This document shows positions 1 through 48,519 of a stretch of DNA of 48,519 nucleotides, one piece after another. The first letter of the stretch is position 1. Every line of letters begins with the position of its first letter. The DNA is taken from positions 1 to 48,519 of the forward strand of contig CAZWYN010000001.1 in NCBI GenBank assembly GCA_964638575.1. The letters are read 5' to 3'. The notes under the pieces are model-generated. The model saw nothing but the letters and a program-made list of their open reading frames with translations. It did not search any database and had not been told where the DNA came from. The stretch is from an uncultured Pseudomonadales bacterium. Its GTDB lineage: Bacteria > Patescibacteriota > Microgenomatia > UBA1400 > MFAQ01. Position numbers and translations under genes: made by a program.

Positions 1-1
1 C

Positions 2-610
2 CCGATTCATTACACCGCCATAATAAACTTCACCATTTTTAAGGAAACGATTGATCTTCTCGACGGCATTGATGTTGACATTGATCCGGGATTTTCCGAC
101 ACCGAATTTCCTGTTCTCGGCAAGGAAAATGCAATACCAGTCTCTGATAGATACGAAACAATCACTTTTGCCACAGGTTCGGCTCATCTAAATGGTGAAA
201 TGGCCCTCAAATTTGTCCGCTCCCGTCACTCAGCAGGGGACGAAGGTACCGATTTTGCCCGCTCTCGTCGTCAACAGGCAGTCATCTCCGCTCTTCGTCA
301 AAAAATACTCACCCCTGCCTTTCTCCTGGACAAAAACAAGCTTGATGCCTTCTTCGAGATTCTCGACCGTAATCTCATTACCAATCTTGATAACAAACTT
401 TATCCAACTTTGGCTAAAATCGCTCTCGATACCAAAAATAATCCTGTAAAGTCGGTCACTTTTTCCGACCAGCCAGATGAAAATGGCATCACCATTTTAT
501 ATAACCCTCCCGTCAATCAGTTCAAGGGTGAGTGGGTCCTCATCCCCAAAGATAACAACTGGTCTGCCCTCAAAAAATATCTGGATAATCTCCTCAAGGG
601 TAAACAATAG
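2..610 (+). CDS. LytR-CpsA-Psr (LCP) family protein, C-terminal part; the 5-prime end lies outside the window
   Basis: Frame 2 is open from base 2 to the TAG at 608-610. The translation ...ETITFATGSAHLNGEMALKFVRSRHSAGDEGTDFARSRRQQAVISALRQK carries the LCP signature (L.fvRsRh..gD.gR..RQQ). The 200..610 ORF in the track is only the part after an internal Met. Confidence 0.8.
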   Translation, partial: PIHYTAIINFTIFKETIDLLDGIDVDIDPGFSDTEFPVLGKENAIPVSDRYETITFATGSAHLNGEMALKFVRSRHSAGDEGTDFARSRRQQAVISALRQKILTPAFLLDKNKLDAFFEILDRNLITNLDNKLYPTLAKIALDTKNNPVKSVTFSDQPDENGITILYNPPVNQFKGEWVLIPKDNNWSALKKYLDNLLKGKQ

Positions 611-2566
611 TTAATCGACTTTGATTAAGTAAGTATCGCCTTCCCTCCAAACCATCTCCCCAAGTTGCCATATTTTTTCTTCATTAACCCGGTAGGTTAT
701 TTTTTCGTCAAGACCAACTAATATCCAGCCTATGTTGTACTTATCAAGTATTTCTTCTGTTTTTTCAATACTCGCTCCCTGATATATTTCTTTCACCTCA
801 GTTTCTCGGGAAGCCACCACGCTATAACCACCTCTCCACAGCCATTCGTGTACCCGCCAACCCTGAATCGTCGGTACTCCGGAAAATACTGACACGGCAT
901 TAAATAGGGTATAGCTGTCACCGACTGCCTCAACCATATTTTTTTCGTTCATATTTTCCCTCAAATATTTCACTGCTCCATAATTTTCCGGAGCTTTAGT
1001 CTGCATCCATTTTTCACCATCCAAACCATAATAATTTGAAAAATTATCATAGTAAGTAGTGAAGGCTATAAATGAGAAGTTCATTGTTCCTGCAAAGATA
1101 AAGAAAATAATAAATATTGCCGCGACTCTCAAACCCAGGACGATTTTTCTACCCCTATCTAATAAATTTCCCAAAGTCACTCCCAACAAAATCCCCATCA
1201 GAATAAATGCTTGATAAGTTAGCTTGAACATTGTATTTGCCCTTGGATGGTTTGGGTAAATGTCTCGGGCAAAGACAAACTCCGGAATCGCTATCAAAAA
1301 CACGGCACTTAGAGCCAGTGTTCGGACAACTATTTTTTTCTCACCTCTTCCCTCAACAATTACTGCCAAAATATTGACCACTATTCCGCCACTCCACAGT
1401 ACCAGTAACTGCCAAAAAGGCGATCTTTCCGTTACCATCTCTACCCCACTTGAAATCGAAGTAAACGACAGCCACCAGGGTAAAGCCACCAACAAAAACG
1501 ATACCAACATTATCCCCGCCGTTTCTAAAAGTTTTTTTAACTCCCCGGTGTTCGCCACAGCCATCTGTATCCCCAAAACCAAGATGACCAAACCATAAAC
1601 CGCCACATCCCAGGTGTTGGTCATCATCATCACTCCAAACAAGACTCCCATCGCTATCTCATAAACTCTTTTTTTATTTTCAACCCAGTAAAACAGTACT
1701 GCTAAAAAAGTCAGAACGATTGGTAAATCCAATACGTGGCCATGCAAGTCGGAAACCACAAAACTATAGCTGGGAAACTCATGAATGGTATTGTGGATGA
1801 ATCTAGTGGCTTCAGCATACCAATAATTATCAAGACCTCTGTTTTTAATTAGATACCAGACAACATGACTATTCCCAGCCACCATCACTCCCAGGGCACC
1901 AATTATTCCTCCGATAGTAGCCGCCTTAGAATTTTTGTTTCCTGCGAGCATTACACACACCAAAAATACCAAACTCATCGAAGTGCCAAAGATAAAAGCT
2001 AACATCAGGTTGTAGCCCACTGCTGGTGTCACCCCCCAAACTCTTACCCAAATACTAGCCCAAAAATGTCCAAAAGAGTAGTAATTAATTGTCTGCCCAG
2101 CTTGCCACATATCCGGAGCCGGCAAGGTAGGCGACAATAAATACTGTTTTAGAAAACCGAAGTCCATAAATTTTTCCAAGCTGTCCAAACTTGGAGCGTG
2201 CGCTCTAATCAAAGCCATCACTCCAAACCCGACCAAGAAAAGATACTCTTCAATGGCGATTATTTTAGCCGTCGTCCTCGCCACGGTAAAAGCCTTTACT
2301 CCATGAGTAATAATCTGCCACAGACTCAAAAGACCAAACAAAGCCAGGACTGCGAACAGTTTCTCATTATTATTTTCCGTAATACCTAAGTAACTCAACT
2401 GCCAAATCAAAAGAGCCGCCATCAAGGTGACCGTCACTCTCCCCAAAGCCCAACCTTGATCCGGTAGTTTAGAAAAATACTTTTTGATTAAAGGCCAAAC
2501 TAAAAACTGCAAGCCAAGACTAATGACATAGGTTTTGAGGATCGTTATCAAGTCAACACTCCACAT
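611..2566 (-). CDS. Polytopic integral membrane protein, DUF2298-like (GT-C-like glycosyltransferase candidate)
   Basis: 651-aa ORF with an ATG start. Hydrophobic helices run through about the first 480 aa, followed by a soluble C-terminal domain. The motif INYYSFGHFW and the overall layout resemble the DUF2298 family as I remember it. It is the last gene of the long minus-strand operon. Confidence 0.55.
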   Translation of the reverse strand: MWSVDLITILKTYVISLGLQFLVWPLIKKYFSKLPDQGWALGRVTVTLMAALLIWQLSYLGITENNNEKLFAVLALFGLLSLWQIITHGVKAFTVARTTAKIIAIEEYLFLVGFGVMALIRAHAPSLDSLEKFMDFGFLKQYLLSPTLPAPDMWQAGQTINYYSFGHFWASIWVRVWGVTPAVGYNLMLAFIFGTSMSLVFLVCVMLAGNKNSKAATIGGIIGALGVMVAGNSHVVWYLIKNRGLDNYWYAEATRFIHNTIHEFPSYSFVVSDLHGHVLDLPIVLTFLAVLFYWVENKKRVYEIAMGVLFGVMMMTNTWDVAVYGLVILVLGIQMAVANTGELKKLLETAGIMLVSFLLVALPWWLSFTSISSGVEMVTERSPFWQLLVLWSGGIVVNILAVIVEGRGEKKIVVRTLALSAVFLIAIPEFVFARDIYPNHPRANTMFKLTYQAFILMGILLGVTLGNLLDRGRKIVLGLRVAAIFIIFFIFAGTMNFSFIAFTTYYDNFSNYYGLDGEKWMQTKAPENYGAVKYLRENMNEKNMVEAVGDSYTLFNAVSVFSGVPTIQGWRVHEWLWRGGYSVVASRETEVKEIYQGASIEKTEEILDKYNIGWILVGLDEKITYRVNEEKIWQLGEMVWREGDTYLIKVD

Positions 2567-2573
2567 ACTACTA

Positions 2574-3824
2574 TCATAAGTCCCTTACTATCATTTTGGC
2601 GACATCATTCCCCATTTTAACGGCATAATTTGTTCCTCGGTCAAACGGGTAAACCATGCTCATGTTAGCCAAATACAGCCCCTTGTGTTTAGTCTTTATC
2701 TCGGGTAGTTCTTTCGAGTAGTTCACCGGAAAAACCGGCTGGGCAAAAGGTTTTCGGAAAACTGCAGCACCCTTAATCCATTTTTTTCTGAAAAGTCGAT
2801 TCACTTTCCGTAGATAAGGAAGATACATGGTAATCAGCTCTTCCTGAGTCATTTTTAGTTGTTTACTGTCTTCCGGTAAATAATTACCCAGATATAAAAC
2901 CCTGTTGTTTCCATAATATTTTTTATCAATCATATTAGTGTGTTCCACTAACACCAAAAATGGCCAATTCTTTTCTAAAATATTCATCCAATATCCCTTT
3001 ATAAGTTTTTTATTAAGTTTCAACATCACCGTCTGTCCCCACAGATACGAAATCTTCGGGAAGGGATCTATATCTACGTCTAATATTTTTTCCATCACTG
3101 GTGCGGGCACCGTCACCACTACTCCGTCAAAATCGGCATCATCAACAAGCCACTTACCATCCTCTGTTTTTTTAATCCGATTGATTTTTCTTCCCAGCAT
3201 GATTTTTCCACCCAGCTTGATGATTTTTTCACCAGTTTTTTCTGCCAATTTTTGGAAACCCTCTTCAAAGTATCCCAAGTTTTTGGTTCTTTTGGCGACC
3301 CTAGTCCAAAACCAAGACATATTTACAGTGGAGGCAAAAGGTCCGAACTTTGCTTTCAGAAGTTTTTCCCAAATAATTCGATATCCCTCCTTTCCGATTA
3401 ATCGGGGTAGCATATCTACCACTTTATATTTCTCAAGAAACAAACCATTTGGAATAAGTTTCAATATCGCCAGCCCGATACCCATTTGTACTCGACTAAA
3501 AATACTCAATCCGGAAAATTTTAACAGGGAAATAGGAGAATCGAGCTGAACCTCTTTTTTGTTGAGAAAGCTTGTGGTTACAGGGTTTTTAATCAATGTC
3601 TTTGCCTCGACATCTTTAGCCAGCTCCAAAATATCTCTGTCATTTGTAAAAACGTGATGGTAAAAATACTCCAAACTCCACTTCCAATTTTTCTCACGTA
3701 CTCCTCCAGCCAATCCTCCCAAGGTATTTTCCTCTTCATACAAAACAACCTCAACATTTTTTTTCGCTAGAGCAAGGGCACAGGCAAGTCCGGTAAAACC
3801 ACCCCCTATTACGGCTATCTTCAT
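2574..3824 (-). CDS. NAD(P)/FAD-dependent oxidoreductase (amine-oxidase / phytoene-desaturase / protoporphyrinogen-oxidase-like)
   Basis: The N-terminal dinucleotide-binding fingerprint is MKIAVIGGGFTGLACALALAKKNVEVVLYEEENTLGGLAGG. The 416-aa length is typical of this flavoenzyme superfamily. Its start lies 2 nt downstream of the preceding gene's stop (3827). Confidence 0.7.
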   Translation of the reverse strand: MKIAVIGGGFTGLACALALAKKNVEVVLYEEENTLGGLAGGVREKNWKWSLEYFYHHVFTNDRDILELAKDVEAKTLIKNPVTTSFLNKKEVQLDSPISLLKFSGLSIFSRVQMGIGLAILKLIPNGLFLEKYKVVDMLPRLIGKEGYRIIWEKLLKAKFGPFASTVNMSWFWTRVAKRTKNLGYFEEGFQKLAEKTGEKIIKLGGKIMLGRKINRIKKTEDGKWLVDDADFDGVVVTVPAPVMEKILDVDIDPFPKISYLWGQTVMLKLNKKLIKGYWMNILEKNWPFLVLVEHTNMIDKKYYGNNRVLYLGNYLPEDSKQLKMTQEELITMYLPYLRKVNRLFRKKWIKGAAVFRKPFAQPVFPVNYSKELPEIKTKHKGLYLANMSMVYPFDRGTNYAVKMGNDVAKMIVRDL

Positions 3825-3826
3825 GT

Positions 3827-5215
3827 TTACAAGGCTAACAAGATTCCTACGATCGCGAGTAATAGTCCTCCACCAAAGGCTGCGATTCCGGGAAGATCAA
3901 AGATACCGGCTTCCGGAAGAATTGTCGGTGTTGGTGTCGTCGTTACCACCGTCACCACTGTTTGTGTCGGTGTTGGTTCTGATACCGTCGGTGCGGAAGT
4001 GACCACCACTGTTTGTGTCGTAGTTACACAGGTACAATCATCTTCAGCCAGACAAGCCGCGGTTCGGCATTTACTCGTTGTGGTATCACAGGTTAGTCCG
4101 GTTGCACACTCGGCGTTGGTGGTACAGGTATTGTTACATCCAACCACTGTGCTTACAGTAAGATCCTTAACCAAATTCAGTGTTCCACCCGGGAATGTTA
4201 CTTTTCCAGTATTAGTAATTACTGTACCGTTAGCAACTCCCTCACTAGCCTTTACCCTGAAGTTAAATTTCTTTGTTTCGGCAGGACTAATTGTAGTGTT
4301 GCATGTTAGTTCCGTGTCTGTTGCACTCCAAGTACATCCGGCACTGGCATCCATAAATGTGACCGGCATGTCTTTCAATGAGTCTTTAATTACGACACTG
4401 GTAGCATTCGCCGTACCCGTATTTGTCAGCGAAATTGAATAAACGTATATCTGGCTCTTAGACACAGCACTCATCTCAGACGTCAGTGTATAAGTTCCAG
4501 CCACATTTTCCGTCTCGTTCTTAAAGGCGGTCTTGCTTCCTGAAAGAGTTATGACAATCGGAGGTTCAACTCTTAAGCTATTTAGCCCTGTAAAGGTCTG
4601 GCTACCCAAAGTAGCAATCGCTGTGTTATCAATAGTAGAAGCTGCTGTAAAATCTCCCGTTACCTTCACCCTGAAATATTTTTCTATACTTTGTCCGGCT
4701 GTGAGGTTGAAAGCGGCACAACTATATTTTCTTGTCGCAGCATCAAAACTACAACTCTGGCTAGCTGGTGAGTCAACGAACGTCAGCTTGTCCAAATTTC
4801 CCCCAGTCAGAGTATCACTCAAAACCACTCCGCTTACAGTGTCAACTCCAGCATTTTTTACCTGAATTCTGTATACAAAAGTAGCACCCATCGTCGCCAT
4901 GTCTGTATCGGTTTTTATGGTGTAACCCTCAGTTTTTGTAGCATCATCTACGTATGTCGAGGCTTTCTTCACCACGGTCACGTTCGTTTCCACAGCCGTC
5001 GCTGTTCCGACCACTGTACAAGCAGGGTCACCAACCCACTGAATTCCGGTAGGAGTTACTGCTCCAATTGGTTCTGCTGCTGCGGGTTCACTCTCTGGCG
5101 CAGTCGGAGCCACGGCTTCTCGAGTAGAAAGCTGAGTCGCCACGTAAATCGAAGCACCTCCAAGAAGAATCACAATTAGTACAAGGGCTATGGCTAGTAT
5201 TTTTTTCTTGTTCAT
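3827..5215 (-). CDS. Cell-surface protein: N-terminal signal/anchor, two DUF11-like repeat domains, 8-Cys module, Thr/Val/Pro stalk, C-terminal LPEAG + hydrophobic sorting-like tail
   Basis: The N-terminus is MNKKKILAIALVLIVILLGGASIYVA. Two beta-rich repeats have the DUF11-type pattern (FVYRIQVKNAGVDTVSGVVLSDTL... and YVYSISLTNTGTANATSVVIKDSL...). A Cys-rich block GCNNTCTTNAECATGLTCDTTTSKCRTAACLAEDDCTC follows. The tail is ...TILPEAGIFDLPGIAAFGGGLLLAIVGILLAL. Confidence 0.6.
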   Translation of the reverse strand: MNKKKILAIALVLIVILLGGASIYVATQLSTREAVAPTAPESEPAAAEPIGAVTPTGIQWVGDPACTVVGTATAVETNVTVVKKASTYVDDATKTEGYTIKTDTDMATMGATFVYRIQVKNAGVDTVSGVVLSDTLTGGNLDKLTFVDSPASQSCSFDAATRKYSCAAFNLTAGQSIEKYFRVKVTGDFTAASTIDNTAIATLGSQTFTGLNSLRVEPPIVITLSGSKTAFKNETENVAGTYTLTSEMSAVSKSQIYVYSISLTNTGTANATSVVIKDSLKDMPVTFMDASAGCTWSATDTELTCNTTISPAETKKFNFRVKASEGVANGTVITNTGKVTFPGGTLNLVKDLTVSTVVGCNNTCTTNAECATGLTCDTTTSKCRTAACLAEDDCTCVTTTQTVVVTSAPTVSEPTPTQTVVTVVTTTPTPTILPEAGIFDLPGIAAFGGGLLLAIVGILLAL

Positions 5216-5220
5216 TTATC

Positions 5221-7089
5221 TTATGGTGTAGTACTAACTTGTGCTTCAAACTGATAACTCCCAGGTGATCCAACTAGATAATCCGAGTAACTTGATACTT
5301 TTGCGACAGTCGAACTTGCAGATATCCAATTTCCGGGAATATTATTTACATGCACTCTAAACTGTGCTTTCAGATTATCGAGACTTCCTGTTACCGAGAA
5401 TTTAAGCAAATCACCCACCTTCAAACTTTGTAGCTGAGTTGTTGTTAGAGGTGTGGTTGAATACACCCCATTTACTGCCTTATATATTTTGACATCTACA
5501 CACGCCCCCACAACCGTCGTTGCCGCTTTATATCCAACTACAACGTCAAAATCGTTAAAGTCATAGTTTGCGTCCAACTGTCCTCTGGTATTATTATCGA
5601 CTCCCTGAATGGTATCCGCCCAACACTGGAAGGGGGAACTAACCCCTGATGTCGTATAAATTCCAAAGCTACTTAATGCCGATGGCGTTATTCTTAAACT
5701 AATATCCCTTAACTCACCATATCTTCGACAGCTTCCTCCTGAAGGATTAATGTAACCCAAGGAGTTTGTTGCTTCGTTTCCCAACTTTATGGTAACTGTA
5801 TAGGTTCCTGGTTGGACAACTGCGTCAAAATTATTGTCGTCAACTTTTGTTACGGCTGTACCAGTTCCAGTTCCAGCCAAAGCAACCGTTGTTCCGGCGC
5901 TCGCTCCCGTAAGATGAATGCGTACTGTTCCCGCCGTTGTAAAGTTTATGGTGTTAATTTTGCTTCTGTCAGGATTACAAATCAGTTGGTTCTCTTGGCT
6001 ACTCGTCGCCCCCGGTATATATGTGTATGCCACACACACATCAGTTCCACCGACTGGTGCTGTTGGTGTTGCGGTTGGCACAGTTGTTGGTGCTGCGGTT
6101 GGCGCAGCTGTTGCCGTTGGAACCACCGGAGTACACGGACCCCACTCTCCACATGCTGGCCTTGACGCAATTCCTAGCGAAATACAAGTTCTTGTACCAG
6201 CCACATTTGCAATACCGGAAGTACAGCCAGATGTCTGAGCGGTTACACACTCACAACTCTGTGTTGGTGTCGGTGTTGTTGCGGCAGCACAACTGGTATT
6301 ATCTACACAACTCGAAGAAGGACAAGCCTGGGTATAACCAACGGTTGTTGTTGATGAAACACAAACACTCCCGGAACAATTTCGAACGGTACAAGTTTTT
6401 GTAGAGGGAGTAGCTGTTGGTGTTGGTTGGGTCGTACAAGTTGCATCTGGAGTACAGTAATAACCTGCAAAGGAGGTTCCTGCAGCCTGAACCTTACACC
6501 TCTCACCTGTCAGACAGCCTGCAGCAGCTCCACATGTTCCTTCTTTATCGGCGGCACATCTACTTCCGGCCAAAGGTTCACTCTCTGGTGCCGTAGGGGC
6601 CACTGCTTGTCTGGTCGACAACTGATTGGAAACATAGTAAGCTGCTCCAGCCACACCAATAACTAATAGCAAAGCCACAATACCCCCAACTATCGGAAGT
6701 ATTTTTTTCTTGGGTTTTTCTGCCGGCATTGATACTTCTTCGGGAGCAGGTGTTGGCGCCGAAAAAGGTTCCGATGAGGGGATGGTCGTCGTTGTCGTCG
6801 TGGTCGTTATCGGTTCTGGTTGAGGAGTAGGCGTAGACAAAGGTTCTGGACTTGGCCACGGCGTTATCGGAGCCGTTTCGGCCGGTGGAGTCATCGTCTC
6901 GGCGGGAGTAGTCACTGTTTCTTCTGTGGGTGCAACCACTGGTTCGGTATAAGTCGTTGTCGTCGTGGTCGTTATGGGAGTTGGGGCTGGAGTCGGGGAT
7001 TCAACAGGGGTTATGTCTTCGGCCGCCTTGGGAACAACCGGAGTCGTACCCGAAACCAAAGGCTGATTAATTTTATTTTGATCGTCCAT
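5221..7089 (-). CDS. Large membrane-anchored surface protein: Pro/Thr-rich N-terminal extension, TM anchor, 18-Cys region, DUF4114-like and beta-sandwich C-terminal domains
   Basis: 622-aa ORF. The TM segment KKKILPIVGGIVALLLVIGVAGAAYYV is preceded by about 120 aa of P/T/E-rich sequence. The post-anchor motif NQLSTRQAVAPTAPESEP is shared with the neighbouring gene. The stretch QLDANYDFNDFDVVVGY resembles the DUF4114 signature. An alternative internal ATG at 6729 would give a classical signal-anchor. Confidence 0.5.
   Translation of the reverse strand: MDDQNKINQPLVSGTTPVVPKAAEDITPVESPTPAPTPITTTTTTTYTEPVVAPTEETVTTPAETMTPPAETAPITPWPSPEPLSTPTPQPEPITTTTTTTTIPSSEPFSAPTPAPEEVSMPAEKPKKKILPIVGGIVALLLVIGVAGAAYYVSNQLSTRQAVAPTAPESEPLAGSRCAADKEGTCGAAAGCLTGERCKVQAAGTSFAGYYCTPDATCTTQPTPTATPSTKTCTVRNCSGSVCVSSTTTVGYTQACPSSSCVDNTSCAAATTPTPTQSCECVTAQTSGCTSGIANVAGTRTCISLGIASRPACGEWGPCTPVVPTATAAPTAAPTTVPTATPTAPVGGTDVCVAYTYIPGATSSQENQLICNPDRSKINTINFTTAGTVRIHLTGASAGTTVALAGTGTGTAVTKVDDNNFDAVVQPGTYTVTIKLGNEATNSLGYINPSGGSCRRYGELRDISLRITPSALSSFGIYTTSGVSSPFQCWADTIQGVDNNTRGQLDANYDFNDFDVVVGYKAATTVVGACVDVKIYKAVNGVYSTTPLTTTQLQSLKVGDLLKFSVTGSLDNLKAQFRVHVNNIPGNWISASSTVAKVSSYSDYLVGSPGSYQFEAQVSTTP
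6788..6810. repeat. 23-nt perfect direct repeat, copy 1 (gtcgttgtcgtcgtggtcgttat), encoding ITTTTTTT on the minus strand
   Basis: The string is identical to 6953-6975, read directly from the sequence. Confidence 0.9.
6953..6975. repeat. 23-nt perfect direct repeat, copy 2
   Basis: The string is identical to 6788-6810. Both copies lie in the P/T-rich N-terminal extension of the 622-aa ORF. Confidence 0.9.
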
Positions 7090-7151
7090 GCGTTTAAGTA
7101 CGGTCCATTAAACAGGGCCTGTCTACACTATAAAGAAGATTTGGTAATTTA

Positions 7152-8525
7152 TCAATCTCTCCACCATTTTTTTGATGTTCGTCCAAAGATGAATAATATA
7201 ATTCCCAGTATTCCCATTAAAATAGTAAAGTCCAACGCTCCGGTTTCCTCTAATGTTCCCGAACTGGTTGCCGGCATACTTGGTTCCTTAGTTGGTGTAG
7301 CCGACACGGTTCCTGTCGGTGAAATAGGTGAAACGGTAATCGTCGCTGAAGGTGTTGCTGTAAATGCCGGCAAACCCGCCGTACTATCTGACGCCAAAAC
7401 GGTAAAAGTTCTGATTACCTTCTGAAATATATTATTTTCATCGGTATACTCCAGTGTCAGAGTGTGCACTCCAGGTTCTAAATCTTGAGGAGGAGTCCAC
7501 TTCCAAACGCCGTCTTTATCGGCCTTAATAATCTGTGTCAGTTCAATCGGAGAGTTTACTGTAACTCTAATGGTGGTTCCGGGGGTCGCTTTTCCCGCAA
7601 ACTCTGGTGAACTGGTGGCAATCATCTCCCCGTTTATTGCCGGATTCGTAATTATCATCGAACCAGCCGCCTCGGTTGCTTCTGGTGCTAGAACGGGAGC
7701 CGCTTCTTCGGTGATATTTTTAAAACCCCCACTTTTTATATCGGACTCGACCAAAGTTCCCGATCCTGTTGCCACAGTCGTCTCCACAAAACTTTGATTT
7801 TTTCCTAATACGATGTCGGGTACAGGTTTGGTTTTTTCGGTATTAGTAATCGCTGTTGCGGTTCCCGAGATGCCCGCCTGAACAAAAATTGAGACAAGTG
7901 ACGTCTTGGGATCATACGTCAAAACCGCTCCGTCTTTGTCTCGCGATAAGGCCAAGTTTAGTCTCCAAGATCCATTGTTTGTCATTGCCGACAGAGTCTC
8001 CCCGCCCTGAACCTCGACGTAAACAATCGCGTTGTTTACGGGACTGGAATCAGCCCCAATTACTTTTCCACTTATGACGTCTTCAGGAGGTGCAATCACT
8101 TGTTTCCCCGTTCGCACTTCAAAAGGTTTTCCGGAGTCATCGTATGTCTGAGATCCCGATCCAATCATAAAATAAATAGTCTTGTCCGGATTTAATCCAG
8201 TTACTTTTACATAATGATTGGTATACCCCTGAGAACTTCCTGATATTTGATCACGGATATCACCAGCAGGTGTCGTGATTTTGGTTGGATTCTCCGAGTA
8301 ACTTAGATATCCCGTCACCGGCGTATCAGTTGTCCAGCTGACAGTGAAAGTATTTGCTCCTCGATCGGATATCTTTACGTTTTTTGGAGCCTCTGTCGGC
8401 CCTGCTTTAGTCAAAATACCCTGACGGTTATTTACGAGAACCACACCCGCAACCAGACCTCCTAATAATATTAGGACCCCGAGGGCTGTTGGTATTTTCT
8501 TGGCCATCAGGCCTGTTTTATTCAC
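7152..8525 (-). CDS. Surface protein with FN3-like, carboxypeptidase-regulatory-like and Ig-like domains and a C-terminal LEETG sortase-type sorting signal
   Basis: The N-terminal anchor is MAKKIPTALGVLILLGGLVAGVVLV. PKNVKISDRGANTFTVSWTTDTPVTGYLSY is fibronectin-III-like. ISGKVIGADSSPVNNAIVYVEV resembles a CarboxypepD_reg domain. The tail LEETG-ALDFTILMGILGIILFIFG-RTSKKWWRD has the motif, hydrophobic stretch and basic end of a sorting signal. The track start at 8525 is a GTG; an ATG at 8507 is at least as likely. Confidence 0.6.
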   Translation of the reverse strand: MNKTGLMAKKIPTALGVLILLGGLVAGVVLVNNRQGILTKAGPTEAPKNVKISDRGANTFTVSWTTDTPVTGYLSYSENPTKITTPAGDIRDQISGSSQGYTNHYVKVTGLNPDKTIYFMIGSGSQTYDDSGKPFEVRTGKQVIAPPEDVISGKVIGADSSPVNNAIVYVEVQGGETLSAMTNNGSWRLNLALSRDKDGAVLTYDPKTSLVSIFVQAGISGTATAITNTEKTKPVPDIVLGKNQSFVETTVATGSGTLVESDIKSGGFKNITEEAAPVLAPEATEAAGSMIITNPAINGEMIATSSPEFAGKATPGTTIRVTVNSPIELTQIIKADKDGVWKWTPPQDLEPGVHTLTLEYTDENNIFQKVIRTFTVLASDSTAGLPAFTATPSATITVSPISPTGTVSATPTKEPSMPATSSGTLEETGALDFTILMGILGIILFIFGRTSKKWWRD

Positions 8526-8844
8526 TTATTTGTATTTGTGTAGTTGCCGAACCGGTAGACTCCGGTATCACTGGCTCAACTGTCTCGGTTATTTCAGGTG
8601 TTGGGGTAGTAATCAATAGTAACCCCATCTCGGCTTCGGTATACACAGTTCTCCTTTCGAGATTATCAATTACTGTTTGGTTGATTGCACCATCTAAAGA
8701 TTTAATAGCTTTTGCTTGCTGTGTTGTCGTCTGGCTTTTTGTCGAGGCAGAGTAGATCTGGTAAGCCACTATTCCTCCCACAATAGACAGCCCCATCACT
8801 CCTACCAATAATATATAAGAAGATAGTGTTCTGGTTGTTTTCAT
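8518..8844 (-). CDS. Small bitopic membrane protein, function unknown (occupies the position after pilO)
   Basis: 108 aa with one N-terminal TM segment (LSSYILLVGVMGLSIVGGIVAY). Its ATG overlaps the pilO-like stop (ATGA at 8841-8844). Confidence 0.45.
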   Translation of the reverse strand: MKTTRTLSSYILLVGVMGLSIVGGIVAYQIYSASTKSQTTTQQAKAIKSLDGAINQTVIDNLERRTVYTEAEMGLLLITTPTPEITETVEPVIPESTGSATTQIQISE

Positions 8845-9500
8845 TGTTTGTCGGTATAGAAGTAAAAGGTCATTTGACCCGTAGCATTAAGTGAATCTTC
8901 CGCCCTAGTCAAACCAATTTGTTTGGTAAGAGAGACGCTATTAAGTAAAACCAACCTATCCATATTTTCAATATCTTTAAGAAAAATAATCACATCTTGT
9001 GGTTTCCCTCTTACAGAAAACGTTAACTGGTTAGACAAAACATTTGCACTCGGCTTAATTAATTTTGTAGTCAATTCACCCCCAGTTTTTTCTTCACCAA
9101 GAAGAGAAATTCCTGGAAAAACCAACGAATCAAGAATCAAATTATTCTTTTTTGCCACATATTCTAATCTAAGGGAACTATCGACATAGGAAAAGTAGTC
9201 CGGAACAGCCTCGTCAAAAAGTTTCAACTTGCCCCTGAACGTATTTAGTTGATTCTGTGCATTTAAAAGTTGGACAATTTTGTTGTCGGCTTTTTTATTA
9301 ATTACTTCCTGGTCTTCAATTTTTTTCTGTAGAGAGACAATATTAGTAAGTGTTGGCCTTATAGCAGCAAATATCAATATAGTTATGGTAAATACCGATA
9401 AAATTACCTCCAAAGATGCTCGGATCTCCGGACGTTTATACATCAAACTAACTTTTTGAAAGTAAAGAGAGTATTTTTCGTTGTTTAGTATGCTCGCCAT
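8841..9500 (-). CDS. pilO: PilO-like type IV pilus alignment-complex protein
   Basis: It has a short cytoplasmic N-terminus, one TM segment (LEVILSVFTITILIFAAIRP), a coiled coil (LQKKIEDQEVINKKADNKIVQLLNAQNQL) and a C-terminal ferredoxin-like part (TFSVRGKPQDVIIFLKDIENMDRLVLLNSVSL). Its start overlaps the stop of the PilN-like gene by 1 nt. Confidence 0.6.
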   Translation of the reverse strand: MASILNNEKYSLYFQKVSLMYKRPEIRASLEVILSVFTITILIFAAIRPTLTNIVSLQKKIEDQEVINKKADNKIVQLLNAQNQLNTFRGKLKLFDEAVPDYFSYVDSSLRLEYVAKKNNLILDSLVFPGISLLGEEKTGGELTTKLIKPSANVLSNQLTFSVRGKPQDVIIFLKDIENMDRLVLLNSVSLTKQIGLTRAEDSLNATGQMTFYFYTDKQ

Positions 9501-10045
9501 TATTTAAAAGTAATTTGAACACCAAACTTTACCCCTCCAGTAGTTTGATCAAAGCTGGTTTCTTTCATAGTAATTGTTGCCACCCCAGGCATTCTCTTTA
9601 CTCCGCTAATAAACTGGGCAAATCCGTACTCTGATTGTGCTTTTCCGACAACCATTAAACCGTTTTTATCAAGAGATAGGCTGTCAAGGGAAGTTCCCAC
9701 GGGTAAAATCTGTGTCAGCCCATCAATTTTTGATGCAAAAACAAGACCGCTTCTTTGTGAAGTCTCCACGGGAAGCTGTTTGGCCAAAACTTTTCGCATC
9801 TCTACTTCCACTTCGGCATAAGCCGCAATCTGAGCTTCTTTTTGTACCAAAACTTCCCCTAAATCGTCAAGTTTTTTGTCAAAATAAAACCGGGATGCGA
9901 ATGCTAACAACACCACAAACTCGGTCAAGACTACCAAAACCCTGCCTGCTGTTGTAATCCACTTTAAAATTTTCCCTGCGGTAGAGAACTCGAAACTATC
10001 CTTTGGCAATAAGTTAATACTAGAAACACTATGAGCAGTAGCCAC
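9500..10045 (-). CDS. pilN: PilN-like type IV pilus alignment-complex protein
   Basis: The N-terminal SSINLLPKD matches the conserved PilN INLLP peptide. One TM segment (VLVVLTEFVVLLAFASRFYF), a coiled coil and a small alpha/beta domain follow. The start codon is GTG. Confidence 0.65.
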   Translation of the reverse strand: MATAHSVSSINLLPKDSFEFSTAGKILKWITTAGRVLVVLTEFVVLLAFASRFYFDKKLDDLGEVLVQKEAQIAAYAEVEVEMRKVLAKQLPVETSQRSGLVFASKIDGLTQILPVGTSLDSLSLDKNGLMVVGKAQSEYGFAQFISGVKRMPGVATITMKETSFDQTTGGVKFGVQITFK

Positions 10046-10067
10046 ACCTTCAGTGTACCAAAAATCC

Positions 10068-10310
10068 TTACTTTTTGGGGGAGATTTTTTTGGACAAACG
10101 AGCCTTTATTCTGTCGGCCTTACCTTTTTTCAAAACACCTTTTTTTGCGGCTTTGTCTACCATTGAGAAAGCAACAGACAGTGTTTCGACGGAGAGAACT
10201 TTCTTAAATGTGTCGATGGCCGACTTAGCCTTAGTCTTAGTAGCTTTGTTAAATCCGGCTTTTTTTACGTCGGATCTGAGTTTTTTTATTGCTGATTTTG
10301 TTATTGGCAT
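10068..10310 (-). CDS. rpsT: 30S ribosomal protein S20
   Basis: MPITKSAIKKLRSDVKKAGFNKATKTKAKSAIDTFKK... is an 80-aa, very basic protein with the typical S20 N-terminus. Confidence 0.9.
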   Translation of the reverse strand: MPITKSAIKKLRSDVKKAGFNKATKTKAKSAIDTFKKVLSVETLSVAFSMVDKAAKKGVLKKGKADRIKARLSKKISPKK

Positions 10311-10316
10311 GCGCTA

Positions 10317-10344
10317 ATTTTACCACGAGCTCCACCTAGCGCAA
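10317..10344 (-). promoter_or_regulatory. Candidate sigma70-type promoter of rpsT (-35 TTGCGC, 16-nt spacer, extended -10 TGgTAAAAT) placed for a leaderless transcript
   Basis: On the minus strand the sequence reads ...cTTGCGCtaggtggagctcgTGgTAAAATtagcgcATG. Only 6 nt separate the -10 hexamer from the ATG. Confidence 0.45.
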
Positions 10345-10372
10345 GTGAGGCTCATGAATTAAAATAACGACA

Positions 10373-12019
10373 GTGGTTCAAAAACTGTTAACTAAGTCAC
10401 AAGCAATACTAAATCGCAAGAGTTCGAGTATTCTTTCGGCTGCTACTATCATTGCTGCTTCCTTTCTCCTGTCAGCCTTTTTGGGGCTGATCAGGAATCG
10501 CTTACTTGCCGCCAGATTTTTTGGTGGTCTCGAAGGGGATCTGGACGTTTACTTTGCCGCCTTCATTATCCCGGACACTATTTTTCAACTTTTGGTAGTT
10601 GGTGCTGTTTCGGCCGCCTTCATCCCCATTTACCAAGGCTATCTTAAAAAATCGGTCAAGAAAGCCAATTTTATGGCCAATGTTTCCCTCACTCTTGTTA
10701 CCACCACTCTTCTTGTTTTATCCATCATCATTGCCATTTTTGCTCGCCCGTTTTCTCAAGCGCTTTCGCATTACACCGGTTCACAGCTCGATTTAATGGT
10801 GAATCTAATCCGACTTATGTCGATTGCCCAGATATTTTTTTCGATTTCCTCTTTTCTAACAGGTATTCTTCAGGCCCACCGCCGTTTTTTAATACCCGCC
10901 ATTGCTCCGCTTTTTTATAATCTCGGCACGATTCTCGGAATTCTGATTCTGACCCCCTACATTGGCATTTACGCCGCCGCCGTTGGTGTCATTTTTGGTT
11001 CCATTCTCCACGTTATCATTCAGCTACCCGCCGCAATTCATACCGGTTATACTCTCAAATTCCGCCTTCGGTTTAATCACAAGGGTGTTCGCCGGATGCT
11101 TCGTCTTATGCCGCCTCGCTCTTTTTCTCTTGCTCTCGTTCAAGTTGAGCGTATTGTTTCTTTAAATATTGCCTCCGCCTTACCCGCCGGATCATTTACT
11201 ATTTTCAACTTCGCTCGTCAGGTTTATGTTCTCCCCATCACTCTTTTTGGTGTTTCACTGGGACAGGCATCCTTCCCGACCTTAGCTGAAGAAGCACTCA
11301 GCAAGGATAAAACTAAGTTTGCCGACACTCTCGGAAAAACAATTTTGCAGATTTTTTTCTTCTGTCTTCCGGCCGCCATCCTCATTCTTATCTTAAGGAT
11401 CCCCATCGTCCGTATTATTTTTGGTGCCAGAAATTTTCCTTGGGAAGCAACTCTCCTGACCGGTAAAGCTCTTGCTATTTTTTCCCTTTCTATCGCCCCC
11501 CAAGCTGCAGTTCAGCTACTCACTCGTGCTTTCTACGCCCAAAAAAATACTCGCACTCCTCTCATCATCAACATCGCCACCTTGATACTTTTTATCCTCA
11601 CTTCCTATCTTTTTACCCACACTTTTTCTTGGGGAATTTTAGGCCTGAGCACCGCAATGAGTCTTAGTAACGCTCTCAACTTTTTGGTACTTTATCTTAC
11701 GATTAGTGCCACCCTACCTAGTCTTGGAATTACCATGGAAATTATTAAAATGCTTTTTGTCAGCGTCCTTACCTCCTTTGCTCTCTGGATACCCATGAGG
11801 CTTCTCGATCAATTTGTTTTTGACACCACTCGTACCGTGCCACTTCTCATTCTTACGGCAATCGTCAGCCTTATTGGCCTTATCGTTTATTTTGGACTTG
11901 CCAATCTTCTCAAGGTTAAACAGTACGCCGATGTTAAAAGACTCTTTGTTAAGCTCGGCAACTGGCGTCAGGTGCTCGGAGAAACCGACGAGGTTATCGA
12001 GACACCGATTGTCGGCTAA
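10373..12019 (+). CDS. murJ: Lipid II flippase MurJ (MviN family)
   Basis: 548 aa and polytopic. The N-terminus SILSAATIIAASFLLSAFLGLIRNRLLAARFFGG and the later FYAQKNTRTP motif are typical of MurJ/MviN. The start codon is GTG. Confidence 0.85.
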   Translation: MVQKLLTKSQAILNRKSSSILSAATIIAASFLLSAFLGLIRNRLLAARFFGGLEGDLDVYFAAFIIPDTIFQLLVVGAVSAAFIPIYQGYLKKSVKKANFMANVSLTLVTTTLLVLSIIIAIFARPFSQALSHYTGSQLDLMVNLIRLMSIAQIFFSISSFLTGILQAHRRFLIPAIAPLFYNLGTILGILILTPYIGIYAAAVGVIFGSILHVIIQLPAAIHTGYTLKFRLRFNHKGVRRMLRLMPPRSFSLALVQVERIVSLNIASALPAGSFTIFNFARQVYVLPITLFGVSLGQASFPTLAEEALSKDKTKFADTLGKTILQIFFFCLPAAILILILRIPIVRIIFGARNFPWEATLLTGKALAIFSLSIAPQAAVQLLTRAFYAQKNTRTPLIINIATLILFILTSYLFTHTFSWGILGLSTAMSLSNALNFLVLYLTISATLPSLGITMEIIKMLFVSVLTSFALWIPMRLLDQFVFDTTRTVPLLILTAIVSLIGLIVYFGLANLLKVKQYADVKRLFVKLGNWRQVLGETDEVIETPIVG

Positions 12020-12025
12020 ACTTAC

Positions 12026-13795
12026 ATGGAAAACAAAATCAGAAACTTTTCGATTATCGCTCACATTGATGCTGGCAAGTCCACTCTGGCCGATCGTATG
12101 TTGGAAATCACCGGTACGGTCCGAAAAGACAAAATGACCCCACAACTTTTGGATAGTAATCCTATCGAACGTGAAAGAGGAATCACCATCAAGCTTGCCC
12201 CCGTCACCATGAACTACCATGGACACACCCTAAATCTTATCGACACCCCTGGTCATGTGGATTTCAACTACGAGGTTGAACGCGCACTGGAAGCTTGCGA
12301 CGGTGCCGTTCTTCTTGTCGACGCCACTAAGGGTGTCCAGGCACAGACGGTCGCGAATCTCAGGCTTGCTCGGAATTTCGGCCTTACCATCATCCCTGTC
12401 ATCAACAAAATTGATGCCCCCCTTGCTGACGTTTCTGCCGCCACGAGGCAGATTAAACAACTTCTTAACATTTCTTCCGAACCCTTTTTTATCTCTGCCA
12501 AAACCGGCGAGGGAGTTGCTGACCTTCTCGACAAAATAATCTCCGACTTGCCCTCTCCCAAAATCGAAGACAAACCACTACAAGCCCTCGTTTTTAACTC
12601 TGTTTTTGACACTCACCTTGGCGTTATTGCCTTTGTCCGCGTTATTACCGGGGATCTGCACACCGGTGACAAGCTGGAGTTTCTCAACTCCGGCCAAGTT
12701 TTAACTGCTTCAGAAATTGGTGTTTTTAATCCCAAACGTGAGGGAAAAAAAGTCATCACAGCCGGCAACGTCGGCTACATCATCACCGGACTCAAAGATA
12801 TCCACCGCATTTTAGTAGGAGATACTCTCTGTCTTGCCATCCAAAGTAAAGAAGTTACTCCTTTGCCGGGATTTCGCAAAATTCACCCCAATGTTTTCTT
12901 GGATATGTATCCGGCTGATGGTTCTCAGTATCGCGATCTTGTCGAAGCCCTGGAAAAACTCAAGCTCAACGACTCTGCCCTAACCACACAGGGGATTAAC
13001 TCTCCCATTCTTGGTCAGGGTGTAAAAGTGGGTTTCTTGGGGCTACTTCACTCCGAGGTTGTTGGGGAACGTTTGGAGCGAGAGTTTGGCCTTCCCGTTA
13101 TCGCCGTTTCTCCCTCCGTTGAGTACAAGGTTAAGCTCAGAAATGGCTCTGAAAAAATCTTTAGCTCAGCCAGTGATTTTCCGGATCCGGCTATCATTGC
13201 CCAAGGTTTCGAACCCATGGCGACAGTCAAGATTGTTGTTACCGATAAATATGTTGGTGCTGTCATGCAACTTTGTCAGGATCTCCGTGGCAATCTGGTG
13301 AATGTTTCATATCTTGACCAGCTTGTCGAAATCGATTACCTGCTTCCGCTTATTGAAGTAATCACAGCTCTTCACGACAGTCTCAAAAGTGTTTCCCAGG
13401 GGTTTGCTTCTCTTGACTATGAACTTGCCGGTTGGCACGAAGCCGAACTGGTTCGTCTTGACGTTCTCCTCAACCATGAAGTCTTTACCCCAATGAGTAT
13501 CATCACCGTCAAAGAAAAGTCGTCATTTAAAGCCAAAGCTATCGCCGAAAAACTAAAAGAAGCCATCCCTCGTCAACAATTTGAAATTCCCATTCAGGTT
13601 GCCATTGGTGGCCAGATTATAGCCAGAGAAACAATCACTGCCTACAGAAAAGATGTCGACGCCAAGCTCCACGGAGGCGACTTTACCAGAAATCTCAAAC
13701 TTCTCCAAAAACAGAAAAAGGGTAAAGCCCGTATGAAACAATTTGGCAAAGTCCAGCTTCCCCAGTCAGCTTTCCTCGCTGTGGTCAAAGCTTAA
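12026..13795 (+). CDS. lepA: Elongation factor 4 (LepA)
   Basis: IRNFSIIAHIDAGKSTLADRMLE, LIDTPGHVDF and NKID are the G-domain motifs. The LepA-specific C-terminus is ...YRKDVDAKLHGGDFTRNLKLLQKQKKGKARMKQFGKV. Confidence 0.95.
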   Translation: MENKIRNFSIIAHIDAGKSTLADRMLEITGTVRKDKMTPQLLDSNPIERERGITIKLAPVTMNYHGHTLNLIDTPGHVDFNYEVERALEACDGAVLLVDATKGVQAQTVANLRLARNFGLTIIPVINKIDAPLADVSAATRQIKQLLNISSEPFFISAKTGEGVADLLDKIISDLPSPKIEDKPLQALVFNSVFDTHLGVIAFVRVITGDLHTGDKLEFLNSGQVLTASEIGVFNPKREGKKVITAGNVGYIITGLKDIHRILVGDTLCLAIQSKEVTPLPGFRKIHPNVFLDMYPADGSQYRDLVEALEKLKLNDSALTTQGINSPILGQGVKVGFLGLLHSEVVGERLEREFGLPVIAVSPSVEYKVKLRNGSEKIFSSASDFPDPAIIAQGFEPMATVKIVVTDKYVGAVMQLCQDLRGNLVNVSYLDQLVEIDYLLPLIEVITALHDSLKSVSQGFASLDYELAGWHEAELVRLDVLLNHEVFTPMSIITVKEKSSFKAKAIAEKLKEAIPRQQFEIPIQVAIGGQIIARETITAYRKDVDAKLHGGDFTRNLKLLQKQKKGKARMKQFGKVQLPQSAFLAVVKA

Positions 13796-15183
13796 AAATC
13801 TATCGTAAAAATCGCGGCCGAGTTCGGTTCAAAATACTCACTTGTTTCCCAGATTGCGCTTGATGTTGCAACATTTAGTGTCCTACTTTTTCCCATAAAA
13901 TTTTGGCGGGTAATTGTAAACTCACCCTTAGGTAAATTTTCTAATGTCATTGGTACAGCCTCCACATGAGACCCCTTTGGGTCATAGTTGGCCACTAAAA
14001 TCTTGATATCACCATCATCGTTTGTCGTTGCTAAACTTTTTACCCACGATCCTTCTCCTGAAACACTAAGTCTATATGGATAAAGCCCGTTTATAAACTC
14101 AATTGCTTTGTATCTGGGCTTCTTTTCGGGAACGCCGTATTTTTCGTGAGTCAATAATCCCCACCTTCCCCAATATTTTTCCGCCCCCGGCCCGTCCTTA
14201 ATCTCAAAGACAAAAGCTCGATCAACTGCACCCACCATGATTCTTGAAGAGGCTAGAAAATGGATCGCACCGCTTCTTTCGTCATACCCCTTGTTATTTT
14301 CACTATCAAAACCCCACTCGGTCACATAAAACTTCAGATTAACTAGCGCCGGAATATTTTCTGCCCAAGATCTGGCGGACTGAACATCTTTTTCAAACTG
14401 TTCAAGGTCGGTTGTGTACTTATGCCAGCTAATAAAATCCATCCTTAAACTGTTTGCATCCACGAATTTGATTAGTTTCTCAAGCCAGTTTTGATAGAGA
14501 CCAGTTGTGGCAGGACCTCCAATTTCAAACAGATTTGTTCCTCGCACGTTCGCTGCCGCCCTGGCCGAAGCCGCATACATATCCAGATAATTTTTATCTC
14601 CGTATGTTTTATATCCGCCAAACAAATCCGGTTCATTCCAAACTTCATAGATTACCCCGTCAATATTTTTTTCATTTACTCCGCTATAGTGTTGAATCGT
14701 TGCGCCTACAACCTGACCCCACTCGTTCCAGTCTTTAGCCGGCGAAACCATGTCATCCTTGGCGATAACCTCAGGCATATAAGACAGCGATAAAAAAGGT
14801 TTGGCTCCGGTAGCCATGATTGAAGCTACGGCGCCGTCGAGACGGCTCCAGTCATATACCAGTTGGCCGCCATTTCTCGACACTACTTTATATGCATCAT
14901 ATATGTGGTCTATCCGGACATACTCCGGTTTCAAAGCACGCACCTCCGGAATTACACCGGCAATCATGTCTTTAGCTTCTTCTCCGCCCTGTGCCAGATT
15001 TCTCCAGGGTATAGGCATTTTCCCCAAGACTCCCTCGATATTGAAAACCAGGTTCGCTGGTTGCCCCGAGGCCTTACCAACGAGCTTCACCGCATTTGGA
15101 ATCGCCACCACCACTATGATAATTACCAAGAGTCCTAAGATTACTGGCGTCAACCCCCTCAGGATCTCTCTTTTTATAGCCAT
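13792..15183 (-). CDS. Membrane-anchored (beta/alpha)8 glycoside hydrolase, clan GH-A (GH39/GH5-like)
   Basis: There is an N-terminal TM segment (LTPVILGLLVIIIVVVAI). YEVWNEPD is an acid/base NEP motif and YVTEWGF is a nucleophile-Glu motif. Its stop overlaps the lepA stop within TTAA (13792-13795). Confidence 0.6.
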   Translation of the reverse strand: MAIKREILRGLTPVILGLLVIIIVVVAIPNAVKLVGKASGQPANLVFNIEGVLGKMPIPWRNLAQGGEEAKDMIAGVIPEVRALKPEYVRIDHIYDAYKVVSRNGGQLVYDWSRLDGAVASIMATGAKPFLSLSYMPEVIAKDDMVSPAKDWNEWGQVVGATIQHYSGVNEKNIDGVIYEVWNEPDLFGGYKTYGDKNYLDMYAASARAAANVRGTNLFEIGGPATTGLYQNWLEKLIKFVDANSLRMDFISWHKYTTDLEQFEKDVQSARSWAENIPALVNLKFYVTEWGFDSENNKGYDERSGAIHFLASSRIMVGAVDRAFVFEIKDGPGAEKYWGRWGLLTHEKYGVPEKKPRYKAIEFINGLYPYRLSVSGEGSWVKSLATTNDDGDIKILVANYDPKGSHVEAVPMTLENLPKGEFTITRQNFMGKSRTLNVATSSAIWETSEYFEPNSAAIFTIDF

Positions 15184-15210
15184 GAATTAACTTTACACCA
15201 CATAAGCGAC

Positions 15211-15240
15211 TTGACTCCCCATTATCACTCATGTTATATT
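15211..15240 (+). promoter_or_regulatory. Candidate promoter of the hrcA-grpE-dnaK-dnaJ operon (-35 TTGACT, 18-nt spacer, -10 TATATT)
   Basis: TTGACT is at 15211-15216 and TATATT at 15235-15240, preceded by tgt. This is the only sizeable gap upstream of hrcA. Confidence 0.5.
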
Positions 15241-15245
15241 ACTGC

Positions 15246-15272
15246 TAATCACTGTCTTAGTGAGAGTGATAA
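15246..15272 (+). promoter_or_regulatory. CIRCE-like inverted repeat (HrcA operator): TAATCACTG-N9-GAGTGATAA
   Basis: The consensus is TTAGCACTC-N9-GAGTGCTAA. The left half matches 6/9 and the right half 8/9, with an exact 9-nt spacer. The element lies between the predicted -10 and the hrcA ATG (15279). An extra half-site TTATCACTC sits at 15222-15230. Confidence 0.6.
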
Positions 15273-15278
15273 AAAAAT

Positions 15279-16004
15279 ATGGATCTAACTGAAAGACAGA
15301 CTCAAATAATTAAAACGATAGTCGAGGAGTTTACCGAAACGGCCGAAGCTGTTGGTTCGGTTACTCTGGAAAACAAATATCGCCTCGGTGTTTCACCCGC
15401 CACTCTCCGAAATGAGATGGCTGTCCTTGAGGAAAAAGGTTTTCTTACTCAACCTCACACCTCGGCCGGCCGCATTCCTACCCCCATGGCCATCAAGTTT
15501 TATGTCAACGAACTAATGAAAGAAAAAGACTTGTCTGTAGCCGAAGAAGTCAACGTCAAGTCTCGTGTTTGGGACCACCGCTATAACCGCGACGACCTAC
15601 TTCGCGAAGCCACCAAGGTTCTTTCTGAAAGAACTAAGTCTCTCTGCATTGCGACTACCGAAGAAGGCCAAATGTATCACGCCGGTTACGCCAACATTTT
15701 TAACGAAATTGAGTTTCAGGATTTTGAAACCGCCAAAGAGGTTTTTTTTCTTCTCGACCAACACCAACGTCTTCGAGATATCTTTAATCGCGCCGGAAAC
15801 AACTCTCCAATCCACATTCTTGTTGGTGACGAAATGGGCATTGCTCTTCTCCGGCCCGCTAGTTGTGTCTTTGCTGATTTAAATATTGGAGGCCATCGTG
15901 GCAGTCTCGGTATCATCGGTTCTAGTCGCCAGGAATATGATCGCAACATTCCCTTCGTTCGCTACGTTGCCAATTTAGTTAATCAAATAGCTCAAGAATG
16001 GTAA
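15279..16004 (+). CDS. hrcA: Heat-inducible transcription repressor HrcA (short, 241 aa)
   Basis: LTERQTQIIKTIVEEFTETAEAVGSVTL....VSPATLRNEMAVLEEKGFLTQPHTSAGRIPT is the HrcA winged-helix signature. The gene position before grpE-dnaK-dnaJ agrees. Confidence 0.85.
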   Translation: MDLTERQTQIIKTIVEEFTETAEAVGSVTLENKYRLGVSPATLRNEMAVLEEKGFLTQPHTSAGRIPTPMAIKFYVNELMKEKDLSVAEEVNVKSRVWDHRYNRDDLLREATKVLSERTKSLCIATTEEGQMYHAGYANIFNEIEFQDFETAKEVFFLLDQHQRLRDIFNRAGNNSPIHILVGDEMGIALLRPASCVFADLNIGGHRGSLGIIGSSRQEYDRNIPFVRYVANLVNQIAQEW

Positions 16005-16447
16005 AAAAAATTCAATCATCCAAAAAAGAAATTGAAAATCTCAATTTCCAAGTTAACGAGTTAGAAGGTAACTATCGCCGCGCTTTGGCCGATTACCAAA
16101 ACCAGGAACGGCGCTTCAAAGAGACCCAAAACCAAATCGTTAAATTTGCCAACGCCACTCTTCTCGAAAAAATTATTCTCAATCTTGACTCACTTGAAAT
16201 GGCTCAAAAACACCTCAAAGATGCTGGTTTGGAAATTGTTATAAAACAATTCTTGGAAACATTGAAAAATGAAGGACTTCAATTAATTGAATCAGACGGC
16301 AAACTGTTTGACCCTATTACCATGGACTGTATCGAGGTTGTCCCCGGTAAAAAAAATCACGTTGTTTCTACCCTTACCAAAGGTTACTATCTTTTTGACA
16401 AAATACTCCGCCCCGCCAAAGTTAAGGTTGGTTCAGGGGCAAAATAA
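15998..16447 (+). CDS. grpE: Nucleotide exchange factor GrpE (short, 149 aa)
   Basis: A coiled-coil N-terminus (YRRALADYQNQERRFKE) is followed by a C-terminal FDPITMDCIEVV...TKGYYLFDKILRPAKVKV. It overlaps hrcA by 7 nt. Confidence 0.85.
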   Translation: MVKKIQSSKKEIENLNFQVNELEGNYRRALADYQNQERRFKETQNQIVKFANATLLEKIILNLDSLEMAQKHLKDAGLEIVIKQFLETLKNEGLQLIESDGKLFDPITMDCIEVVPGKKNHVVSTLTKGYYLFDKILRPAKVKVGSGAK

Positions 16448-16478
16448 CTAGCATTTATAAATTAATTAAATAAAACAT

Positions 16479-18383
16479 ATGTCCAAAATAATCGGCATCG
16501 ATCTCGGAACCACCAACAGCGCTATTGCTGTTATGGAGGGAGGCAAAGCCAAAATTATTCCTACCTCTGAAGGTAGAAATACTTTCCCTTCAATCGTAGA
16601 ACCAATTAAAAATTTAGTAGGTGATGTTGCCAAACGCCAAATGGTCCTCAACTCTGAAAACACTATCTTTAGTGTCAAAAGATTAATGGGTCAAAAATTT
16701 TCCGGCAAACAAGCTCAAAAAACCAAAGAAATTTCTCCTTACGATATTGAAGCCGGCAAAGATGGCTTGGCCATCATTAAAATTGGAGGTAAAACCTATA
16801 CTCCTCAAGAAATCTCCGCCAAAATATTACAAAAAGCCAAAGCCGACGCTGAAGCCTATCTTGGTCTAACAATTACCGACGCCGTAATCACCGTTCCCGC
16901 CTACTTTGACGACTCTCAGCGCCAAGCCACCAAGCAAGCCGGTGAAATCGCCGGACTCAATGTCCAACGCATCGTCAATGAGCCAACTGCGGCCGCCCTT
17001 GCCTATGGATTAGACAAAGGTAAAAACGAAACCGTCGTTGTTTACGACTTAGGCGGAGGAACCTTTGACGTTTCCATTCTTGAGCTAGGCGATGGTGTTT
17101 TTGAAGTTAAATCCACCAACGGAGACACTTTCCTCGGGGGAGATGACTTTGACCACAAAATCATCGAGTACATTGTTTCCGAATTCAAAAAAGAAAACGG
17201 AGTCGATCTCTCTCTTGATAAACAAGCGCTTCAACGTATCAAAGACGCGGCCGAAAAAGCCAAAATCGAACTTTCCAGTACCACCGAAACAGAGATCAAC
17301 CAACCCTTTATTACCCAGCGTGACGGTCAACCTCTTCACTTAACAATGAAGATTACCAGAGCAAAACTTGAGGAACTTGTTGATGATTTGATTCAAAAAA
17401 CCATCGAACCTATGAAAAAGGCTCTTGCTGACGCCAAGATTGAAAAATCCGCCATTGCCGAAATAATTTTGGTCGGTGGTATGACTCGTATGCCCAAAGT
17501 TCAGCAAGTGGTCAAAGACTTCTTCGGTAAAGAACCCAACAAATCTGTTAACCCAGATGAAGCTGTTGCCCTTGGTGCCGCTATCCAAGGAGGCGTTATC
17601 TCTGGTGACGTCAAAGACGTTTTACTTCTCGATGTCACCCCTCTAACCCTTGGTATTGAAACCATGGGTAGTGTCATGACCCCTCTCATAGAGCGCAATA
17701 CTACTATTCCTTCCAGTAAGTCTCAGATTTTCTCTACCGCGAGCGATAATCAGCCCCAAGTAGAAATTCACATTCTTCAGGGAGAGCGCCCTATGGCATC
17801 AGACAACAAGACACTAGGTAGCTTCGTCCTAGATGGTATCCCCGCCGCTCCTCGTGGTATTCCCCAAATTGAAGTCACCTTTGACATCGATGCCAACGGT
17901 ATTTTGAATGTACAAGCCAAAGACAAAGCGACCGGCAAAGAGCAAAAGATTACCATTAAAAACGCCACCAACCTTTCAGACGAAGAAGTTGAAAGAATGA
18001 AGCAAGAGGCCGAAAAATTCGCCGAAGACGACAAGAAGAAAAAGGAGTTGGTTGACAAGAAAAATGAAGCCGACACTTTAATCATTCAAACCCGTAAAGT
18101 CCTCAAGGACTCCGGTGATAAATTTGACACCACTGCCAAAGAAGAGATCGAAAAGTCTCTCAATGAGTTGGAAGAAGAAATTAAAAAATCCGATTCTACC
18201 ACCGAGTCTGTCGATACCAAACTAAAAGTTGCCACCGAACTTGTCCAAAAACACGCCGAAGCTTTATACAAAGCCGCCGGAGAAAAAGACAAACCTAGTG
18301 AAGAACCAAAAGCAGAAGATGGAAAAGCAGAAGAACCAAAAGCCGATACGGAAAAGGCCGAGGAGGGCGAGGTAGTTGAGTAA
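16479..18383 (+). CDS. dnaK: Chaperone DnaK (Hsp70)
   Basis: [27 protein letters not shown] and [13 protein letters not shown] are the Hsp70 signatures. The protein is 634 aa. Confidence 0.98.
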
Positions 18384-18394
18384 AACTAACAAAT

Positions 18395-18422
18395 TCAGGG
18401 GCTCATTTTTCCGAGCCCCTGA
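18395..18422 (+). promoter_or_regulatory. 10-bp perfect stem-loop between dnaK and dnaJ (TCAGGGGCTC-atttttcc-GAGCCCCTGA)
   Basis: Read directly from the sequence. It is GC-rich and begins 12 nt after the dnaK stop. No U-tract follows, so it looks more like an attenuator or mRNA-stabiliser/processing hairpin than a full terminator. Confidence 0.5.
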
Positions 18423-18444
18423 TAAAATGGTTTGTTAATCACAT

Positions 18445-19305
18445 ATGGCCACTACTAGAGATTACTATGACATCCTGGGTGTATCTAAATCAGCTACTGC
18501 TGCCGAAATAAAATCGGCTTACAGGAAGCTGGCTCTCAAGTGGCATCCCGACAGAAACAAAGAAGCCGATGCTCATGAAAAATTCAAAGAAATCAACGAG
18601 GCTTACGAAGTTTTGAGCAATCCCGAGAAAAAAGCCAAGTTTGATCAGTTTGGCCACGCCGCTTTTAGCAACGGAGGTGGTGGTAATCCGTTCGGTGCCG
18701 GTGGCAATCCTTTTGGTGGTTATTACCAAGCCGGCGGTAACATTAATTTTGAAGACTTATTTGGAGGTGCCGGTGGTTTCTCTGACCCCTTTGATATTTT
18801 CAGCAGTTTTTTTGGGGGGGGATTTGGAGGTCAACAGCACCGCCAGCAAAAAATCCATTACAAACTAAAAATTTCTTTTGATGAAGCCATTCATGGTGCC
18901 GAAAAAACCATCGTTCATCAGGGCAAAGAATACACGGTGAAAATCCCTGCCGGCGCCGATAACGGTACCCAAATTCGTTACTCGGACTTTGATATAAGTT
19001 TTGCCGTCCAACCAAGCAAAATATTTAAACGAGAAGGTTATGACATTATTGTTGACCATGATGTTCCCTTGTCACTAGCCATTCTTGGCGGCGACACTAT
19101 TGTTCCCACACTCGGTGGTGATCTCAAAATTAAAGTTCGCTCCGGCAGTCAACCCGGAACAGTTGTTCGCCTCACAGGCAAAGGGGTAAAACATCTCAGG
19201 GGAAATCAGCACGGAGATCTATATATCCGCTACAACATCAAGATTCCCACCCGCCTCTCCAGCAAACAAAAAGAGCTCCTCAAGAAATTCGAAGAACTTA
19301 ATTAG
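18445..19305 (+). CDS. dnaJ: J-domain co-chaperone DnaJ, class B-like (no zinc-finger domain)
   Basis: The J domain DYYDILGVSKSATAAEIKSAYRKLALKWHPDRNK carries HPD. A Gly/Phe-rich region and C-terminal beta domains follow. There is no CxxCxGxG repeat anywhere in the 286 aa. Confidence 0.85.
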   Translation: MATTRDYYDILGVSKSATAAEIKSAYRKLALKWHPDRNKEADAHEKFKEINEAYEVLSNPEKKAKFDQFGHAAFSNGGGGNPFGAGGNPFGGYYQAGGNINFEDLFGGAGGFSDPFDIFSSFFGGGFGGQQHRQQKIHYKLKISFDEAIHGAEKTIVHQGKEYTVKIPAGADNGTQIRYSDFDISFAVQPSKIFKREGYDIIVDHDVPLSLAILGGDTIVPTLGGDLKIKVRSGSQPGTVVRLTGKGVKHLRGNQHGDLYIRYNIKIPTRLSSKQKELLKKFEELN

Positions 19306-19957
19306 CAGTTTGTCTTGCTTCAATTTCCTTAACCACTTTCACATAAGATTTCTTTTCCGGCGGATCAATACCAATAACTTCCCCCAATTTAATTTTTAGT
19401 TGCGGGTTTTTTGCCATCTCTCCCAAAGCAATTCCAAGAAAAATTCTTTGCCATTCTTGTTCCTCAGTCTTCATCTCCATATCCCAGTCAATTAATACCT
19501 GATTACTATTTTGAATAACCCCCTTCGTCTTCTCTACGTCTTCTACATACATACCAGTTATCATTTTGAAACAAATCTGTGGACCTGTTGGGTTTTCCTT
19601 GTTAAAAATATGAATCAAATTTAAATCCAAACCCAACGCCAAAGCAATTCCTATATCAACTCTTGATCCTTCAGACGGAGTGCCTCCAGCATTCCACAAT
19701 ATATCAACTCTTCCACCACTTTTTGCTGCCTCGTGTAAAAAATTCAACTCTGCCATCACAATGTTGTAACCAGTGGCGTCCTGTTGGGGAGCATCTTTCA
19801 CCGGATTAAACAACCTAATTTCTGGCACATCAAGACTTTTTGCGTGTTCTGCGATTGTCAAAGCCTGCTCTTCTGTTACATTTCTGACGGGAGAGAGTAG
19901 ATAAACTAACTTCTTACTACCCGTTTCCTTATTTGTTTCCGCTTCTTTATTCTTCAT
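19298..19957 (-). CDS. Hypothetical protein, possibly nucleoside 2-deoxyribosyltransferase-like / DUF4406-like fold with a C-terminal extension
   Basis: KLVYLLSPVRN... and VDILWNAGGTPSEGSRVDIGIALALGL loosely resemble the Rossmann-like N-deoxyribosyltransferase/DUF4406 pattern (W..S.G...E...A...G). Its 3-prime end overlaps dnaJ by 8 nt. Confidence 0.3.
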   Translation of the reverse strand: MKNKEAETNKETGSKKLVYLLSPVRNVTEEQALTIAEHAKSLDVPEIRLFNPVKDAPQQDATGYNIVMAELNFLHEAAKSGGRVDILWNAGGTPSEGSRVDIGIALALGLDLNLIHIFNKENPTGPQICFKMITGMYVEDVEKTKGVIQNSNQVLIDWDMEMKTEEQEWQRIFLGIALGEMAKNPQLKIKLGEVIGIDPPEKKSYVKVVKEIEARQTAN

Positions 19958-19973
19958 ATTCTGGATTGTAACA

Positions 19974-19982
19974 TGTTATAAT
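19974..19982 (+). promoter_or_regulatory. Candidate extended -10 element (TGtTATAAT) upstream of nusA
   Basis: TG is at 19974-19975 and TATAAT at 19977-19982. The -35 is weak. The ATG of nusA is 78 nt downstream. Confidence 0.4.
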
Positions 19983-20002
19983 AAGCTCGATTAAGTGTGT
20001 TT

Positions 20003-20026
20003 AGGGCGGCGTAGGTCGTCTTTTTT
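20003..20026 (+). terminator. Weak intrinsic-terminator-like hairpin plus T6 in the nusA leader
   Basis: GGCGGC-guag-GUCGUC followed by UUUUUU. The stem needs G-U pairs, so it forms only in the plus-strand RNA. Confidence 0.3.
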
Positions 20027-20060
20027 CTTAAAACATACAAAAATATAAAATAAAACAAAA

Positions 20061-21269
20061 ATGGATACACAAACTCTATCGGCCAGGACCGAATTTGCCG
20101 CTGCGATTAACCAAATTTGTTCCGAACGCGGTATCGCCCCGGAAACAGTTCTTGAAGCTATCAACACCGCCCTTATTGCTTCTTTTAAAAAAGACTATCC
20201 CGAACAATCGGAAAGGCTTGAAGAAGAAGGCAAAATCATCTCCGCCGACGTCGACTCCGATAACGGTCAATTCCGTTTATTTGTCGGAGAAGAAGGCGCT
20301 AAGAAAAAAGATCTTAAAGAAATTACCCCCCCAGGTTTCGGTCGTATCGCCGCTCAGGCCGCCAAACAGGTAATTTTACAAACTATTCGTGAAGCCGAAC
20401 GCGACTCTGTCCTTGCCGATTATCAGGACCACATTGGCGAAGTCATGACCGGTATGGTTCAGCGTATGGATGGTAGAAACGTTATTATTGACCTTGGTCG
20501 TGGGCAGGCAGTTATGCCTCCGGAAGAACAATCACCCACCGAGTTTTATCGTCTCAACTCTCGCCTCAGCGTTTACCTGAAAGAGATAGCCGACACCATC
20601 AAAGGTCGTCAAATTATTGTTTCGAGAGCCGATGACAGACTCCTATCTGGTCTCTTCCAAAGAGAAGTTCCAGAAGTCAGCGCCGGAAGTGTCGTCATTA
20701 AGGGCGTTGCTCGTGAACCGGGAAGCCGTTCCAAGGTTTCCGTTGAGTCCACTCAACCCGGAGTTGACCCGGTAGGTTCTTGCGTTGGTCAAAAAGGTGT
20801 TCGTGTTCAAGCCGTCATCAACGAACTGAACAACGAAAAAATCGATATCATCCAGTACTCCGAAGACAAAGATAAATACATCAAGGCAGCCTTAGCCCCA
20901 GCCGAAGGCCTTGATATAAGCTACGACAAGACCACCGGTGAAACCATTGTTACTGTTCCTTCAGATCAGCTCTCTCTGGCTATCGGTCGTGGAGGTCAAA
21001 ATGTCAAGCTCGCCGCCAAACTAACTCAAACCAAGCTACGTATTATCTCGGATGAGACCAAAGACATTCAAACCGGTATCGTCGCCACGGGGACGGAAGA
21101 GTTTGAGATTGATCAACTCGGACTAGACACTAAAACCAGAAATCTTCTTATCGAAGCGGAGTTAACTCATATCGAGGATCTCACATCTGATAAACTCGAC
21201 TCAGTCAAAGGCCTCGGCCCCAAGACTCTTGAGAAAATCAAAGCCCAGCTCGCTGTTTACAAAAACTAA
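20061..21269 (+). CDS. nusA: Transcription termination/antitermination factor NusA
   Basis: The S1 domain is GEVMTGMVQRMDGRNVIIDLGRGQAVMPPEEQ. The KH domains are DPVGSCVGQKGVRVQAVINEL and LAIGRGGQNVKLAAKLT. There is a C-terminal HhH. Confidence 0.92.
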   Translation: MDTQTLSARTEFAAAINQICSERGIAPETVLEAINTALIASFKKDYPEQSERLEEEGKIISADVDSDNGQFRLFVGEEGAKKKDLKEITPPGFGRIAAQAAKQVILQTIREAERDSVLADYQDHIGEVMTGMVQRMDGRNVIIDLGRGQAVMPPEEQSPTEFYRLNSRLSVYLKEIADTIKGRQIIVSRADDRLLSGLFQREVPEVSAGSVVIKGVAREPGSRSKVSVESTQPGVDPVGSCVGQKGVRVQAVINELNNEKIDIIQYSEDKDKYIKAALAPAEGLDISYDKTTGETIVTVPSDQLSLAIGRGGQNVKLAAKLTQTKLRIISDETKDIQTGIVATGTEEFEIDQLGLDTKTRNLLIEAELTHIEDLTSDKLDSVKGLGPKTLEKIKAQLAVYKN

Positions 21270-21278
21270 CTTAATCCT

Positions 21279-22679
21279 ATGCCGGACAAAACAACTACCA
21301 CCAGGCCTCCGGTGGTTACTATTCTAGGGCACGTAGATCACGGTAAAACGTCTCTCTTGGACCGAATCAGGCACGCAACGGTCGCTGCTGGCGAAGTTGG
21401 AGGTATTACTCAAGCTATCGGCGCTTATCAAATCGAACACCAAGGGAAGAAAATTACTTTTATTGACACTCCAGGCCATGCCGCTTTCTCCGCCATGCGT
21501 CGTCGTGGTGGTCAAGCTGCTGACGTAGCCATCCTGATCATTGCCGCTGATGACTCGGTCATGCCTCAGACAAAAGAATCCATCGAACACATCAAAGCCG
21601 CTGGTATTCCCTTTGTTGTTGCCGTCAATAAAACCGATCTAGCTGGTGTCAATCCGGAACGCGTTAAAACCGATCTGGCCAATGAAGGAGTTTTTGTTGA
21701 AGGTTACGGTGGTAATGTACCTATAGTCAATATCTCTGCCAAAACAGGTGAGGGAGTTGATGGTTTACTGGAAATAATTCTTCTTTTAGCCGAACTCGAA
21801 GAACTCAAAGATAACTCCGGCGACTGTCCGGCTACTGCTTTGGTGATTGAGTCTTCTATGCATTCTCAAAAAGGCCCCTTGGCCACCTTATTGGTTAAGG
21901 GTGGCGTTTTTGATAAGAATGATCCTCTTTATGACGGCAACGTTGATTTCGGTAAGATCCGTTCTATGCTGGACTTCTCTGGCAAATCAATAGACAAGGC
22001 TACACCCTCAACCCCTTTTCAGGTTATTGGTTTCGACAAAGTTCCCAACATCGGCGACATCATCACCAATGAGCCTTGTGGAGATCAAACTCAAAAAAGC
22101 ACCTTCGGTGCTGCAGACACCGTGAGTGAAGATATTCCGACCGTCATACTCAAGGCCGACGTTCAAGGATCACTGGAAGCTATCTCCGAAAACATCAAAG
22201 ACAAAGCCAATATTGTGTCAAGTTCTGTTGGTTTAGTTACTGACTCTGACATTGAAACCGCCATTGCCACCAAGGCCGAAATTTTAGGTTTTAACGTCAA
22301 GATGTCCGCCCCGGTTGCTCGTATGGCCGAGATCGAACACATAAAGTTTTCAAACTTTAAAATTATTTATCAACTCTTTGACTATCTCAAGGAACTACAA
22401 GAAAAAAAGGCTTCTCAAACCGCCCCCAAAGTAATAACTGTTGGTGAGGCAAAGGTACTGAAAGTATTTAATTTTGGAGGCACTATCGTCTACGGTTGTT
22501 TAATCACTTCAGGAAAAATGAAACTCGGCGACACGATAGGGGACTCCCAAATTACCTCTCTCAAGGTTGGCAAAGCCGACGTTGAGGAAGCTAAAAAAGA
22601 CCAAGAATGTGGTCTAGTTTTGTCTCCCAATACTGAGTATAAAGTTGGTGATATAATGACGGCCACAACTCTAGAATAA
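21279..22679 (+). CDS. infB: Translation initiation factor IF-2, minimal form (466 aa; G domain starts at residue 9)
   Basis: RPPVVTILGHVDHGKTSLLDRIR, DTPGHAAF and NKTD are the G-domain motifs. The position after nusA agrees. Confidence 0.92.
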   Translation: MPDKTTTTRPPVVTILGHVDHGKTSLLDRIRHATVAAGEVGGITQAIGAYQIEHQGKKITFIDTPGHAAFSAMRRRGGQAADVAILIIAADDSVMPQTKESIEHIKAAGIPFVVAVNKTDLAGVNPERVKTDLANEGVFVEGYGGNVPIVNISAKTGEGVDGLLEIILLLAELEELKDNSGDCPATALVIESSMHSQKGPLATLLVKGGVFDKNDPLYDGNVDFGKIRSMLDFSGKSIDKATPSTPFQVIGFDKVPNIGDIITNEPCGDQTQKSTFGAADTVSEDIPTVILKADVQGSLEAISENIKDKANIVSSSVGLVTDSDIETAIATKAEILGFNVKMSAPVARMAEIEHIKFSNFKIIYQLFDYLKELQEKKASQTAPKVITVGEAKVLKVFNFGGTIVYGCLITSGKMKLGDTIGDSQITSLKVGKADVEEAKKDQECGLVLSPNTEYKVGDIMTATTLE

Positions 22680-22686
22680 TAAAATT

Positions 22687-23583
22687 ATGGAAGACAAAAA
22701 ATCGGAAACTACCATCAATAATCTGATTGATTCCGCCAAGTCAGTCATTGTTATTCTTCCTCCAGACTCGGGAAAAGATCTTGTCGCTGCCGGTATTAGT
22801 CTCCATCTTGCTCTTAAGGAAGCCGGCAAAGTTTCTCAAATTGGATGTGGCAGTGAAGTTCACGTTGACTCTCAAATCGAAGGCGTTTCCGAAATTGCCG
22901 ACACTATCGGTAGCCGAAACTTAATTATCTCCTTCGACTACAAAGAAGACGATCTGGACAAAGTCGACTATGATGTCCGTGACGACGGTAAATTTTATTT
23001 ATTAGTCAAACCTAAAGCTGGTGCCCCAGTACCCGATATTGGAGGAGTAAAATACTCTTACTCCGGTGCTTCGGCGGATCTGGTAATTACTCTCGGAATT
23101 GGTTCACTTGAAGAACTTGGTAAAATCTATGCCGACGAGAAAAATTTTCTAGACAGCGCCAACATAATAAGCCTCAACAACTCCCTTCGTCCAGCCGCCT
23201 TTACCTCAAATCTTTATCACCAAAACACCAGCTCTTTTTCCGAGCTTGTTACTAATCTTCTAGAAGAGCTGAAACTCAAAATTAATCCTTCCATTGCCCA
23301 AAATCTCCTTATAAATATCTACGCTAGTACAAATAATCTAACCGGGAGTCATTTAACGGCCGAAACTTTTTCTGCTATTGCTTTCCTCATGCGTGCCGGA
23401 GCCCATCTTCCCAGTAAGCCAGTTCAAGTTCCCAGTTTCTCTCAAGCCCCTTTTTTTGAAATTCCAGCCACTCAACCTGTAGAGGAAAACATTCCTCTTC
23501 CGGAAGAAGAAAGTGCCCCCGTTCCTTCTGACTGGAACAAGCCCAAAATCTTCCGTGTAGGTGACAATCAGGACGCCTCTTAG
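22687..23583 (+). CDS. DHH/NrnA-like protein with degenerate catalytic motifs (probable pseudoenzyme)
   Basis: VIVILPPDSGKDLVAAGISLHLALKEAGKV aligns by eye with NrnA motif I (H.nPDGDa.GS.lal...L...Gk). IISLNNS sits where I.IDHH is expected, and IYASTNNLTG where lytgI.tDTG.F is expected. No DHHA1 GGGH motif is present. Confidence 0.5.
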   Translation: MEDKKSETTINNLIDSAKSVIVILPPDSGKDLVAAGISLHLALKEAGKVSQIGCGSEVHVDSQIEGVSEIADTIGSRNLIISFDYKEDDLDKVDYDVRDDGKFYLLVKPKAGAPVPDIGGVKYSYSGASADLVITLGIGSLEELGKIYADEKNFLDSANIISLNNSLRPAAFTSNLYHQNTSSFSELVTNLLEELKLKINPSIAQNLLINIYASTNNLTGSHLTAETFSAIAFLMRAGAHLPSKPVQVPSFSQAPFFEIPATQPVEENIPLPEEESAPVPSDWNKPKIFRVGDNQDAS

Positions 23584-23719
23584 GTTCTATGTCATATACC
23601 AAAATAAGAAATCCTCATAAAATTTCTCTGAAAACGAGTTAAGACCAGTTCCTGGTCGAAAGCAACGCCAGAGGACAAATATTTCGAGTATTACCAATTT
23701 TATTAACTCAATCTAATTA

Positions 23720-23748
23720 TTGGCAAAATCCCGCCAATCTGTTACAAT
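23720..23748 (+). promoter_or_regulatory. Candidate rpsO promoter (-35 TTGGCA, 17-nt spacer, -10 TACAAT)
   Basis: TTGGCA is at 23720-23725 and TACAAT at 23743-23748, 10 nt before the ATG at 23759. Confidence 0.45.
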
Positions 23749-23758
23749 ACACACCGAT

Positions 23759-24049
23759 ATGGCTCTTAAATCCGAAACCAAAATAGACATCATTAAAACC
23801 TTTGCCGCCAGTGATAAAGACACCGGCTCTCCTCGTGTGCAAATTGCTCTTCTTACCTCCCAAATCGAAGAGTTAACAAACCACTTAAAGGTTCACAAAA
23901 AGGACAACCATTCTCGTCGTGGCCTCTTGAAGATCATTTCCAAGAGACGTCGTCTATTAAACTATCTTGCCAAGTCCAACTCCAAAGATTATCTTGAAGT
24001 TACCAAGTCTCTTAACATTAACAGTCAGTTGCGCGACTCAGCTAAATAA
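23759..24049 (+). CDS. rpsO: 30S ribosomal protein S15
   Basis: [70 protein letters not shown] is a typical S15. The track ORF (23720) starts at a TTG inside the predicted promoter, so I prefer the ATG at 23759. Confidence 0.9.
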
Positions 24050-24075
24050 GCTTGAGGAGTAAATAGAGCATATCC

Positions 24076-24110
24076 ATCCAAGGGAAGACTCCTTGGGTAT
24101 TTTCTGTTTT
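24076..24110 (+). terminator. Stem-loop plus T-rich tract between rpsO and pnp (partial terminator/attenuator)
   Basis: CCAAGG-gaagact-CCTTGG spans 24078-24096, is extendable by A-U and G-U pairs, and is followed by tattttctgttttcttc. A distal CTTGAG...CTCAAG pair (24051-24056 / 24113-24118) could enclose it. Confidence 0.5.
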
Positions 24111-24150
24111 CTTCTCAAGACCGAGTGGCGCGAAAAAGAAAGGATTCGGG

Positions 24151-26325
24151 ATGACTCATCCTCAAACCACCATTGTTCTCAATGGTAAAACTATTACAAT
24201 CGAGACCGGCCGCTTTGGCGCCCAAGCCTCAGGTTCTGTTACCGTCAGATGTGGCGATACTGTCGTTATAGCCTCATGTGTAGCGACCAACAAAGTCAAA
24301 GAAGGAATTGATTATTTTCCTCTTTCCATCGATTACCAAGAAAAGTTCTACGCAGGAGGAGTAATTAGCTCTAGTCGTTTCATTAAGCGTGAGGGCAGAC
24401 CATCCGAAGGAGAAATCCTCACCGGTCGTGTCATCGATCGTTCCATTAGACCTCTTTTTGATCAGGCTTCCCGAAATGAAGTTCAGCTTCTTGCCTCTCC
24501 TCTCTCCATAGATGGAGTTGAAGAACCTGAAATCCTGGCCATTATCGCCGCCTCGGCCGCTATCTCTATGTCCGACTATCCTTGGGCAGGTCCTATTGGT
24601 GCGGTTCGTGTCGGTATGACTCCTGAAGGCGAGTATATTGTCAACCCTACCAACGAACAAAAAATAACCTCCCCCTTAGACTTAGTAGTCTCTGGTCCAA
24701 AAGGCGGTATCTGTATGGTTGAAGCCGGTGCCAACGAGGTTAGTGAAGAAAAAATGACCGGTGCCTTATCTTTTGCCCAAGAATTTGTCGATACGGTAGC
24801 CGAAGGCATTGATAAATTTGCCAAAGCTAATGGTAAACCCAAGCGTGTTATCCCCACCACTGAAATCGACCCCGAAATTCAAAAATTTGTTAAAGACGAA
24901 ATAGGTGACCTTGCCGAACTTCTCAAAAACGAGGCTACCAAGACCGGCACTCAAGCAAGAGAAATTGTTACTGCCATCTGCGAAAAACACCCCGAATCTA
25001 ACCCCAGCCACATCGCCGAAACCGCCGACAATATGCTCCGTAAACTGGCCAGAAAAAACATTCTCGAGACAAAAGTTCGTCCCGATGGTCGAGGTACCGA
25101 AGATATTCGCCCAATCAATATTGAAATAGGCCTTCTTCCCCGTACTCACGGTTCTGCTTTCTTCCAGCGCGGACTAACTCACGTTCTTTCGGTGGTCACC
25201 CTCGCTTCTCCCGCTAGAGAACAACTAATCGATGGTATGAAAGGTGAGTCCACCAAACGCTACATGCATCACTACAACATGCCCGGCTATGCCGCCGGAG
25301 AAGTTGGTCGTCCTGGCACTGGTCGTCGTGAAATTGGACACGGCGCTTTGGCCGAAAGAGCCCTCATTCCTGTTCTTCCTGATCAATCCGAGTTCCCTTA
25401 CGCCATTCGCGTTGTTTCCGAAGTCATGTCTAGCAATGGTTCCACTTCCCAGGCTTCCATTTGTGGTTCTACTCTTTCGTTAATGGACGCCGGAGTACCA
25501 ATCAAGAAAGCTGTCGCCGGCACCGCCATGGGTCTAATTACCGAAGGTGACCAGTTTGTCACTCTCACCGATATCTGCGGACTCGAAGATCACCTAGGTG
25601 ACATGGACTTTAAAGTAGCTGGTACCATAGATGGTATCACTGCCCTTCAGATGGATGTTAAAGTCACTGGCATCAAAGCCGAGGTCCTAACTCAGGCAGT
25701 TGAACAGGCCAAAAGAGCCAGACTCCAAATTTTGGAACTTATGACGGCGGCTATTACCTCCCCCCGCTCCAAGATTTCTCAGTACGCTCCTAAGATTGTT
25801 TCTACAAAAGTTCCTGTTGCCAAGATTGGTGACGTTATTGGATCGGGCGGTAAAATCATTCATCAAATTCAAGACGACTTCCTCGTTGAAGTTAACATCG
25901 AAGATGATGGTACGGTTACGGTTACGGGTAACGATCAATCAAAAGTTGACGGTGCCGTCGCCTACATCGACTCTATCGTTGCCGAAGCCGAAGTGGGTAG
26001 AACTTACCAAGGCACCGTAGTCAGAATTGAAGCTTTTGGTGCCTTCGTCAATATACTTCCTGGTAAAGATGGACTAGTTCATATTTCTCAAGTTCAGCCT
26101 GAAGTATTCAAAGCGATGAAAATTGGAGACAAAGTTGATGCTAGATGTTACGAAGTCGACTCCATGGGTCGTGTTAATCTCACCATGCTCAAAGAAGGCG
26201 AAACACCCATAAGAGCTGAGCGTCCGATGGGTGGCGGCGGAGACCGACCAAGATTTGGTGGAGACCGTGGTGGCCAAAGAAGTGGCGGCCGTCCCAATTT
26301 CCGTAACTTTAGAGACAGTCGTTAA
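24151..26325 (+). CDS. pnp: Polyribonucleotide nucleotidyltransferase (PNPase)
   Basis: There are two RNase PH domains (FFQRGLTHVLSV, SSNGSTSQASICGSTLSLMDAGVP, LTDICGLEDHLGDMDFKVAGT), then KH (IGDVIGSGGKIIHQIQ) and S1 (GTVVRIEAFGAFVNILPGKDGLVHISQ) domains, plus a Gly/Arg-rich tail. Confidence 0.97.
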   Translation: MTHPQTTIVLNGKTITIETGRFGAQASGSVTVRCGDTVVIASCVATNKVKEGIDYFPLSIDYQEKFYAGGVISSSRFIKREGRPSEGEILTGRVIDRSIRPLFDQASRNEVQLLASPLSIDGVEEPEILAIIAASAAISMSDYPWAGPIGAVRVGMTPEGEYIVNPTNEQKITSPLDLVVSGPKGGICMVEAGANEVSEEKMTGALSFAQEFVDTVAEGIDKFAKANGKPKRVIPTTEIDPEIQKFVKDEIGDLAELLKNEATKTGTQAREIVTAICEKHPESNPSHIAETADNMLRKLARKNILETKVRPDGRGTEDIRPINIEIGLLPRTHGSAFFQRGLTHVLSVVTLASPAREQLIDGMKGESTKRYMHHYNMPGYAAGEVGRPGTGRREIGHGALAERALIPVLPDQSEFPYAIRVVSEVMSSNGSTSQASICGSTLSLMDAGVPIKKAVAGTAMGLITEGDQFVTLTDICGLEDHLGDMDFKVAGTIDGITALQMDVKVTGIKAEVLTQAVEQAKRARLQILELMTAAITSPRSKISQYAPKIVSTKVPVAKIGDVIGSGGKIIHQIQDDFLVEVNIEDDGTVTVTGNDQSKVDGAVAYIDSIVAEAEVGRTYQGTVVRIEAFGAFVNILPGKDGLVHISQVQPEVFKAMKIGDKVDARCYEVDSMGRVNLTMLKEGETPIRAERPMGGGGDRPRFGGDRGGQRSGGRPNFRNFRDSR

Positions 26326-26351
26326 TGTAGAATCTATCTAGGCCTTAGCTA

Positions 26352-26384
26352 AAAACGCCCCGACTTACATTGGGGCGTTTTATT
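26352..26384 (+). terminator. Rho-independent terminator after pnp
   Basis: AAAACGCCCC-gacttacatt-GGGGCGTTTT is followed by att. The stem is 10 bp and includes the A/U arms. Confidence 0.8.
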
Positions 26385-26411
26385 GACAACAAATACTATA
26401 AGGTGTAAAAT
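26383..26411 (+). promoter_or_regulatory. Near-consensus promoter (-35 TTGACA, 17-nt spacer, -10 TAAAAT preceded by TGt)
   Basis: TTGACA is at 26383-26388 and TAAAAT at 26406-26411. It is followed by a clear AGGAG Shine-Dalgarno 7-11 nt before the ATG at 26477. Confidence 0.6.
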
Positions 26412-26476
26412 CTCCCCCAGTTTGCACGGTGGCCAAACCACCTGCTCGCACATTCAATTTTTTAAAGGAGTAAAAA

Positions 26477-26917
26477 ATGAAAAAAAATCTGCTCGTTATT
26501 CTCGTTGTTCTGATTTTGCTCGGCATAGGTGTAGATTATCTTCTTCTCAAGACCTATCAGAGCACACCACAAACAGTCCTCAGTTTTTCCACTGACTCCG
26601 GTCATAAGATTTTAATCACAGGAACTACCGACACGGTAGATGTGGTTACAGCCAGTGATGATTATTACAGGTTCAAGTCTAGTGGTTATGTTGTCGAGGG
26701 CATGCACATCACCGGAGATTATTTCCAAAATTTCTCCACAATACAAGCTGGCCAATGGATTATCGAGAGCGGAGATACGGTATCCTTTACGGTTTATTCT
26801 CCAGTTCCCATTACTGTCACACTGGTGGCTACTGTAACCTACACTATCCTTGTCATTCTAACCACTCTCCTAGTATTAATGTGGATATTCGAGATGATAT
26901 ACGCCATTCTATTTTAG
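26477..26917 (+). CDS. Small membrane protein, unknown function (N- and C-terminal TM segments, beta-rich middle)
   Basis: MKKNLLVILVVLILLGIGVDYLLL... and ...VTYTILVILTTLLVLMWIFEMIYAILF are the hydrophobic ends. The gene has its own promoter, SD and terminator. Confidence 0.6.
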   Translation: MKKNLLVILVVLILLGIGVDYLLLKTYQSTPQTVLSFSTDSGHKILITGTTDTVDVVTASDDYYRFKSSGYVVEGMHITGDYFQNFSTIQAGQWIIESGDTVSFTVYSPVPITVTLVATVTYTILVILTTLLVLMWIFEMIYAILF

Positions 26918-26942
26918 ATTAACCAGTCTTTTGTTTTACTCT

Positions 26943-26967
26943 ACCGGGTCACTCGACCCGGTTTTTT
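26943..26967 (+). terminator. Rho-independent terminator (ACCGGGTC-actc-GACCCGGT + TTTTT)
   Basis: It has an 8-bp perfect stem, a 4-nt loop and a T5 tract ending 1 nt before the ATG at 26968. Confidence 0.8.
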
Positions 26968-28062
26968 ATGGCAAAAAATCGCGTATATAATGAATCTATG
27001 GACTCTCCTGCCCCAGCGTCAACACAGCCTACTTCTATGCTCGACGATCTTCGTCACAAGATTGAAGGTATCGTAATTCCTCCCGAGCTCAAACAAAATA
27101 CCCTGGAAATGATTGCTCGCCTTGAACGCCTTTCCAGTCAAGGTTTCTTCTCGGAAGAATACGAAAAACTCAGCCATTACATTACCTGGGTCTCCAAAGT
27201 TCCCTGGGCCAACAGAGTCGAGCGGCCTATCGATCTCACGGCTATCAAAGCAACCCTCGATAAAAATCATTACGGTATGGCCGAGGTCAAAGAACGTATT
27301 CTTGAATACATGTCCGTCCTCAAACTTCGCTCCGCCAAAAATCTTGGTGTGGCCAGAGCACCAATTATTTGTCTGGTTGGTCTTGTTGGTACCGGAAAAA
27401 CCACCTTTGCCTACTCGCTTTCCGAAGCTCTTGGTCGACCCATTGCCCGTATTCCCTTTGGGGGTTTAGGTTCAGCCAAAGATCTTCGTGGTGAGTCTCG
27501 TCTTCATCTTGAAGCCGAACCTGGTTACATCGTCAGAGCTCTTTGTGACGCCGGCGTCAAAAACCCCATTATCCTCCTTGATGAAATCGATAGAGTCACC
27601 GAGGAATCCAGAGCCGACATTATGGGCGTCTTGGTCGAAATTCTTGATCCATCTCAAAACAATCGTTATCTCGATCACTTTATTGACTACCCCGTTGATC
27701 TTTCCGAGGTTATGTTTATTGCTACCGCTAACAACACCGGCAATCTAGCCACAGCTGTTATGGATCGTTTGGAACCCATCCAAATGCCTTCATACTCCGA
27801 CGACGAAAAAACCCATATCGCCCAAAACTATCTCTTCCCTAAAGCCTTGGAAGCCGCCGGTATGGATCCTAGCCTCATTACGATAGATCCTGCCCTCTGG
27901 CCCACGATCATCCGCCCTTTAGGTTATGACGCGGGTATCCGCACCCTCAATCGTACCATTGAGGGAATTGTTCGCAAGGCAGCCTTGTTACTTGTCACTG
28001 GTCAGGCTAAATCCTTTGCTCTAAACTCGGAAAACATCAAGTCCTTCCTCCCCAAATGGTAG
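26968..28062 (+). CDS. Lon-type AAA+ ATPase module without N-terminal (LAN) or protease domains
   Basis: HYGMAEVKERILEYMSVLKL, Walker A GLVGTGKTT, PFGGLGSAKDLRGESR, EPGYIVRAL, Walker B ILLDEIDRV, sensor-1 IATANN, MDRLEPIQMPSYSDDEKTHIAQNYLFPK and AGIRTLNRTIEGIVRKAA are collinear with the Lon A ATPase module. The ORF stops where the protease domain would begin. Confidence 0.75.
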   Translation: MAKNRVYNESMDSPAPASTQPTSMLDDLRHKIEGIVIPPELKQNTLEMIARLERLSSQGFFSEEYEKLSHYITWVSKVPWANRVERPIDLTAIKATLDKNHYGMAEVKERILEYMSVLKLRSAKNLGVARAPIICLVGLVGTGKTTFAYSLSEALGRPIARIPFGGLGSAKDLRGESRLHLEAEPGYIVRALCDAGVKNPIILLDEIDRVTEESRADIMGVLVEILDPSQNNRYLDHFIDYPVDLSEVMFIATANNTGNLATAVMDRLEPIQMPSYSDDEKTHIAQNYLFPKALEAAGMDPSLITIDPALWPTIIRPLGYDAGIRTLNRTIEGIVRKAALLLVTGQAKSFALNSENIKSFLPKW

Positions 28063-28063
28063 T

Positions 28064-29434
28064 CTAAGACTTTAAAATCCTTTTCATTTCTTCCTCAATC
28101 GCCAAAGCTCTTCGTTTATTTTTTCCAAAAATAATATATGCCAGTTTCCCCATCGCCAGTAAGTTTGAAGAGGCGATTACCAGTCCTTCACGGGTTTTTC
28201 TTTCAAATAGAATTGGCATCATTAATTTATGCAGTTTATCAAAAGTAAATACTTTTTTACTTGGAATCGAATAATTATTATCTGATAAAACATAAACTTT
28301 TTTCATAAACTCACGTCCGGCCAGTTCCACCGCCGCTTGATAAACGTGAGTCCCTCCAGTGACTCTGACATTTGACTCGTTCACAAAAATCTCTCCACCT
28401 TTACCGGCAATAAAGTCGATATCAAAAAAACCTCGATAACCATCCTCGGCATACTGTTCACCTATAAGATATCCAATATCGGTAATTCTGGAAGCCACCC
28501 GTCTTGGTAGCACCTCCTCTCCAATCTCCACACCTCCAAAAACTCCTTTTTCGTCAACTCGCATACCGCAGTAATACAAAAGTTTCACCTCCCCATCTTT
28601 TTTTATCAAAAACTCCGCATTCGGAAATCCGCCTCCAATTCTCGGATTGGGCTTCACCAAGGACTCGACCACGATCGGAAATTTTTCCCAGTAAGTATCG
28701 CCATTAAATATCTCAACAATCTTTTCTTGACACTCGCGGAATTTTTTTGGCAAGTCTCCTTTCCGAAAAATCAAAACTCCCAAACCGGAATGCCCTTTAT
28801 TTGTCTTGATTACCACTCCGCCCTCTCTTATATATTTATTGGCTGCAATTCTGGCAGAGTCCAACACTCCCGAGCTCACTACCCCGTCAGGCATTTTTAG
28901 ATCCGACCTGATCGCTCCATTTATCTGGGTCAGTTGACGAATTCCCGATTTACAGCCGTAAAAATTCACCGTCCAGGCATCTGCTTCTTCAGGAGCTTCA
29001 GGAGTTCGAACATCAACACCTCTACTGGAAAGCTCGCTTACCAGGTGCAGAAAATAGGGTGAGGTAGAGTAGGAGGTCAGAATTAATCTTTTACAGGTCT
29101 TTCCTAGTTTTACCAATCTATCCATAACTACTTTATCCTTCAAAATATCCTCGCAAATTATGCCGGTCTTCATTTTGGGAATCAACACTTCCATCTCCCG
29201 CATCTTACACACGTCGATAAAATACTTTACGAAATGAGGATCCAATTTTTTGGGGGCAATAAAGGTAAATTCAAACTCCTCAGCCATTGAAAACAAATCT
29301 CGGTCGGCCAGGTTGGCATTTTCCTCAATCTCCGACATCCTGGCTTTTTTGTCACCAATTGTCTGAATAAATGGCCAAACGTCCTCCGACAAGTTGAAGA
29401 CACGAACCACTCTCTCTTTCACCATTTTTTTCAT
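28064..29434 (-). CDS. ATP-grasp domain protein with a large N-terminal pre-ATP-grasp region, substrate unknown
   Basis: VVIKTNKGHSGLGVLIF..., FPIVVESLVKP... and GFFDIDFIAGKGGEIFVNESNVRVTGGTH match the typical ATP-grasp C-terminal Mg/ATP-binding pattern (D.D....g....EiN.R..G). It is convergent with the Lon-like gene, with 1 nt between the stops. Confidence 0.6.
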   Translation of the reverse strand: MKKMVKERVVRVFNLSEDVWPFIQTIGDKKARMSEIEENANLADRDLFSMAEEFEFTFIAPKKLDPHFVKYFIDVCKMREMEVLIPKMKTGIICEDILKDKVVMDRLVKLGKTCKRLILTSYSTSPYFLHLVSELSSRGVDVRTPEAPEEADAWTVNFYGCKSGIRQLTQINGAIRSDLKMPDGVVSSGVLDSARIAANKYIREGGVVIKTNKGHSGLGVLIFRKGDLPKKFRECQEKIVEIFNGDTYWEKFPIVVESLVKPNPRIGGGFPNAEFLIKKDGEVKLLYYCGMRVDEKGVFGGVEIGEEVLPRRVASRITDIGYLIGEQYAEDGYRGFFDIDFIAGKGGEIFVNESNVRVTGGTHVYQAAVELAGREFMKKVYVLSDNNYSIPSKKVFTFDKLHKLMMPILFERKTREGLVIASSNLLAMGKLAYIIFGKNKRRALAIEEEMKRILKS

Positions 29435-29494
29435 CCAAAAAACAGTTTACTCTATTTTCAATTAAGATAAACATCAAAACTAGCCAGCAGGATG

Positions 29495-29503
29495 TGGTAT
29501 AAT
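29495..29503 (+). promoter_or_regulatory. Candidate extended -10 (TGgTATAAT) about 185 nt upstream of rnj
   Basis: TG is at 29495-29496 and TATAAT at 29498-29503. There is no good -35. Confidence 0.35.
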
Positions 29504-29688
29504 AAACCTATATTAAGTTTAGGCTTGACTAAGACAAGTTACCTTTGACCCCGAAAGTTTATTGCAGCTTTGGTTTCCAAACAATTTCCTTAGTAAGTGT
29601 AAAATAAATTAAGTTAAGCTGGCCTTTTGCCGGCGCGTTCAAGCAGTGTATCTGTTTTGATCAGTTTAGTAATTAAATAAATATAAAT

Positions 29689-31347
29689 ATGGATTTTAAA
29701 AAAACTCCTCTAAAAATTATTCCTTTGGGTGGCGTCGGTGACGTTACCAAGAATATGTACGTTTACGAATACGGTAACGAACAAATCGTGATCGACTGTG
29801 GCATGGGCTTTCCTAAAGACGATGCCCTCGGTGTCGATGCTGTTATTCCGGATATCAGTTATCTCGAACATAGCGACAAAAAGCTTCATGGCATTGTCCT
29901 GACTCATGCTCATCAGGACCATGTTGGTGGTTTGCCATACATACTTCCCCGTCTTCACGGCATCGAAGTTTTTGGCAGCAAACTGGCAATCGCTATAGCC
30001 GAGATCAAAGTTCGCGAGTTTGGCATCACCAATAAAATGACCCCAGTTGAAGGCAAGCTAGATCTTGGACCTTTTCATCTGGAATTCATCCACATTACCC
30101 ATTCCGTCCCTAACTGTTTCCATGTTTTGATCAAAACCCCGGCCGGTACTGTTTATCATGGTGCCGACTTTAAATTTGATCTTACTCCCATCGACAATCT
30201 TCCTCCAGACATGGGTGCTATGGCTGTTGCTGGAAACAATGGTGTTGATTTGATGCTTACCGACTGTCTCCGTGTGGAAAAAAATGGCTTCTGCCCTTCA
30301 GAACGCTCTCTTCTTACAGCGATCGATAATGAAGTTAGATCCGCCGAAGGCAAACTCATCTTTACCACCATGTCTTCATCAATCTCTCGCATTCAGATGG
30401 CCATTGATGCCTCAGCTAAATATCATCGTCGTGTTGCCATTGTTGGGCGTAGCGTAGAACAAAATGTTGAAGCCGCTGCCAAAAATGGCTTTATTAAGAT
30501 TCCCAAAGGGATTTTCATTAAAAGCCAACAAGTCAGCAGTCTCCCCGCCAATCAAGTAACCGTGATCGTCTCCGGTTCCCAAGGTCAAGTCGGCTCTGCG
30601 ATGCACAGGCTTGCTAACGATGAACACACTCAGATCAAGCTCAAAAAAGGCGACAAGGTGGTCATTAGCTCCGATGCTATTCCTGGCAACGAAGGTGATA
30701 TTTTTGACTTACTAGATACTCTCTATAAAAAGGGTATTGATGTTAAGTACTCCGGAACCTCCGAGAACCTTCACGTCTCCGGACATGGCTATCGTGGCGA
30801 CATGATTCTTCTTGCGCGTTTGGTAAGGCCCAGAAACATCATCCCTATTGGTGGCAACCTCCGCCACATGATGATTTATAAGGATCTCGCCAAAGAAATG
30901 AATTTTGACCCCGAAAAAGTCTTTGTCCTTTCAGATGGCCAATCAATTCTTCTTGAAAACGGTGTTGTTAAAGAAGGTCCCAAAATCGAAACCAGAAACG
31001 TTTATGTCGATGGTTTAGGTATTGGCGACGTCGGCACTGTTGTTCTACGTGACCGTCAGGTCATGTCTGCCGACGGAGTTCTCCTTGCTATTGTTCCTAT
31101 GCGACGCGATAACTCCCAGGTTTCTGGTGATATTGAAATCATTTCCCGTGGTTTTGTTTACCAAAAAGAATCCCAAGAACTCATTAATGACGCCAGAAAA
31201 CATGTTTACAGTTGTCTCAAAGATCTCAGAGGTCAAGCCACCGACTGGGGGTTCATTAGAAAAAAGATAGAAGGGGAGTTGGAAAAATTTGCTTTCGAAC
31301 ATACTCAGAGACGTCCTCTTGTTATAGCCATACTTTTGGAGGTTTAA
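29689..31347 (+). CDS. rnj: Ribonuclease J (metallo-beta-lactamase / beta-CASP)
   Basis: LKIIPLGGVGDVTKNMYVYEY, VLTHAHQDHVGGLPY and HVSGHG are present, and the 552-aa length fits. These are typical RNase J motifs. Confidence 0.92.
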   Translation: MDFKKTPLKIIPLGGVGDVTKNMYVYEYGNEQIVIDCGMGFPKDDALGVDAVIPDISYLEHSDKKLHGIVLTHAHQDHVGGLPYILPRLHGIEVFGSKLAIAIAEIKVREFGITNKMTPVEGKLDLGPFHLEFIHITHSVPNCFHVLIKTPAGTVYHGADFKFDLTPIDNLPPDMGAMAVAGNNGVDLMLTDCLRVEKNGFCPSERSLLTAIDNEVRSAEGKLIFTTMSSSISRIQMAIDASAKYHRRVAIVGRSVEQNVEAAAKNGFIKIPKGIFIKSQQVSSLPANQVTVIVSGSQGQVGSAMHRLANDEHTQIKLKKGDKVVISSDAIPGNEGDIFDLLDTLYKKGIDVKYSGTSENLHVSGHGYRGDMILLARLVRPRNIIPIGGNLRHMMIYKDLAKEMNFDPEKVFVLSDGQSILLENGVVKEGPKIETRNVYVDGLGIGDVGTVVLRDRQVMSADGVLLAIVPMRRDNSQVSGDIEIISRGFVYQKESQELINDARKHVYSCLKDLRGQATDWGFIRKKIEGELEKFAFEHTQRRPLVIAILLEV

Positions 31348-31380
31348 AATTATTTAGCTTAAGCTATACTTAGATTAAAT

Positions 31381-33492
31381 ATGGCTCGTAAAAAAGGTCG
31401 TCGCTCAAAGCCCTACAAACTGAATCTAAAAAAAGACACTGCTAACTCTGTTATGGCATTGTTGATTATGGGTACCGGTGGCTTAATTGCTATTTCTTTT
31501 TCTCAGCAAGGGGCTTTTCTCACCCAAGTCAACGAAATTGGCCGCAATCTTTTGGGTTGGCCACTTCTTTTATTACCCTTTATCTTTGTCGTCGGTGGCC
31601 TGCTTCTTACTCATGTTAAGCTCGCTATCGCCTCAGCCCACGTTCTTCTCGGCAGTGTCGTCACTATGATTTCTTTAAGTGGACTTACCGGTTCGGGCAG
31701 TATCGGTTCGGGTATCAGAGAATCAATCATCTCTCTTATTTCCACCCCCGGAGCAATCCTTTTTTTCTTGGTCGGTACGGCCATTGGACTCTTCATTCTT
31801 TTTGAAACCTCTATTGAAGACCTCGTAGTCTTTATCCAAGAAAATCTCAAAAGAGTTGGTGACGCCGGCAGCAAACTCCAAACGCTCGGCAAAAAGAACG
31901 GCACTGTTTTTGTCAGCAAGCCAGGCTCAGTCAAGATCACTGGCGGAGAAGACAACTATGCACCCCCCATAATTCATCAGGAAGACACCAAAAAACCTTC
32001 TGTGGTTGGCCAACTACCCCCCAAACCCATGCTTGAGGGTGCCACGGCCACAATCTGGCAGTATCCTCCAATTAGTCTTCTTTCGGATCAAAAACTCGGC
32101 AAAGCCGACCGTGGAGATATTAACAAAAATATTGAGGTCATCCAAAATACTCTTGAGTCGTTTGGCATTCAGGCACATGTTTCCGAAGTTCATAAAGGTC
32201 CCGCTGTTACTCAGTACGCACTGACCATCGCTATGGGCACCAAGCTGTCCAAAATTAATGCCCTTCAATCCGATTTGGCCCTTGCTCTTTCCGCACCTCA
32301 AGGGCAAATCCGTATCGAGTCTCCTATTCCTGGTCGAGACTTAGTAGGTATCGAAATCCCTAATCGCTCCCTCGAATTTGTTTCCCTGAGAGACATGCTC
32401 AGTTCACCTGCCATGCAAAACAACAAGTCGAAAACTATGGTCTCTCTGGGCTTAGATGTTTCCGGTACAGCTTGTGTCGTAGATATCGCCAAGATGCCTC
32501 ATATCCTCATCGCCGGTACTACCGGTTCCGGAAAATCAGTTCTTATCAACGCCTTTATTGCCTCCATTCTTTTTCGCGCCTCTCCCGAAGAGGTCAAATT
32601 TATTATGGTTGACCCAAAACGTGTTGAGCTCACTCCCTACAGCGGTATTCCTCATTTACTTACCGATGTTATCGTCGATGTCGACAAAGTCGTCAACGCT
32701 CTTGGTTGGGCTGTGGCCGAAATGGAAAGACGTTACAAAATTTTTCAAGAAGTTGGCGTCAAAAATATTGCCGGTTACAACGAAAGTAAGGCTTTTCAAT
32801 CCATGCCTTACATCATCATTGTTATTGATGAGATCGCAGACATTATGATGAACAAAAACGCCGGCGAAGTTGAAAACCATATTGTTCGTTTGGCCCAAAT
32901 GGCTCGTGCCGTTGGTATTCACTTGGTTCTTGCCACCCAACGACCTTCCGTTAATGTCATCACTGGTATTATTAAAGCCAACATTCCCGCCCGTATTGCT
33001 TTCCAAGTTACTTCTATGATTGATTCTCGTGTCATTATCGACACTCCTGGTGCCGAAAAACTACTAGGTAAGGGAGACATGCTTTTTATTCCTCCTGATG
33101 TGGCCAAACCCAAACGTATCCAGGGAGCATTTGTTTCCGAAAAAGAAATCGTCGATCTTCTCAAGTTTATTCAAAGCATTGGTGTTGAAGTCAAAAGAGA
33201 TGACACTATTACAAAAAATGTTTCCAAAGGAAGAATTGGAACCGGTGGTCAGGACATGGGTAATGTAGATGAAAAATTTGAAGAAGCCGCCAGACTCTGT
33301 ATCGCTGAAGGTAAAGGCTCTGCCTCCCTTCTCCAGCGTCGTCTTGAGGTTGGCTACGCCAGAGCCGCAAGAATTTTAGATCAACTGGAGAATGCCGGCA
33401 TTCTTGCCCACGCCGAAGGTAATAAGCCTCGCGAAATTATTGTTAATAGTTTTGATGAATACCTGCCCCAAAACGAAGAGCAGGAACAGTAA
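31381..33492 (+). CDS. ftsK: DNA translocase FtsK/SpoIIIE
   Basis: N-terminal TM helices are followed by Walker A GTTGSGKSVLINA, Walker B IIIVIDEIADIMM, LATQRPSVNVITG and the gamma winged helix ASLLQRRLEVGYARAARILDQLENAGIL. Confidence 0.93.
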   Translation: MARKKGRRSKPYKLNLKKDTANSVMALLIMGTGGLIAISFSQQGAFLTQVNEIGRNLLGWPLLLLPFIFVVGGLLLTHVKLAIASAHVLLGSVVTMISLSGLTGSGSIGSGIRESIISLISTPGAILFFLVGTAIGLFILFETSIEDLVVFIQENLKRVGDAGSKLQTLGKKNGTVFVSKPGSVKITGGEDNYAPPIIHQEDTKKPSVVGQLPPKPMLEGATATIWQYPPISLLSDQKLGKADRGDINKNIEVIQNTLESFGIQAHVSEVHKGPAVTQYALTIAMGTKLSKINALQSDLALALSAPQGQIRIESPIPGRDLVGIEIPNRSLEFVSLRDMLSSPAMQNNKSKTMVSLGLDVSGTACVVDIAKMPHILIAGTTGSGKSVLINAFIASILFRASPEEVKFIMVDPKRVELTPYSGIPHLLTDVIVDVDKVVNALGWAVAEMERRYKIFQEVGVKNIAGYNESKAFQSMPYIIIVIDEIADIMMNKNAGEVENHIVRLAQMARAVGIHLVLATQRPSVNVITGIIKANIPARIAFQVTSMIDSRVIIDTPGAEKLLGKGDMLFIPPDVAKPKRIQGAFVSEKEIVDLLKFIQSIGVEVKRDDTITKNVSKGRIGTGGQDMGNVDEKFEEAARLCIAEGKGSASLLQRRLEVGYARAARILDQLENAGILAHAEGNKPREIIVNSFDEYLPQNEEQEQ

Positions 33493-33497
33493 CTGTT

Positions 33498-34127
33498 ATG
33501 AAAACAGTTGGACAACTTCTTCACTCTGAAAGAAACAGAAAAAATATTTCTATTTCAGAACTTTCTTTGGCCACCAAAATTGATGGCAAATATATCGAAG
33601 CTCTAGAAGCAGATCGTTACGATCTTCTACCCTCCGAAACTTTCGCCAAGGGCTTTATCAGAAACTTATCGTTGAGCCTTGGTAGCGATCCTGAAGATTT
33701 TATTGCTGTTTTTAGGAGGGATTATCGTAATCCAGAACTCAAAAAAAATATTGTTAAACAGCACAAAAAATCGAGACTTAATCTTCCCCACATGTCTTCA
33801 CAACTCTTTCCAATAATTCTGGGTGTAATTGTTTTTATTATTTATCTTATTTTTCAGTTTAGAGTTATTCTCACTCCTCCTCCCCTCACTGTGAATCGTC
33901 CCCTTGAGGGCGCCGTTCTTTCCTCTCCAGTCGAAATTCAGGGCTCAACTTCTACAGACTCCTTGGTTACCATAAACGGAGACAATGTCGTCAAACCAGA
34001 TCAAAACGGTGCTTTTCAGGTGAGCATCAGCCTTCCTGTTGGTGAAATCTCCGTAAAAATAAAAGCCACCAATCGTTTTGGGAGGGTCACCTCTACCGAT
34101 CTCCCCCTTACCATCATCTCCAACTAA
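33498..34127 (+). CDS. RodZ-like helix-turn-helix membrane protein with Ig-like C-terminal domain
   Basis: VGQLLHSERNRKNISISELSLATKIDGKYIEALEADRYDLLPSETFAKGFIRN is the HTH_25/RodZ-type N-terminus. One TM segment (LFPIILGVIVFIIYLIFQF) and a beta-rich ectodomain follow. Confidence 0.6.
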   Translation: MKTVGQLLHSERNRKNISISELSLATKIDGKYIEALEADRYDLLPSETFAKGFIRNLSLSLGSDPEDFIAVFRRDYRNPELKKNIVKQHKKSRLNLPHMSSQLFPIILGVIVFIIYLIFQFRVILTPPPLTVNRPLEGAVLSSPVEIQGSTSTDSLVTINGDNVVKPDQNGAFQVSISLPVGEISVKIKATNRFGRVTSTDLPLTIISN

Positions 34128-34160
34128 CCGAGAAAGCAAAAAATTTGCTATGATGAATAT

Positions 34161-34460
34161 ATGACTTTGTCACAGATTGTTTCGCTAATATCTGTCTCGG
34201 TTCTCACCGTCGTTGCCGTTATTGTCGGTATTGAATTGATCTTGGTTCTCAAAGAACTAAAAAGCTCTCTAACAAGAGTCAATCGCACTCTTGATACCGC
34301 CGATGAGACCCTCCAAAAACTTTCTCAGCCAGCAGTTGGTCTCTTTGCCATTATCGAAGGTTTCCGTCAGTCCGGAAAAATTGTCGAAATGGTCCAGCAC
34401 CTACTTGGCAAAGACAAACCGTCAGCTCCGGTAAATCTTGAAGAAGATGAGCCTCAATAA
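34161..34460 (+). CDS. DUF948-like small membrane protein
   Basis: An N-terminal TM segment (ISVSVLTVVAVIVGIELILVL) is followed by KELKSSLTRVNRTLDTADETLQKL, as in DUF948 proteins. Confidence 0.45.
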   Translation: MTLSQIVSLISVSVLTVVAVIVGIELILVLKELKSSLTRVNRTLDTADETLQKLSQPAVGLFAIIEGFRQSGKIVEMVQHLLGKDKPSAPVNLEEDEPQ

Positions 34461-34746
34461 TAACCAAGACCACCACTTTTCCTCCTTTGCTATGGGAGCA
34501 ACCATAGGCGTTATTGCCGCCCTACTTTTTGGCACCGAAGAGGGCCGAAAAGTCGTCAAAGAAGTCCTGAATGCCATTCCTGAAAAATACAAAAATATTC
34601 CAGGCAATCTTCTTCCTCACGAGAAACCCGAAGAAGCACTTCGGACTCCGATAATCTCCCCCCAAGAAACTCCTCACCACACTACCTATGATTTTGAAGC
34701 ACCGCCACCACCCCCTCCCGTCGTTAATCCTTTTCGTCCTCAATAA
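34447..34746 (+). CDS. YtxH-like protein
   Basis: FAMGATIGVIAALLFGTEEGRKVVKEV resembles the YtxH motif (G...G...alL.AP.sG.e.R). The track start at 34438 is a TTG; the first ATG is at 34447. It overlaps the DUF948-like gene. Confidence 0.45.
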   Translation: MSLNNNQDHHFSSFAMGATIGVIAALLFGTEEGRKVVKEVLNAIPEKYKNIPGNLLPHEKPEEALRTPIISPQETPHHTTYDFEAPPPPPPVVNPFRPQ

Positions 34747-34762
34747 CTGATTCTGAATTCTT

Positions 34763-34792
34763 TTGTGCACAACGACTCGTTTGAGCTATAAT
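34763..34792 (+). promoter_or_regulatory. Candidate alaS promoter (-35 TTGTGC, 18-nt spacer, -10 TATAAT)
   Basis: TTGTGC is at 34763-34768 and TATAAT at 34787-34792. The ATG is 10 nt after the -10. Confidence 0.45.
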
Positions 34793-34802
34793 TTGTATTC
34801 AA

Positions 34803-36641
34803 ATGACCATCAACGACATCAGGAGCAAATTCCTCTCTTTTATGGAAAAAAGAGGACATGCCATTATTCCTTCGGCATCACTAGTTCCCGAAGGCGATGC
34901 CACCACCCTTTTTACCTCTGCCGGTATGCAACCAATGATGCCCTATCTCCTTGGTCAAAAACATCCCTTAGGAACCCGTCTTGTTGATTCCCAAAAATGT
35001 TTCCGTTCCGGAGATATTGACGAGATAGGAGACAACCGCCACACCACTTTTTTTGAGATGCTTGGCAACTGGTCACTAGGAGATTACTTCAAAGACAAAC
35101 AACTTGAATGGTTTTTTACCTTCCTGATAAACAAAAACGATGGTTTGGGTCTAGATCCCAAAAAGCTCTTCGTCACCGTTTTTGAAGGAGGCTCTGGTGT
35201 GGGTAAAGATGTGGAAGCTGTTTCCATTTGGCAAGATCTGTTTAAAAAAGTAGGAATCAGCGCTAAGGAGGGTGAACGTATTTTTGCTTATCCCGCCAAT
35301 AAAAACTGGTGGTCAAGATCGGGTACCCCCGAAAATATGCCTGCCGGAGAACCAGGAGGTCCAGACTCCGAGGTCTTTTTTGATTTTGGTGAAAATCTGA
35401 AACTCCACGAAAAATCGAGTTTTAAAAAAGAAAAATGTCATCCCAACTGTGACTGCGGTCGTTTTATGGAGATTGGCAACTCTGTTTTTATGCAGTATCT
35501 AAAAAAAGAAGATGGCACCCTTGAAGAGCTCCCTCGTAAAAACATCGACTTTGGTGGTGGTCTTACCCGCCTGGAGGCTGCCGTCAACTCCGATCCGGAT
35601 ATATTCAAGATCTCCAGTCTCCTCCCTTTGATTTCGGAAATTGAAAAAATTTCCGGAAAATCTTACTCTGATGTCGAAAACCAACCTCTCATGCGCGTGA
35701 TTGCCGATCATCTCACGGCTGCTACCTTCCTCATCAAGGATGGTGTTTTTCCAACCAACAAAGCCCAGGGATATGTACTCAGAAGGATACTTCGTCGTGC
35801 CGCTGTTAAACTATATTTTCTGACTTCCGATTTTGAAACTCTCGAAAGACTTGCCGAACTTAGTTTTCTAGTCGCTCAGATTTATTCTCCTCTTTATTTC
35901 GATATCAAAAAGGACACCCCGGTTCTTCATGAGACCATAAAGACTGAAATTAAAAGATTTAGTGTTTCACTGGACAAAGGGATTAAAGAACTCCAAAAAA
36001 ATCCCAAAATTGATGGTAAAGCCGCCTTTGACCTCTATCAAAATTATGGTTTCCCGCTGGAAATTACCGCTGAAATACTATCCAGAATGAATATAAAAAT
36101 CGACACGAAGCAATTTGAAGCTGAGTTTGAAAAACACAAACAACTTTCTCGTTCTGCCTCAGCCGGCATGTTCACCGGAGGCCTTGCCGACCACTCCAAA
36201 ACAGTCACGGCGTATCACACAGCCACCCATCTGCTTCATGCTGCACTCCGTCAAATCTTAGGTACCCATGTTAGCCAAAAAGGATCCAATATCACCTCGG
36301 AAAGGCTCAGATTTGATTTTTCTCATCCGGAAAAACTCACAGATAGAGAGATTCAATTAACCGAAGAGTTAATTAATAAAGCCATCTCCGCTAAACTTCC
36401 GGTTACCAGGGAAGAAACAAAAAAAGACGACGCGATTGCGCAGGGAGCCATGGCTTTCTTTGGCCAAAAATATCCTGACGTGGTGAGTGTTTATACGATT
36501 GGCAACAAAGAAAACACCTTTTCCAAGGAAATCTGTGGCGGACCCCATGTGACTAATACGAAAGAACTTGCTAAGATAAAGATAGTCAAACAGGAGTCAT
36601 TGGGCGTTGGGACACGTCGCCTTTACTTACAGTTTGTTTGA
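34803..36641 (+). CDS. alaS: Alanine--tRNA ligase, short form (612 aa, no C-Ala domain)
   Basis: IRSKFLSFMEKRGHAIIPSASLVP, TLFTSAGMQPMMPYLLG and FFEMLGNWSLGDYFK mark the catalytic core. The editing-domain zinc motifs are HTATHLLHAAL and CGGPHV. Confidence 0.92.
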   Translation: MTINDIRSKFLSFMEKRGHAIIPSASLVPEGDATTLFTSAGMQPMMPYLLGQKHPLGTRLVDSQKCFRSGDIDEIGDNRHTTFFEMLGNWSLGDYFKDKQLEWFFTFLINKNDGLGLDPKKLFVTVFEGGSGVGKDVEAVSIWQDLFKKVGISAKEGERIFAYPANKNWWSRSGTPENMPAGEPGGPDSEVFFDFGENLKLHEKSSFKKEKCHPNCDCGRFMEIGNSVFMQYLKKEDGTLEELPRKNIDFGGGLTRLEAAVNSDPDIFKISSLLPLISEIEKISGKSYSDVENQPLMRVIADHLTAATFLIKDGVFPTNKAQGYVLRRILRRAAVKLYFLTSDFETLERLAELSFLVAQIYSPLYFDIKKDTPVLHETIKTEIKRFSVSLDKGIKELQKNPKIDGKAAFDLYQNYGFPLEITAEILSRMNIKIDTKQFEAEFEKHKQLSRSASAGMFTGGLADHSKTVTAYHTATHLLHAALRQILGTHVSQKGSNITSERLRFDFSHPEKLTDREIQLTEELINKAISAKLPVTREETKKDDAIAQGAMAFFGQKYPDVVSVYTIGNKENTFSKEICGGPHVTNTKELAKIKIVKQESLGVGTRRLYLQFV

Positions 36642-38815
36642 CGACTTCAGTCATGAACTTAGTAAATCTATTTGGAAACAAGTCAAAAACCAAGGAACCG
36701 GACTATTTTTTGGCCATCGAGATTCATGAATCTCTCATCAAAACCGCCCTCTGGGAAGTTGCCGAGGGAACTCCCTCTGTCATTAAAGTGGGATCATTCG
36801 AGTCGTGGGCAGACGAAGACTCTCTTATAAATGGGGTCGACGCCTCACTCGAGCAAGCAGTCAAAGACATCGATTCTGAGCCCCGAAAGGTTATTTTTGG
36901 ACTTCCTGATTCCTGGATTAATGACGGCAAAGTTCACCCTTCAAAAACAAAGCTAATAAGTCGTCTAGTCAAAGAACTAGGACTTGATCCCATTGGTATG
37001 GTTCCCATAAACTCCGCCATTGCTCATTACATGAAAAATCTTGAAGGCATTCCCCCCACGGCTATTCTTCTTGAAATCTATACCACTAAAGTCGTTGTCT
37101 CTGTTATCGAAAAAGGCGAAATAACCTCATCGGAAGAAACTGCCAGGTCAGATGATCTAGCCCAAGACGTCGAGGAAGGACTAACCGTTATTGGCAAGGA
37201 AAAGCTACCGGCTCGCTTTATCCTCACCAACGGCGGAGCACTTGAGGAAGAAGAACAGCACATTACCTCTCATCCTTGGCAGGAACGGCTACCTTTTCAG
37301 CACATGCCCAAAGTTGAAGCCTTACCCGTAGACTTTAGTATTCGGGCAATTGCCCTCACCGGGGGGACTGAAGCTGTTCAGTACCTTACCGGAAAGACAA
37401 GTGAAGAGCCACACGAAGAGAGTCTTCCTCACGAAGAAACCAATATTTATGTTCCGGAAGTATCACCGACATCCATTGATGAGCTCGGTTTTTCGTACGA
37501 AGAGGCCGACGCCCCTTCTTCTGTAGAGAAAGCTCCCCCTGAAACATATCTCGAACCATCCATCGACATCTCGGAACCAGAATATGCTCTTCCCCAAGAA
37601 GAACCTACCTTTACTCCAAAACCAAAAACTAAACTCGCTTTTTCCCTACCAACTTTTCCAAAATTTAGTCTTCCCGACATAAAAGTAAATAAACTTTCTT
37701 GGTTATATTTACTAGCCCTACCCTTGTTGTTGGGTTTGGGCTACGTCCTCTATCTTTTTACAGGACAGGCAATCGTCTCCATAGCCTTCAATCCTCAAAA
37801 AATCACTGGTCAATACACCATCTCCATTGCCGAAAGTTCCGTTTCCGCCACACCTACCTTGCTGGCCACTAAAAAAACGGTTTCTGGTTCAGCTAAAGAA
37901 CAAATTCCTACCACTGGGGACGCAACTGTAGGAGACAAAGCTTCCGGAGCAATTACCATAGCCAACAAATCCACAGCCCCCATTGTTATTAAAGCTGGCT
38001 CCACCATTCTTTCCGAAAATAGCAAATATGCGTATACCGTAAATGATGCGGTGACCGTCGCTTCCAAGAGTGCTGATGTCGGCATCGTTCAGGGAGCATA
38101 TGGAATTGCGCCGGGGGTAAAAGTAACGGCTGCCAAGATTGGTGCCGACTACAACCTTCCCAAAAACTCAAATTTCTCTGTTGATAACTACTCAAAAAAC
38201 ACCATCATCGCCGTCGCTGACGCAGACTTCTCCGGTGGAACGTCCAGAGCAGTTCGTGCAGTTTCCAAAGCCGATCAAGACAAACTTCTTTTGCTGGCCA
38301 CCGAGAAAATAAAGACGCAGATTCAAACCTCAACTCAGTCACAAACTCCCGGATTTAAATCTCTGGCGCTTTCTGAATTTGCCTTCACTAAAAAAACTTT
38401 TGACAAGAATATTGGCGAAGAAGCCACAGTTCTAAATTTGGATCTTGAAGGATCGGTTGATACTCTCGTTTACTCCGAAGATAATCTTTATCAACTAATT
38501 GCGGCTCAGCTCACCCCCCAAATACCCGCAGGGTCGGAAATTTTTCCCGGAAACACCGCCATCATACTCGAAGAACCAGTTAAAAAAGACGGCTACTACG
38601 AAGCAAAAGTAAATGTAGAGACCAGCCTATTCCCCAAGATTGATGAAGAAAAATTAAGAGCAGCTATTGGGGGAAAGTCCGTAACCGGAATTCGCCCTTA
38701 CTTCTCTACCATTCAAGGATTCAGTCAGCTTAGGGTAAAAATTGCCCCCAAAATTCCAATTTTCACCAACTTCCTTCCCCTAAAAAACATCAAGTTTGAA
38801 CTAGTGGAGGACTAA
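36638..38815 (+). CDS. Bitopic membrane protein: degenerate PilM/FtsA-like (ASKHA) cytoplasmic domain, acidic linker, TM, baseplate-J/gp47-like ectodomain
   Basis: FLAIEIHESLIKTALWEV, ILLEIYTTKVVVSVIEKG and IALTGGTEAVQYL sit in the order of the ASKHA phosphate-1, phosphate-2 and adenosine motifs. The TM segment is LSWLYLLALPLLLGLGYVLYLFTG. In the ectodomain, GDATVGDKASGAITIANKSTAPIVIKAGSTIL...GVKVTAAKIGADYNLPKNSNFSV...ADFSGGTSRAV resembles Baseplate_J proteins. The TTG at 36638 overlaps the alaS stop; the first ATG is at 36653. Confidence 0.45.
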   Translation: MTTSVMNLVNLFGNKSKTKEPDYFLAIEIHESLIKTALWEVAEGTPSVIKVGSFESWADEDSLINGVDASLEQAVKDIDSEPRKVIFGLPDSWINDGKVHPSKTKLISRLVKELGLDPIGMVPINSAIAHYMKNLEGIPPTAILLEIYTTKVVVSVIEKGEITSSEETARSDDLAQDVEEGLTVIGKEKLPARFILTNGGALEEEEQHITSHPWQERLPFQHMPKVEALPVDFSIRAIALTGGTEAVQYLTGKTSEEPHEESLPHEETNIYVPEVSPTSIDELGFSYEEADAPSSVEKAPPETYLEPSIDISEPEYALPQEEPTFTPKPKTKLAFSLPTFPKFSLPDIKVNKLSWLYLLALPLLLGLGYVLYLFTGQAIVSIAFNPQKITGQYTISIAESSVSATPTLLATKKTVSGSAKEQIPTTGDATVGDKASGAITIANKSTAPIVIKAGSTILSENSKYAYTVNDAVTVASKSADVGIVQGAYGIAPGVKVTAAKIGADYNLPKNSNFSVDNYSKNTIIAVADADFSGGTSRAVRAVSKADQDKLLLLATEKIKTQIQTSTQSQTPGFKSLALSEFAFTKKTFDKNIGEEATVLNLDLEGSVDTLVYSEDNLYQLIAAQLTPQIPAGSEIFPGNTAIILEEPVKKDGYYEAKVNVETSLFPKIDEEKLRAAIGGKSVTGIRPYFSTIQGFSQLRVKIAPKIPIFTNFLPLKNIKFELVED

Positions 38816-38816
38816 C

Positions 38817-39569
38817 ATGCTCTACGGATACAAAAAGGCTACGGCGAAAAATCCGCATCCTGGACGAAAAATCCCCATATATCTAAAAACCGTGCCAACA
38901 CTGATTTCTGCTCTTGGCCTTGGAATTCTTGGTGCCGTAGCTTATCCCGTGGTAAGTTACCAATTAAAAGACTTCCAGCCGTTTAGTCTAGTGAACACCG
39001 GTCTTCTCTCCCCAGTCTATTACGAATCAAAAGCAAGTTCGGATCGTGAACCAAAGATTTTGGGTGACTTGGACTATACTAAAGCCAGTAGCTGGTTCCC
39101 TGGAGACACTCAAAATAATCCCTTTACTGCCCCCAAGATAGACGATGGCAGCATCCCCGAATTTTATTCCATCTCTATTCCTTCTCTCGAGCTTGCCGAT
39201 GTTCAAGTAAGTTTATTTGACGAAGATCTGGCAAAACACCTGGTCCAGTATCCTCAAACCGCGCTTCCCGGGGAACTCGGTTCGCCTGTAATTTTTGGCC
39301 ACTCTACCCTTCCACAATTTTATAATCCCTTAAAATACACCACTATTTTTTCCAATTTACCGAAAATGAAACTTGGTTCGGACGTCTTTGTCAAATACAA
39401 GGACGCAGAATATACTTATCGGGTTACCAGTATTGTTGAGGTAAAACCATCGGAGCTCTGGGTACTAAAACAAAACTACAATGCTAAAACTATCAAATTA
39501 ATTACTTGTGTTCCTCCCGGAACCACTCTCCGTCGTTTGGTGGTGGAAGCAACTCTTATTGAAAATTAA
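38817..39569 (+). CDS. Sortase (membrane-anchored cysteine transpeptidase)
   Basis: An N-terminal TM segment is followed by the catalytic His in SPVIFGHSTL, Cys in TIKLITCVPPGT and Arg in LRRLVVEATL, which is the canonical sortase triad order. The ATG is 1 nt after the upstream stop, with a GGAGGA SD inside the upstream gene. Confidence 0.85.
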   Translation: MLYGYKKATAKNPHPGRKIPIYLKTVPTLISALGLGILGAVAYPVVSYQLKDFQPFSLVNTGLLSPVYYESKASSDREPKILGDLDYTKASSWFPGDTQNNPFTAPKIDDGSIPEFYSISIPSLELADVQVSLFDEDLAKHLVQYPQTALPGELGSPVIFGHSTLPQFYNPLKYTTIFSNLPKMKLGSDVFVKYKDAEYTYRVTSIVEVKPSELWVLKQNYNAKTIKLITCVPPGTTLRRLVVEATLIEN

Positions 39570-39571
39570 AT

Positions 39572-39970
39572 ATGAAAACAATACTTTGTCTCGATCTTGG
39601 TACCGCTCATACAGGCATCGCCATCTCTCGCGAGGGAATCCTTGCCGAACCTTTGGCTACCATTTTTGAGTCAAAAAAAGATAAACTTCTCGGTAAACTC
39701 CTCCCCTTTATAGCCAAAAACGATCCTGGAACCATCGTTATTGGTGTTCCTCATCATGGTCCGTTGGTTGAAACAGCCTCAGATCTAAAAAAAGAGCTTC
39801 AGAAAGTTTTCTCCGGTGAAATTGTTTTGTTTTCCGAAGACTTTTCTTCCCGTTCGGCCAGAAGTCTCCTGAAGGAAACGGGCAAAACCTTAATAAGAAG
39901 AAAAGAGAGTGAGCATCAAACGGCCGCCGCTATCATTTTGGAGGATTATCTGGACAACGCCAATAATTAA
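39572..39970 (+). CDS. ruvX: Putative pre-16S rRNA nuclease / Holliday junction resolvase-like RuvX (YqgF)
   Basis: ILCLDLGTAHTGIAIS, the size (132 aa), the C-terminal SEHQTAAAIILEDYL and the position before mltG all fit. Confidence 0.85.
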   Translation: MKTILCLDLGTAHTGIAISREGILAEPLATIFESKKDKLLGKLLPFIAKNDPGTIVIGVPHHGPLVETASDLKKELQKVFSGEIVLFSEDFSSRSARSLLKETGKTLIRRKESEHQTAAAIILEDYLDNANN

Positions 39971-39991
39971 CTACTTTGATACAATAAAGTT

Positions 39992-40198
39992 ATGTTCAAG
40001 AATATTATTGCTCCAGTCCAGGCCTGGCTCCTTTCCAAGGGCTCTTGCGTCGGTTGTGGCACTCCACTCGTTGAGGGTGAAAGTGTTCCTTCAAAAAAGG
40101 TCAAAGACTGTAATCAGGTCACTTGCAAATGTGGTCGTATCTTTATTTATAATCCCAAGACAAAAACTTATCGCCGTGCCCTTTTAAGTGAAGTATAA
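39992..40198 (+). CDS. Small zinc-ribbon protein (CxxC ... CxC)
   Basis: 68 aa with GSCVGCGTPL and VTCKCGRIF, four Cys in ribbon spacing. It occupies the slot between ruvX and mltG. Confidence 0.45.
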   Translation: MFKNIIAPVQAWLLSKGSCVGCGTPLVEGESVPSKKVKDCNQVTCKCGRIFIYNPKTKTYRRALLSEV

Positions 40199-41192
40199 AT
40201 TAATGTTTAAACGCCTTTTTACTGTCTTCACTTTCCTTTTTATTGCTTTTTTTGGTTGGTTTTTTCAAGCTACTAGACCAGTCACTTATAAACAGACATC
40301 TGCCACTCAGTTTGAAATTAAGTCCGGTTGGAGTATTGACCGCATTGGTCAAGAGTTAAGTACCGCCAAACTAATAAGATCTAGAGCTGCCTTCAAAATT
40401 ACCGTTATTGTTCGTGGTATTTCCAACCGAGTTCAGGCCGGTTTTTTCAGACTTTCACCCAACATGACCACTACCGAAATAGCCAATAGTCTGACTCACG
40501 CCAGCACCAAAACAATAAGAGTCACTATCCCCGAAGGTCTTCGTCGTCAAGAAATCGCCCTTATCTTCGAAAGTGCCTTTAAAAATGCCGAAGGTAAGAC
40601 CTTTACTACTACCGAGTTTATTTCCAAAACCGCCGACAAAGAGGGGAGACTTTTCCCGGATACTTACGACTTTGATCCCAAAGCCACTACTTCCGCTATC
40701 ATCAGCCGCCTAGAAAAAAGATATTTGGATATCTTAGTTGAGGCGAAAGTCTCGGAAGCAGACACAGACAAAGTAACCATAATAGCCTCTCTCCTGGAAA
40801 GGGAAGCGGCTTCGTCCGCCGAAATGCCCGAAATCGCTGGTGTCATTGAAAATAGAACCAATGCCGGCTGGCCGCTCCAAATTGATGCCACTGTTCAGTA
40901 CGCCTTGTCTACCATCCGCTGCCGAAAGCTTGACTGCGATTGGTGGCCAAAAAGTCTTATCAGAGCAGATCTTCAAATTAACTCACCCTACAATACCTAT
41001 CTCAATCAGGGCTTACCTCCCAAACCAATCAGTAATCCCGGGAAAGCCGCCCTCATGGCAGCTGCTTCTCCTAAGAAAACATCTGCCTGGTTTTATCTTC
41101 ACGATTTAAAGGGAAATATTCATTTTGCAAACACCATCGAAGAACACAATAAAAACGTTTGTATCTACCTTCAAAAAGACTGCGGCAACTGA
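40188..41192 (+). CDS. mltG: Endolytic murein transglycosylase MltG (YceG family)
   Basis: An N-terminal TM segment is followed by a LysM-like region (FEIKSGWSIDRIGQELSTAKLI), the catalytic ASLLEREAA, and YNTYLNQGLPPKPISNPGKAALMAAASP. The track start at 40188 is a GTG; an ATG at 40203 is equally plausible. Confidence 0.85.
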   Translation: MKYKLMFKRLFTVFTFLFIAFFGWFFQATRPVTYKQTSATQFEIKSGWSIDRIGQELSTAKLIRSRAAFKITVIVRGISNRVQAGFFRLSPNMTTTEIANSLTHASTKTIRVTIPEGLRRQEIALIFESAFKNAEGKTFTTTEFISKTADKEGRLFPDTYDFDPKATTSAIISRLEKRYLDILVEAKVSEADTDKVTIIASLLEREAASSAEMPEIAGVIENRTNAGWPLQIDATVQYALSTIRCRKLDCDWWPKSLIRADLQINSPYNTYLNQGLPPKPISNPGKAALMAAASPKKTSAWFYLHDLKGNIHFANTIEEHNKNVCIYLQKDCGN

Positions 41193-41204
41193 TTAATCTT
41201 TAGA

Positions 41205-41234
41205 TTGACAACGGCCTCAACACTATGATATCCT
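41205..41234 (+). promoter_or_regulatory. Candidate rpoBC promoter (-35 TTGACA, 18-nt spacer, extended -10 TGaTATCCT)
   Basis: TTGACA is at 41205-41210, TG at 41226-41227 and TATCCT at 41229-41234. A leader of about 90 nt precedes rpoB. Confidence 0.35.
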
Positions 41235-41325
41235 AATGGCACTGCTATAAACTTGGCTGGATTTTGTGTCGGTCAGGTTTTCGTATGTTTCATTGTTATT
41301 TACTTTTCCTTAAAATCCAAAACGG

Positions 41326-44300
41326 ATGAATAAACAAACCAATCGTGAAAACTGGGGAACAATAAACCCGGTATTACCAGAATTGAACTTGATTCAAATT
41401 CAAATCAACTCATACAAGCAATTTCTCCAAGACGGCATAAGCGAGTCTCTCACAGAGCTTAACCCCATCAAAGACTTCACCGGTAAGGTTTTTGAATTCG
41501 AATTTCTTTCAAATCGTATTGGTCTCCCCAAAATCACTCCCAAACAAGCAATTGAGAAAGGTGTCACCTTTGAGGCTCCTCTTTGGGCAACCGTTAAGTT
41601 AACCAATCTCCATTCCAAAGCCACCCAGCAACAGGAAATTTTCTTGGGTGACATTCCCATGATGACCTCCACGGGAACCTTTATCATTAATGGAGTCGAG
41701 CGTGTCGTTGTTGATCAGTTAGTTCGCTCTCCGGGTGCCTATTTCACTCGTGAAGTTGATCCTCACTCCGGACGTGCTATTCATCAGGCTGAAATCCGCC
41801 CTATGCGTGGTTCTTGGCTGGAAGTAATAGTCAGTCGCAACGATCACCTCTCTGTCAGAATCGACCGTCATCGCAAAGTATCTGCCACCACTCTCCTTCG
41901 TGCTCTAGGTTTTAGCACCAATGAAGAAATTCTCGCGCTTTTTAGTGAAGTCGACGTCGACAAAGATCACCCCTACATTGCCACCACTCTTCTTAAAGAT
42001 CCAACCACCAACACAGAAGAAGCTCTTCTGGAGTTCTACCAAAAGGTCCGTCCCGGTGAACCAGCCGTTCTCGAAAACGCCAAAGCCCTTCTTCACCAAA
42101 TGTTTTTTGACCCTCGACGTTATAACCTAGGGCTCGTTGGACGCTACAAGATGAGCCGAAAACTTGGTCTTTCCATTCCTGTAGACAAGCAACACGTTAC
42201 TCTCACTATCGACGACTTTGTCGGTTCTATTAAATACCTTATCGACCTTCAAAATGGCAAAGGTAAAGTTGACGACATTGATCATTTAGCCAATCGTCGT
42301 CTTCGTTGTGTAGGCGAACTTGTCAATCAGACCTCCTTCAAGGCTGGGCTCTTGAGGCTCGAGCGTTCCATCAAAGAGAAAATGTCTCTTGCTAAACCCG
42401 ACGAACTTCCCACCCCCGCGGCCTTTGTAAACCCCAGACCAATAATTTCCGCTATTACCGAGTTTTTCCGCCGCAACAGACTCTCTTCCATCCTGGATCA
42501 AGTCAATCCTCTCTCGGAAATTGACAACCTTCGTCGTATCTCCGTCATGGGACCTGGAGGTATAACCAGAGAACGTGCCAGTTTTTCCATGCGTGATATT
42601 CACTCCTCCCAGTACTCCCGTATCTGTCCAGTGAGATCTCCCGAGGGTCCAAACATTGGTTTGGTTACCTATCTGGCTCTTTACACTCGTATCAATGACT
42701 ACGGTTTCCTCGAATCACCATATCTAAAAGTTGAAAAAGTAACCAGAGGTGGCAAAACCAAGATGGTTATCGGTAAGGAAATTATTTTCCTCGCCGCCGA
42801 TGATGAAGAAGACGTTTATGTTACTCACGCCGGAATCGAACGCGATGGGGATGTCATTACCCAAAAATGGGTTCCTGCTCGATACCAAGGCAAATATCTC
42901 GAAGTCGATGCCGATTTAATCCAATACATTGACGTTGTTCCTCGTCAGGTTGTTGGCACCTCGGCTTCTCTCATCCCCTTTATTCAGCAAGATGAAGGTA
43001 CTCGTGCTCTCATGGGTACTCATCACCTTACTCAAGCTCTACCCCTAGTCAAACCGTCCGCCCCCATTGTTGGTACCGGTATGGAAAGCGTAGTTGCTCA
43101 AAGTATGGGCTGGTCCGTTACCTCTCAGTTTGCCGGCGAAGTTATCTCCGTTGACGCCGACCATATCTCTATCAAGCTTTCTCCGGCTGACGCCAAAATT
43201 GCTGCTTCCGAGATCTCGCCTTTTGACTACGGTTTTGTCGAGGTTAATCGTGACATCGTCACCTACAACATCAGAAAATACCACAACTCTTCCCAAGACA
43301 CCTCCTACAACCAGCATCCCTTGGTCGACATTGGAGACAAAATTAAAAAAGGTGACTGCATCATCAACGGACCTGCTGCCGAAAACGGCGAGTTGGCTCT
43401 CGGTCAAAATCTTTTAATTGCCTATGCCGCTTTCGAAGGTTTGGGTTACGAAGATGCCATCGTTGTTTCCGATCGTTGTGTTAGTCAAGACCTTCTTTCT
43501 TCTGTCCATATTCACGAACACACCTGTGATGTTATGGATACAAAGCTTGGACCTGAAGAGTTAACACGAGACATCCCTAACGTTGCCGAAACTGATCTGC
43601 GAAACCTCGACCACGAAGGTATTATTGCTGTCGGTTCCGTAGTTGGCCCCAACGACATTTTGATTGGAAAAATTGCTCCTAAGGGTGAAACCGAACTTAC
43701 CGCCGAAGAAAGGTTGCTTCGTGCCATCTTTGGTGAAAAGGCAAGAGAAGTTAGGGACACCTCTCTTCGTATGCCTCACGGCGAACAAGGTGTCATCATT
43801 TCTATCCGCATTTTAAATCGCGATGACGGTGACGAACTTGACGCTGGAGTCATCAAACAGATCAAAGTCAAAGTTGCTCAGCTCAGAAAAATTACCGTCG
43901 GTGATAAAGTCGCCGGACGTCATGGTAATAAGGGAGTCATTAGTAAAATCATTTCTCAGGCCGACATGCCCCATATGGCTGACGGCACCCCAGTTGATAT
44001 TATTATTTCTCCTCTCTCTGTTCTCGCCCGTATGAACTTAGGTCAGCTCCTGGAAGCCCAACTTGGATTTGCCGGAAGCAAACTCGGTAAACGCTACTCG
44101 GTTCCGGTTTTTGAAAATGTTTCCGAAGCCAAAATCGCCGCCGCTTTAAAAGAAGCCGATCTTCCCGTCACCGGTAAGATTCAGCTTTACGATGGCCGTA
44201 GTGGAGAGGCTTTCGAAGAGGAGACCGCAGTTGGTGTTACCTACATAATAAAGCTCAACCACATGGTCGAAGACAAGACTCATGCGCGTAGTATTGGACC

Positions 44301-44766
44301 TTACAGCTTAGTCACCCAGCAGCCATTAGGTGGTAAGGCTCAAATGGGTGGACAGCGTTTAGGAGAAATGGAAGTCTGGGCTCTCGAAGCACACAAAGCA
44401 GCCTATACCCTCCAGGAAATGCTCACCATTAAATCCGATGACGTTGTTGGTCGTTCCAAAGCCTTTGAATCAATTGTTAAAGGTGAAACGATCTCCATGT
44501 CCTCAGTTCCAGAGTCCTTCAAGGTTCTTATGAAAGAACTTAACTCTCTCGGACTGGCAATCGTTCCAACCGGATCGGTTGAAGTTGTCGATGAAGAACC
44601 TACCGCCATCAAACCGGAAGTAGCCGCTGAAATTACCGAAGCAACCGCGATGAGCGAAGAACTTCAAGCCGCTACTTTTGAAGATGAAGAGGAATCTGAA
44701 GAAACCGAAGAGGTGTCGGAAGAAGCCGCTGAAGCGGGTATTACCAAGGAAGAAGTAAATCAGTAA
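41326..44766 (+). CDS. rpoB: DNA-directed RNA polymerase subunit beta
   Basis: Typical beta motifs are present (GTFIINGVERVVVDQLVRSPG, GDKVAGRHGNKGVISKI, SVLARMNLGQLLE, GGQRLGEMEVWALEA). The C-terminal tail is acidic. Confidence 0.99.
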   Translation: MNKQTNRENWGTINPVLPELNLIQIQINSYKQFLQDGISESLTELNPIKDFTGKVFEFEFLSNRIGLPKITPKQAIEKGVTFEAPLWATVKLTNLHSKATQQQEIFLGDIPMMTSTGTFIINGVERVVVDQLVRSPGAYFTREVDPHSGRAIHQAEIRPMRGSWLEVIVSRNDHLSVRIDRHRKVSATTLLRALGFSTNEEILALFSEVDVDKDHPYIATTLLKDPTTNTEEALLEFYQKVRPGEPAVLENAKALLHQMFFDPRRYNLGLVGRYKMSRKLGLSIPVDKQHVTLTIDDFVGSIKYLIDLQNGKGKVDDIDHLANRRLRCVGELVNQTSFKAGLLRLERSIKEKMSLAKPDELPTPAAFVNPRPIISAITEFFRRNRLSSILDQVNPLSEIDNLRRISVMGPGGITRERASFSMRDIHSSQYSRICPVRSPEGPNIGLVTYLALYTRINDYGFLESPYLKVEKVTRGGKTKMVIGKEIIFLAADDEEDVYVTHAGIERDGDVITQKWVPARYQGKYLEVDADLIQYIDVVPRQVVGTSASLIPFIQQDEGTRALMGTHHLTQALPLVKPSAPIVGTGMESVVAQSMGWSVTSQFAGEVISVDADHISIKLSPADAKIAASEISPFDYGFVEVNRDIVTYNIRKYHNSSQDTSYNQHPLVDIGDKIKKGDCIINGPAAENGELALGQNLLIAYAAFEGLGYEDAIVVSDRCVSQDLLSSVHIHEHTCDVMDTKLGPEELTRDIPNVAETDLRNLDHEGIIAVGSVVGPNDILIGKIAPKGETELTAEERLLRAIFGEKAREVRDTSLRMPHGEQGVIISIRILNRDDGDELDAGVIKQIKVKVAQLRKITVGDKVAGRHGNKGVISKIISQADMPHMADGTPVDIIISPLSVLARMNLGQLLEAQLGFAGSKLGKRYSVPVFENVSEAKIAAALKEADLPVTGKIQLYDGRSGEAFEEETAVGVTYIIKLNHMVEDKTHARSIGPYSLVTQQPLGGKAQMGGQRLGEMEVWALEAHKAAYTLQEMLTIKSDDVVGRSKAFESIVKGETISMSSVPESFKVLMKELNSLGLAIVPTGSVEVVDEEPTAIKPEVAAEITEATAMSEELQAATFEDEEESEETEEVSEEAAEAGITKEEVNQ

Positions 44767-44771
44767 AAAAT

Positions 44772-47700
44772 ATGAATAACATTGTCGATTTCTCAGGTTT
44801 ACAAATAAGGCTTGCCAGTCCAGATGACATCAAAAAATGGTCTCATGGTTTAGTCACTAAACCGGAAACCATTAATTATCGTACCCAAAAACCAGAAAAA
44901 GATGGTCTTTTCTGTGAAAGAATCTTTGGCCCGGTAAAAGACTGGGAGTGTTACTGTGGTAAATACAAACGCGTTCGTTTCAAAGGCATTGTCTGTGACA
45001 AATGTGGCGTCGAAGTTACTCTTAGTCGTGTACGCCGTGAACGTATGGGTCATATTAACCTCGCCGCTCCGGTTGCTCACGTATGGTTCTTCAAAGGAGC
45101 TCCCTCAAAACTATCATTACTTTTGGATATTTCTCCCAAAGCTCTCACTTCTGTAATTTACTTTAGTAAATTCCTCATCATGTCCATTGATGAAGAAAAA
45201 AGAGAAACCGCTCTAAAGGACATCGCAACACAAAAGGAAACCAAGCTCGAAGAAGTCCATTCCAATTTTGACAAACAGATCGAAGATGTCAAAAAAGAAG
45301 GTCAAAAAGAACTTGCCGAAGTTAAGAAAAAATCCAAGGCCAAAGACGAACGAGAGTTAAAATCGGAAGACCTAAAAGTTGAAGCCAAACAAAAAATAGC
45401 CAGTCTCAGAGAGCAAATGATTGTTGAGTTGGCTTTTACTGAAGAAATTTATAGCAAACTTGCCGTTATTATCGAAAGAATTCAGGTCAACTCACTTCTC
45501 TCCGACTCTGAATACGCCAAACTTGCTGAATACAATTTGGTAGATTGGATGACCGCTGGTATGGGCTCCGAAGCAATTTTGGAGGCTCTCAAAAAAGTTA
45601 ATCTTGAGGAAATGGCCATTAAGCTCAAAGAAGAGTCCTTATCAAACTCCGAAGCCAAACGTCTCCGTGCCACCAAACGTCTTCAAGTTGTCAGAGGATT
45701 ACTAGACTCTAAGGTCAAACCAGAATGGATGGTTCTTGAAGTTCTTCCTGTTATTCCCCCAGATCTTCGTCCTATGGTTCAGCTCTCGGGCGGCCGTTTC
45801 GCCGCCTCAGATTTAAACGATCTTTACCGTCGCGTAATCAACCGTAACAATCGTTTGAAACACCTTATTGACCTAGGAGCACCTGAAATCATCTTAAGAA
45901 ACGAAAAACGCATGCTTCAGGAAGCCGTAGACTCCCTTATCGACTCCTCCCAAGCTCGTTCCACTAGAAGATCAAGAACCGGCAAAACCCTTAAATCCCT
46001 TTCCGATATGCTTCGTGGAAAACAAGGTCGCTTCCGTCAGAATCTTCTCGGAAAACGTGTCGACTACTCGGGACGCAGTGTTATTATCGTTGGACCGGAA
46101 CTCAAACTTAACCAGTGTGGTCTTCCCAAGGACATGGCTCTTGAAATGTTCAAACCCTTTGTACTTCACGAGATCATCAAGCAGGACTTGGCTCCAAACG
46201 TTAAAGCCGCCAAAGCTTTGATCGAAAAACGCCAACCAGAAGTCTTCGATATCTTGGAGAGAATTACCAAAAAGCACCCTATACTTCTTAACCGTGCTCC
46301 TACACTCCATAAGCTTTCTATTCTCGCTTTCTTACCGGTACTGGTCGATGGTTCCGCTATCCGTTTACACCCGGTTGTTTGTGAAGGTTTTAACGCAGAC
46401 TTCGATGGTGACCAGATGGCTGTTCACGTACCTCTGACTAAAAAAGCTATTCGTGAAGCCAAGAAGTTCATGTTGCCTCAGTTCAATCTTCTCAAACCTT
46501 CCTCTGGACAAAGTGTCAACATTCCATCTCGTAAAGAAATGGCCGTTGGTGTTTACTACCTTACCTCAGTTGACGAAACTCTTACTCCCTACAAGTATCC
46601 TTTTGGTAGTAAAGCCGAAGCGATCACTGCCTACCAGAACAAAGTTATTGAAGTTCGTCAGCCAATCGATGTCAGACTTGATCCTGAAAAAATGGAAATG
46701 ACAAACACTACCGTTGGCCGTATCATCTTCAACGAGATTCTTCCCGAGGAATGGGAATTCCAAAACAAGAGTCTTACTGGAAAAGAAATTTCAGCTTTCT
46801 TTACTCGCGCAATAAAGACCGTAGATACCAAGCGTGTTGTCAGGTTAATCGACGCTGTCAAGAGTATTGGTTTTGAGTACGCCACTATCAGTAGCTTCTC
46901 TTTTGCAATCTCCGATAACGAAGTTTTCCCCCAAAAAGCCGAGCTTATTGCTGTCGGAAACAAAAAAGCCGAAGAAATTGAAGAAAACTACAAACTGGGC
47001 CTCATCACCAACAGTGAAAGAAGCAAGCTCACTATTAATATGTGGCGTGAAACCGCCGCCGACCTTGCCGAAAAAACCTGGCAGACTTTCTCAAAAACTA
47101 ATCCAATTCGTCTCGTTATTGACTCAGCCTCAGGTCGTGTTACCAAAAACTCCATCGAACAGCTCTCTGCTATGCGTGGACTTATCGCCGATCCTCTAGG
47201 TAACCTTATCGAACTTCCTATCAAAGGAAACTTCCGTGAAGGTCTAAGTATCTTCGAGTACGTTACCTCCATTAGAGGAAGTAGAAAAGGTCTTACGGAC
47301 ACTGCTCTTCGTACCGCTGATGCAGGTTATCTAACCCGCCGTTTGGTTGATGTCAGTCATGATGCAATTATCCGCGCCGAAGAATGTGGTACTGACGAGT
47401 TCATTACAATCTCCGCCGAGGAAAGGGGCAAAATCTTTGGCAAGCGCATTGTTTATCGTTACGCTGTCAAAAAAGTAATCTCTCCTGTCACTAAAAAAGT
47501 TTTAGTTGATGCCGGTGAGTTAATCACCGAAGAAATTGCCACCGCTATCGAAGCCGCTGGAGTCAAAGAAGTCGATGTTAGATCTCCCATCACCTGTAAA
47601 CTTCGTTTTGGTCTCTGTGCCAAGTGTTATGGTCACAACACTGCCACCAATACCCTCGCTATCATTGGTGATCCTGTTGGTGTTATCGCCGCTCAGTCCA

Positions 47701-48476
47701 TCGGTGAGCCAGGTACTCAGTTAACTATGCGTACCAAACACTCCGGAGGTGCTGCTGGTGTCGACGTTACCCAGGGCCTTCCTCGAGTTACCGAACTTTT
47801 GGAAGTTCGTACTCCTAAACTTGTTGCACCTATTTCCGAAGTATCCGGGAAAGTCAAAGTAGTTGAAACTGAAAACGGTAATCTTGTAACCGTCACTCCT
47901 GGTGGTAAAAAAGATGATCGTAAAGAGTATCTCGTTCCTCTGGCTATGTCTCTCAAAGTGGCCGACGGCGACTTGATCTCTGTTGGTACTCAGCTGGCCT
48001 CTGGTGGTGTAGACATTAAGCAGCTCTTAAAGATCAAAGGTCTCAGAGCTACCCAAAACTACCTCATTGGCGAAATTCAGTCCATTTACGAGTCACAGGG
48101 TATCAGTATTCACGACAAACACTTTGAAGTTATTCTTCGCAAGATGTGTGACTACGTTCGCATTGATGCCGTTGGTGATACTGCACTGGTTGCTGGAGAC
48201 GTTATCAGTCGTGGATCCTACGAAATGGCCAATGAAGCAATCATAGCCCAGGGTGGAGAACCGGCTACCGCTACGAACTTAATTCTGGGTGCCATTAGAG
48301 CTGCTCTTCACACCGATTCTTGGCTCTCTGCCGCCTCTTTCCAAGACACAACTTCCGTATTAACCGACGCAGCAGTTCAAGGCAAGATTGATCACCTTAT
48401 TGGTATGAAAGAAAACGTTATCATTGGTCGCTTGGTCCCAACAAGCAAGTTGAGAGCAAAAATTGAGAATATCTGA
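44772..48476 (+). CDS. rpoC: DNA-directed RNA polymerase subunit beta-prime
   Basis: The zinc-binding region is CYCGKYKRVRFKGIVCDKCGVEV and the catalytic motif NADFDGDQMAVHVP. The trigger loop and bridge regions are conserved. It ends with TGA followed by TAA. Confidence 0.99.
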   Translation: MNNIVDFSGLQIRLASPDDIKKWSHGLVTKPETINYRTQKPEKDGLFCERIFGPVKDWECYCGKYKRVRFKGIVCDKCGVEVTLSRVRRERMGHINLAAPVAHVWFFKGAPSKLSLLLDISPKALTSVIYFSKFLIMSIDEEKRETALKDIATQKETKLEEVHSNFDKQIEDVKKEGQKELAEVKKKSKAKDERELKSEDLKVEAKQKIASLREQMIVELAFTEEIYSKLAVIIERIQVNSLLSDSEYAKLAEYNLVDWMTAGMGSEAILEALKKVNLEEMAIKLKEESLSNSEAKRLRATKRLQVVRGLLDSKVKPEWMVLEVLPVIPPDLRPMVQLSGGRFAASDLNDLYRRVINRNNRLKHLIDLGAPEIILRNEKRMLQEAVDSLIDSSQARSTRRSRTGKTLKSLSDMLRGKQGRFRQNLLGKRVDYSGRSVIIVGPELKLNQCGLPKDMALEMFKPFVLHEIIKQDLAPNVKAAKALIEKRQPEVFDILERITKKHPILLNRAPTLHKLSILAFLPVLVDGSAIRLHPVVCEGFNADFDGDQMAVHVPLTKKAIREAKKFMLPQFNLLKPSSGQSVNIPSRKEMAVGVYYLTSVDETLTPYKYPFGSKAEAITAYQNKVIEVRQPIDVRLDPEKMEMTNTTVGRIIFNEILPEEWEFQNKSLTGKEISAFFTRAIKTVDTKRVVRLIDAVKSIGFEYATISSFSFAISDNEVFPQKAELIAVGNKKAEEIEENYKLGLITNSERSKLTINMWRETAADLAEKTWQTFSKTNPIRLVIDSASGRVTKNSIEQLSAMRGLIADPLGNLIELPIKGNFREGLSIFEYVTSIRGSRKGLTDTALRTADAGYLTRRLVDVSHDAIIRAEECGTDEFITISAEERGKIFGKRIVYRYAVKKVISPVTKKVLVDAGELITEEIATAIEAAGVKEVDVRSPITCKLRFGLCAKCYGHNTATNTLAIIGDPVGVIAAQSIGEPGTQLTMRTKHSGGAAGVDVTQGLPRVTELLEVRTPKLVAPISEVSGKVKVVETENGNLVTVTPGGKKDDRKEYLVPLAMSLKVADGDLISVGTQLASGGVDIKQLLKIKGLRATQNYLIGEIQSIYESQGISIHDKHFEVILRKMCDYVRIDAVGDTALVAGDVISRGSYEMANEAIIAQGGEPATATNLILGAIRAALHTDSWLSAASFQDTTSVLTDAAVQGKIDHLIGMKENVIIGRLVPTSKLRAKIENI

Positions 48477-48495
48477 TAAAATACACATCTGAAAT

Positions 48496-48519
48496 ATGCC
48501 TACAACTAACCAATTAATC
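48496..48519 (+). CDS. rpsL: 30S ribosomal protein S12, first 8 codons (continues beyond the window)
   Basis: ATG at 48496 gives MPTTNQLI, the canonical S12 N-terminus, and rpsL downstream of rpoC is a conserved arrangement. Confidence 0.8.

Follow-up and report, generated by a model that had tools for sequence, protein, structure and literature searches.

How do genes for the type IV pilus proteins PilN and PilO come to lie directly ahead of genes for surface proteins with sortase-type tails, and does the whole run act as one operon? We addressed this question in a groundwater Collierbacteria genome, using a 48.5-kb stretch of DNA that we refer to as the window. Between positions 611 and 10310 lie nine co-directional minus-strand open reading frames (Table 1), joined by overlaps of 1, 4 and 8 nt and gaps of 2, 5, 7, 22 and 62 nt. 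The original prediction had placed all genes of the run on the minus strand and gave exactly these junctions; its title spoke of ten genes, and its own list, like ours, held nine. It had also stated that no other pilus genes occur nearby, and indeed no family match to PilM, PilB, PilC, PilT, PilD, a pilin or a secretin was found among the 36 main ORFs of the window.

Table 1. Features of the cluster and of related genes in the window, listed from rpsT downstream and followed by neighbouring and distant genes.
Feature	Position	Strand	Basis or remark
Promoter-like site of rpsT, TTGCGC, 16 nt, TGgTAAAAT	10317..10344	-	Read from sequence; -10 ends 6 nt before ATG
rpsT (ribosomal protein S20)	10068..10310	-	TIGR00029 57.6 bits; PF01649
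Extended -10-like element TGGTACACT	10052..10060	-	Ends 6 nt before GTG start of pilN
pilN (181 aa)	9500..10045	-	PF05137 25.2 bits, Pfam cut-off 22.8
INLLPK of pilN	10001-10018	-	N-terminal motif, invariant among PilN orthologues
pilO-like (219 aa)	8841..9500	-	PF04350 18 bits, below cut-off 22
Small bitopic membrane protein (108 aa)	8518..8844	-	N-terminal TM helix, Thr/Pro-rich C-terminus
FN3/CarboxypepD_reg/Big_13 protein (457 aa)	7152..8525	-	Pfam fn3/Pur_ac_phosph_N, CarboxypepD_reg, Big_13
LEETG of FN3 protein	7239-7253	-	C-terminal
Promoter-like site TTGATA, 17 nt, TATAGT, in 62-nt FN3/Cys-rich gap	7127..7155	-	10/12 consensus matches
Cys-rich type II membrane protein (622 aa, 23 Cys)	5221..7089	-	TM helix near residues 131-155
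CLIPPER (DUF11) + DUF7619 protein (462 aa)	3827..5215	-	PF01345 E=3.7e-13; PF24595 E=2.8e-12
CLIPPER protein tail LPEAGIFDLPGIAAFGGGLLLAIVGILLAL-COOH	3827-3919	-	LPEAG-type, at extreme C-terminus
FAD-dependent oxidoreductase, amine-oxidase/phytoene-desaturase type (416 aa)	2574..3824	-	NF005560 366.9 bits, cut-off 252; PF01593
DUF2298/Chlor_Arch_YYY polytopic membrane protein (651 aa)	611..2566	-	PF10060 288 bits; TIGR03662 395 bits
LytR-CpsA-Psr (LCP) gene, 3' part, cut by window start	1..610	+	PF03816
murJ (lipid II flippase)	10373..12019	+	TIGR01695 288.5 bits
Bitopic protein (720 aa), directly upstream of sortase	36653..38815	+	AF2 mean pLDDT 79.5
Sortase	38817..39569	+	PF04203 E=1e-20; TIGR01076 53.6 bits, cut-off 39.35

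The 9500-10045 product is a genuine PilN, given its Pfam score, its INLLPK motif and its GspL/PilN-like predicted fold. It consists of a cytoplasmic N-terminus bearing the motif, one TM helix, a long helix and a C-terminal ferredoxin-like domain; residues N11, L12, P14 and K15 are invariant across 21 sequences, and the TM segment is unusually invariant among orthologues. The top Foldseek matches of the AF2 model (mean pLDDT 79) are the periplasmic domains of PulL, EpsL and XcpY, Thermus thermophilus PilN (4bhq) and PilO (2rjz), and the family profile finds Myxococcus xanthus PilN as its best match in the PDB. Identification of the 8841-9500 product as PilO is supported at the level of the family: PF04350 matches 17 of 20 orthologues (best E=2e-7), the sole PDB match of the profile is M. 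xanthus PilO (3jc8, E=2.6e-4), and more distant orthologues are tagged PilO or, in one case, T2SSM_b. The original PilN-like call is thereby confirmed, and the PilO-like call holds for the family but not for the single protein, which by itself scores below the cut-off.

The pilN stop and the pilO start share 1 nt (TAATG), and pilO is in turn overlapped by 4 nt by the gene for a small TM protein that had no match in family profile searches and that, having no cysteine, is not a lipoprotein. This protein occupies the same position in 34/34 Collierbacteria loci (41-95% identity), with counterparts of 72-131 aa in other Microgenomates contexts. The FN3 gene is fourth in 33 of the 34 Collierbacteria loci, the remaining contig ending inside the gene, and is also found in loci L042-L045, L049 and L050. 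It is absent from L046 and L047 among the Microgenomates contexts compared, and so is not an obligatory partner of PilNO. Its product has an N-terminal TM helix and, at the other end, LEETG followed by a TM helix and a basic KKWWRD tail; across orthologues the motif reads [LV]-x-x-[TAS]-G, with VPVAG, VPEAG or LPKAG in other lineages.

The next gene encodes the Cys-rich protein, which evolves fast (33-85% identity between species). Its Thr/Pro-rich N-terminus is disordered and cytoplasmic; the protein also has a TM helix, a QLSTRQAVAPTAPESEP motif, an ectodomain rich in Cys and a conserved beta domain at the C-terminal end that recurs in proteins at the same position in L042, L044 and L046. 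It has no C-terminal signal. The DUF11 family, now named CLIPPER, and DUF7619, both present in the following protein, are CnaA-like isopeptide-domain families that serve as stalk domains of fibrillar adhesins and pilins (PMC12617251). This protein begins with a TM/signal segment bearing a VAPTAPESEP motif and continues through a Thr/Pro-rich linker to its tail. The LPx[TA]G-plus-TM tail is nearly invariant between species and all 30 copies found lie within the cluster (30/30), whereas the passengers range from 149 to 751 aa in length and share 26-94% identity.

To the eye, the tails of the FN3 and CLIPPER proteins are LPXTG-like, and the sortase-type motifs of the original prediction are present. 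Neither tail was recognized by curated sorting-signal/LPXTG HMMs, however, and that of the CLIPPER protein does not end in basic residues as classical signals do. The window has one sortase gene, 29 kb from the cluster; it passed none of the class-specific models, with class C scoring best (54 bits; cut-off 160). Describing the two proteins as sortase-dependent is thus purely a matter of motif inspection, and processing of their tails by a sortase, an enzyme near-ubiquitous among Microgenomates (PMC6744442), may be supposed.

The FAD oxidoreductase gene is always directly upstream of the DUF2298 gene in Collierbacteria and is absent from the other Microgenomates contexts compared. A PDB sequence search with the DUF2298 protein gave no match, and its gene position suggests a GT-C-type glycosyltransferase: PMT, PMT_2 or GT87 genes occur at or beside this position in Woesebacteria, L046, L049 and L050, and a true PMT + PMT_4TMC gene is inserted in L035. 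Convergent with DUF2298 is the LCP gene, complete at 356 aa in L001 and L002 and the conserved right-hand neighbour in most loci; at the other end murJ, divergent from rpsT, flanks the cluster on the left in every context but L050. Family matches (Table 1) agree with the original readings of rpsT, of an FN3/Ig protein with an LEETG tail, of a DUF11-repeat protein with an LPEAG tail, of a flavoenzyme and of a DUF2298-like protein. A DUF4114-like assignment for the Cys-rich protein found no support, with no match even at E<=10.

The arrangement is not unique to this genome. Every one of the 34 Collierbacteria species found has the order S20-PilN-PilO-small TM-FN3/Big_13-Cys-rich-LPxAG-GT-C, which is seen again in Woesebacteria and further Microgenomates; rpsT lies immediately upstream of pilN in every context examined. 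Such an order could arise with no functional link, if pilNO merely sat beside unrelated envelope genes in small, gene-dense, collinear genomes where tight spacing reflects compaction. Spacing is tight throughout the window; the flanking housekeeping genes (murJ, hrcA-grpE-dnaK-dnaJ, LCP, uvrD or tpiA) are largely collinear too; the promoter-like elements described below are separate; and the interval from FN3 to the GT-C gene varies in gene number and kind, including an AAA_14/DUF4143 gene inserted in L021. We nevertheless consider this explanation unlikely. L050, the one context that separates conservation of the cluster from general synteny, has an unrelated left flank with neither MurJ nor the DnaK operon, yet keeps S20-PilN-PilO-small TM-FN3-Cys-rich-LPxAG-PMT intact, and where the right flank changes between tpiA and uvrD the block is likewise unbroken. 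The stop/start overlaps of 1, 4 and 8 nt within pilN-pilO-small TM-FN3 are retained between species, Thr/Pro-rich segments are concentrated in products of the cluster, and every product from PilN through LCP is a predicted envelope protein, the exception being the FAD oxidoreductase, for which no location is predicted.

Conserved promoter-like elements argue against the co-transcription from rpsT that the original prediction had drawn from the tight junctions. The site upstream of rpsT is a predicted promoter of leaderless-type geometry, and rpsT is probably its own transcription unit. At the exact position of TGGTACACT upstream of pilN, TGnTAnACT occurs in 28 of 34 loci, and the other six have a -10-like hexamer 6-8 nt before the start, so that a -10-like element ends 6-8 nt before pilN in 34/34 species, across rpsT-pilN gaps of 19-222 nt; TGnTATAnT-like elements occur in this gap in other Microgenomates too. 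We take the element to be pilN's own predicted promoter, although a GTG start on a leaderless mRNA is unusual. In the FN3/Cys-rich gap, TTGAYR-17-TATAGT is kept in 9 of 11 aligned Collierbacteria species and is followed by a conserved short inverted repeat (GGYCC...GGACY); it is missing beyond Collierbacteria, the two genes there overlapping or lying 1-13 nt apart. The calls combine consensus matches with conservation, the overall count of sites not standing out from shuffled sequence (19 against 17.4). No terminator-like site was found in any intergenic gap, and it is the internal promoter-like elements that make a single operon starting at rpsT unlikely and three transcription units the most likely layout.

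We favor, with a probability of roughly 55%, a conserved Microgenomates cell-envelope cluster that joins a detached pilNO pair to lineage-specific envelope proteins, adhesins and glycosylation enzymes in three transcription units. The first would be rpsT with its own promoter. The second, pilN-pilO-small TM-FN3, with its overlapping or near-abutting frames, would form a translationally coupled module driven by the conserved -10 element 6 nt before pilN and read from a leaderless-type mRNA. PilN and PilO would be the membrane alignment pair of the type IV pilus/type II secretion superfamily, placed away from the main pilus locus, with the cytoplasmic INLLPK peptide docking a PilM-type actin-like protein encoded elsewhere. 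The FN3/Big_13 protein would be held by its N-terminal TM helix and its C-terminal LPXTG-like signal, and together with the small TM protein may co-assemble with PilNO, the two acting as lineage-specific outer subunits that tie the platform to the wall where there is no outer membrane. The third unit would supply the Cys-rich type II membrane protein together with at least one CnaA-like (CLIPPER/DUF7619) protein; both kinds evolve fast and are putative adhesin-like surface proteins. Glycosylation of these adhesins, or attachment of polymers in their surroundings, is most likely the task of the FAD oxidoreductase, the product of the convergent LCP gene and DUF2298, which in sister lineages is replaced or joined by PMT/PMT_2.

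The rest of the pilus machine is most likely encoded elsewhere, as judged from one published sister genome and general CPR surveys. The single pilus locus of sister genome Ch65 lists PilA, minor pilins and PilD/B/T/C/M without PilN or PilO (PMC7143001), which makes these two the obvious missing parts, and CPR pilus sets normally include PilM/N/O (PMC6744442). The invariant INLLPK implies a PilM-type partner encoded elsewhere, and the Ch65 locus has PilM. It is therefore simpler to suppose that the pilus genes are split between loci than to invoke a new system independent of the pilus.

The original prediction, a coupling of PilNO to sortase-dependent surface proteins with likely co-transcription, can be read as such a system, with a co-opted PilNO as the platform for displaying or polymerising sortase-type substrates and the entire run working as a single operon. 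Across Microgenomates pilNO lie next to genes for LPXTG-like proteins, an adjacency that survives flank rearrangement, the six genes from pilN to the LPxAG gene are packed with junctions of <=13 nt outside Collierbacteria, and the invariance of both the PilN TM segment and the DUF11-type tail is as expected of intramembrane partners. PilMNO homologues are known to have been co-opted elsewhere, as into a flagellar cage (PMC10823254). The sortase, moreover, is paired, in an arrangement kept at 43% identity, with a protein that could replace PilM and that we regard as a possible PilM/GspL-type partner; its AF2 model shows an actin-like (ASKHA) domain on the cytoplasmic side, a TM helix and, outside, a domain resembling baseplate J. 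Foldseek matches of the N-domain include PilM (5eoy/5eou) and FtsA, but EutJ and PPX/GppA match just as well as PilM, and the C-domain matches phage/diffocin baseplate proteins. The retained docking motif and the Ch65 locus count against co-option, as do the promoter-like elements that split off rpsT, the pilN module and, in Collierbacteria, the adhesin module, and a distant sortase below the cut-off of the pilin-polymerising class C. We therefore hold it to be improbable.

We are equally doubtful of a type II secretion-like use in a monoderm, with PilNO and PilB, PilC and pseudopilins from elsewhere pushing folded, disulfide- and isopeptide-stabilised proteins through the wall and the genes clustered with their cargo. 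In Clostridium perfringens, secretion of BsaC is reduced by mutation of pilM, pilN or pilO, and release of BsaA oligomers by mutation of pilN or pilO (preprint PMC11580942), the PilN model resembles best the GspL periplasmic domains of type II secretion, a T2SSM_b match occurs in one PilO orthologue, and the Cys-rich or CnaA-like folded proteins of >25 kDa are candidate cargo. The C. perfringens result, however, comes from outside CPR and is a preprint, part of which its authors call not definitive (PMC11580942), linkage of cargo genes to gspL and gspM is not usual, and cargo with its own membrane anchors (an N-terminal TM helix or C-terminal TM tail) fits display better than release.

Returning to the detached pilNO pair within an envelope cluster, we found no paper that describes this arrangement, in keeping with the original statement that it had not been described. 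The small TM and FN3/Big_13 genes stand where diderms have pilP and pilQ. The parts themselves are known and only their arrangement is undescribed; we do not see in it a new type of machine.

The window belongs to Candidatus Collierbacteria, a CPR lineage of the Microgenomates group. The minus strand between positions 611 and 10310 carries nine open reading frames rather than the ten originally counted, and the overlaps and gaps between them are exactly as first described. The Cys-rich product had been labelled DUF4114; a Pfam search gave zero matches for it even at E ≤ 10, and we rejected that identity. The remaining 38 kb of the window holds housekeeping genes and one sortase gene. Profile search found no PilM, PilB, PilC, PilT, PilD, pilin or secretin family in the window, and Rfam and tRNA scans of it were empty. 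Outside the cluster, a 456-aa open reading frame belongs to no Pfam family and only weakly matches ATP-grasp-type ligases (biotin carboxylase-like, BesA-like), with E between 1e-6 and 1e-9, far under the cut-offs. Between lepA and hrcA sits a gene for a GH39-family glycoside hydrolase, which some close relatives (L007-L009) and the contexts outside Collierbacteria lack, indicating that the neighborhood varies by insertion and deletion. GC skew of the plus strand is negative in 23 of 24 2-kb windows, with a cumulative skew that declines steadily over the whole stretch, in agreement with the one-strand C enrichment published for the genomes of Collierbacteria and of Ch65, a closed genome from a sister lineage (PMC7143001).

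Coordinates and family assignments of features in the cluster and elsewhere in the window
Feature	Coordinates	Strand	Assignment or placement
murJ			divergent from rpsT
-10-like element before rpsT	10317-10325		TGnTAnnnT, 6-7 nt before start
S20 (rpsT)		-	profile search; first gene of cluster
-10-like element before pilN	10052-10060		TGnTAnnnT, 6-7 nt before start
PilN		-	PF05137, 25.2 bits (cut-off 22.8), E=1.7e-5
PilO-like protein		-	PF04350, 18 bits (cut-off 22)
Small TM protein	8518-8844	-	108-aa membrane protein; no family match
FN3 protein	7152-8525	-	fn3/Pur_ac_phosph_N, CarboxypepD_reg, Big_13
Cys-rich protein	5221-7089	-	no family match; VAPxAPESxP motif at residues ~156-175
DUF11 (CLIPPER) + DUF7619 protein	3827-5215	-	profile search; VAPxAPESxP motif at residues ~27-46
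FAD oxidoreductase		-	NF005560
DUF2298 protein		-	PF10060, 287.8 bits; TIGR03662 (Chlor_Arch_YYY), 394.6 bits (cut-off 300.25)
LytR-CpsA-Psr (LCP) gene	ends at 610		convergent with cluster
GH39 glycoside hydrolase	13792-15183	-	between lepA and hrcA
219-aa ORF	19298-19957	-	TGnTAnnnT 6-7 nt before start, upstream of 19957
456-aa ORF	28064-29434	-	weak ATP-grasp-type matches
720-aa protein	36653-38815	+	no family; 1 nt upstream of sortase gene
Sortase	38817-39569	+	PF04203, E=1e-20; TIGR01076, 53.6 bits (cut-off 39.35)

The identity of PilN is well marked. Nearly all of the 120 homologues listed carry a precomputed PF05137 match, the nearest reference genomes encode proteins 97% ('Microgenomates group bacterium' MAG) and 93% (Collierbacteria GW2011_GWA2_42_17) identical to it, and identical genes occur on Rifle groundwater metagenome contigs. 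The AlphaFold (AF2) model (mean pLDDT 79) has a disordered N-terminus, after which a TM helix extends as one long helix (22-113); a beta-beta-alpha-beta-beta domain occupies residues 118-180. Together with Foldseek it describes a bitopic protein in which a single TM helix and a coiled-coil helix precede a ferredoxin-like domain at the C-terminus. The top 8 Foldseek matches are all GspL, PilN or PilO domains (TM-score on target up to 0.78), the best PDB folds being the periplasmic domains of PulL, EpsL and XcpY, Thermus PilN and Pseudomonas PilO, and a profile of the orthologues ranks M. xanthus PilN first in the PDB. The peptide SINLLPK occupies residues 9-15, with N11, L12, P14 and K15 invariant in an alignment of 21 sequences, and an INLLPK-type N-terminus is present in Microgenomates loci outside Collierbacteria too (L042-L046). 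The N-terminal INLLP peptide of PilN docks PilM in the PilM:PilN peptide structures of Thermus and Pseudomonas; PDB entry 5eou carries the name 'PilM:PilN1-12'. PilN passes on every feature that could be examined except a position downstream of pilM, the gene directly upstream being rpsT in every context examined.

PilO is supported at the level of its family. The window protein alone falls below the PF04350 cut-off, but the family is matched by 17 of 20 orthologues (best E=2.1e-7), and the sole PDB match of the orthologue profile is M. xanthus PilO (E=2.6e-4). As the orthologues match PF04350 and the PDB profiles find M. xanthus PilO and PilN, both names are retained, PilN's on its own score and PilO's through its relatives.

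The arrangement also proved to recur. A PilN profile scan of the genome collection gave 34 species-level loci, all Collierbacteria-like, and tblastn of the window proteins found one gene order across all 34: murJ / rpsT-pilN-pilO-small TM-FN3-[variable Cys-rich/DUF11 proteins]-FAD oxidoreductase-DUF2298 / LCP. The pilN/pilO and pilO/small TM junctions remain overlapping across species. Because the flanks (hrcA, GH39, lepA) are conserved as well, we widened the search beyond Collierbacteria; the PilN profile matched 1801 50%-identity clusters at E ≤ 1e-3. Seven more distant representatives, Woesebacteria among them, were examined for gene context. All seven have rpsT-pilN, one of them being a short contig that shows little more, and in all the longer contexts pilO and then the small TM gene continue. 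An FN3/Big_13 protein is next except in L046 and L047. Where the contig is long enough there follow a protein sharing the C-terminal domain of the window's Cys-rich protein, a protein with an LPxAG-plus-TM tail and an N-terminal VAPxAPESxP motif, and then membrane enzymes of the PMT, PMT_2, GT87 or DUF2298 kind; most such contigs also have an LCP gene. The FAD oxidoreductase was found only in Collierbacteria among the contexts compared.

Conserved flanks are what mere collinearity of pilNO with envelope genes would produce. In L050, one of the contexts outside Collierbacteria, the left flank is different (groES/EL and yidC, without murJ or the dnaK operon) and the block from rpsT to the PMT gene is intact, which is the best evidence that the block is conserved as a unit, beyond general synteny. 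We consider collinearity alone an improbable account.

The region from the FN3 gene to the tail-bearing proteins, of which there are 1 to 3 per cluster, tolerates insertions. Among Collierbacteria, an AAA_14/DUF4143 ATPase gene is inserted in L021 (9947-11125), and a PMT + PMT_4TMC protein O-mannosyltransferase gene in L035 (16479-17915), beside the FAD oxidoreductase-DUF2298 pair.

The genes from rpsT to DUF2298 had been proposed to form a single operon. In favor of this, none of the seven terminator-like sites falls in an intergenic gap; against it, conserved promoter-like elements precede pilN and the Cys-rich gene. In 28 of 34 species a TGnTAnACT element stops exactly 6 nt short of the pilN start, and the remaining six have a -10-like hexamer 6-8 nt before it; this spacing persists although the rpsT-pilN gap ranges from 19 to 222 nt. 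TGnTATAnT-like elements occur in this gap in other Microgenomates too. Upstream of rpsT the layout is alike, with TTGCGC, 16 nt, TGgTAAAAT and 6 nt more before the ATG, which suggests leaderless-type transcripts. The second element, in the 62-nt FN3/Cys-rich gap, reads TTGATA, 17 nt, TATAGT (10/12 consensus matches), is kept in 9 of 11 Collierbacteria species aligned and is followed by a small inverted repeat. A promoter scan of the window returned 19 sites against 17.4 expected, a count that carries no weight, and cross-species conservation was used. On this sequence evidence the two elements argue against a single obligatory transcript, and read-through between units is likely because no terminator intervenes. 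Outside Collierbacteria the FN3/Cys-rich junction measures 1-13 nt or overlaps, and the stretch of six genes running from pilN to the LPxAG protein has the appearance of a single unit.

Extended -10-like elements stand close to the starts of rpsT, pilN and the 219-aa open reading frame, suggesting that leaderless mRNAs are common in the lineage, that of pilN with its GTG start included. A 222-nt insertion between rpsT and pilN in one Collierbacteria locus (L026:9779-10000) carries GC-rich hairpin-like repeats, e.g. CCTCGCCTTTGCGAGG and CCGGGTCAAGCCCGG, and leaves the pilN-proximal -10 element untouched.

CPR bacteria are thought to need pili and surface proteins for attachment to host cells, and to our knowledge it is not known what forms the outer portion of the pilus machine in these cells, because the outer membrane and secretin are absent. 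PilB/T/C/M/N/O/D are found in CPR bacteria in general, often encoded together, and almost all Microgenomates have a sortase (PMC6744442). Saccharibacteria retain pilMNO inside their pilus loci (PMC12206443), while the closed Ch65 genome has one pilus locus for which PilA, minor pilins, PilD, B, T, C and M are listed and PilN and PilO are not (PMC7143001). Taking the published surveys, the Ch65 locus and the retained INLLPK together, the simplest reading is that the pilus gene set is split, with pilNO away from the main pilus locus. PilN/PilO dimers would then form a membrane alignment ring, with INLLPK docking a PilM-type protein. The co-translated small TM and FN3/Big_13 proteins would extend this ring outward and, in a cell without an outer membrane, replace PilP and PilQ; the N-terminus of the FN3/Big_13 protein would be held in the membrane, and its C-terminus would be joined to peptidoglycan if sortase acts on it. 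The fast-evolving proteins downstream would be adhesins, possibly glycosylated by GT-C-type enzymes. We also considered whether the small TM protein or the FN3 protein could be a pilin and rejected this, as both lack an N-terminus of the prepilin type, G/(F,M)xxxE.

The surface proteins end in unusual tails. The FN3 protein has a TM helix at its N-terminus and, at its C-terminus, LEETG, a TM helix and a basic tail (...FGRTSKKWWRD). Its orthologues carry [LV]-x-x-[TAS]-G, which other lineages show as VPVAG, VPEAG or LPKAG; these variants point to an ancestral LPXTG-like form. The DUF11 tail, LPE[AT]G[IV][LF]D[FL]PG[IV]AAFGGGLLLAxxGILLAL-COOH, is almost invariant (L-P/K/T-x-[TAS]-G across DUF11-type orthologues) on passengers of 149-751 aa that are 26-94% identical, and all 30 copies among the loci compared lie inside the cluster. 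It ends in ...GILLAL without basic residues, a basic end being present for FN3 only. A homology search with this 43-aa tail, a short query, returned three small proteins. Neither the LEETG nor the LPEAG tail of the window matched any NCBIfam model at E ≤ 10, and a Woesebacteria tail scored 12.6 bits against the curated LPXTG sorting-signal model (cut-off 15.9). A PGF-CTERM or other exosortase-type signal is likewise unsupported for the DUF11 tail, since the NCBIfam sorting domains are unmatched. The window's sortase passes the generic sortase model and no class-specific one (the class C model gives 54.3 bits, cut-off 160), its gene is 29 kb from the cluster, and none of the loci examined has a sortase gene inside the cluster.

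The original prediction of sortase-type tails thus stands in part: the motifs are LPXTG-like and the window encodes a sortase, but the curated models are unmatched, the DUF11 tail lacks a basic end and the sortase gene is distant. The motif is degenerate and the sortase generic as well. The FN3 and DUF11 proteins are plausible candidate sortase substrates, and a separate kind of signal may reside in the DUF11-type tail. DUF11 (CLIPPER) and DUF7619 are CnaA-like domains, which commonly form intramolecular isopeptide bonds and make up stalks in fibrillar adhesins and in pilins (PMC12617251). The Cys-rich protein lacks a signal at its C-terminus; a disordered Thr/Pro-rich N-terminus lies ahead of its TM helix.

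The Cys-rich and LPxAG-tailed proteins share, directly after the N-terminal TM helix, the motif QLSTR(E/Q)AVAPTAPESEP, generally ...R...VAPxAPESxP. It is common to both across Microgenomates lineages (for instance L042:13677-14279, L044:14545-15429, L046:12592-13107 and L050:14630-15475), the FN3 protein having a looser version, KAGPTEAPKNV. It matches no known family and may be a processing or recognition site.

The sortase gene has a conserved neighbor. In the model of the 720-aa protein encoded beside it, an actin-like (ASKHA) domain lies in the cytoplasm and a baseplate-J-like domain outside, together with a TM helix; the pair sits between alaS and ruvX/mltG, and the pairing is kept at 43% identity in another locus (L048). 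The fold does not single out PilM, as EutJ, PPX and sugar kinases match the actin-like domain as well as PilM and FtsA do. From its modelled GspL-like topology the protein could be a PilM-type partner.

A rival reading is that PilNO was co-opted into a separate display machine; the retained INLLPK peptide speaks for the split pilus set, and we judge co-option unlikely. A bolder version, to which we give equally little credence, is that PilN and PilO do not, or not only, serve pilus alignment but are the core of a dedicated envelope machine with the small TM, doubly anchored FN3/Ig and Cys-rich type II proteins. This would insert, export or polymerize CnaA-like proteins with the LPx[TA]G-FGGGLLLAxxGILLAL tail, and the 720-aa actin-like protein would be its PilM/GspL-like partner. 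If true, it would be a type IV filament/sortase hybrid specific to CPR bacteria.

Enzymes at the distal end of the cluster may act on the surface proteins. PMT (GT-C) enzymes modify Thr/Pro-rich secreted proteins, and the cluster's surface proteins are where such segments are concentrated. PDB sequence searches gave no solved relative of DUF2298 and nothing useful for the FAD oxidoreductase. PMT-family GT-C enzymes (PMT, PMT_2 or GT87) occupy the DUF2298 position in sister lineages, and from this position only we infer that DUF2298 is a GT-C enzyme. The cluster would then O-glycosylate its surface proteins or carry out a related lipid-linked glycan transfer, and LCP would presumably attach wall polymers.

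A literature search found no description of a pilNO-surface-protein arrangement. The component domains are all known; what is new is that pilNO is consistently kept apart from the pilus locus, that rpsT, a doubly anchored FN3/Ig protein and the small TM protein are its apparently constant partners, and that across Microgenomates it is linked to GT-C enzymes and to CnaA-type proteins predicted to be LPXTG-like. The cluster is conserved across a large superphylum (726 50%-identity PilN clusters at E ≤ 1e-10). As predictions, it offers the small TM and FN3/Ig proteins as concrete candidates for the missing outer pilus components, supplies candidate adhesins and glycosylation enzymes evolving with pilNO, and flags a putative C-terminal sorting tail that is unclassified and highly conserved. 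Detached pilNO would also account for published Microgenomates pilus loci that list PilM without PilN or PilO.

[quoted passage not shown] Unlike ordinary anchors, LEETG lacks Pro, LPEAG lacks Thr and the DUF11 tail is near-invariant, and there is no class C sortase beside pilin genes as in a sortase-assembled pilus locus. Actinobacterial PMT O-mannosylation has its likeness in the Thr/Pro-rich linkers and in the PMT/PMT_2 genes of sister-lineage clusters, whereas the position in the window is held by DUF2298 and the FAD oxidoreductase, whose activities are only predicted.

The likeness to the GspL-GspM-GspC proteins of type II secretion raises the reading that PilNO exports the neighboring folded proteins. 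The PilN model best matches the PulL, EpsL and XcpY periplasmic domains, and the FN3 protein shares with GspC a bitopic layout, a TM helix at the N-terminus and beta-rich domains outside. For C. perfringens a Gram-positive T2SS-like use of type IV pilus genes has been proposed, with PilM/N/O affecting how the isopeptide-linked matrix proteins BsaA/BsaC are exported, a precedent for such export (preprint PMC11580942). However, PilN lacks the fused cytoplasmic domain of GspL, no GspC HR or PDZ domain was detected, and here the candidate cargo genes adjoin pilNO and their products carry predicted membrane anchors. Export seems a doubtful function.

A close parallel to the split pilus set is the type IVa PilM-PilN-PilO-PilP assembly of Pseudomonas, Myxococcus and Thermus. 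PilN has the same INLLP-type N-terminus, TM helix, coiled coil and ferredoxin-like domain, pilO directly follows pilN with an overlapping start, and two envelope proteins occupy the pilP and pilQ positions. Unlike there, rpsT replaces the upstream pilM and pilus ATPase or pilin genes are not nearby; the third product is not a lipoprotein (no Cys, hence no lipobox) and has neither a beta-sandwich domain nor a family match, in contrast to PilP; and the fourth product, in the place of PilQ, is of the FN3/Ig kind and ends in an LPXTG-like tail, the window having no secretin match. PilM, PilN and PilO belong to the standard CPR set (PMC6744442, PMC12206443), and the cluster is of the same monoderm type, without secretin, as the CPR and Gram-positive pilus loci of Saccharibacteria (TM7x loci 1 and 2), of Clostridium and of the CPR families of Méheust et al. 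2019. Those loci keep pilM/N/O with pilB, pilC, pilT, pilD and pilins, whereas here pilN and pilO stand detached among surface-protein and glycosylation genes.

Follow-up and report, generated by a model that had tools for sequence, protein, structure and literature searches.

A conserved Microgenomates membrane protein encoded beside a sortase, with a predicted minimal ASKHA domain and a phage baseplate J-like ectodomain

Introduction

In Microgenomates, a gene family that databases label "hypothetical" or "baseplate J/gp47" lies between alaS and ruvX, directly upstream of a sortase gene. What would a protein reminiscent of a phage baseplate be doing there, and does the sortase have anything to do with it? 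The alaS-ruvX-mltG group is an old housekeeping cluster, so adjacency within it is weak functional evidence. We examined one such gene, here called X, in a 48,519-nt stretch of genomic DNA (the window, meaning the whole stretch analysed), together with its relatives, and compared the results with those of an earlier, sequence-only reading of the same DNA.

Results

Gene X and its locus

The following genes make up the block around X:

34803..36641, plus strand: alaS, short form, 612 aa (Pfam tRNA-synt_2c, 357 bits, and tRNA_SAD)
36653..38815, plus strand: gene X, a 720-aa bitopic membrane protein (open reading frame; homologue N-termini align to the ATG)
38817..39569, plus strand: sortase, 250 aa (Pfam Sortase, TIGR01076)
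39572..39970, plus strand: ruvX (yqgF) (Pfam RuvX, 85.6 bits)
39992..40198, plus strand: a small CxxC...CxC protein of 68 aa that is conserved at this position between ruvX and yceG
40188..41192, plus strand: mltG/yceG (Pfam YceG, 244 bits)

Every codon coordinate that the sequence-only reading had given for the alaS, X, sortase and ruvX junctions was verified on the sequence. The alaS stop codon (TGA, 36639-36641) overlaps a TTG at 36638, an alternative start of gene X that would give 725 aa, and the first ATG of X is at 36653; since the N-termini of homologues read MNLxNLFGNK, the ATG is the likely start and the product has 720 aa. The X stop codon (TAA, 38813-38815) is separated by 1 nt from the sortase ATG (38817), with a GGAGG internal to gene X 8 nt upstream of that ATG, and the sortase stop codon (TAA, 39567-39569) is followed by the ruvX ATG at 39572. 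The 1-nt spacing suggests translational coupling, and X is probably co-transcribed with the sortase; no promoter- or terminator-like excess was found inside alaS-yceG. The Pfam assignments of the sortase, RuvX, YceG and AlaS were all far above their cut-offs, and a 66-67 aa gene occupies the ruvX-yceG position in loci L003 and L053-L055.

The X family comprised 1,719 cluster representatives at E<1e-30, and 202 full-length homologues were retrieved. Across the searches, full-length homologues extended down to 26% identity, which places the open reading frame far beyond chance. Members were present in Collier-, Woese-, Beckwith-, Gottesman- and Daviesbacteria. We fetched 55 loci carrying X, of which 53 were informative for the downstream gene. 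Synteny of X and the sortase in relatives, set beforehand as a refutation test of the sequence-only reading, was found in 51 of these 53 loci, with the sortase directly 3' of X at X identities from 96% down to about 27-30% and gaps of 0-56 nt; L048 and L049 carry a full-length X with no sortase downstream. alaS precedes X in 52/55 loci (no alaS match in L039, L047 and L052). Across Microgenomates the genes form a fixed block, rnj-ftsK-rodZ-like(HTH_25)-alaS-X-sortase-ruvX-yceG, with rpoBC beyond, and GC is flat across the region (0.42-0.47). The X-sortase pair is therefore ancestral to Microgenomates, and the earlier description of it as "inserted" into the alaS-ruvX-mltG block is misleading. 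These results indicate that gene X encodes a real, conserved, uncharacterised membrane protein that is vertically inherited and Microgenomates-wide. The sortase family is likewise near ubiquitous in Microgenomates (Meheust 2019, PMC6744442), in parallel with the distribution of X.

Architecture of X

Sequence, AF2 models and Foldseek searches together verified the three-part build proposed earlier (inner domain, one transmembrane helix, ectodomain), and the statement that no characterised protein has this architecture was upheld. The parts are as follows:

36701..37390, plus strand: minimal ASKHA domain, residues 17-246 (AF2, Foldseek)
37391..37693, plus strand: acidic, Pro-rich cytoplasmic linker, residues 247-347, largely disordered (pLDDT, composition)
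37481..37504, plus strand: short linear motif ELGFSYEE in the linker (column frequencies)
37694..37765, plus strand: single transmembrane helix, residues 348-371 (AF2 helix 349-370)
37766..38812, plus strand: extracellular baseplate J-like domain, residues 372-720, beta-rich (AF2, Foldseek, Pfam)

By its order of secondary structure in the AF2 model, the ASKHA domain consists of two beta-beta-beta-alpha-beta-alpha-beta-alpha halves (pLDDT 81-91) and carries no 1B, 1C or 2B insertions. Loops between core elements of this ~230-residue domain do not exceed ~11 residues, which leaves no room for the 80-100 residue 1C insertion. Foldseek with the X model gave 424 PDB matches at E<=0.001; the 50 best, as listed, were ASKHA proteins and four baseplate chains, and the matches listed for the alpha/beta residues 17-246 were ASKHA only. 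E values were 2e-8 for PPX/GppA, 2e-7 for PilM and 6e-7 for FtsA, while EutJ aligned with a TMt of 0.56-0.58 and an rmsd of ~4.3 A; PPX/GppA and EutJ ranked at least as high as PilM.

The nucleotide-binding positions were then compared across 100 diverse X members. Where the ASKHA phosphate-1 site has D-x-G, X has E/Q-I-x (position 23 is E in 72% and Q in 13%; position 25 is variable), and at the phosphate-2 site positions 141-146 are variable and lack a Gly run. Daviesbacteria-type members come nearer to canonical phosphate loops (NIGS, LDI). The degenerate actin/ASKHA fold and the degraded phosphate-1 and phosphate-2 loops recognised in the sequence-only reading were thus borne out by the models and the column frequencies. 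Its "retained adenosine motif" fared less clearly: the GG is present, but a helix is predicted across it (228-246), and whether it corresponds to the ASKHA adenosine loop is therefore uncertain. A W..LPFxHxPKV motif has invariant H217 and P219, with F215 kept in 99%. The best structural matches were minimal ASKHA proteins of similar size with no extra subdomains (EutJ, the N-terminal domains of PPX/GppA, and BT_3980); these enzymes or chaperone-like proteins are soluble and keep their phosphate loops intact, whereas X is membrane-tethered and its loops are degenerate. The ASKHA domain of X is most likely a protein- or peptide-binding scaffold and not an ATPase.

Of the 101 linker residues, 17 are E, 4 are D and 16 are P, for a net charge of -13, and pLDDT falls below 50 at 249-263 and 291-345, in agreement with the acidic, Pro-rich linker described before. 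Within the conserved [L/F]GF of ELGFSYEE, 95% of the 100 diverse members retain G279 and 99% retain F280; the GF is missing from L048 and L050, and [LFIV]GF occurs at another place in L049 and L052. The transmembrane helix fell at nt 37694-37765 as first read. Basic residues lie in the linker just ahead of it, and by the positive-inside rule the K residues flanking its N-terminal side give an N-in/C-out topology.

The ectodomain-only AF2 model had a pLDDT of 83.7. It aligned over 338-375 columns with PDB 8v3w_0, 9euf_I, 8kea_b, 9ki1_O and 9gb2_G (E 1e-5 to 1.5e-4, probability 1.0), and the J-like chains of Mu, phi812, A-1(L), phiCD508 and diffocin were matched full length; these alignments had a TM of ~0.22 and an rmsd >25 A, so that a J-like domain arrangement, and hence oligomerisation, stays a proposal. 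Significant PDB matches were to J-like wedge proteins and the GlxA beta-barrel only. Foldseek on the AF2 models, a check suggested with the sequence-only reading, thus yielded ASKHA matches for the N-domain and J wedge proteins for the ectodomain. BFVD Baseplate J matches to X reached 1e-8. Pfam Baseplate_J (PF04865) scored 18.1 bits on the window X against a cut-off of 21.1 (E 0.0017), and was found at E<0.01 in 34 of 62 X members (best E 1.2e-5), a weak, recurrent signal; it is precomputed for some relatives, and the NCBI protein name of some is "baseplate J/gp47 family protein". PHROG baseplate families matched X weakly, and tblastn of X found no phage J protein at E<0.01.

The full-length Foldseek matches and the recurrent PF04865 matches bear out the phage baseplate J/gp47-like ectodomain of the earlier reading. 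On the predicted model, the whole X ectodomain is a remote homologue of the complete phage wedge protein J, Mu gp47 type: its full ~350 residues align to whole chains of this class (P2 gpJ, Mu gp47, T4 gp6; PF04865). Unlike protein J, X is fused to a transmembrane helix and exposed on the cell, not placed in a virion or contractile injection system, and it has no BLAST-level phage similarity. It also lacks gpW/gp25 or gpI neighbours, and the window contains no further genes for a baseplate, sheath, tube or fibre.

The sortase and its candidate substrates

Three further features concern the sortase:

38817..38888, plus strand: N-terminal cytoplasmic tail of the sortase, MLYxYxKAT..NPxPG (column identity, 48 sortases)
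7152..8525, minus strand: fn3/Big_13 surface protein with C-terminal LEETG, transmembrane segment and basic tail; candidate sortase substrate
3827..5215, minus strand: DUF11/CLIPPER surface protein with C-terminal LPEAG and hydrophobic end; candidate sortase substrate

The sortase has a cytoplasmic tail (1-24), a transmembrane segment (~25-47) and a catalytic domain (119-250). Its catalytic residues His162, Cys231 (LITC) and Arg239/240 are all kept in 48 homologues, and judged by its sequence the enzyme is catalytically intact; together with the 1-nt gap, this agrees with the tight X-sortase coupling noted earlier. Scores exceeded the cut-offs for Pfam Sortase (PF04203; 74.1 bits vs 26.6) and TIGR01076 (53.6 vs 39.35), whereas none of the NCBIfam sortase class models passed, the best being class C (54 bits vs 160). 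The enzyme shares with Gram-positive housekeeping sortases (class A/E type) an N-terminal membrane anchor, the His-Cys-Arg residues, a TLxTC-like LITC and the presence of LPxTG-like substrate signals in the genome. It differs from them in falling below the NCBIfam class cut-offs, in its conserved cytoplasmic tail and in its nearly constant coupling to X. The literature searched held no accessory protein like X for described sortase systems, and to our knowledge known sortases need no such partner.

Mean column identity over the 48 sortases was 0.69 in the tail, 0.74 in the catalytic domain and 0.52 in the extracellular linker. The YxY/YY-K core of the tail is kept in Beckwith-/Gottesmanbacteria-type loci and absent in L050 and L052. 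In Daviesbacteria-type loci the tail motif is missing and X has no GGxE, and the aligned linker GF is gone as well from L048 and L050, a co-variation that covers two clades only. The W..LPFxHxPKV motif of X is kept where the tail motif is absent, and thus does not co-vary with the tail.

The genome and its relatives encode surface proteins that combine a hydrophobic C-terminus with LPETG, LPEAG, LPDAG or LEETG. Homologues of the fn3/Big_13 protein carry LTDAG, and those of the DUF11/CLIPPER protein carry LPDAG, LPETG or LPSAG.

Discussion

We tentatively propose that X is a dedicated transmembrane partner or scaffold of the housekeeping sortase, a reading that we hold to be somewhat short of probable; adjacency and coupling do not prove partnership. 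In this proposal, the J-like ectodomain would oligomerise at the outer face of the membrane, by analogy with J proteins in baseplates, and would place the sortase, along with its LPxTG/LPxAG substrates, close to nascent peptidoglycan. On the inner side, the ASKHA domain may dock a short cytoplasmic peptide, as in PilM:PilN, FtsA:FtsN and MreB:RodZ, the best candidate being the conserved N-terminal tail of the sortase. Such docking would tie the anchoring of surface proteins to cell-wall growth.

The block around X is rich in envelope and division genes (ftsK, rodZ-like HTH_25, mltG) and its order is fixed, which could instead point to a scaffold of the divisome or elongasome. X would then be a membrane tether of FtsA or MreB type, with an ectodomain that acts on the wall, and would work with FtsK, the RodZ-like protein and MltG, with the sortase merely co-regulated with wall growth. 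RodZ HTH domains bind the ASKHA protein MreB, and FtsA is among the Foldseek matches of X. We consider this role improbable. No other link of X is as tight or as conserved as the one to the sortase (1-nt gap, 51 of 53 loci), and the lack of a 1C/2B subdomain and of nucleotide loops makes filament-forming, FtsA- or MreB-like behaviour unlikely.

X might also be a surface structure, either a wedge module domesticated for attachment or host contact or an anchor for sortase-ligated LPxTG proteins, with the ASKHA domain as an inside-out regulator. J proteins connect baseplates to fibres, and the J-like ectodomain of X is full length. Its K447 and K581, invariant in the Collier/Woese X set, could be acceptor nucleophiles, although they are not invariant across the wider family. 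CPR bacteria are regarded as episymbionts that depend on appendages of their surface (PMC6744442). We nevertheless think such a role unlikely: the ectodomain is highly conserved (mean column identity 57%, A3) while host-contact proteins usually diversify, the window holds none of the other structural genes of a baseplate or fibre, and X itself has no sorting signal.

The sequence-only reading had made X a membrane-tethered PilM equivalent docking the INLLP peptide of an orphan PilN-like protein, so that a PilM-N-O-type platform with the sortase and its substrates would form a new envelope apparatus. The feature concerned is:

9500..10045, minus strand: PilN-like protein, N-terminal INLLP (Pfam PilN, 25.2 bits)

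The INLLP codons lie at 10004-10018, as that reading had placed them, on the minus strand, and INLLP or INLIP occurs in 114 of 120 PilN-like homologues, with one VNLLP besides. rpsT, not pilM, precedes the gene, both here and in L056-L058. The pilN-pilO pair lies ~27 kb from X, behind rpsT, and its operon goes on to encode three or four proteins that bear sorting signals of the sortase type, an indirect link to X, which probably shares an operon with the sortase. Confident Foldseek matches do include PilM and FtsA, and the order of cytoplasmic ASKHA domain, transmembrane helix and outer domain recalls GspL and PilM-PilN: like X, these have an actin fold without robust ATPase motifs and a one-helix tether to an extracytoplasmic domain, and their ASKHA module works by binding a partner's short cytoplasmic peptide or domain.

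The differences make a PilM role distinctly improbable. Half of the groove that receives PilN in PilM:PilN crystal structures is made by 1C, and the 230-residue ASKHA domain of X has neither 1C nor a domain-II insertion; PPX/GppA and EutJ score as well as PilM or better. X further differs from GspL and PilM+PilN in its 100-residue disordered linker, in a J-like outer domain where theirs is ferredoxin-like, and in having no pilus or secretion ATPase gene neighbours (no GspE/PilB-type ATPase at the loci examined, and no pil genes beside X in 55 loci). Profile searches, the other check suggested earlier, gave the weak Baseplate_J matches in 34/62 members and left PilM and FtsA unmatched: PilM_2 (PF11104), FtsA (PF14450) and T2SSL (PF05134) had no match at E<=1 in the window X, not one of the 62 members matched the PilM, FtsA or GspL model at E<=0.01, and the X family profile had no PDB sequence match. 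With no 1C, degenerate loops, no ASKHA-family Pfam match in 62 members and no pil neighbours, the PilM/FtsA identity was not sustained. X spans all Microgenomates sampled, whereas the PilN-like family (252 matches) was confined to close relatives in a word-limited search. A canonical PilM family co-localised with type IV pilus genes is reported in the CPR (Meheust 2019, PMC6744442), and PilM is annotated in a Microgenomates type IV pilus locus (PMC7143001); INLLP therefore has possible partners other than X, which the sequence-only reading had named as the only candidate in view.

Reading the locus as an annotation artefact, or as what is left of a prophage or tailocin, has only the Baseplate_J similarity in its favour. 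It is effectively refuted by the housekeeping context and synteny, flat GC, and strict vertical conservation of a full-length open reading frame in thousands of genomes; other phage genes, a PADLOC match and a phage tblastn match are lacking as well.

Beyond X as a dedicated sortase partner, a wider arrangement may be considered, although we rate it as rather unlikely. X and the sortase might join the orphan PilN/PilO-like pair and the LPxTG-type surface proteins encoded after that pair in one undescribed, Microgenomates-specific envelope-spanning machine. In it, a pseudo-actin hub in the cytoplasm would bind the short N-terminal tails of bitopic partners and would be coupled across the membrane to a ring or platform of domesticated phage wedge modules, where surface fibres or adhesins would be covalently assembled.

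Microgenomates, which make up a large share of the Candidate Phyla Radiation (CPR), are uncultivated, and their envelopes and host contact are poorly understood. X is as conserved as the neighbouring core genes and is paired with a near-universal sortase, and is thus likely central to building the cell surface. The present findings correct database labels that now suggest a phage protein. If the partnership is true, no sortase before this one would have had a dedicated transmembrane partner. X would also show clearly how a phage baseplate-wedge protein can be taken over whole to serve as the ectodomain of a cellular protein. X, the sortase and a few peptides offer a concrete, testable handle on the envelope biology of the CPR.

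Gene layout and conservation of the X–sortase pair

ORF mapping and the raw sequence bore out all coordinates of an earlier sequence-only reading of the locus. X, the gene of a bitopic protein, and its neighbouring genes lie as follows:

33498-34127 (+), RodZ-like protein with HTH_25 and a TM segment
34161-34460 (+), small membrane protein
34438-34746 (+), small membrane protein, YtxH-like in relatives, with a Pro-rich tail at its end
34803-36641 (+), alaS, whose TGA at 36639-36641 overlaps the TTG at 36638
36653-38815 (+), X, with its TAA at 38813-38815
38817-39569 (+), sortase gene, with GGAGG 8 nt upstream of its ATG at 38817 and its TAA at 39567-39569
39572, ATG of ruvX
39992-40198 (+), 68-aa CxxC...CxC (zinc-ribbon-like) ORF between ruvX and yceG, overlapping the GTG start of yceG

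The earliest ATG of X, at 36653, is its likely start, giving a 720-aa product, because aligned homologues begin MNLxNLFGNK. AlaS, the sortase (74 bits), RuvX and YceG scored far over their Pfam cut-offs. AlaS is a 612-aa short form with tRNA-synt_2c catalytic and tRNA_SAD domains only, and Pfam gave no further C-terminal domain. The RodZ-like gene and both small membrane protein genes are conserved between ftsK and alaS, and a 66-67 aa gene is kept at the position of the zinc-ribbon-like ORF in distant relatives (L003, L053-L055). GC content was flat along the locus. Promoter- and terminator-like sites within alaS-yceG did not exceed their frequency in shuffled sequence; one promoter-like site paired with a terminator-like one precedes rpoB. 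An Rfam search of the window gave no match.

A word-seeded search retrieved 202 full-length X homologues. When 1.84 billion cluster representatives were searched with a profile, 8,094 matched at E<=1e-3, of which 1,719 reached E<=1e-30; nearly all of the top 150 were full length. Named sources were Collier-, Woese-, Beckwith-, Gottesman- and Daviesbacteria and the "Microgenomates group", and the homologues were called "hypothetical protein" or "baseplate J/gp47 family protein". The window derives from a Collierbacteria-like member of the Microgenomates; the closest matches shared 95-96% identity, GW2011_GWA2_42_17 among them. In two public assemblies (L011 5923-8024; L047 3-1985), one of them this Collierbacteria genome (95% identity), the X reading frame is broken into two or three ORFs that overlap, likely through frameshift or assembly error. 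Many public MAG records with this Microgenomates-specific locus bear titles such as 'uncultured Pseudomonadales', 'Gammaproteobacteria' or 'Spirochaetia' (L006, L007, L014-L016, L023-L026, L029-L030, L049 and others), which are probably wrong taxonomic labels.

Across 55 fetched loci, the recurrent order was rnj-ftsK-rodZ-like(HTH_25)-small membrane proteins-alaS-X-sortase-ruvX-(66-aa protein)-yceG-rpoB-rpoC. The expectation that X and the sortase gene remain neighbours in relatives held, the sortase gene directly following X in 51 of the 53 loci with downstream DNA (gap 0-56 nt). In the other two, the Daviesbacteria-type L048 and L049, a 665-aa multi-pass membrane protein follows X (L048 8148-10145), and ruvX and yceG do not lie downstream. 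The pair had been described as inserted into an alaS-ruvX-mltG block; the recurrent order, flat GC and sortase adjacency show instead that it is an ancestral Microgenomates feature within a housekeeping operon. Recent insertion or horizontal transfer was rejected on the flat GC and on synteny across the whole superphylum. Literature searches on baseplate J, sortase, Patescibacteria and CPR yielded no description of the X family, nor of a sortase with an X-like partner. Meheust et al. (PMC6744442) report that 35 families, most of them hypothetical and 14 predicted to be membrane proteins, are enriched in Microgenomates; the text and the supplementary files consulted do not mention a baseplate-like family.

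Architecture of the X protein

An AlphaFold2 model of X built on 62 homologues (mean pLDDT 79.8), together with Foldseek, agreed with the three parts first proposed, namely an actin-like domain, a linker with TM helix, and a baseplate-J-like ectodomain. The minimal ASKHA (actin-type) core, residues 17-246, consists of two beta-beta-beta-alpha-beta-alpha-beta-alpha units in succession. Most of the segment 247-347 is disordered (pLDDT <50 at 249-263 and 291-345), and its 101 residues include 17 Glu, 4 Asp and 16 Pro, with a net charge of -13. The single TM helix spans residues 349-370 (nt 37694-37765), and the beta-rich domain occupies residues 372-720. The topology is N-in/C-out because lysines precede the helix. 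NCBIfam gave no match to X, and querying PDB sequences with a profile built from the family alignment gave only a spurious picornavirus VP4 match (E 0.79). PADLOC did not match X or the sortase, thus giving no sign of a defence system. X was rejected as a sortase substrate, since its C-terminus, …FLPLKNIKFELVED, lacks the LPxTG, hydrophobic and basic signal. The architecture itself is new. GspL and the PilM-PilN class are nearest in layout, yet X lacks their defining features.

The actin fold of the N-domain was supported by Foldseek, in which the 50 PDB matches listed included ASKHA proteins and four baseplate chains, with E-values of 2e-8 for PPX/GppA, 2e-7 for PilM and 6e-7 for FtsA; EutJ matched at a target-normalised TM-score of 0.58 (rmsd 4.3 A). 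ASKHA-family Pfam models matched none of 62 family members. In the model, no loop joining the core elements exceeds about 11 residues, so the 1C subdomain of PilM/FtsA cannot be present. In PilM:PilN structures, 1C makes up half of the PilN-peptide groove. Across 100 diverse family members, E/Q-I-x stands in place of the phosphate-1 D-x-G, and the phosphate-2 loop is devoid of a glycine run. The missing room for 1C, the degenerate loops and the Pfam result argue against the PilM/FtsA identity originally suggested. As to the adenosine motif thought to be retained, the residues of A-G-G-x-E are conserved (G237 99%, G238 97%, E240 99%), but their equivalence is doubtful because they sit within a predicted helix. 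Daviesbacteria-type X has a phosphate-1 closer to canonical (FFAVNIGSTEV, FFALDIKNDF), which supports ASKHA ancestry followed by degeneration. In the same 100 members, a W..LPFxHxPKV motif has invariant H217 and P219 and F215 at 99%, and the otherwise variable linker carries a short [L/F]-G-F motif (G279 95%, F280 99%). The N-domain looks like a nucleotide-independent binding module.

Relationship of the ectodomain to baseplate J

The ectodomain was also modelled alone (pLDDT 83.7). Foldseek against the PDB gave two significant kinds of match only, one being whole chains of baseplate-J-type wedge proteins: diffocin 8v3w_0, phi812 9euf_I, cyanophage A-1(L) 8kea_b, Mu 9ki1_O and phiCD508 9gb2_G (338-375 columns aligned, E 1e-5 to 1.5e-4, probability 1.0). 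TM-scores were low, about 0.22; the modelled domain order is J-like, and at this score the mutual arrangement is tentative. A viral structure library likewise yielded Baseplate J-like proteins, down to E 1e-8. Pfam Baseplate_J, the only Pfam match for the window's X, scored 18.1 bits against a cut-off of 21.1 (residues 428-530), and 34 of 62 family members matched it (best E 1.2e-5); PHROG baseplate families matched weakly. A tblastn search of 50,697 phage genomes with the ectodomain gave no match at E<0.01, so the relationship shows only in profile and structure comparisons. These whole-length structural and recurrent weak Pfam matches confirm the J/gp47 resemblance noted earlier and indicate a real but remote relationship, in a setting that is non-phage, extracellular and membrane-anchored.

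The second kind of match joined part of the ectodomain (window 37766-38812) to the beta-barrel of GlxA, a membrane-anchored copper oxidase of Streptomyces (PDB 5lxz and 4unm; E 5e-6, 17-19% identity, 120-170 columns), so the J 'barrel' module is found in an extracytoplasmic protein of a cell too.

The sortase and the PilN-like operon

The sortase carries a TM segment at its N-terminus together with His162, Cys231 (LITC) and Arg239/240, and reached the cut-off of no class-specific NCBIfam sortase model. It is ordinary but for its obligatory X neighbour and a conserved 24-residue cytoplasmic tail, MLYxYxKAT..NPxPG (38817-38888). Mean column identity over 48 sortases was 0.69 in the tail, 0.52 in the extracellular linker and 0.74 in the catalytic domain. 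The YxY/YY-K tail core is kept in Beckwith- and Gottesmanbacteria-type loci and absent from the Daviesbacteria-type sortases of L050 and L052. GGxE is missing from X in the Daviesbacteria-type L048-L052, as is the aligned linker GF in L048 and L050; [LFIV]GF is found elsewhere in the X proteins of L049 and L052. This covariation of tail and motif loss, seen in two clades only, is only suggestive.

Candidate substrates and a PilN-like gene lie in one operon:

9500-10045 (-), PilN-like protein, INLLP N-terminal peptide kept
7152-8525 (-), candidate substrate with C-terminal LEETG, TM and basic tail
3827-5215 (-), candidate substrate with C-terminal LPEAG and hydrophobic segment

Homologues of both candidates in relatives carry LPETG, LPDAG, LPSAG or LTDAG. 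In the operon (3827-10310, -), rpsT is followed by pilN-like and pilO-like genes and the gene of a 108-aa TM protein; next come three or four surface proteins (fn3/Big_13, DUF11/CLIPPER) whose C-termini carry LPxTG-like sorting signals, and then an amine oxidase, DUF2298 and an LCP gene. It is unusual for PilN/PilO-like genes to share an operon with sortase substrates and to lack pilM, and the order is conserved in Collierbacteria relatives (L056-L058). INLLP was present in 101 of 120 PilN-like homologues, INLIP in 13 more and VNLLP in one. As first observed, the peptide is retained with no adjoining pilM; because rpsT precedes the PilN-like gene in the window and in relatives, its partner must be encoded elsewhere.

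Possible function of X

The anatomy, degenerate nucleotide loops, close gene spacing, strict synteny, intact sortase and LPxTG-like substrates point, tentatively, to X as a dedicated transmembrane scaffold of a housekeeping sortase. Its J-like ectodomain would oligomerise at the outer membrane face, placing the sortase and its substrates near the nascent wall, and the pseudo-actin domain would dock a peptide inside the cell, the conserved sortase tail being the most plausible one, in a manner resembling PilM:PilN, FtsA:FtsN and MreB:RodZ. Wall-related genes lie alongside, mltG in the X operon and murJ and the LCP gene in the substrate locus.

That X is instead a divisome or elongasome scaffold appears unlikely, as does a role as a platform at the surface or for host contact, or as an acceptor in sortase ligation. 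We consider it improbable that X is a PilM-like partner of PilN. The pilN-pilO operon runs on into sortase-substrate genes, an indirect link to the X–sortase pair that keeps this earlier idea alive as a minority hypothesis, but X lacks the 1C groove, never adjoins pil genes, and is far more widespread than the PilN-like family retrieved (252 matches in a word-limited search). Nor is X the only candidate partner for INLLP, as had been supposed: a canonical PilM family is reported in CPR, co-located with T4P genes (PMC6744442), and PilM in a closed Microgenomates genome (PMC7143001). A phage remnant, prophage or tailocin, was rejected as barely conceivable, other phage genes being absent.

Purely from context, we infer that X and the sortase form a surface-anchoring sortase system with a novel accessory scaffold. 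The X family, universal to a major lineage of uncultivated bacteria, lends itself to immediate testing.
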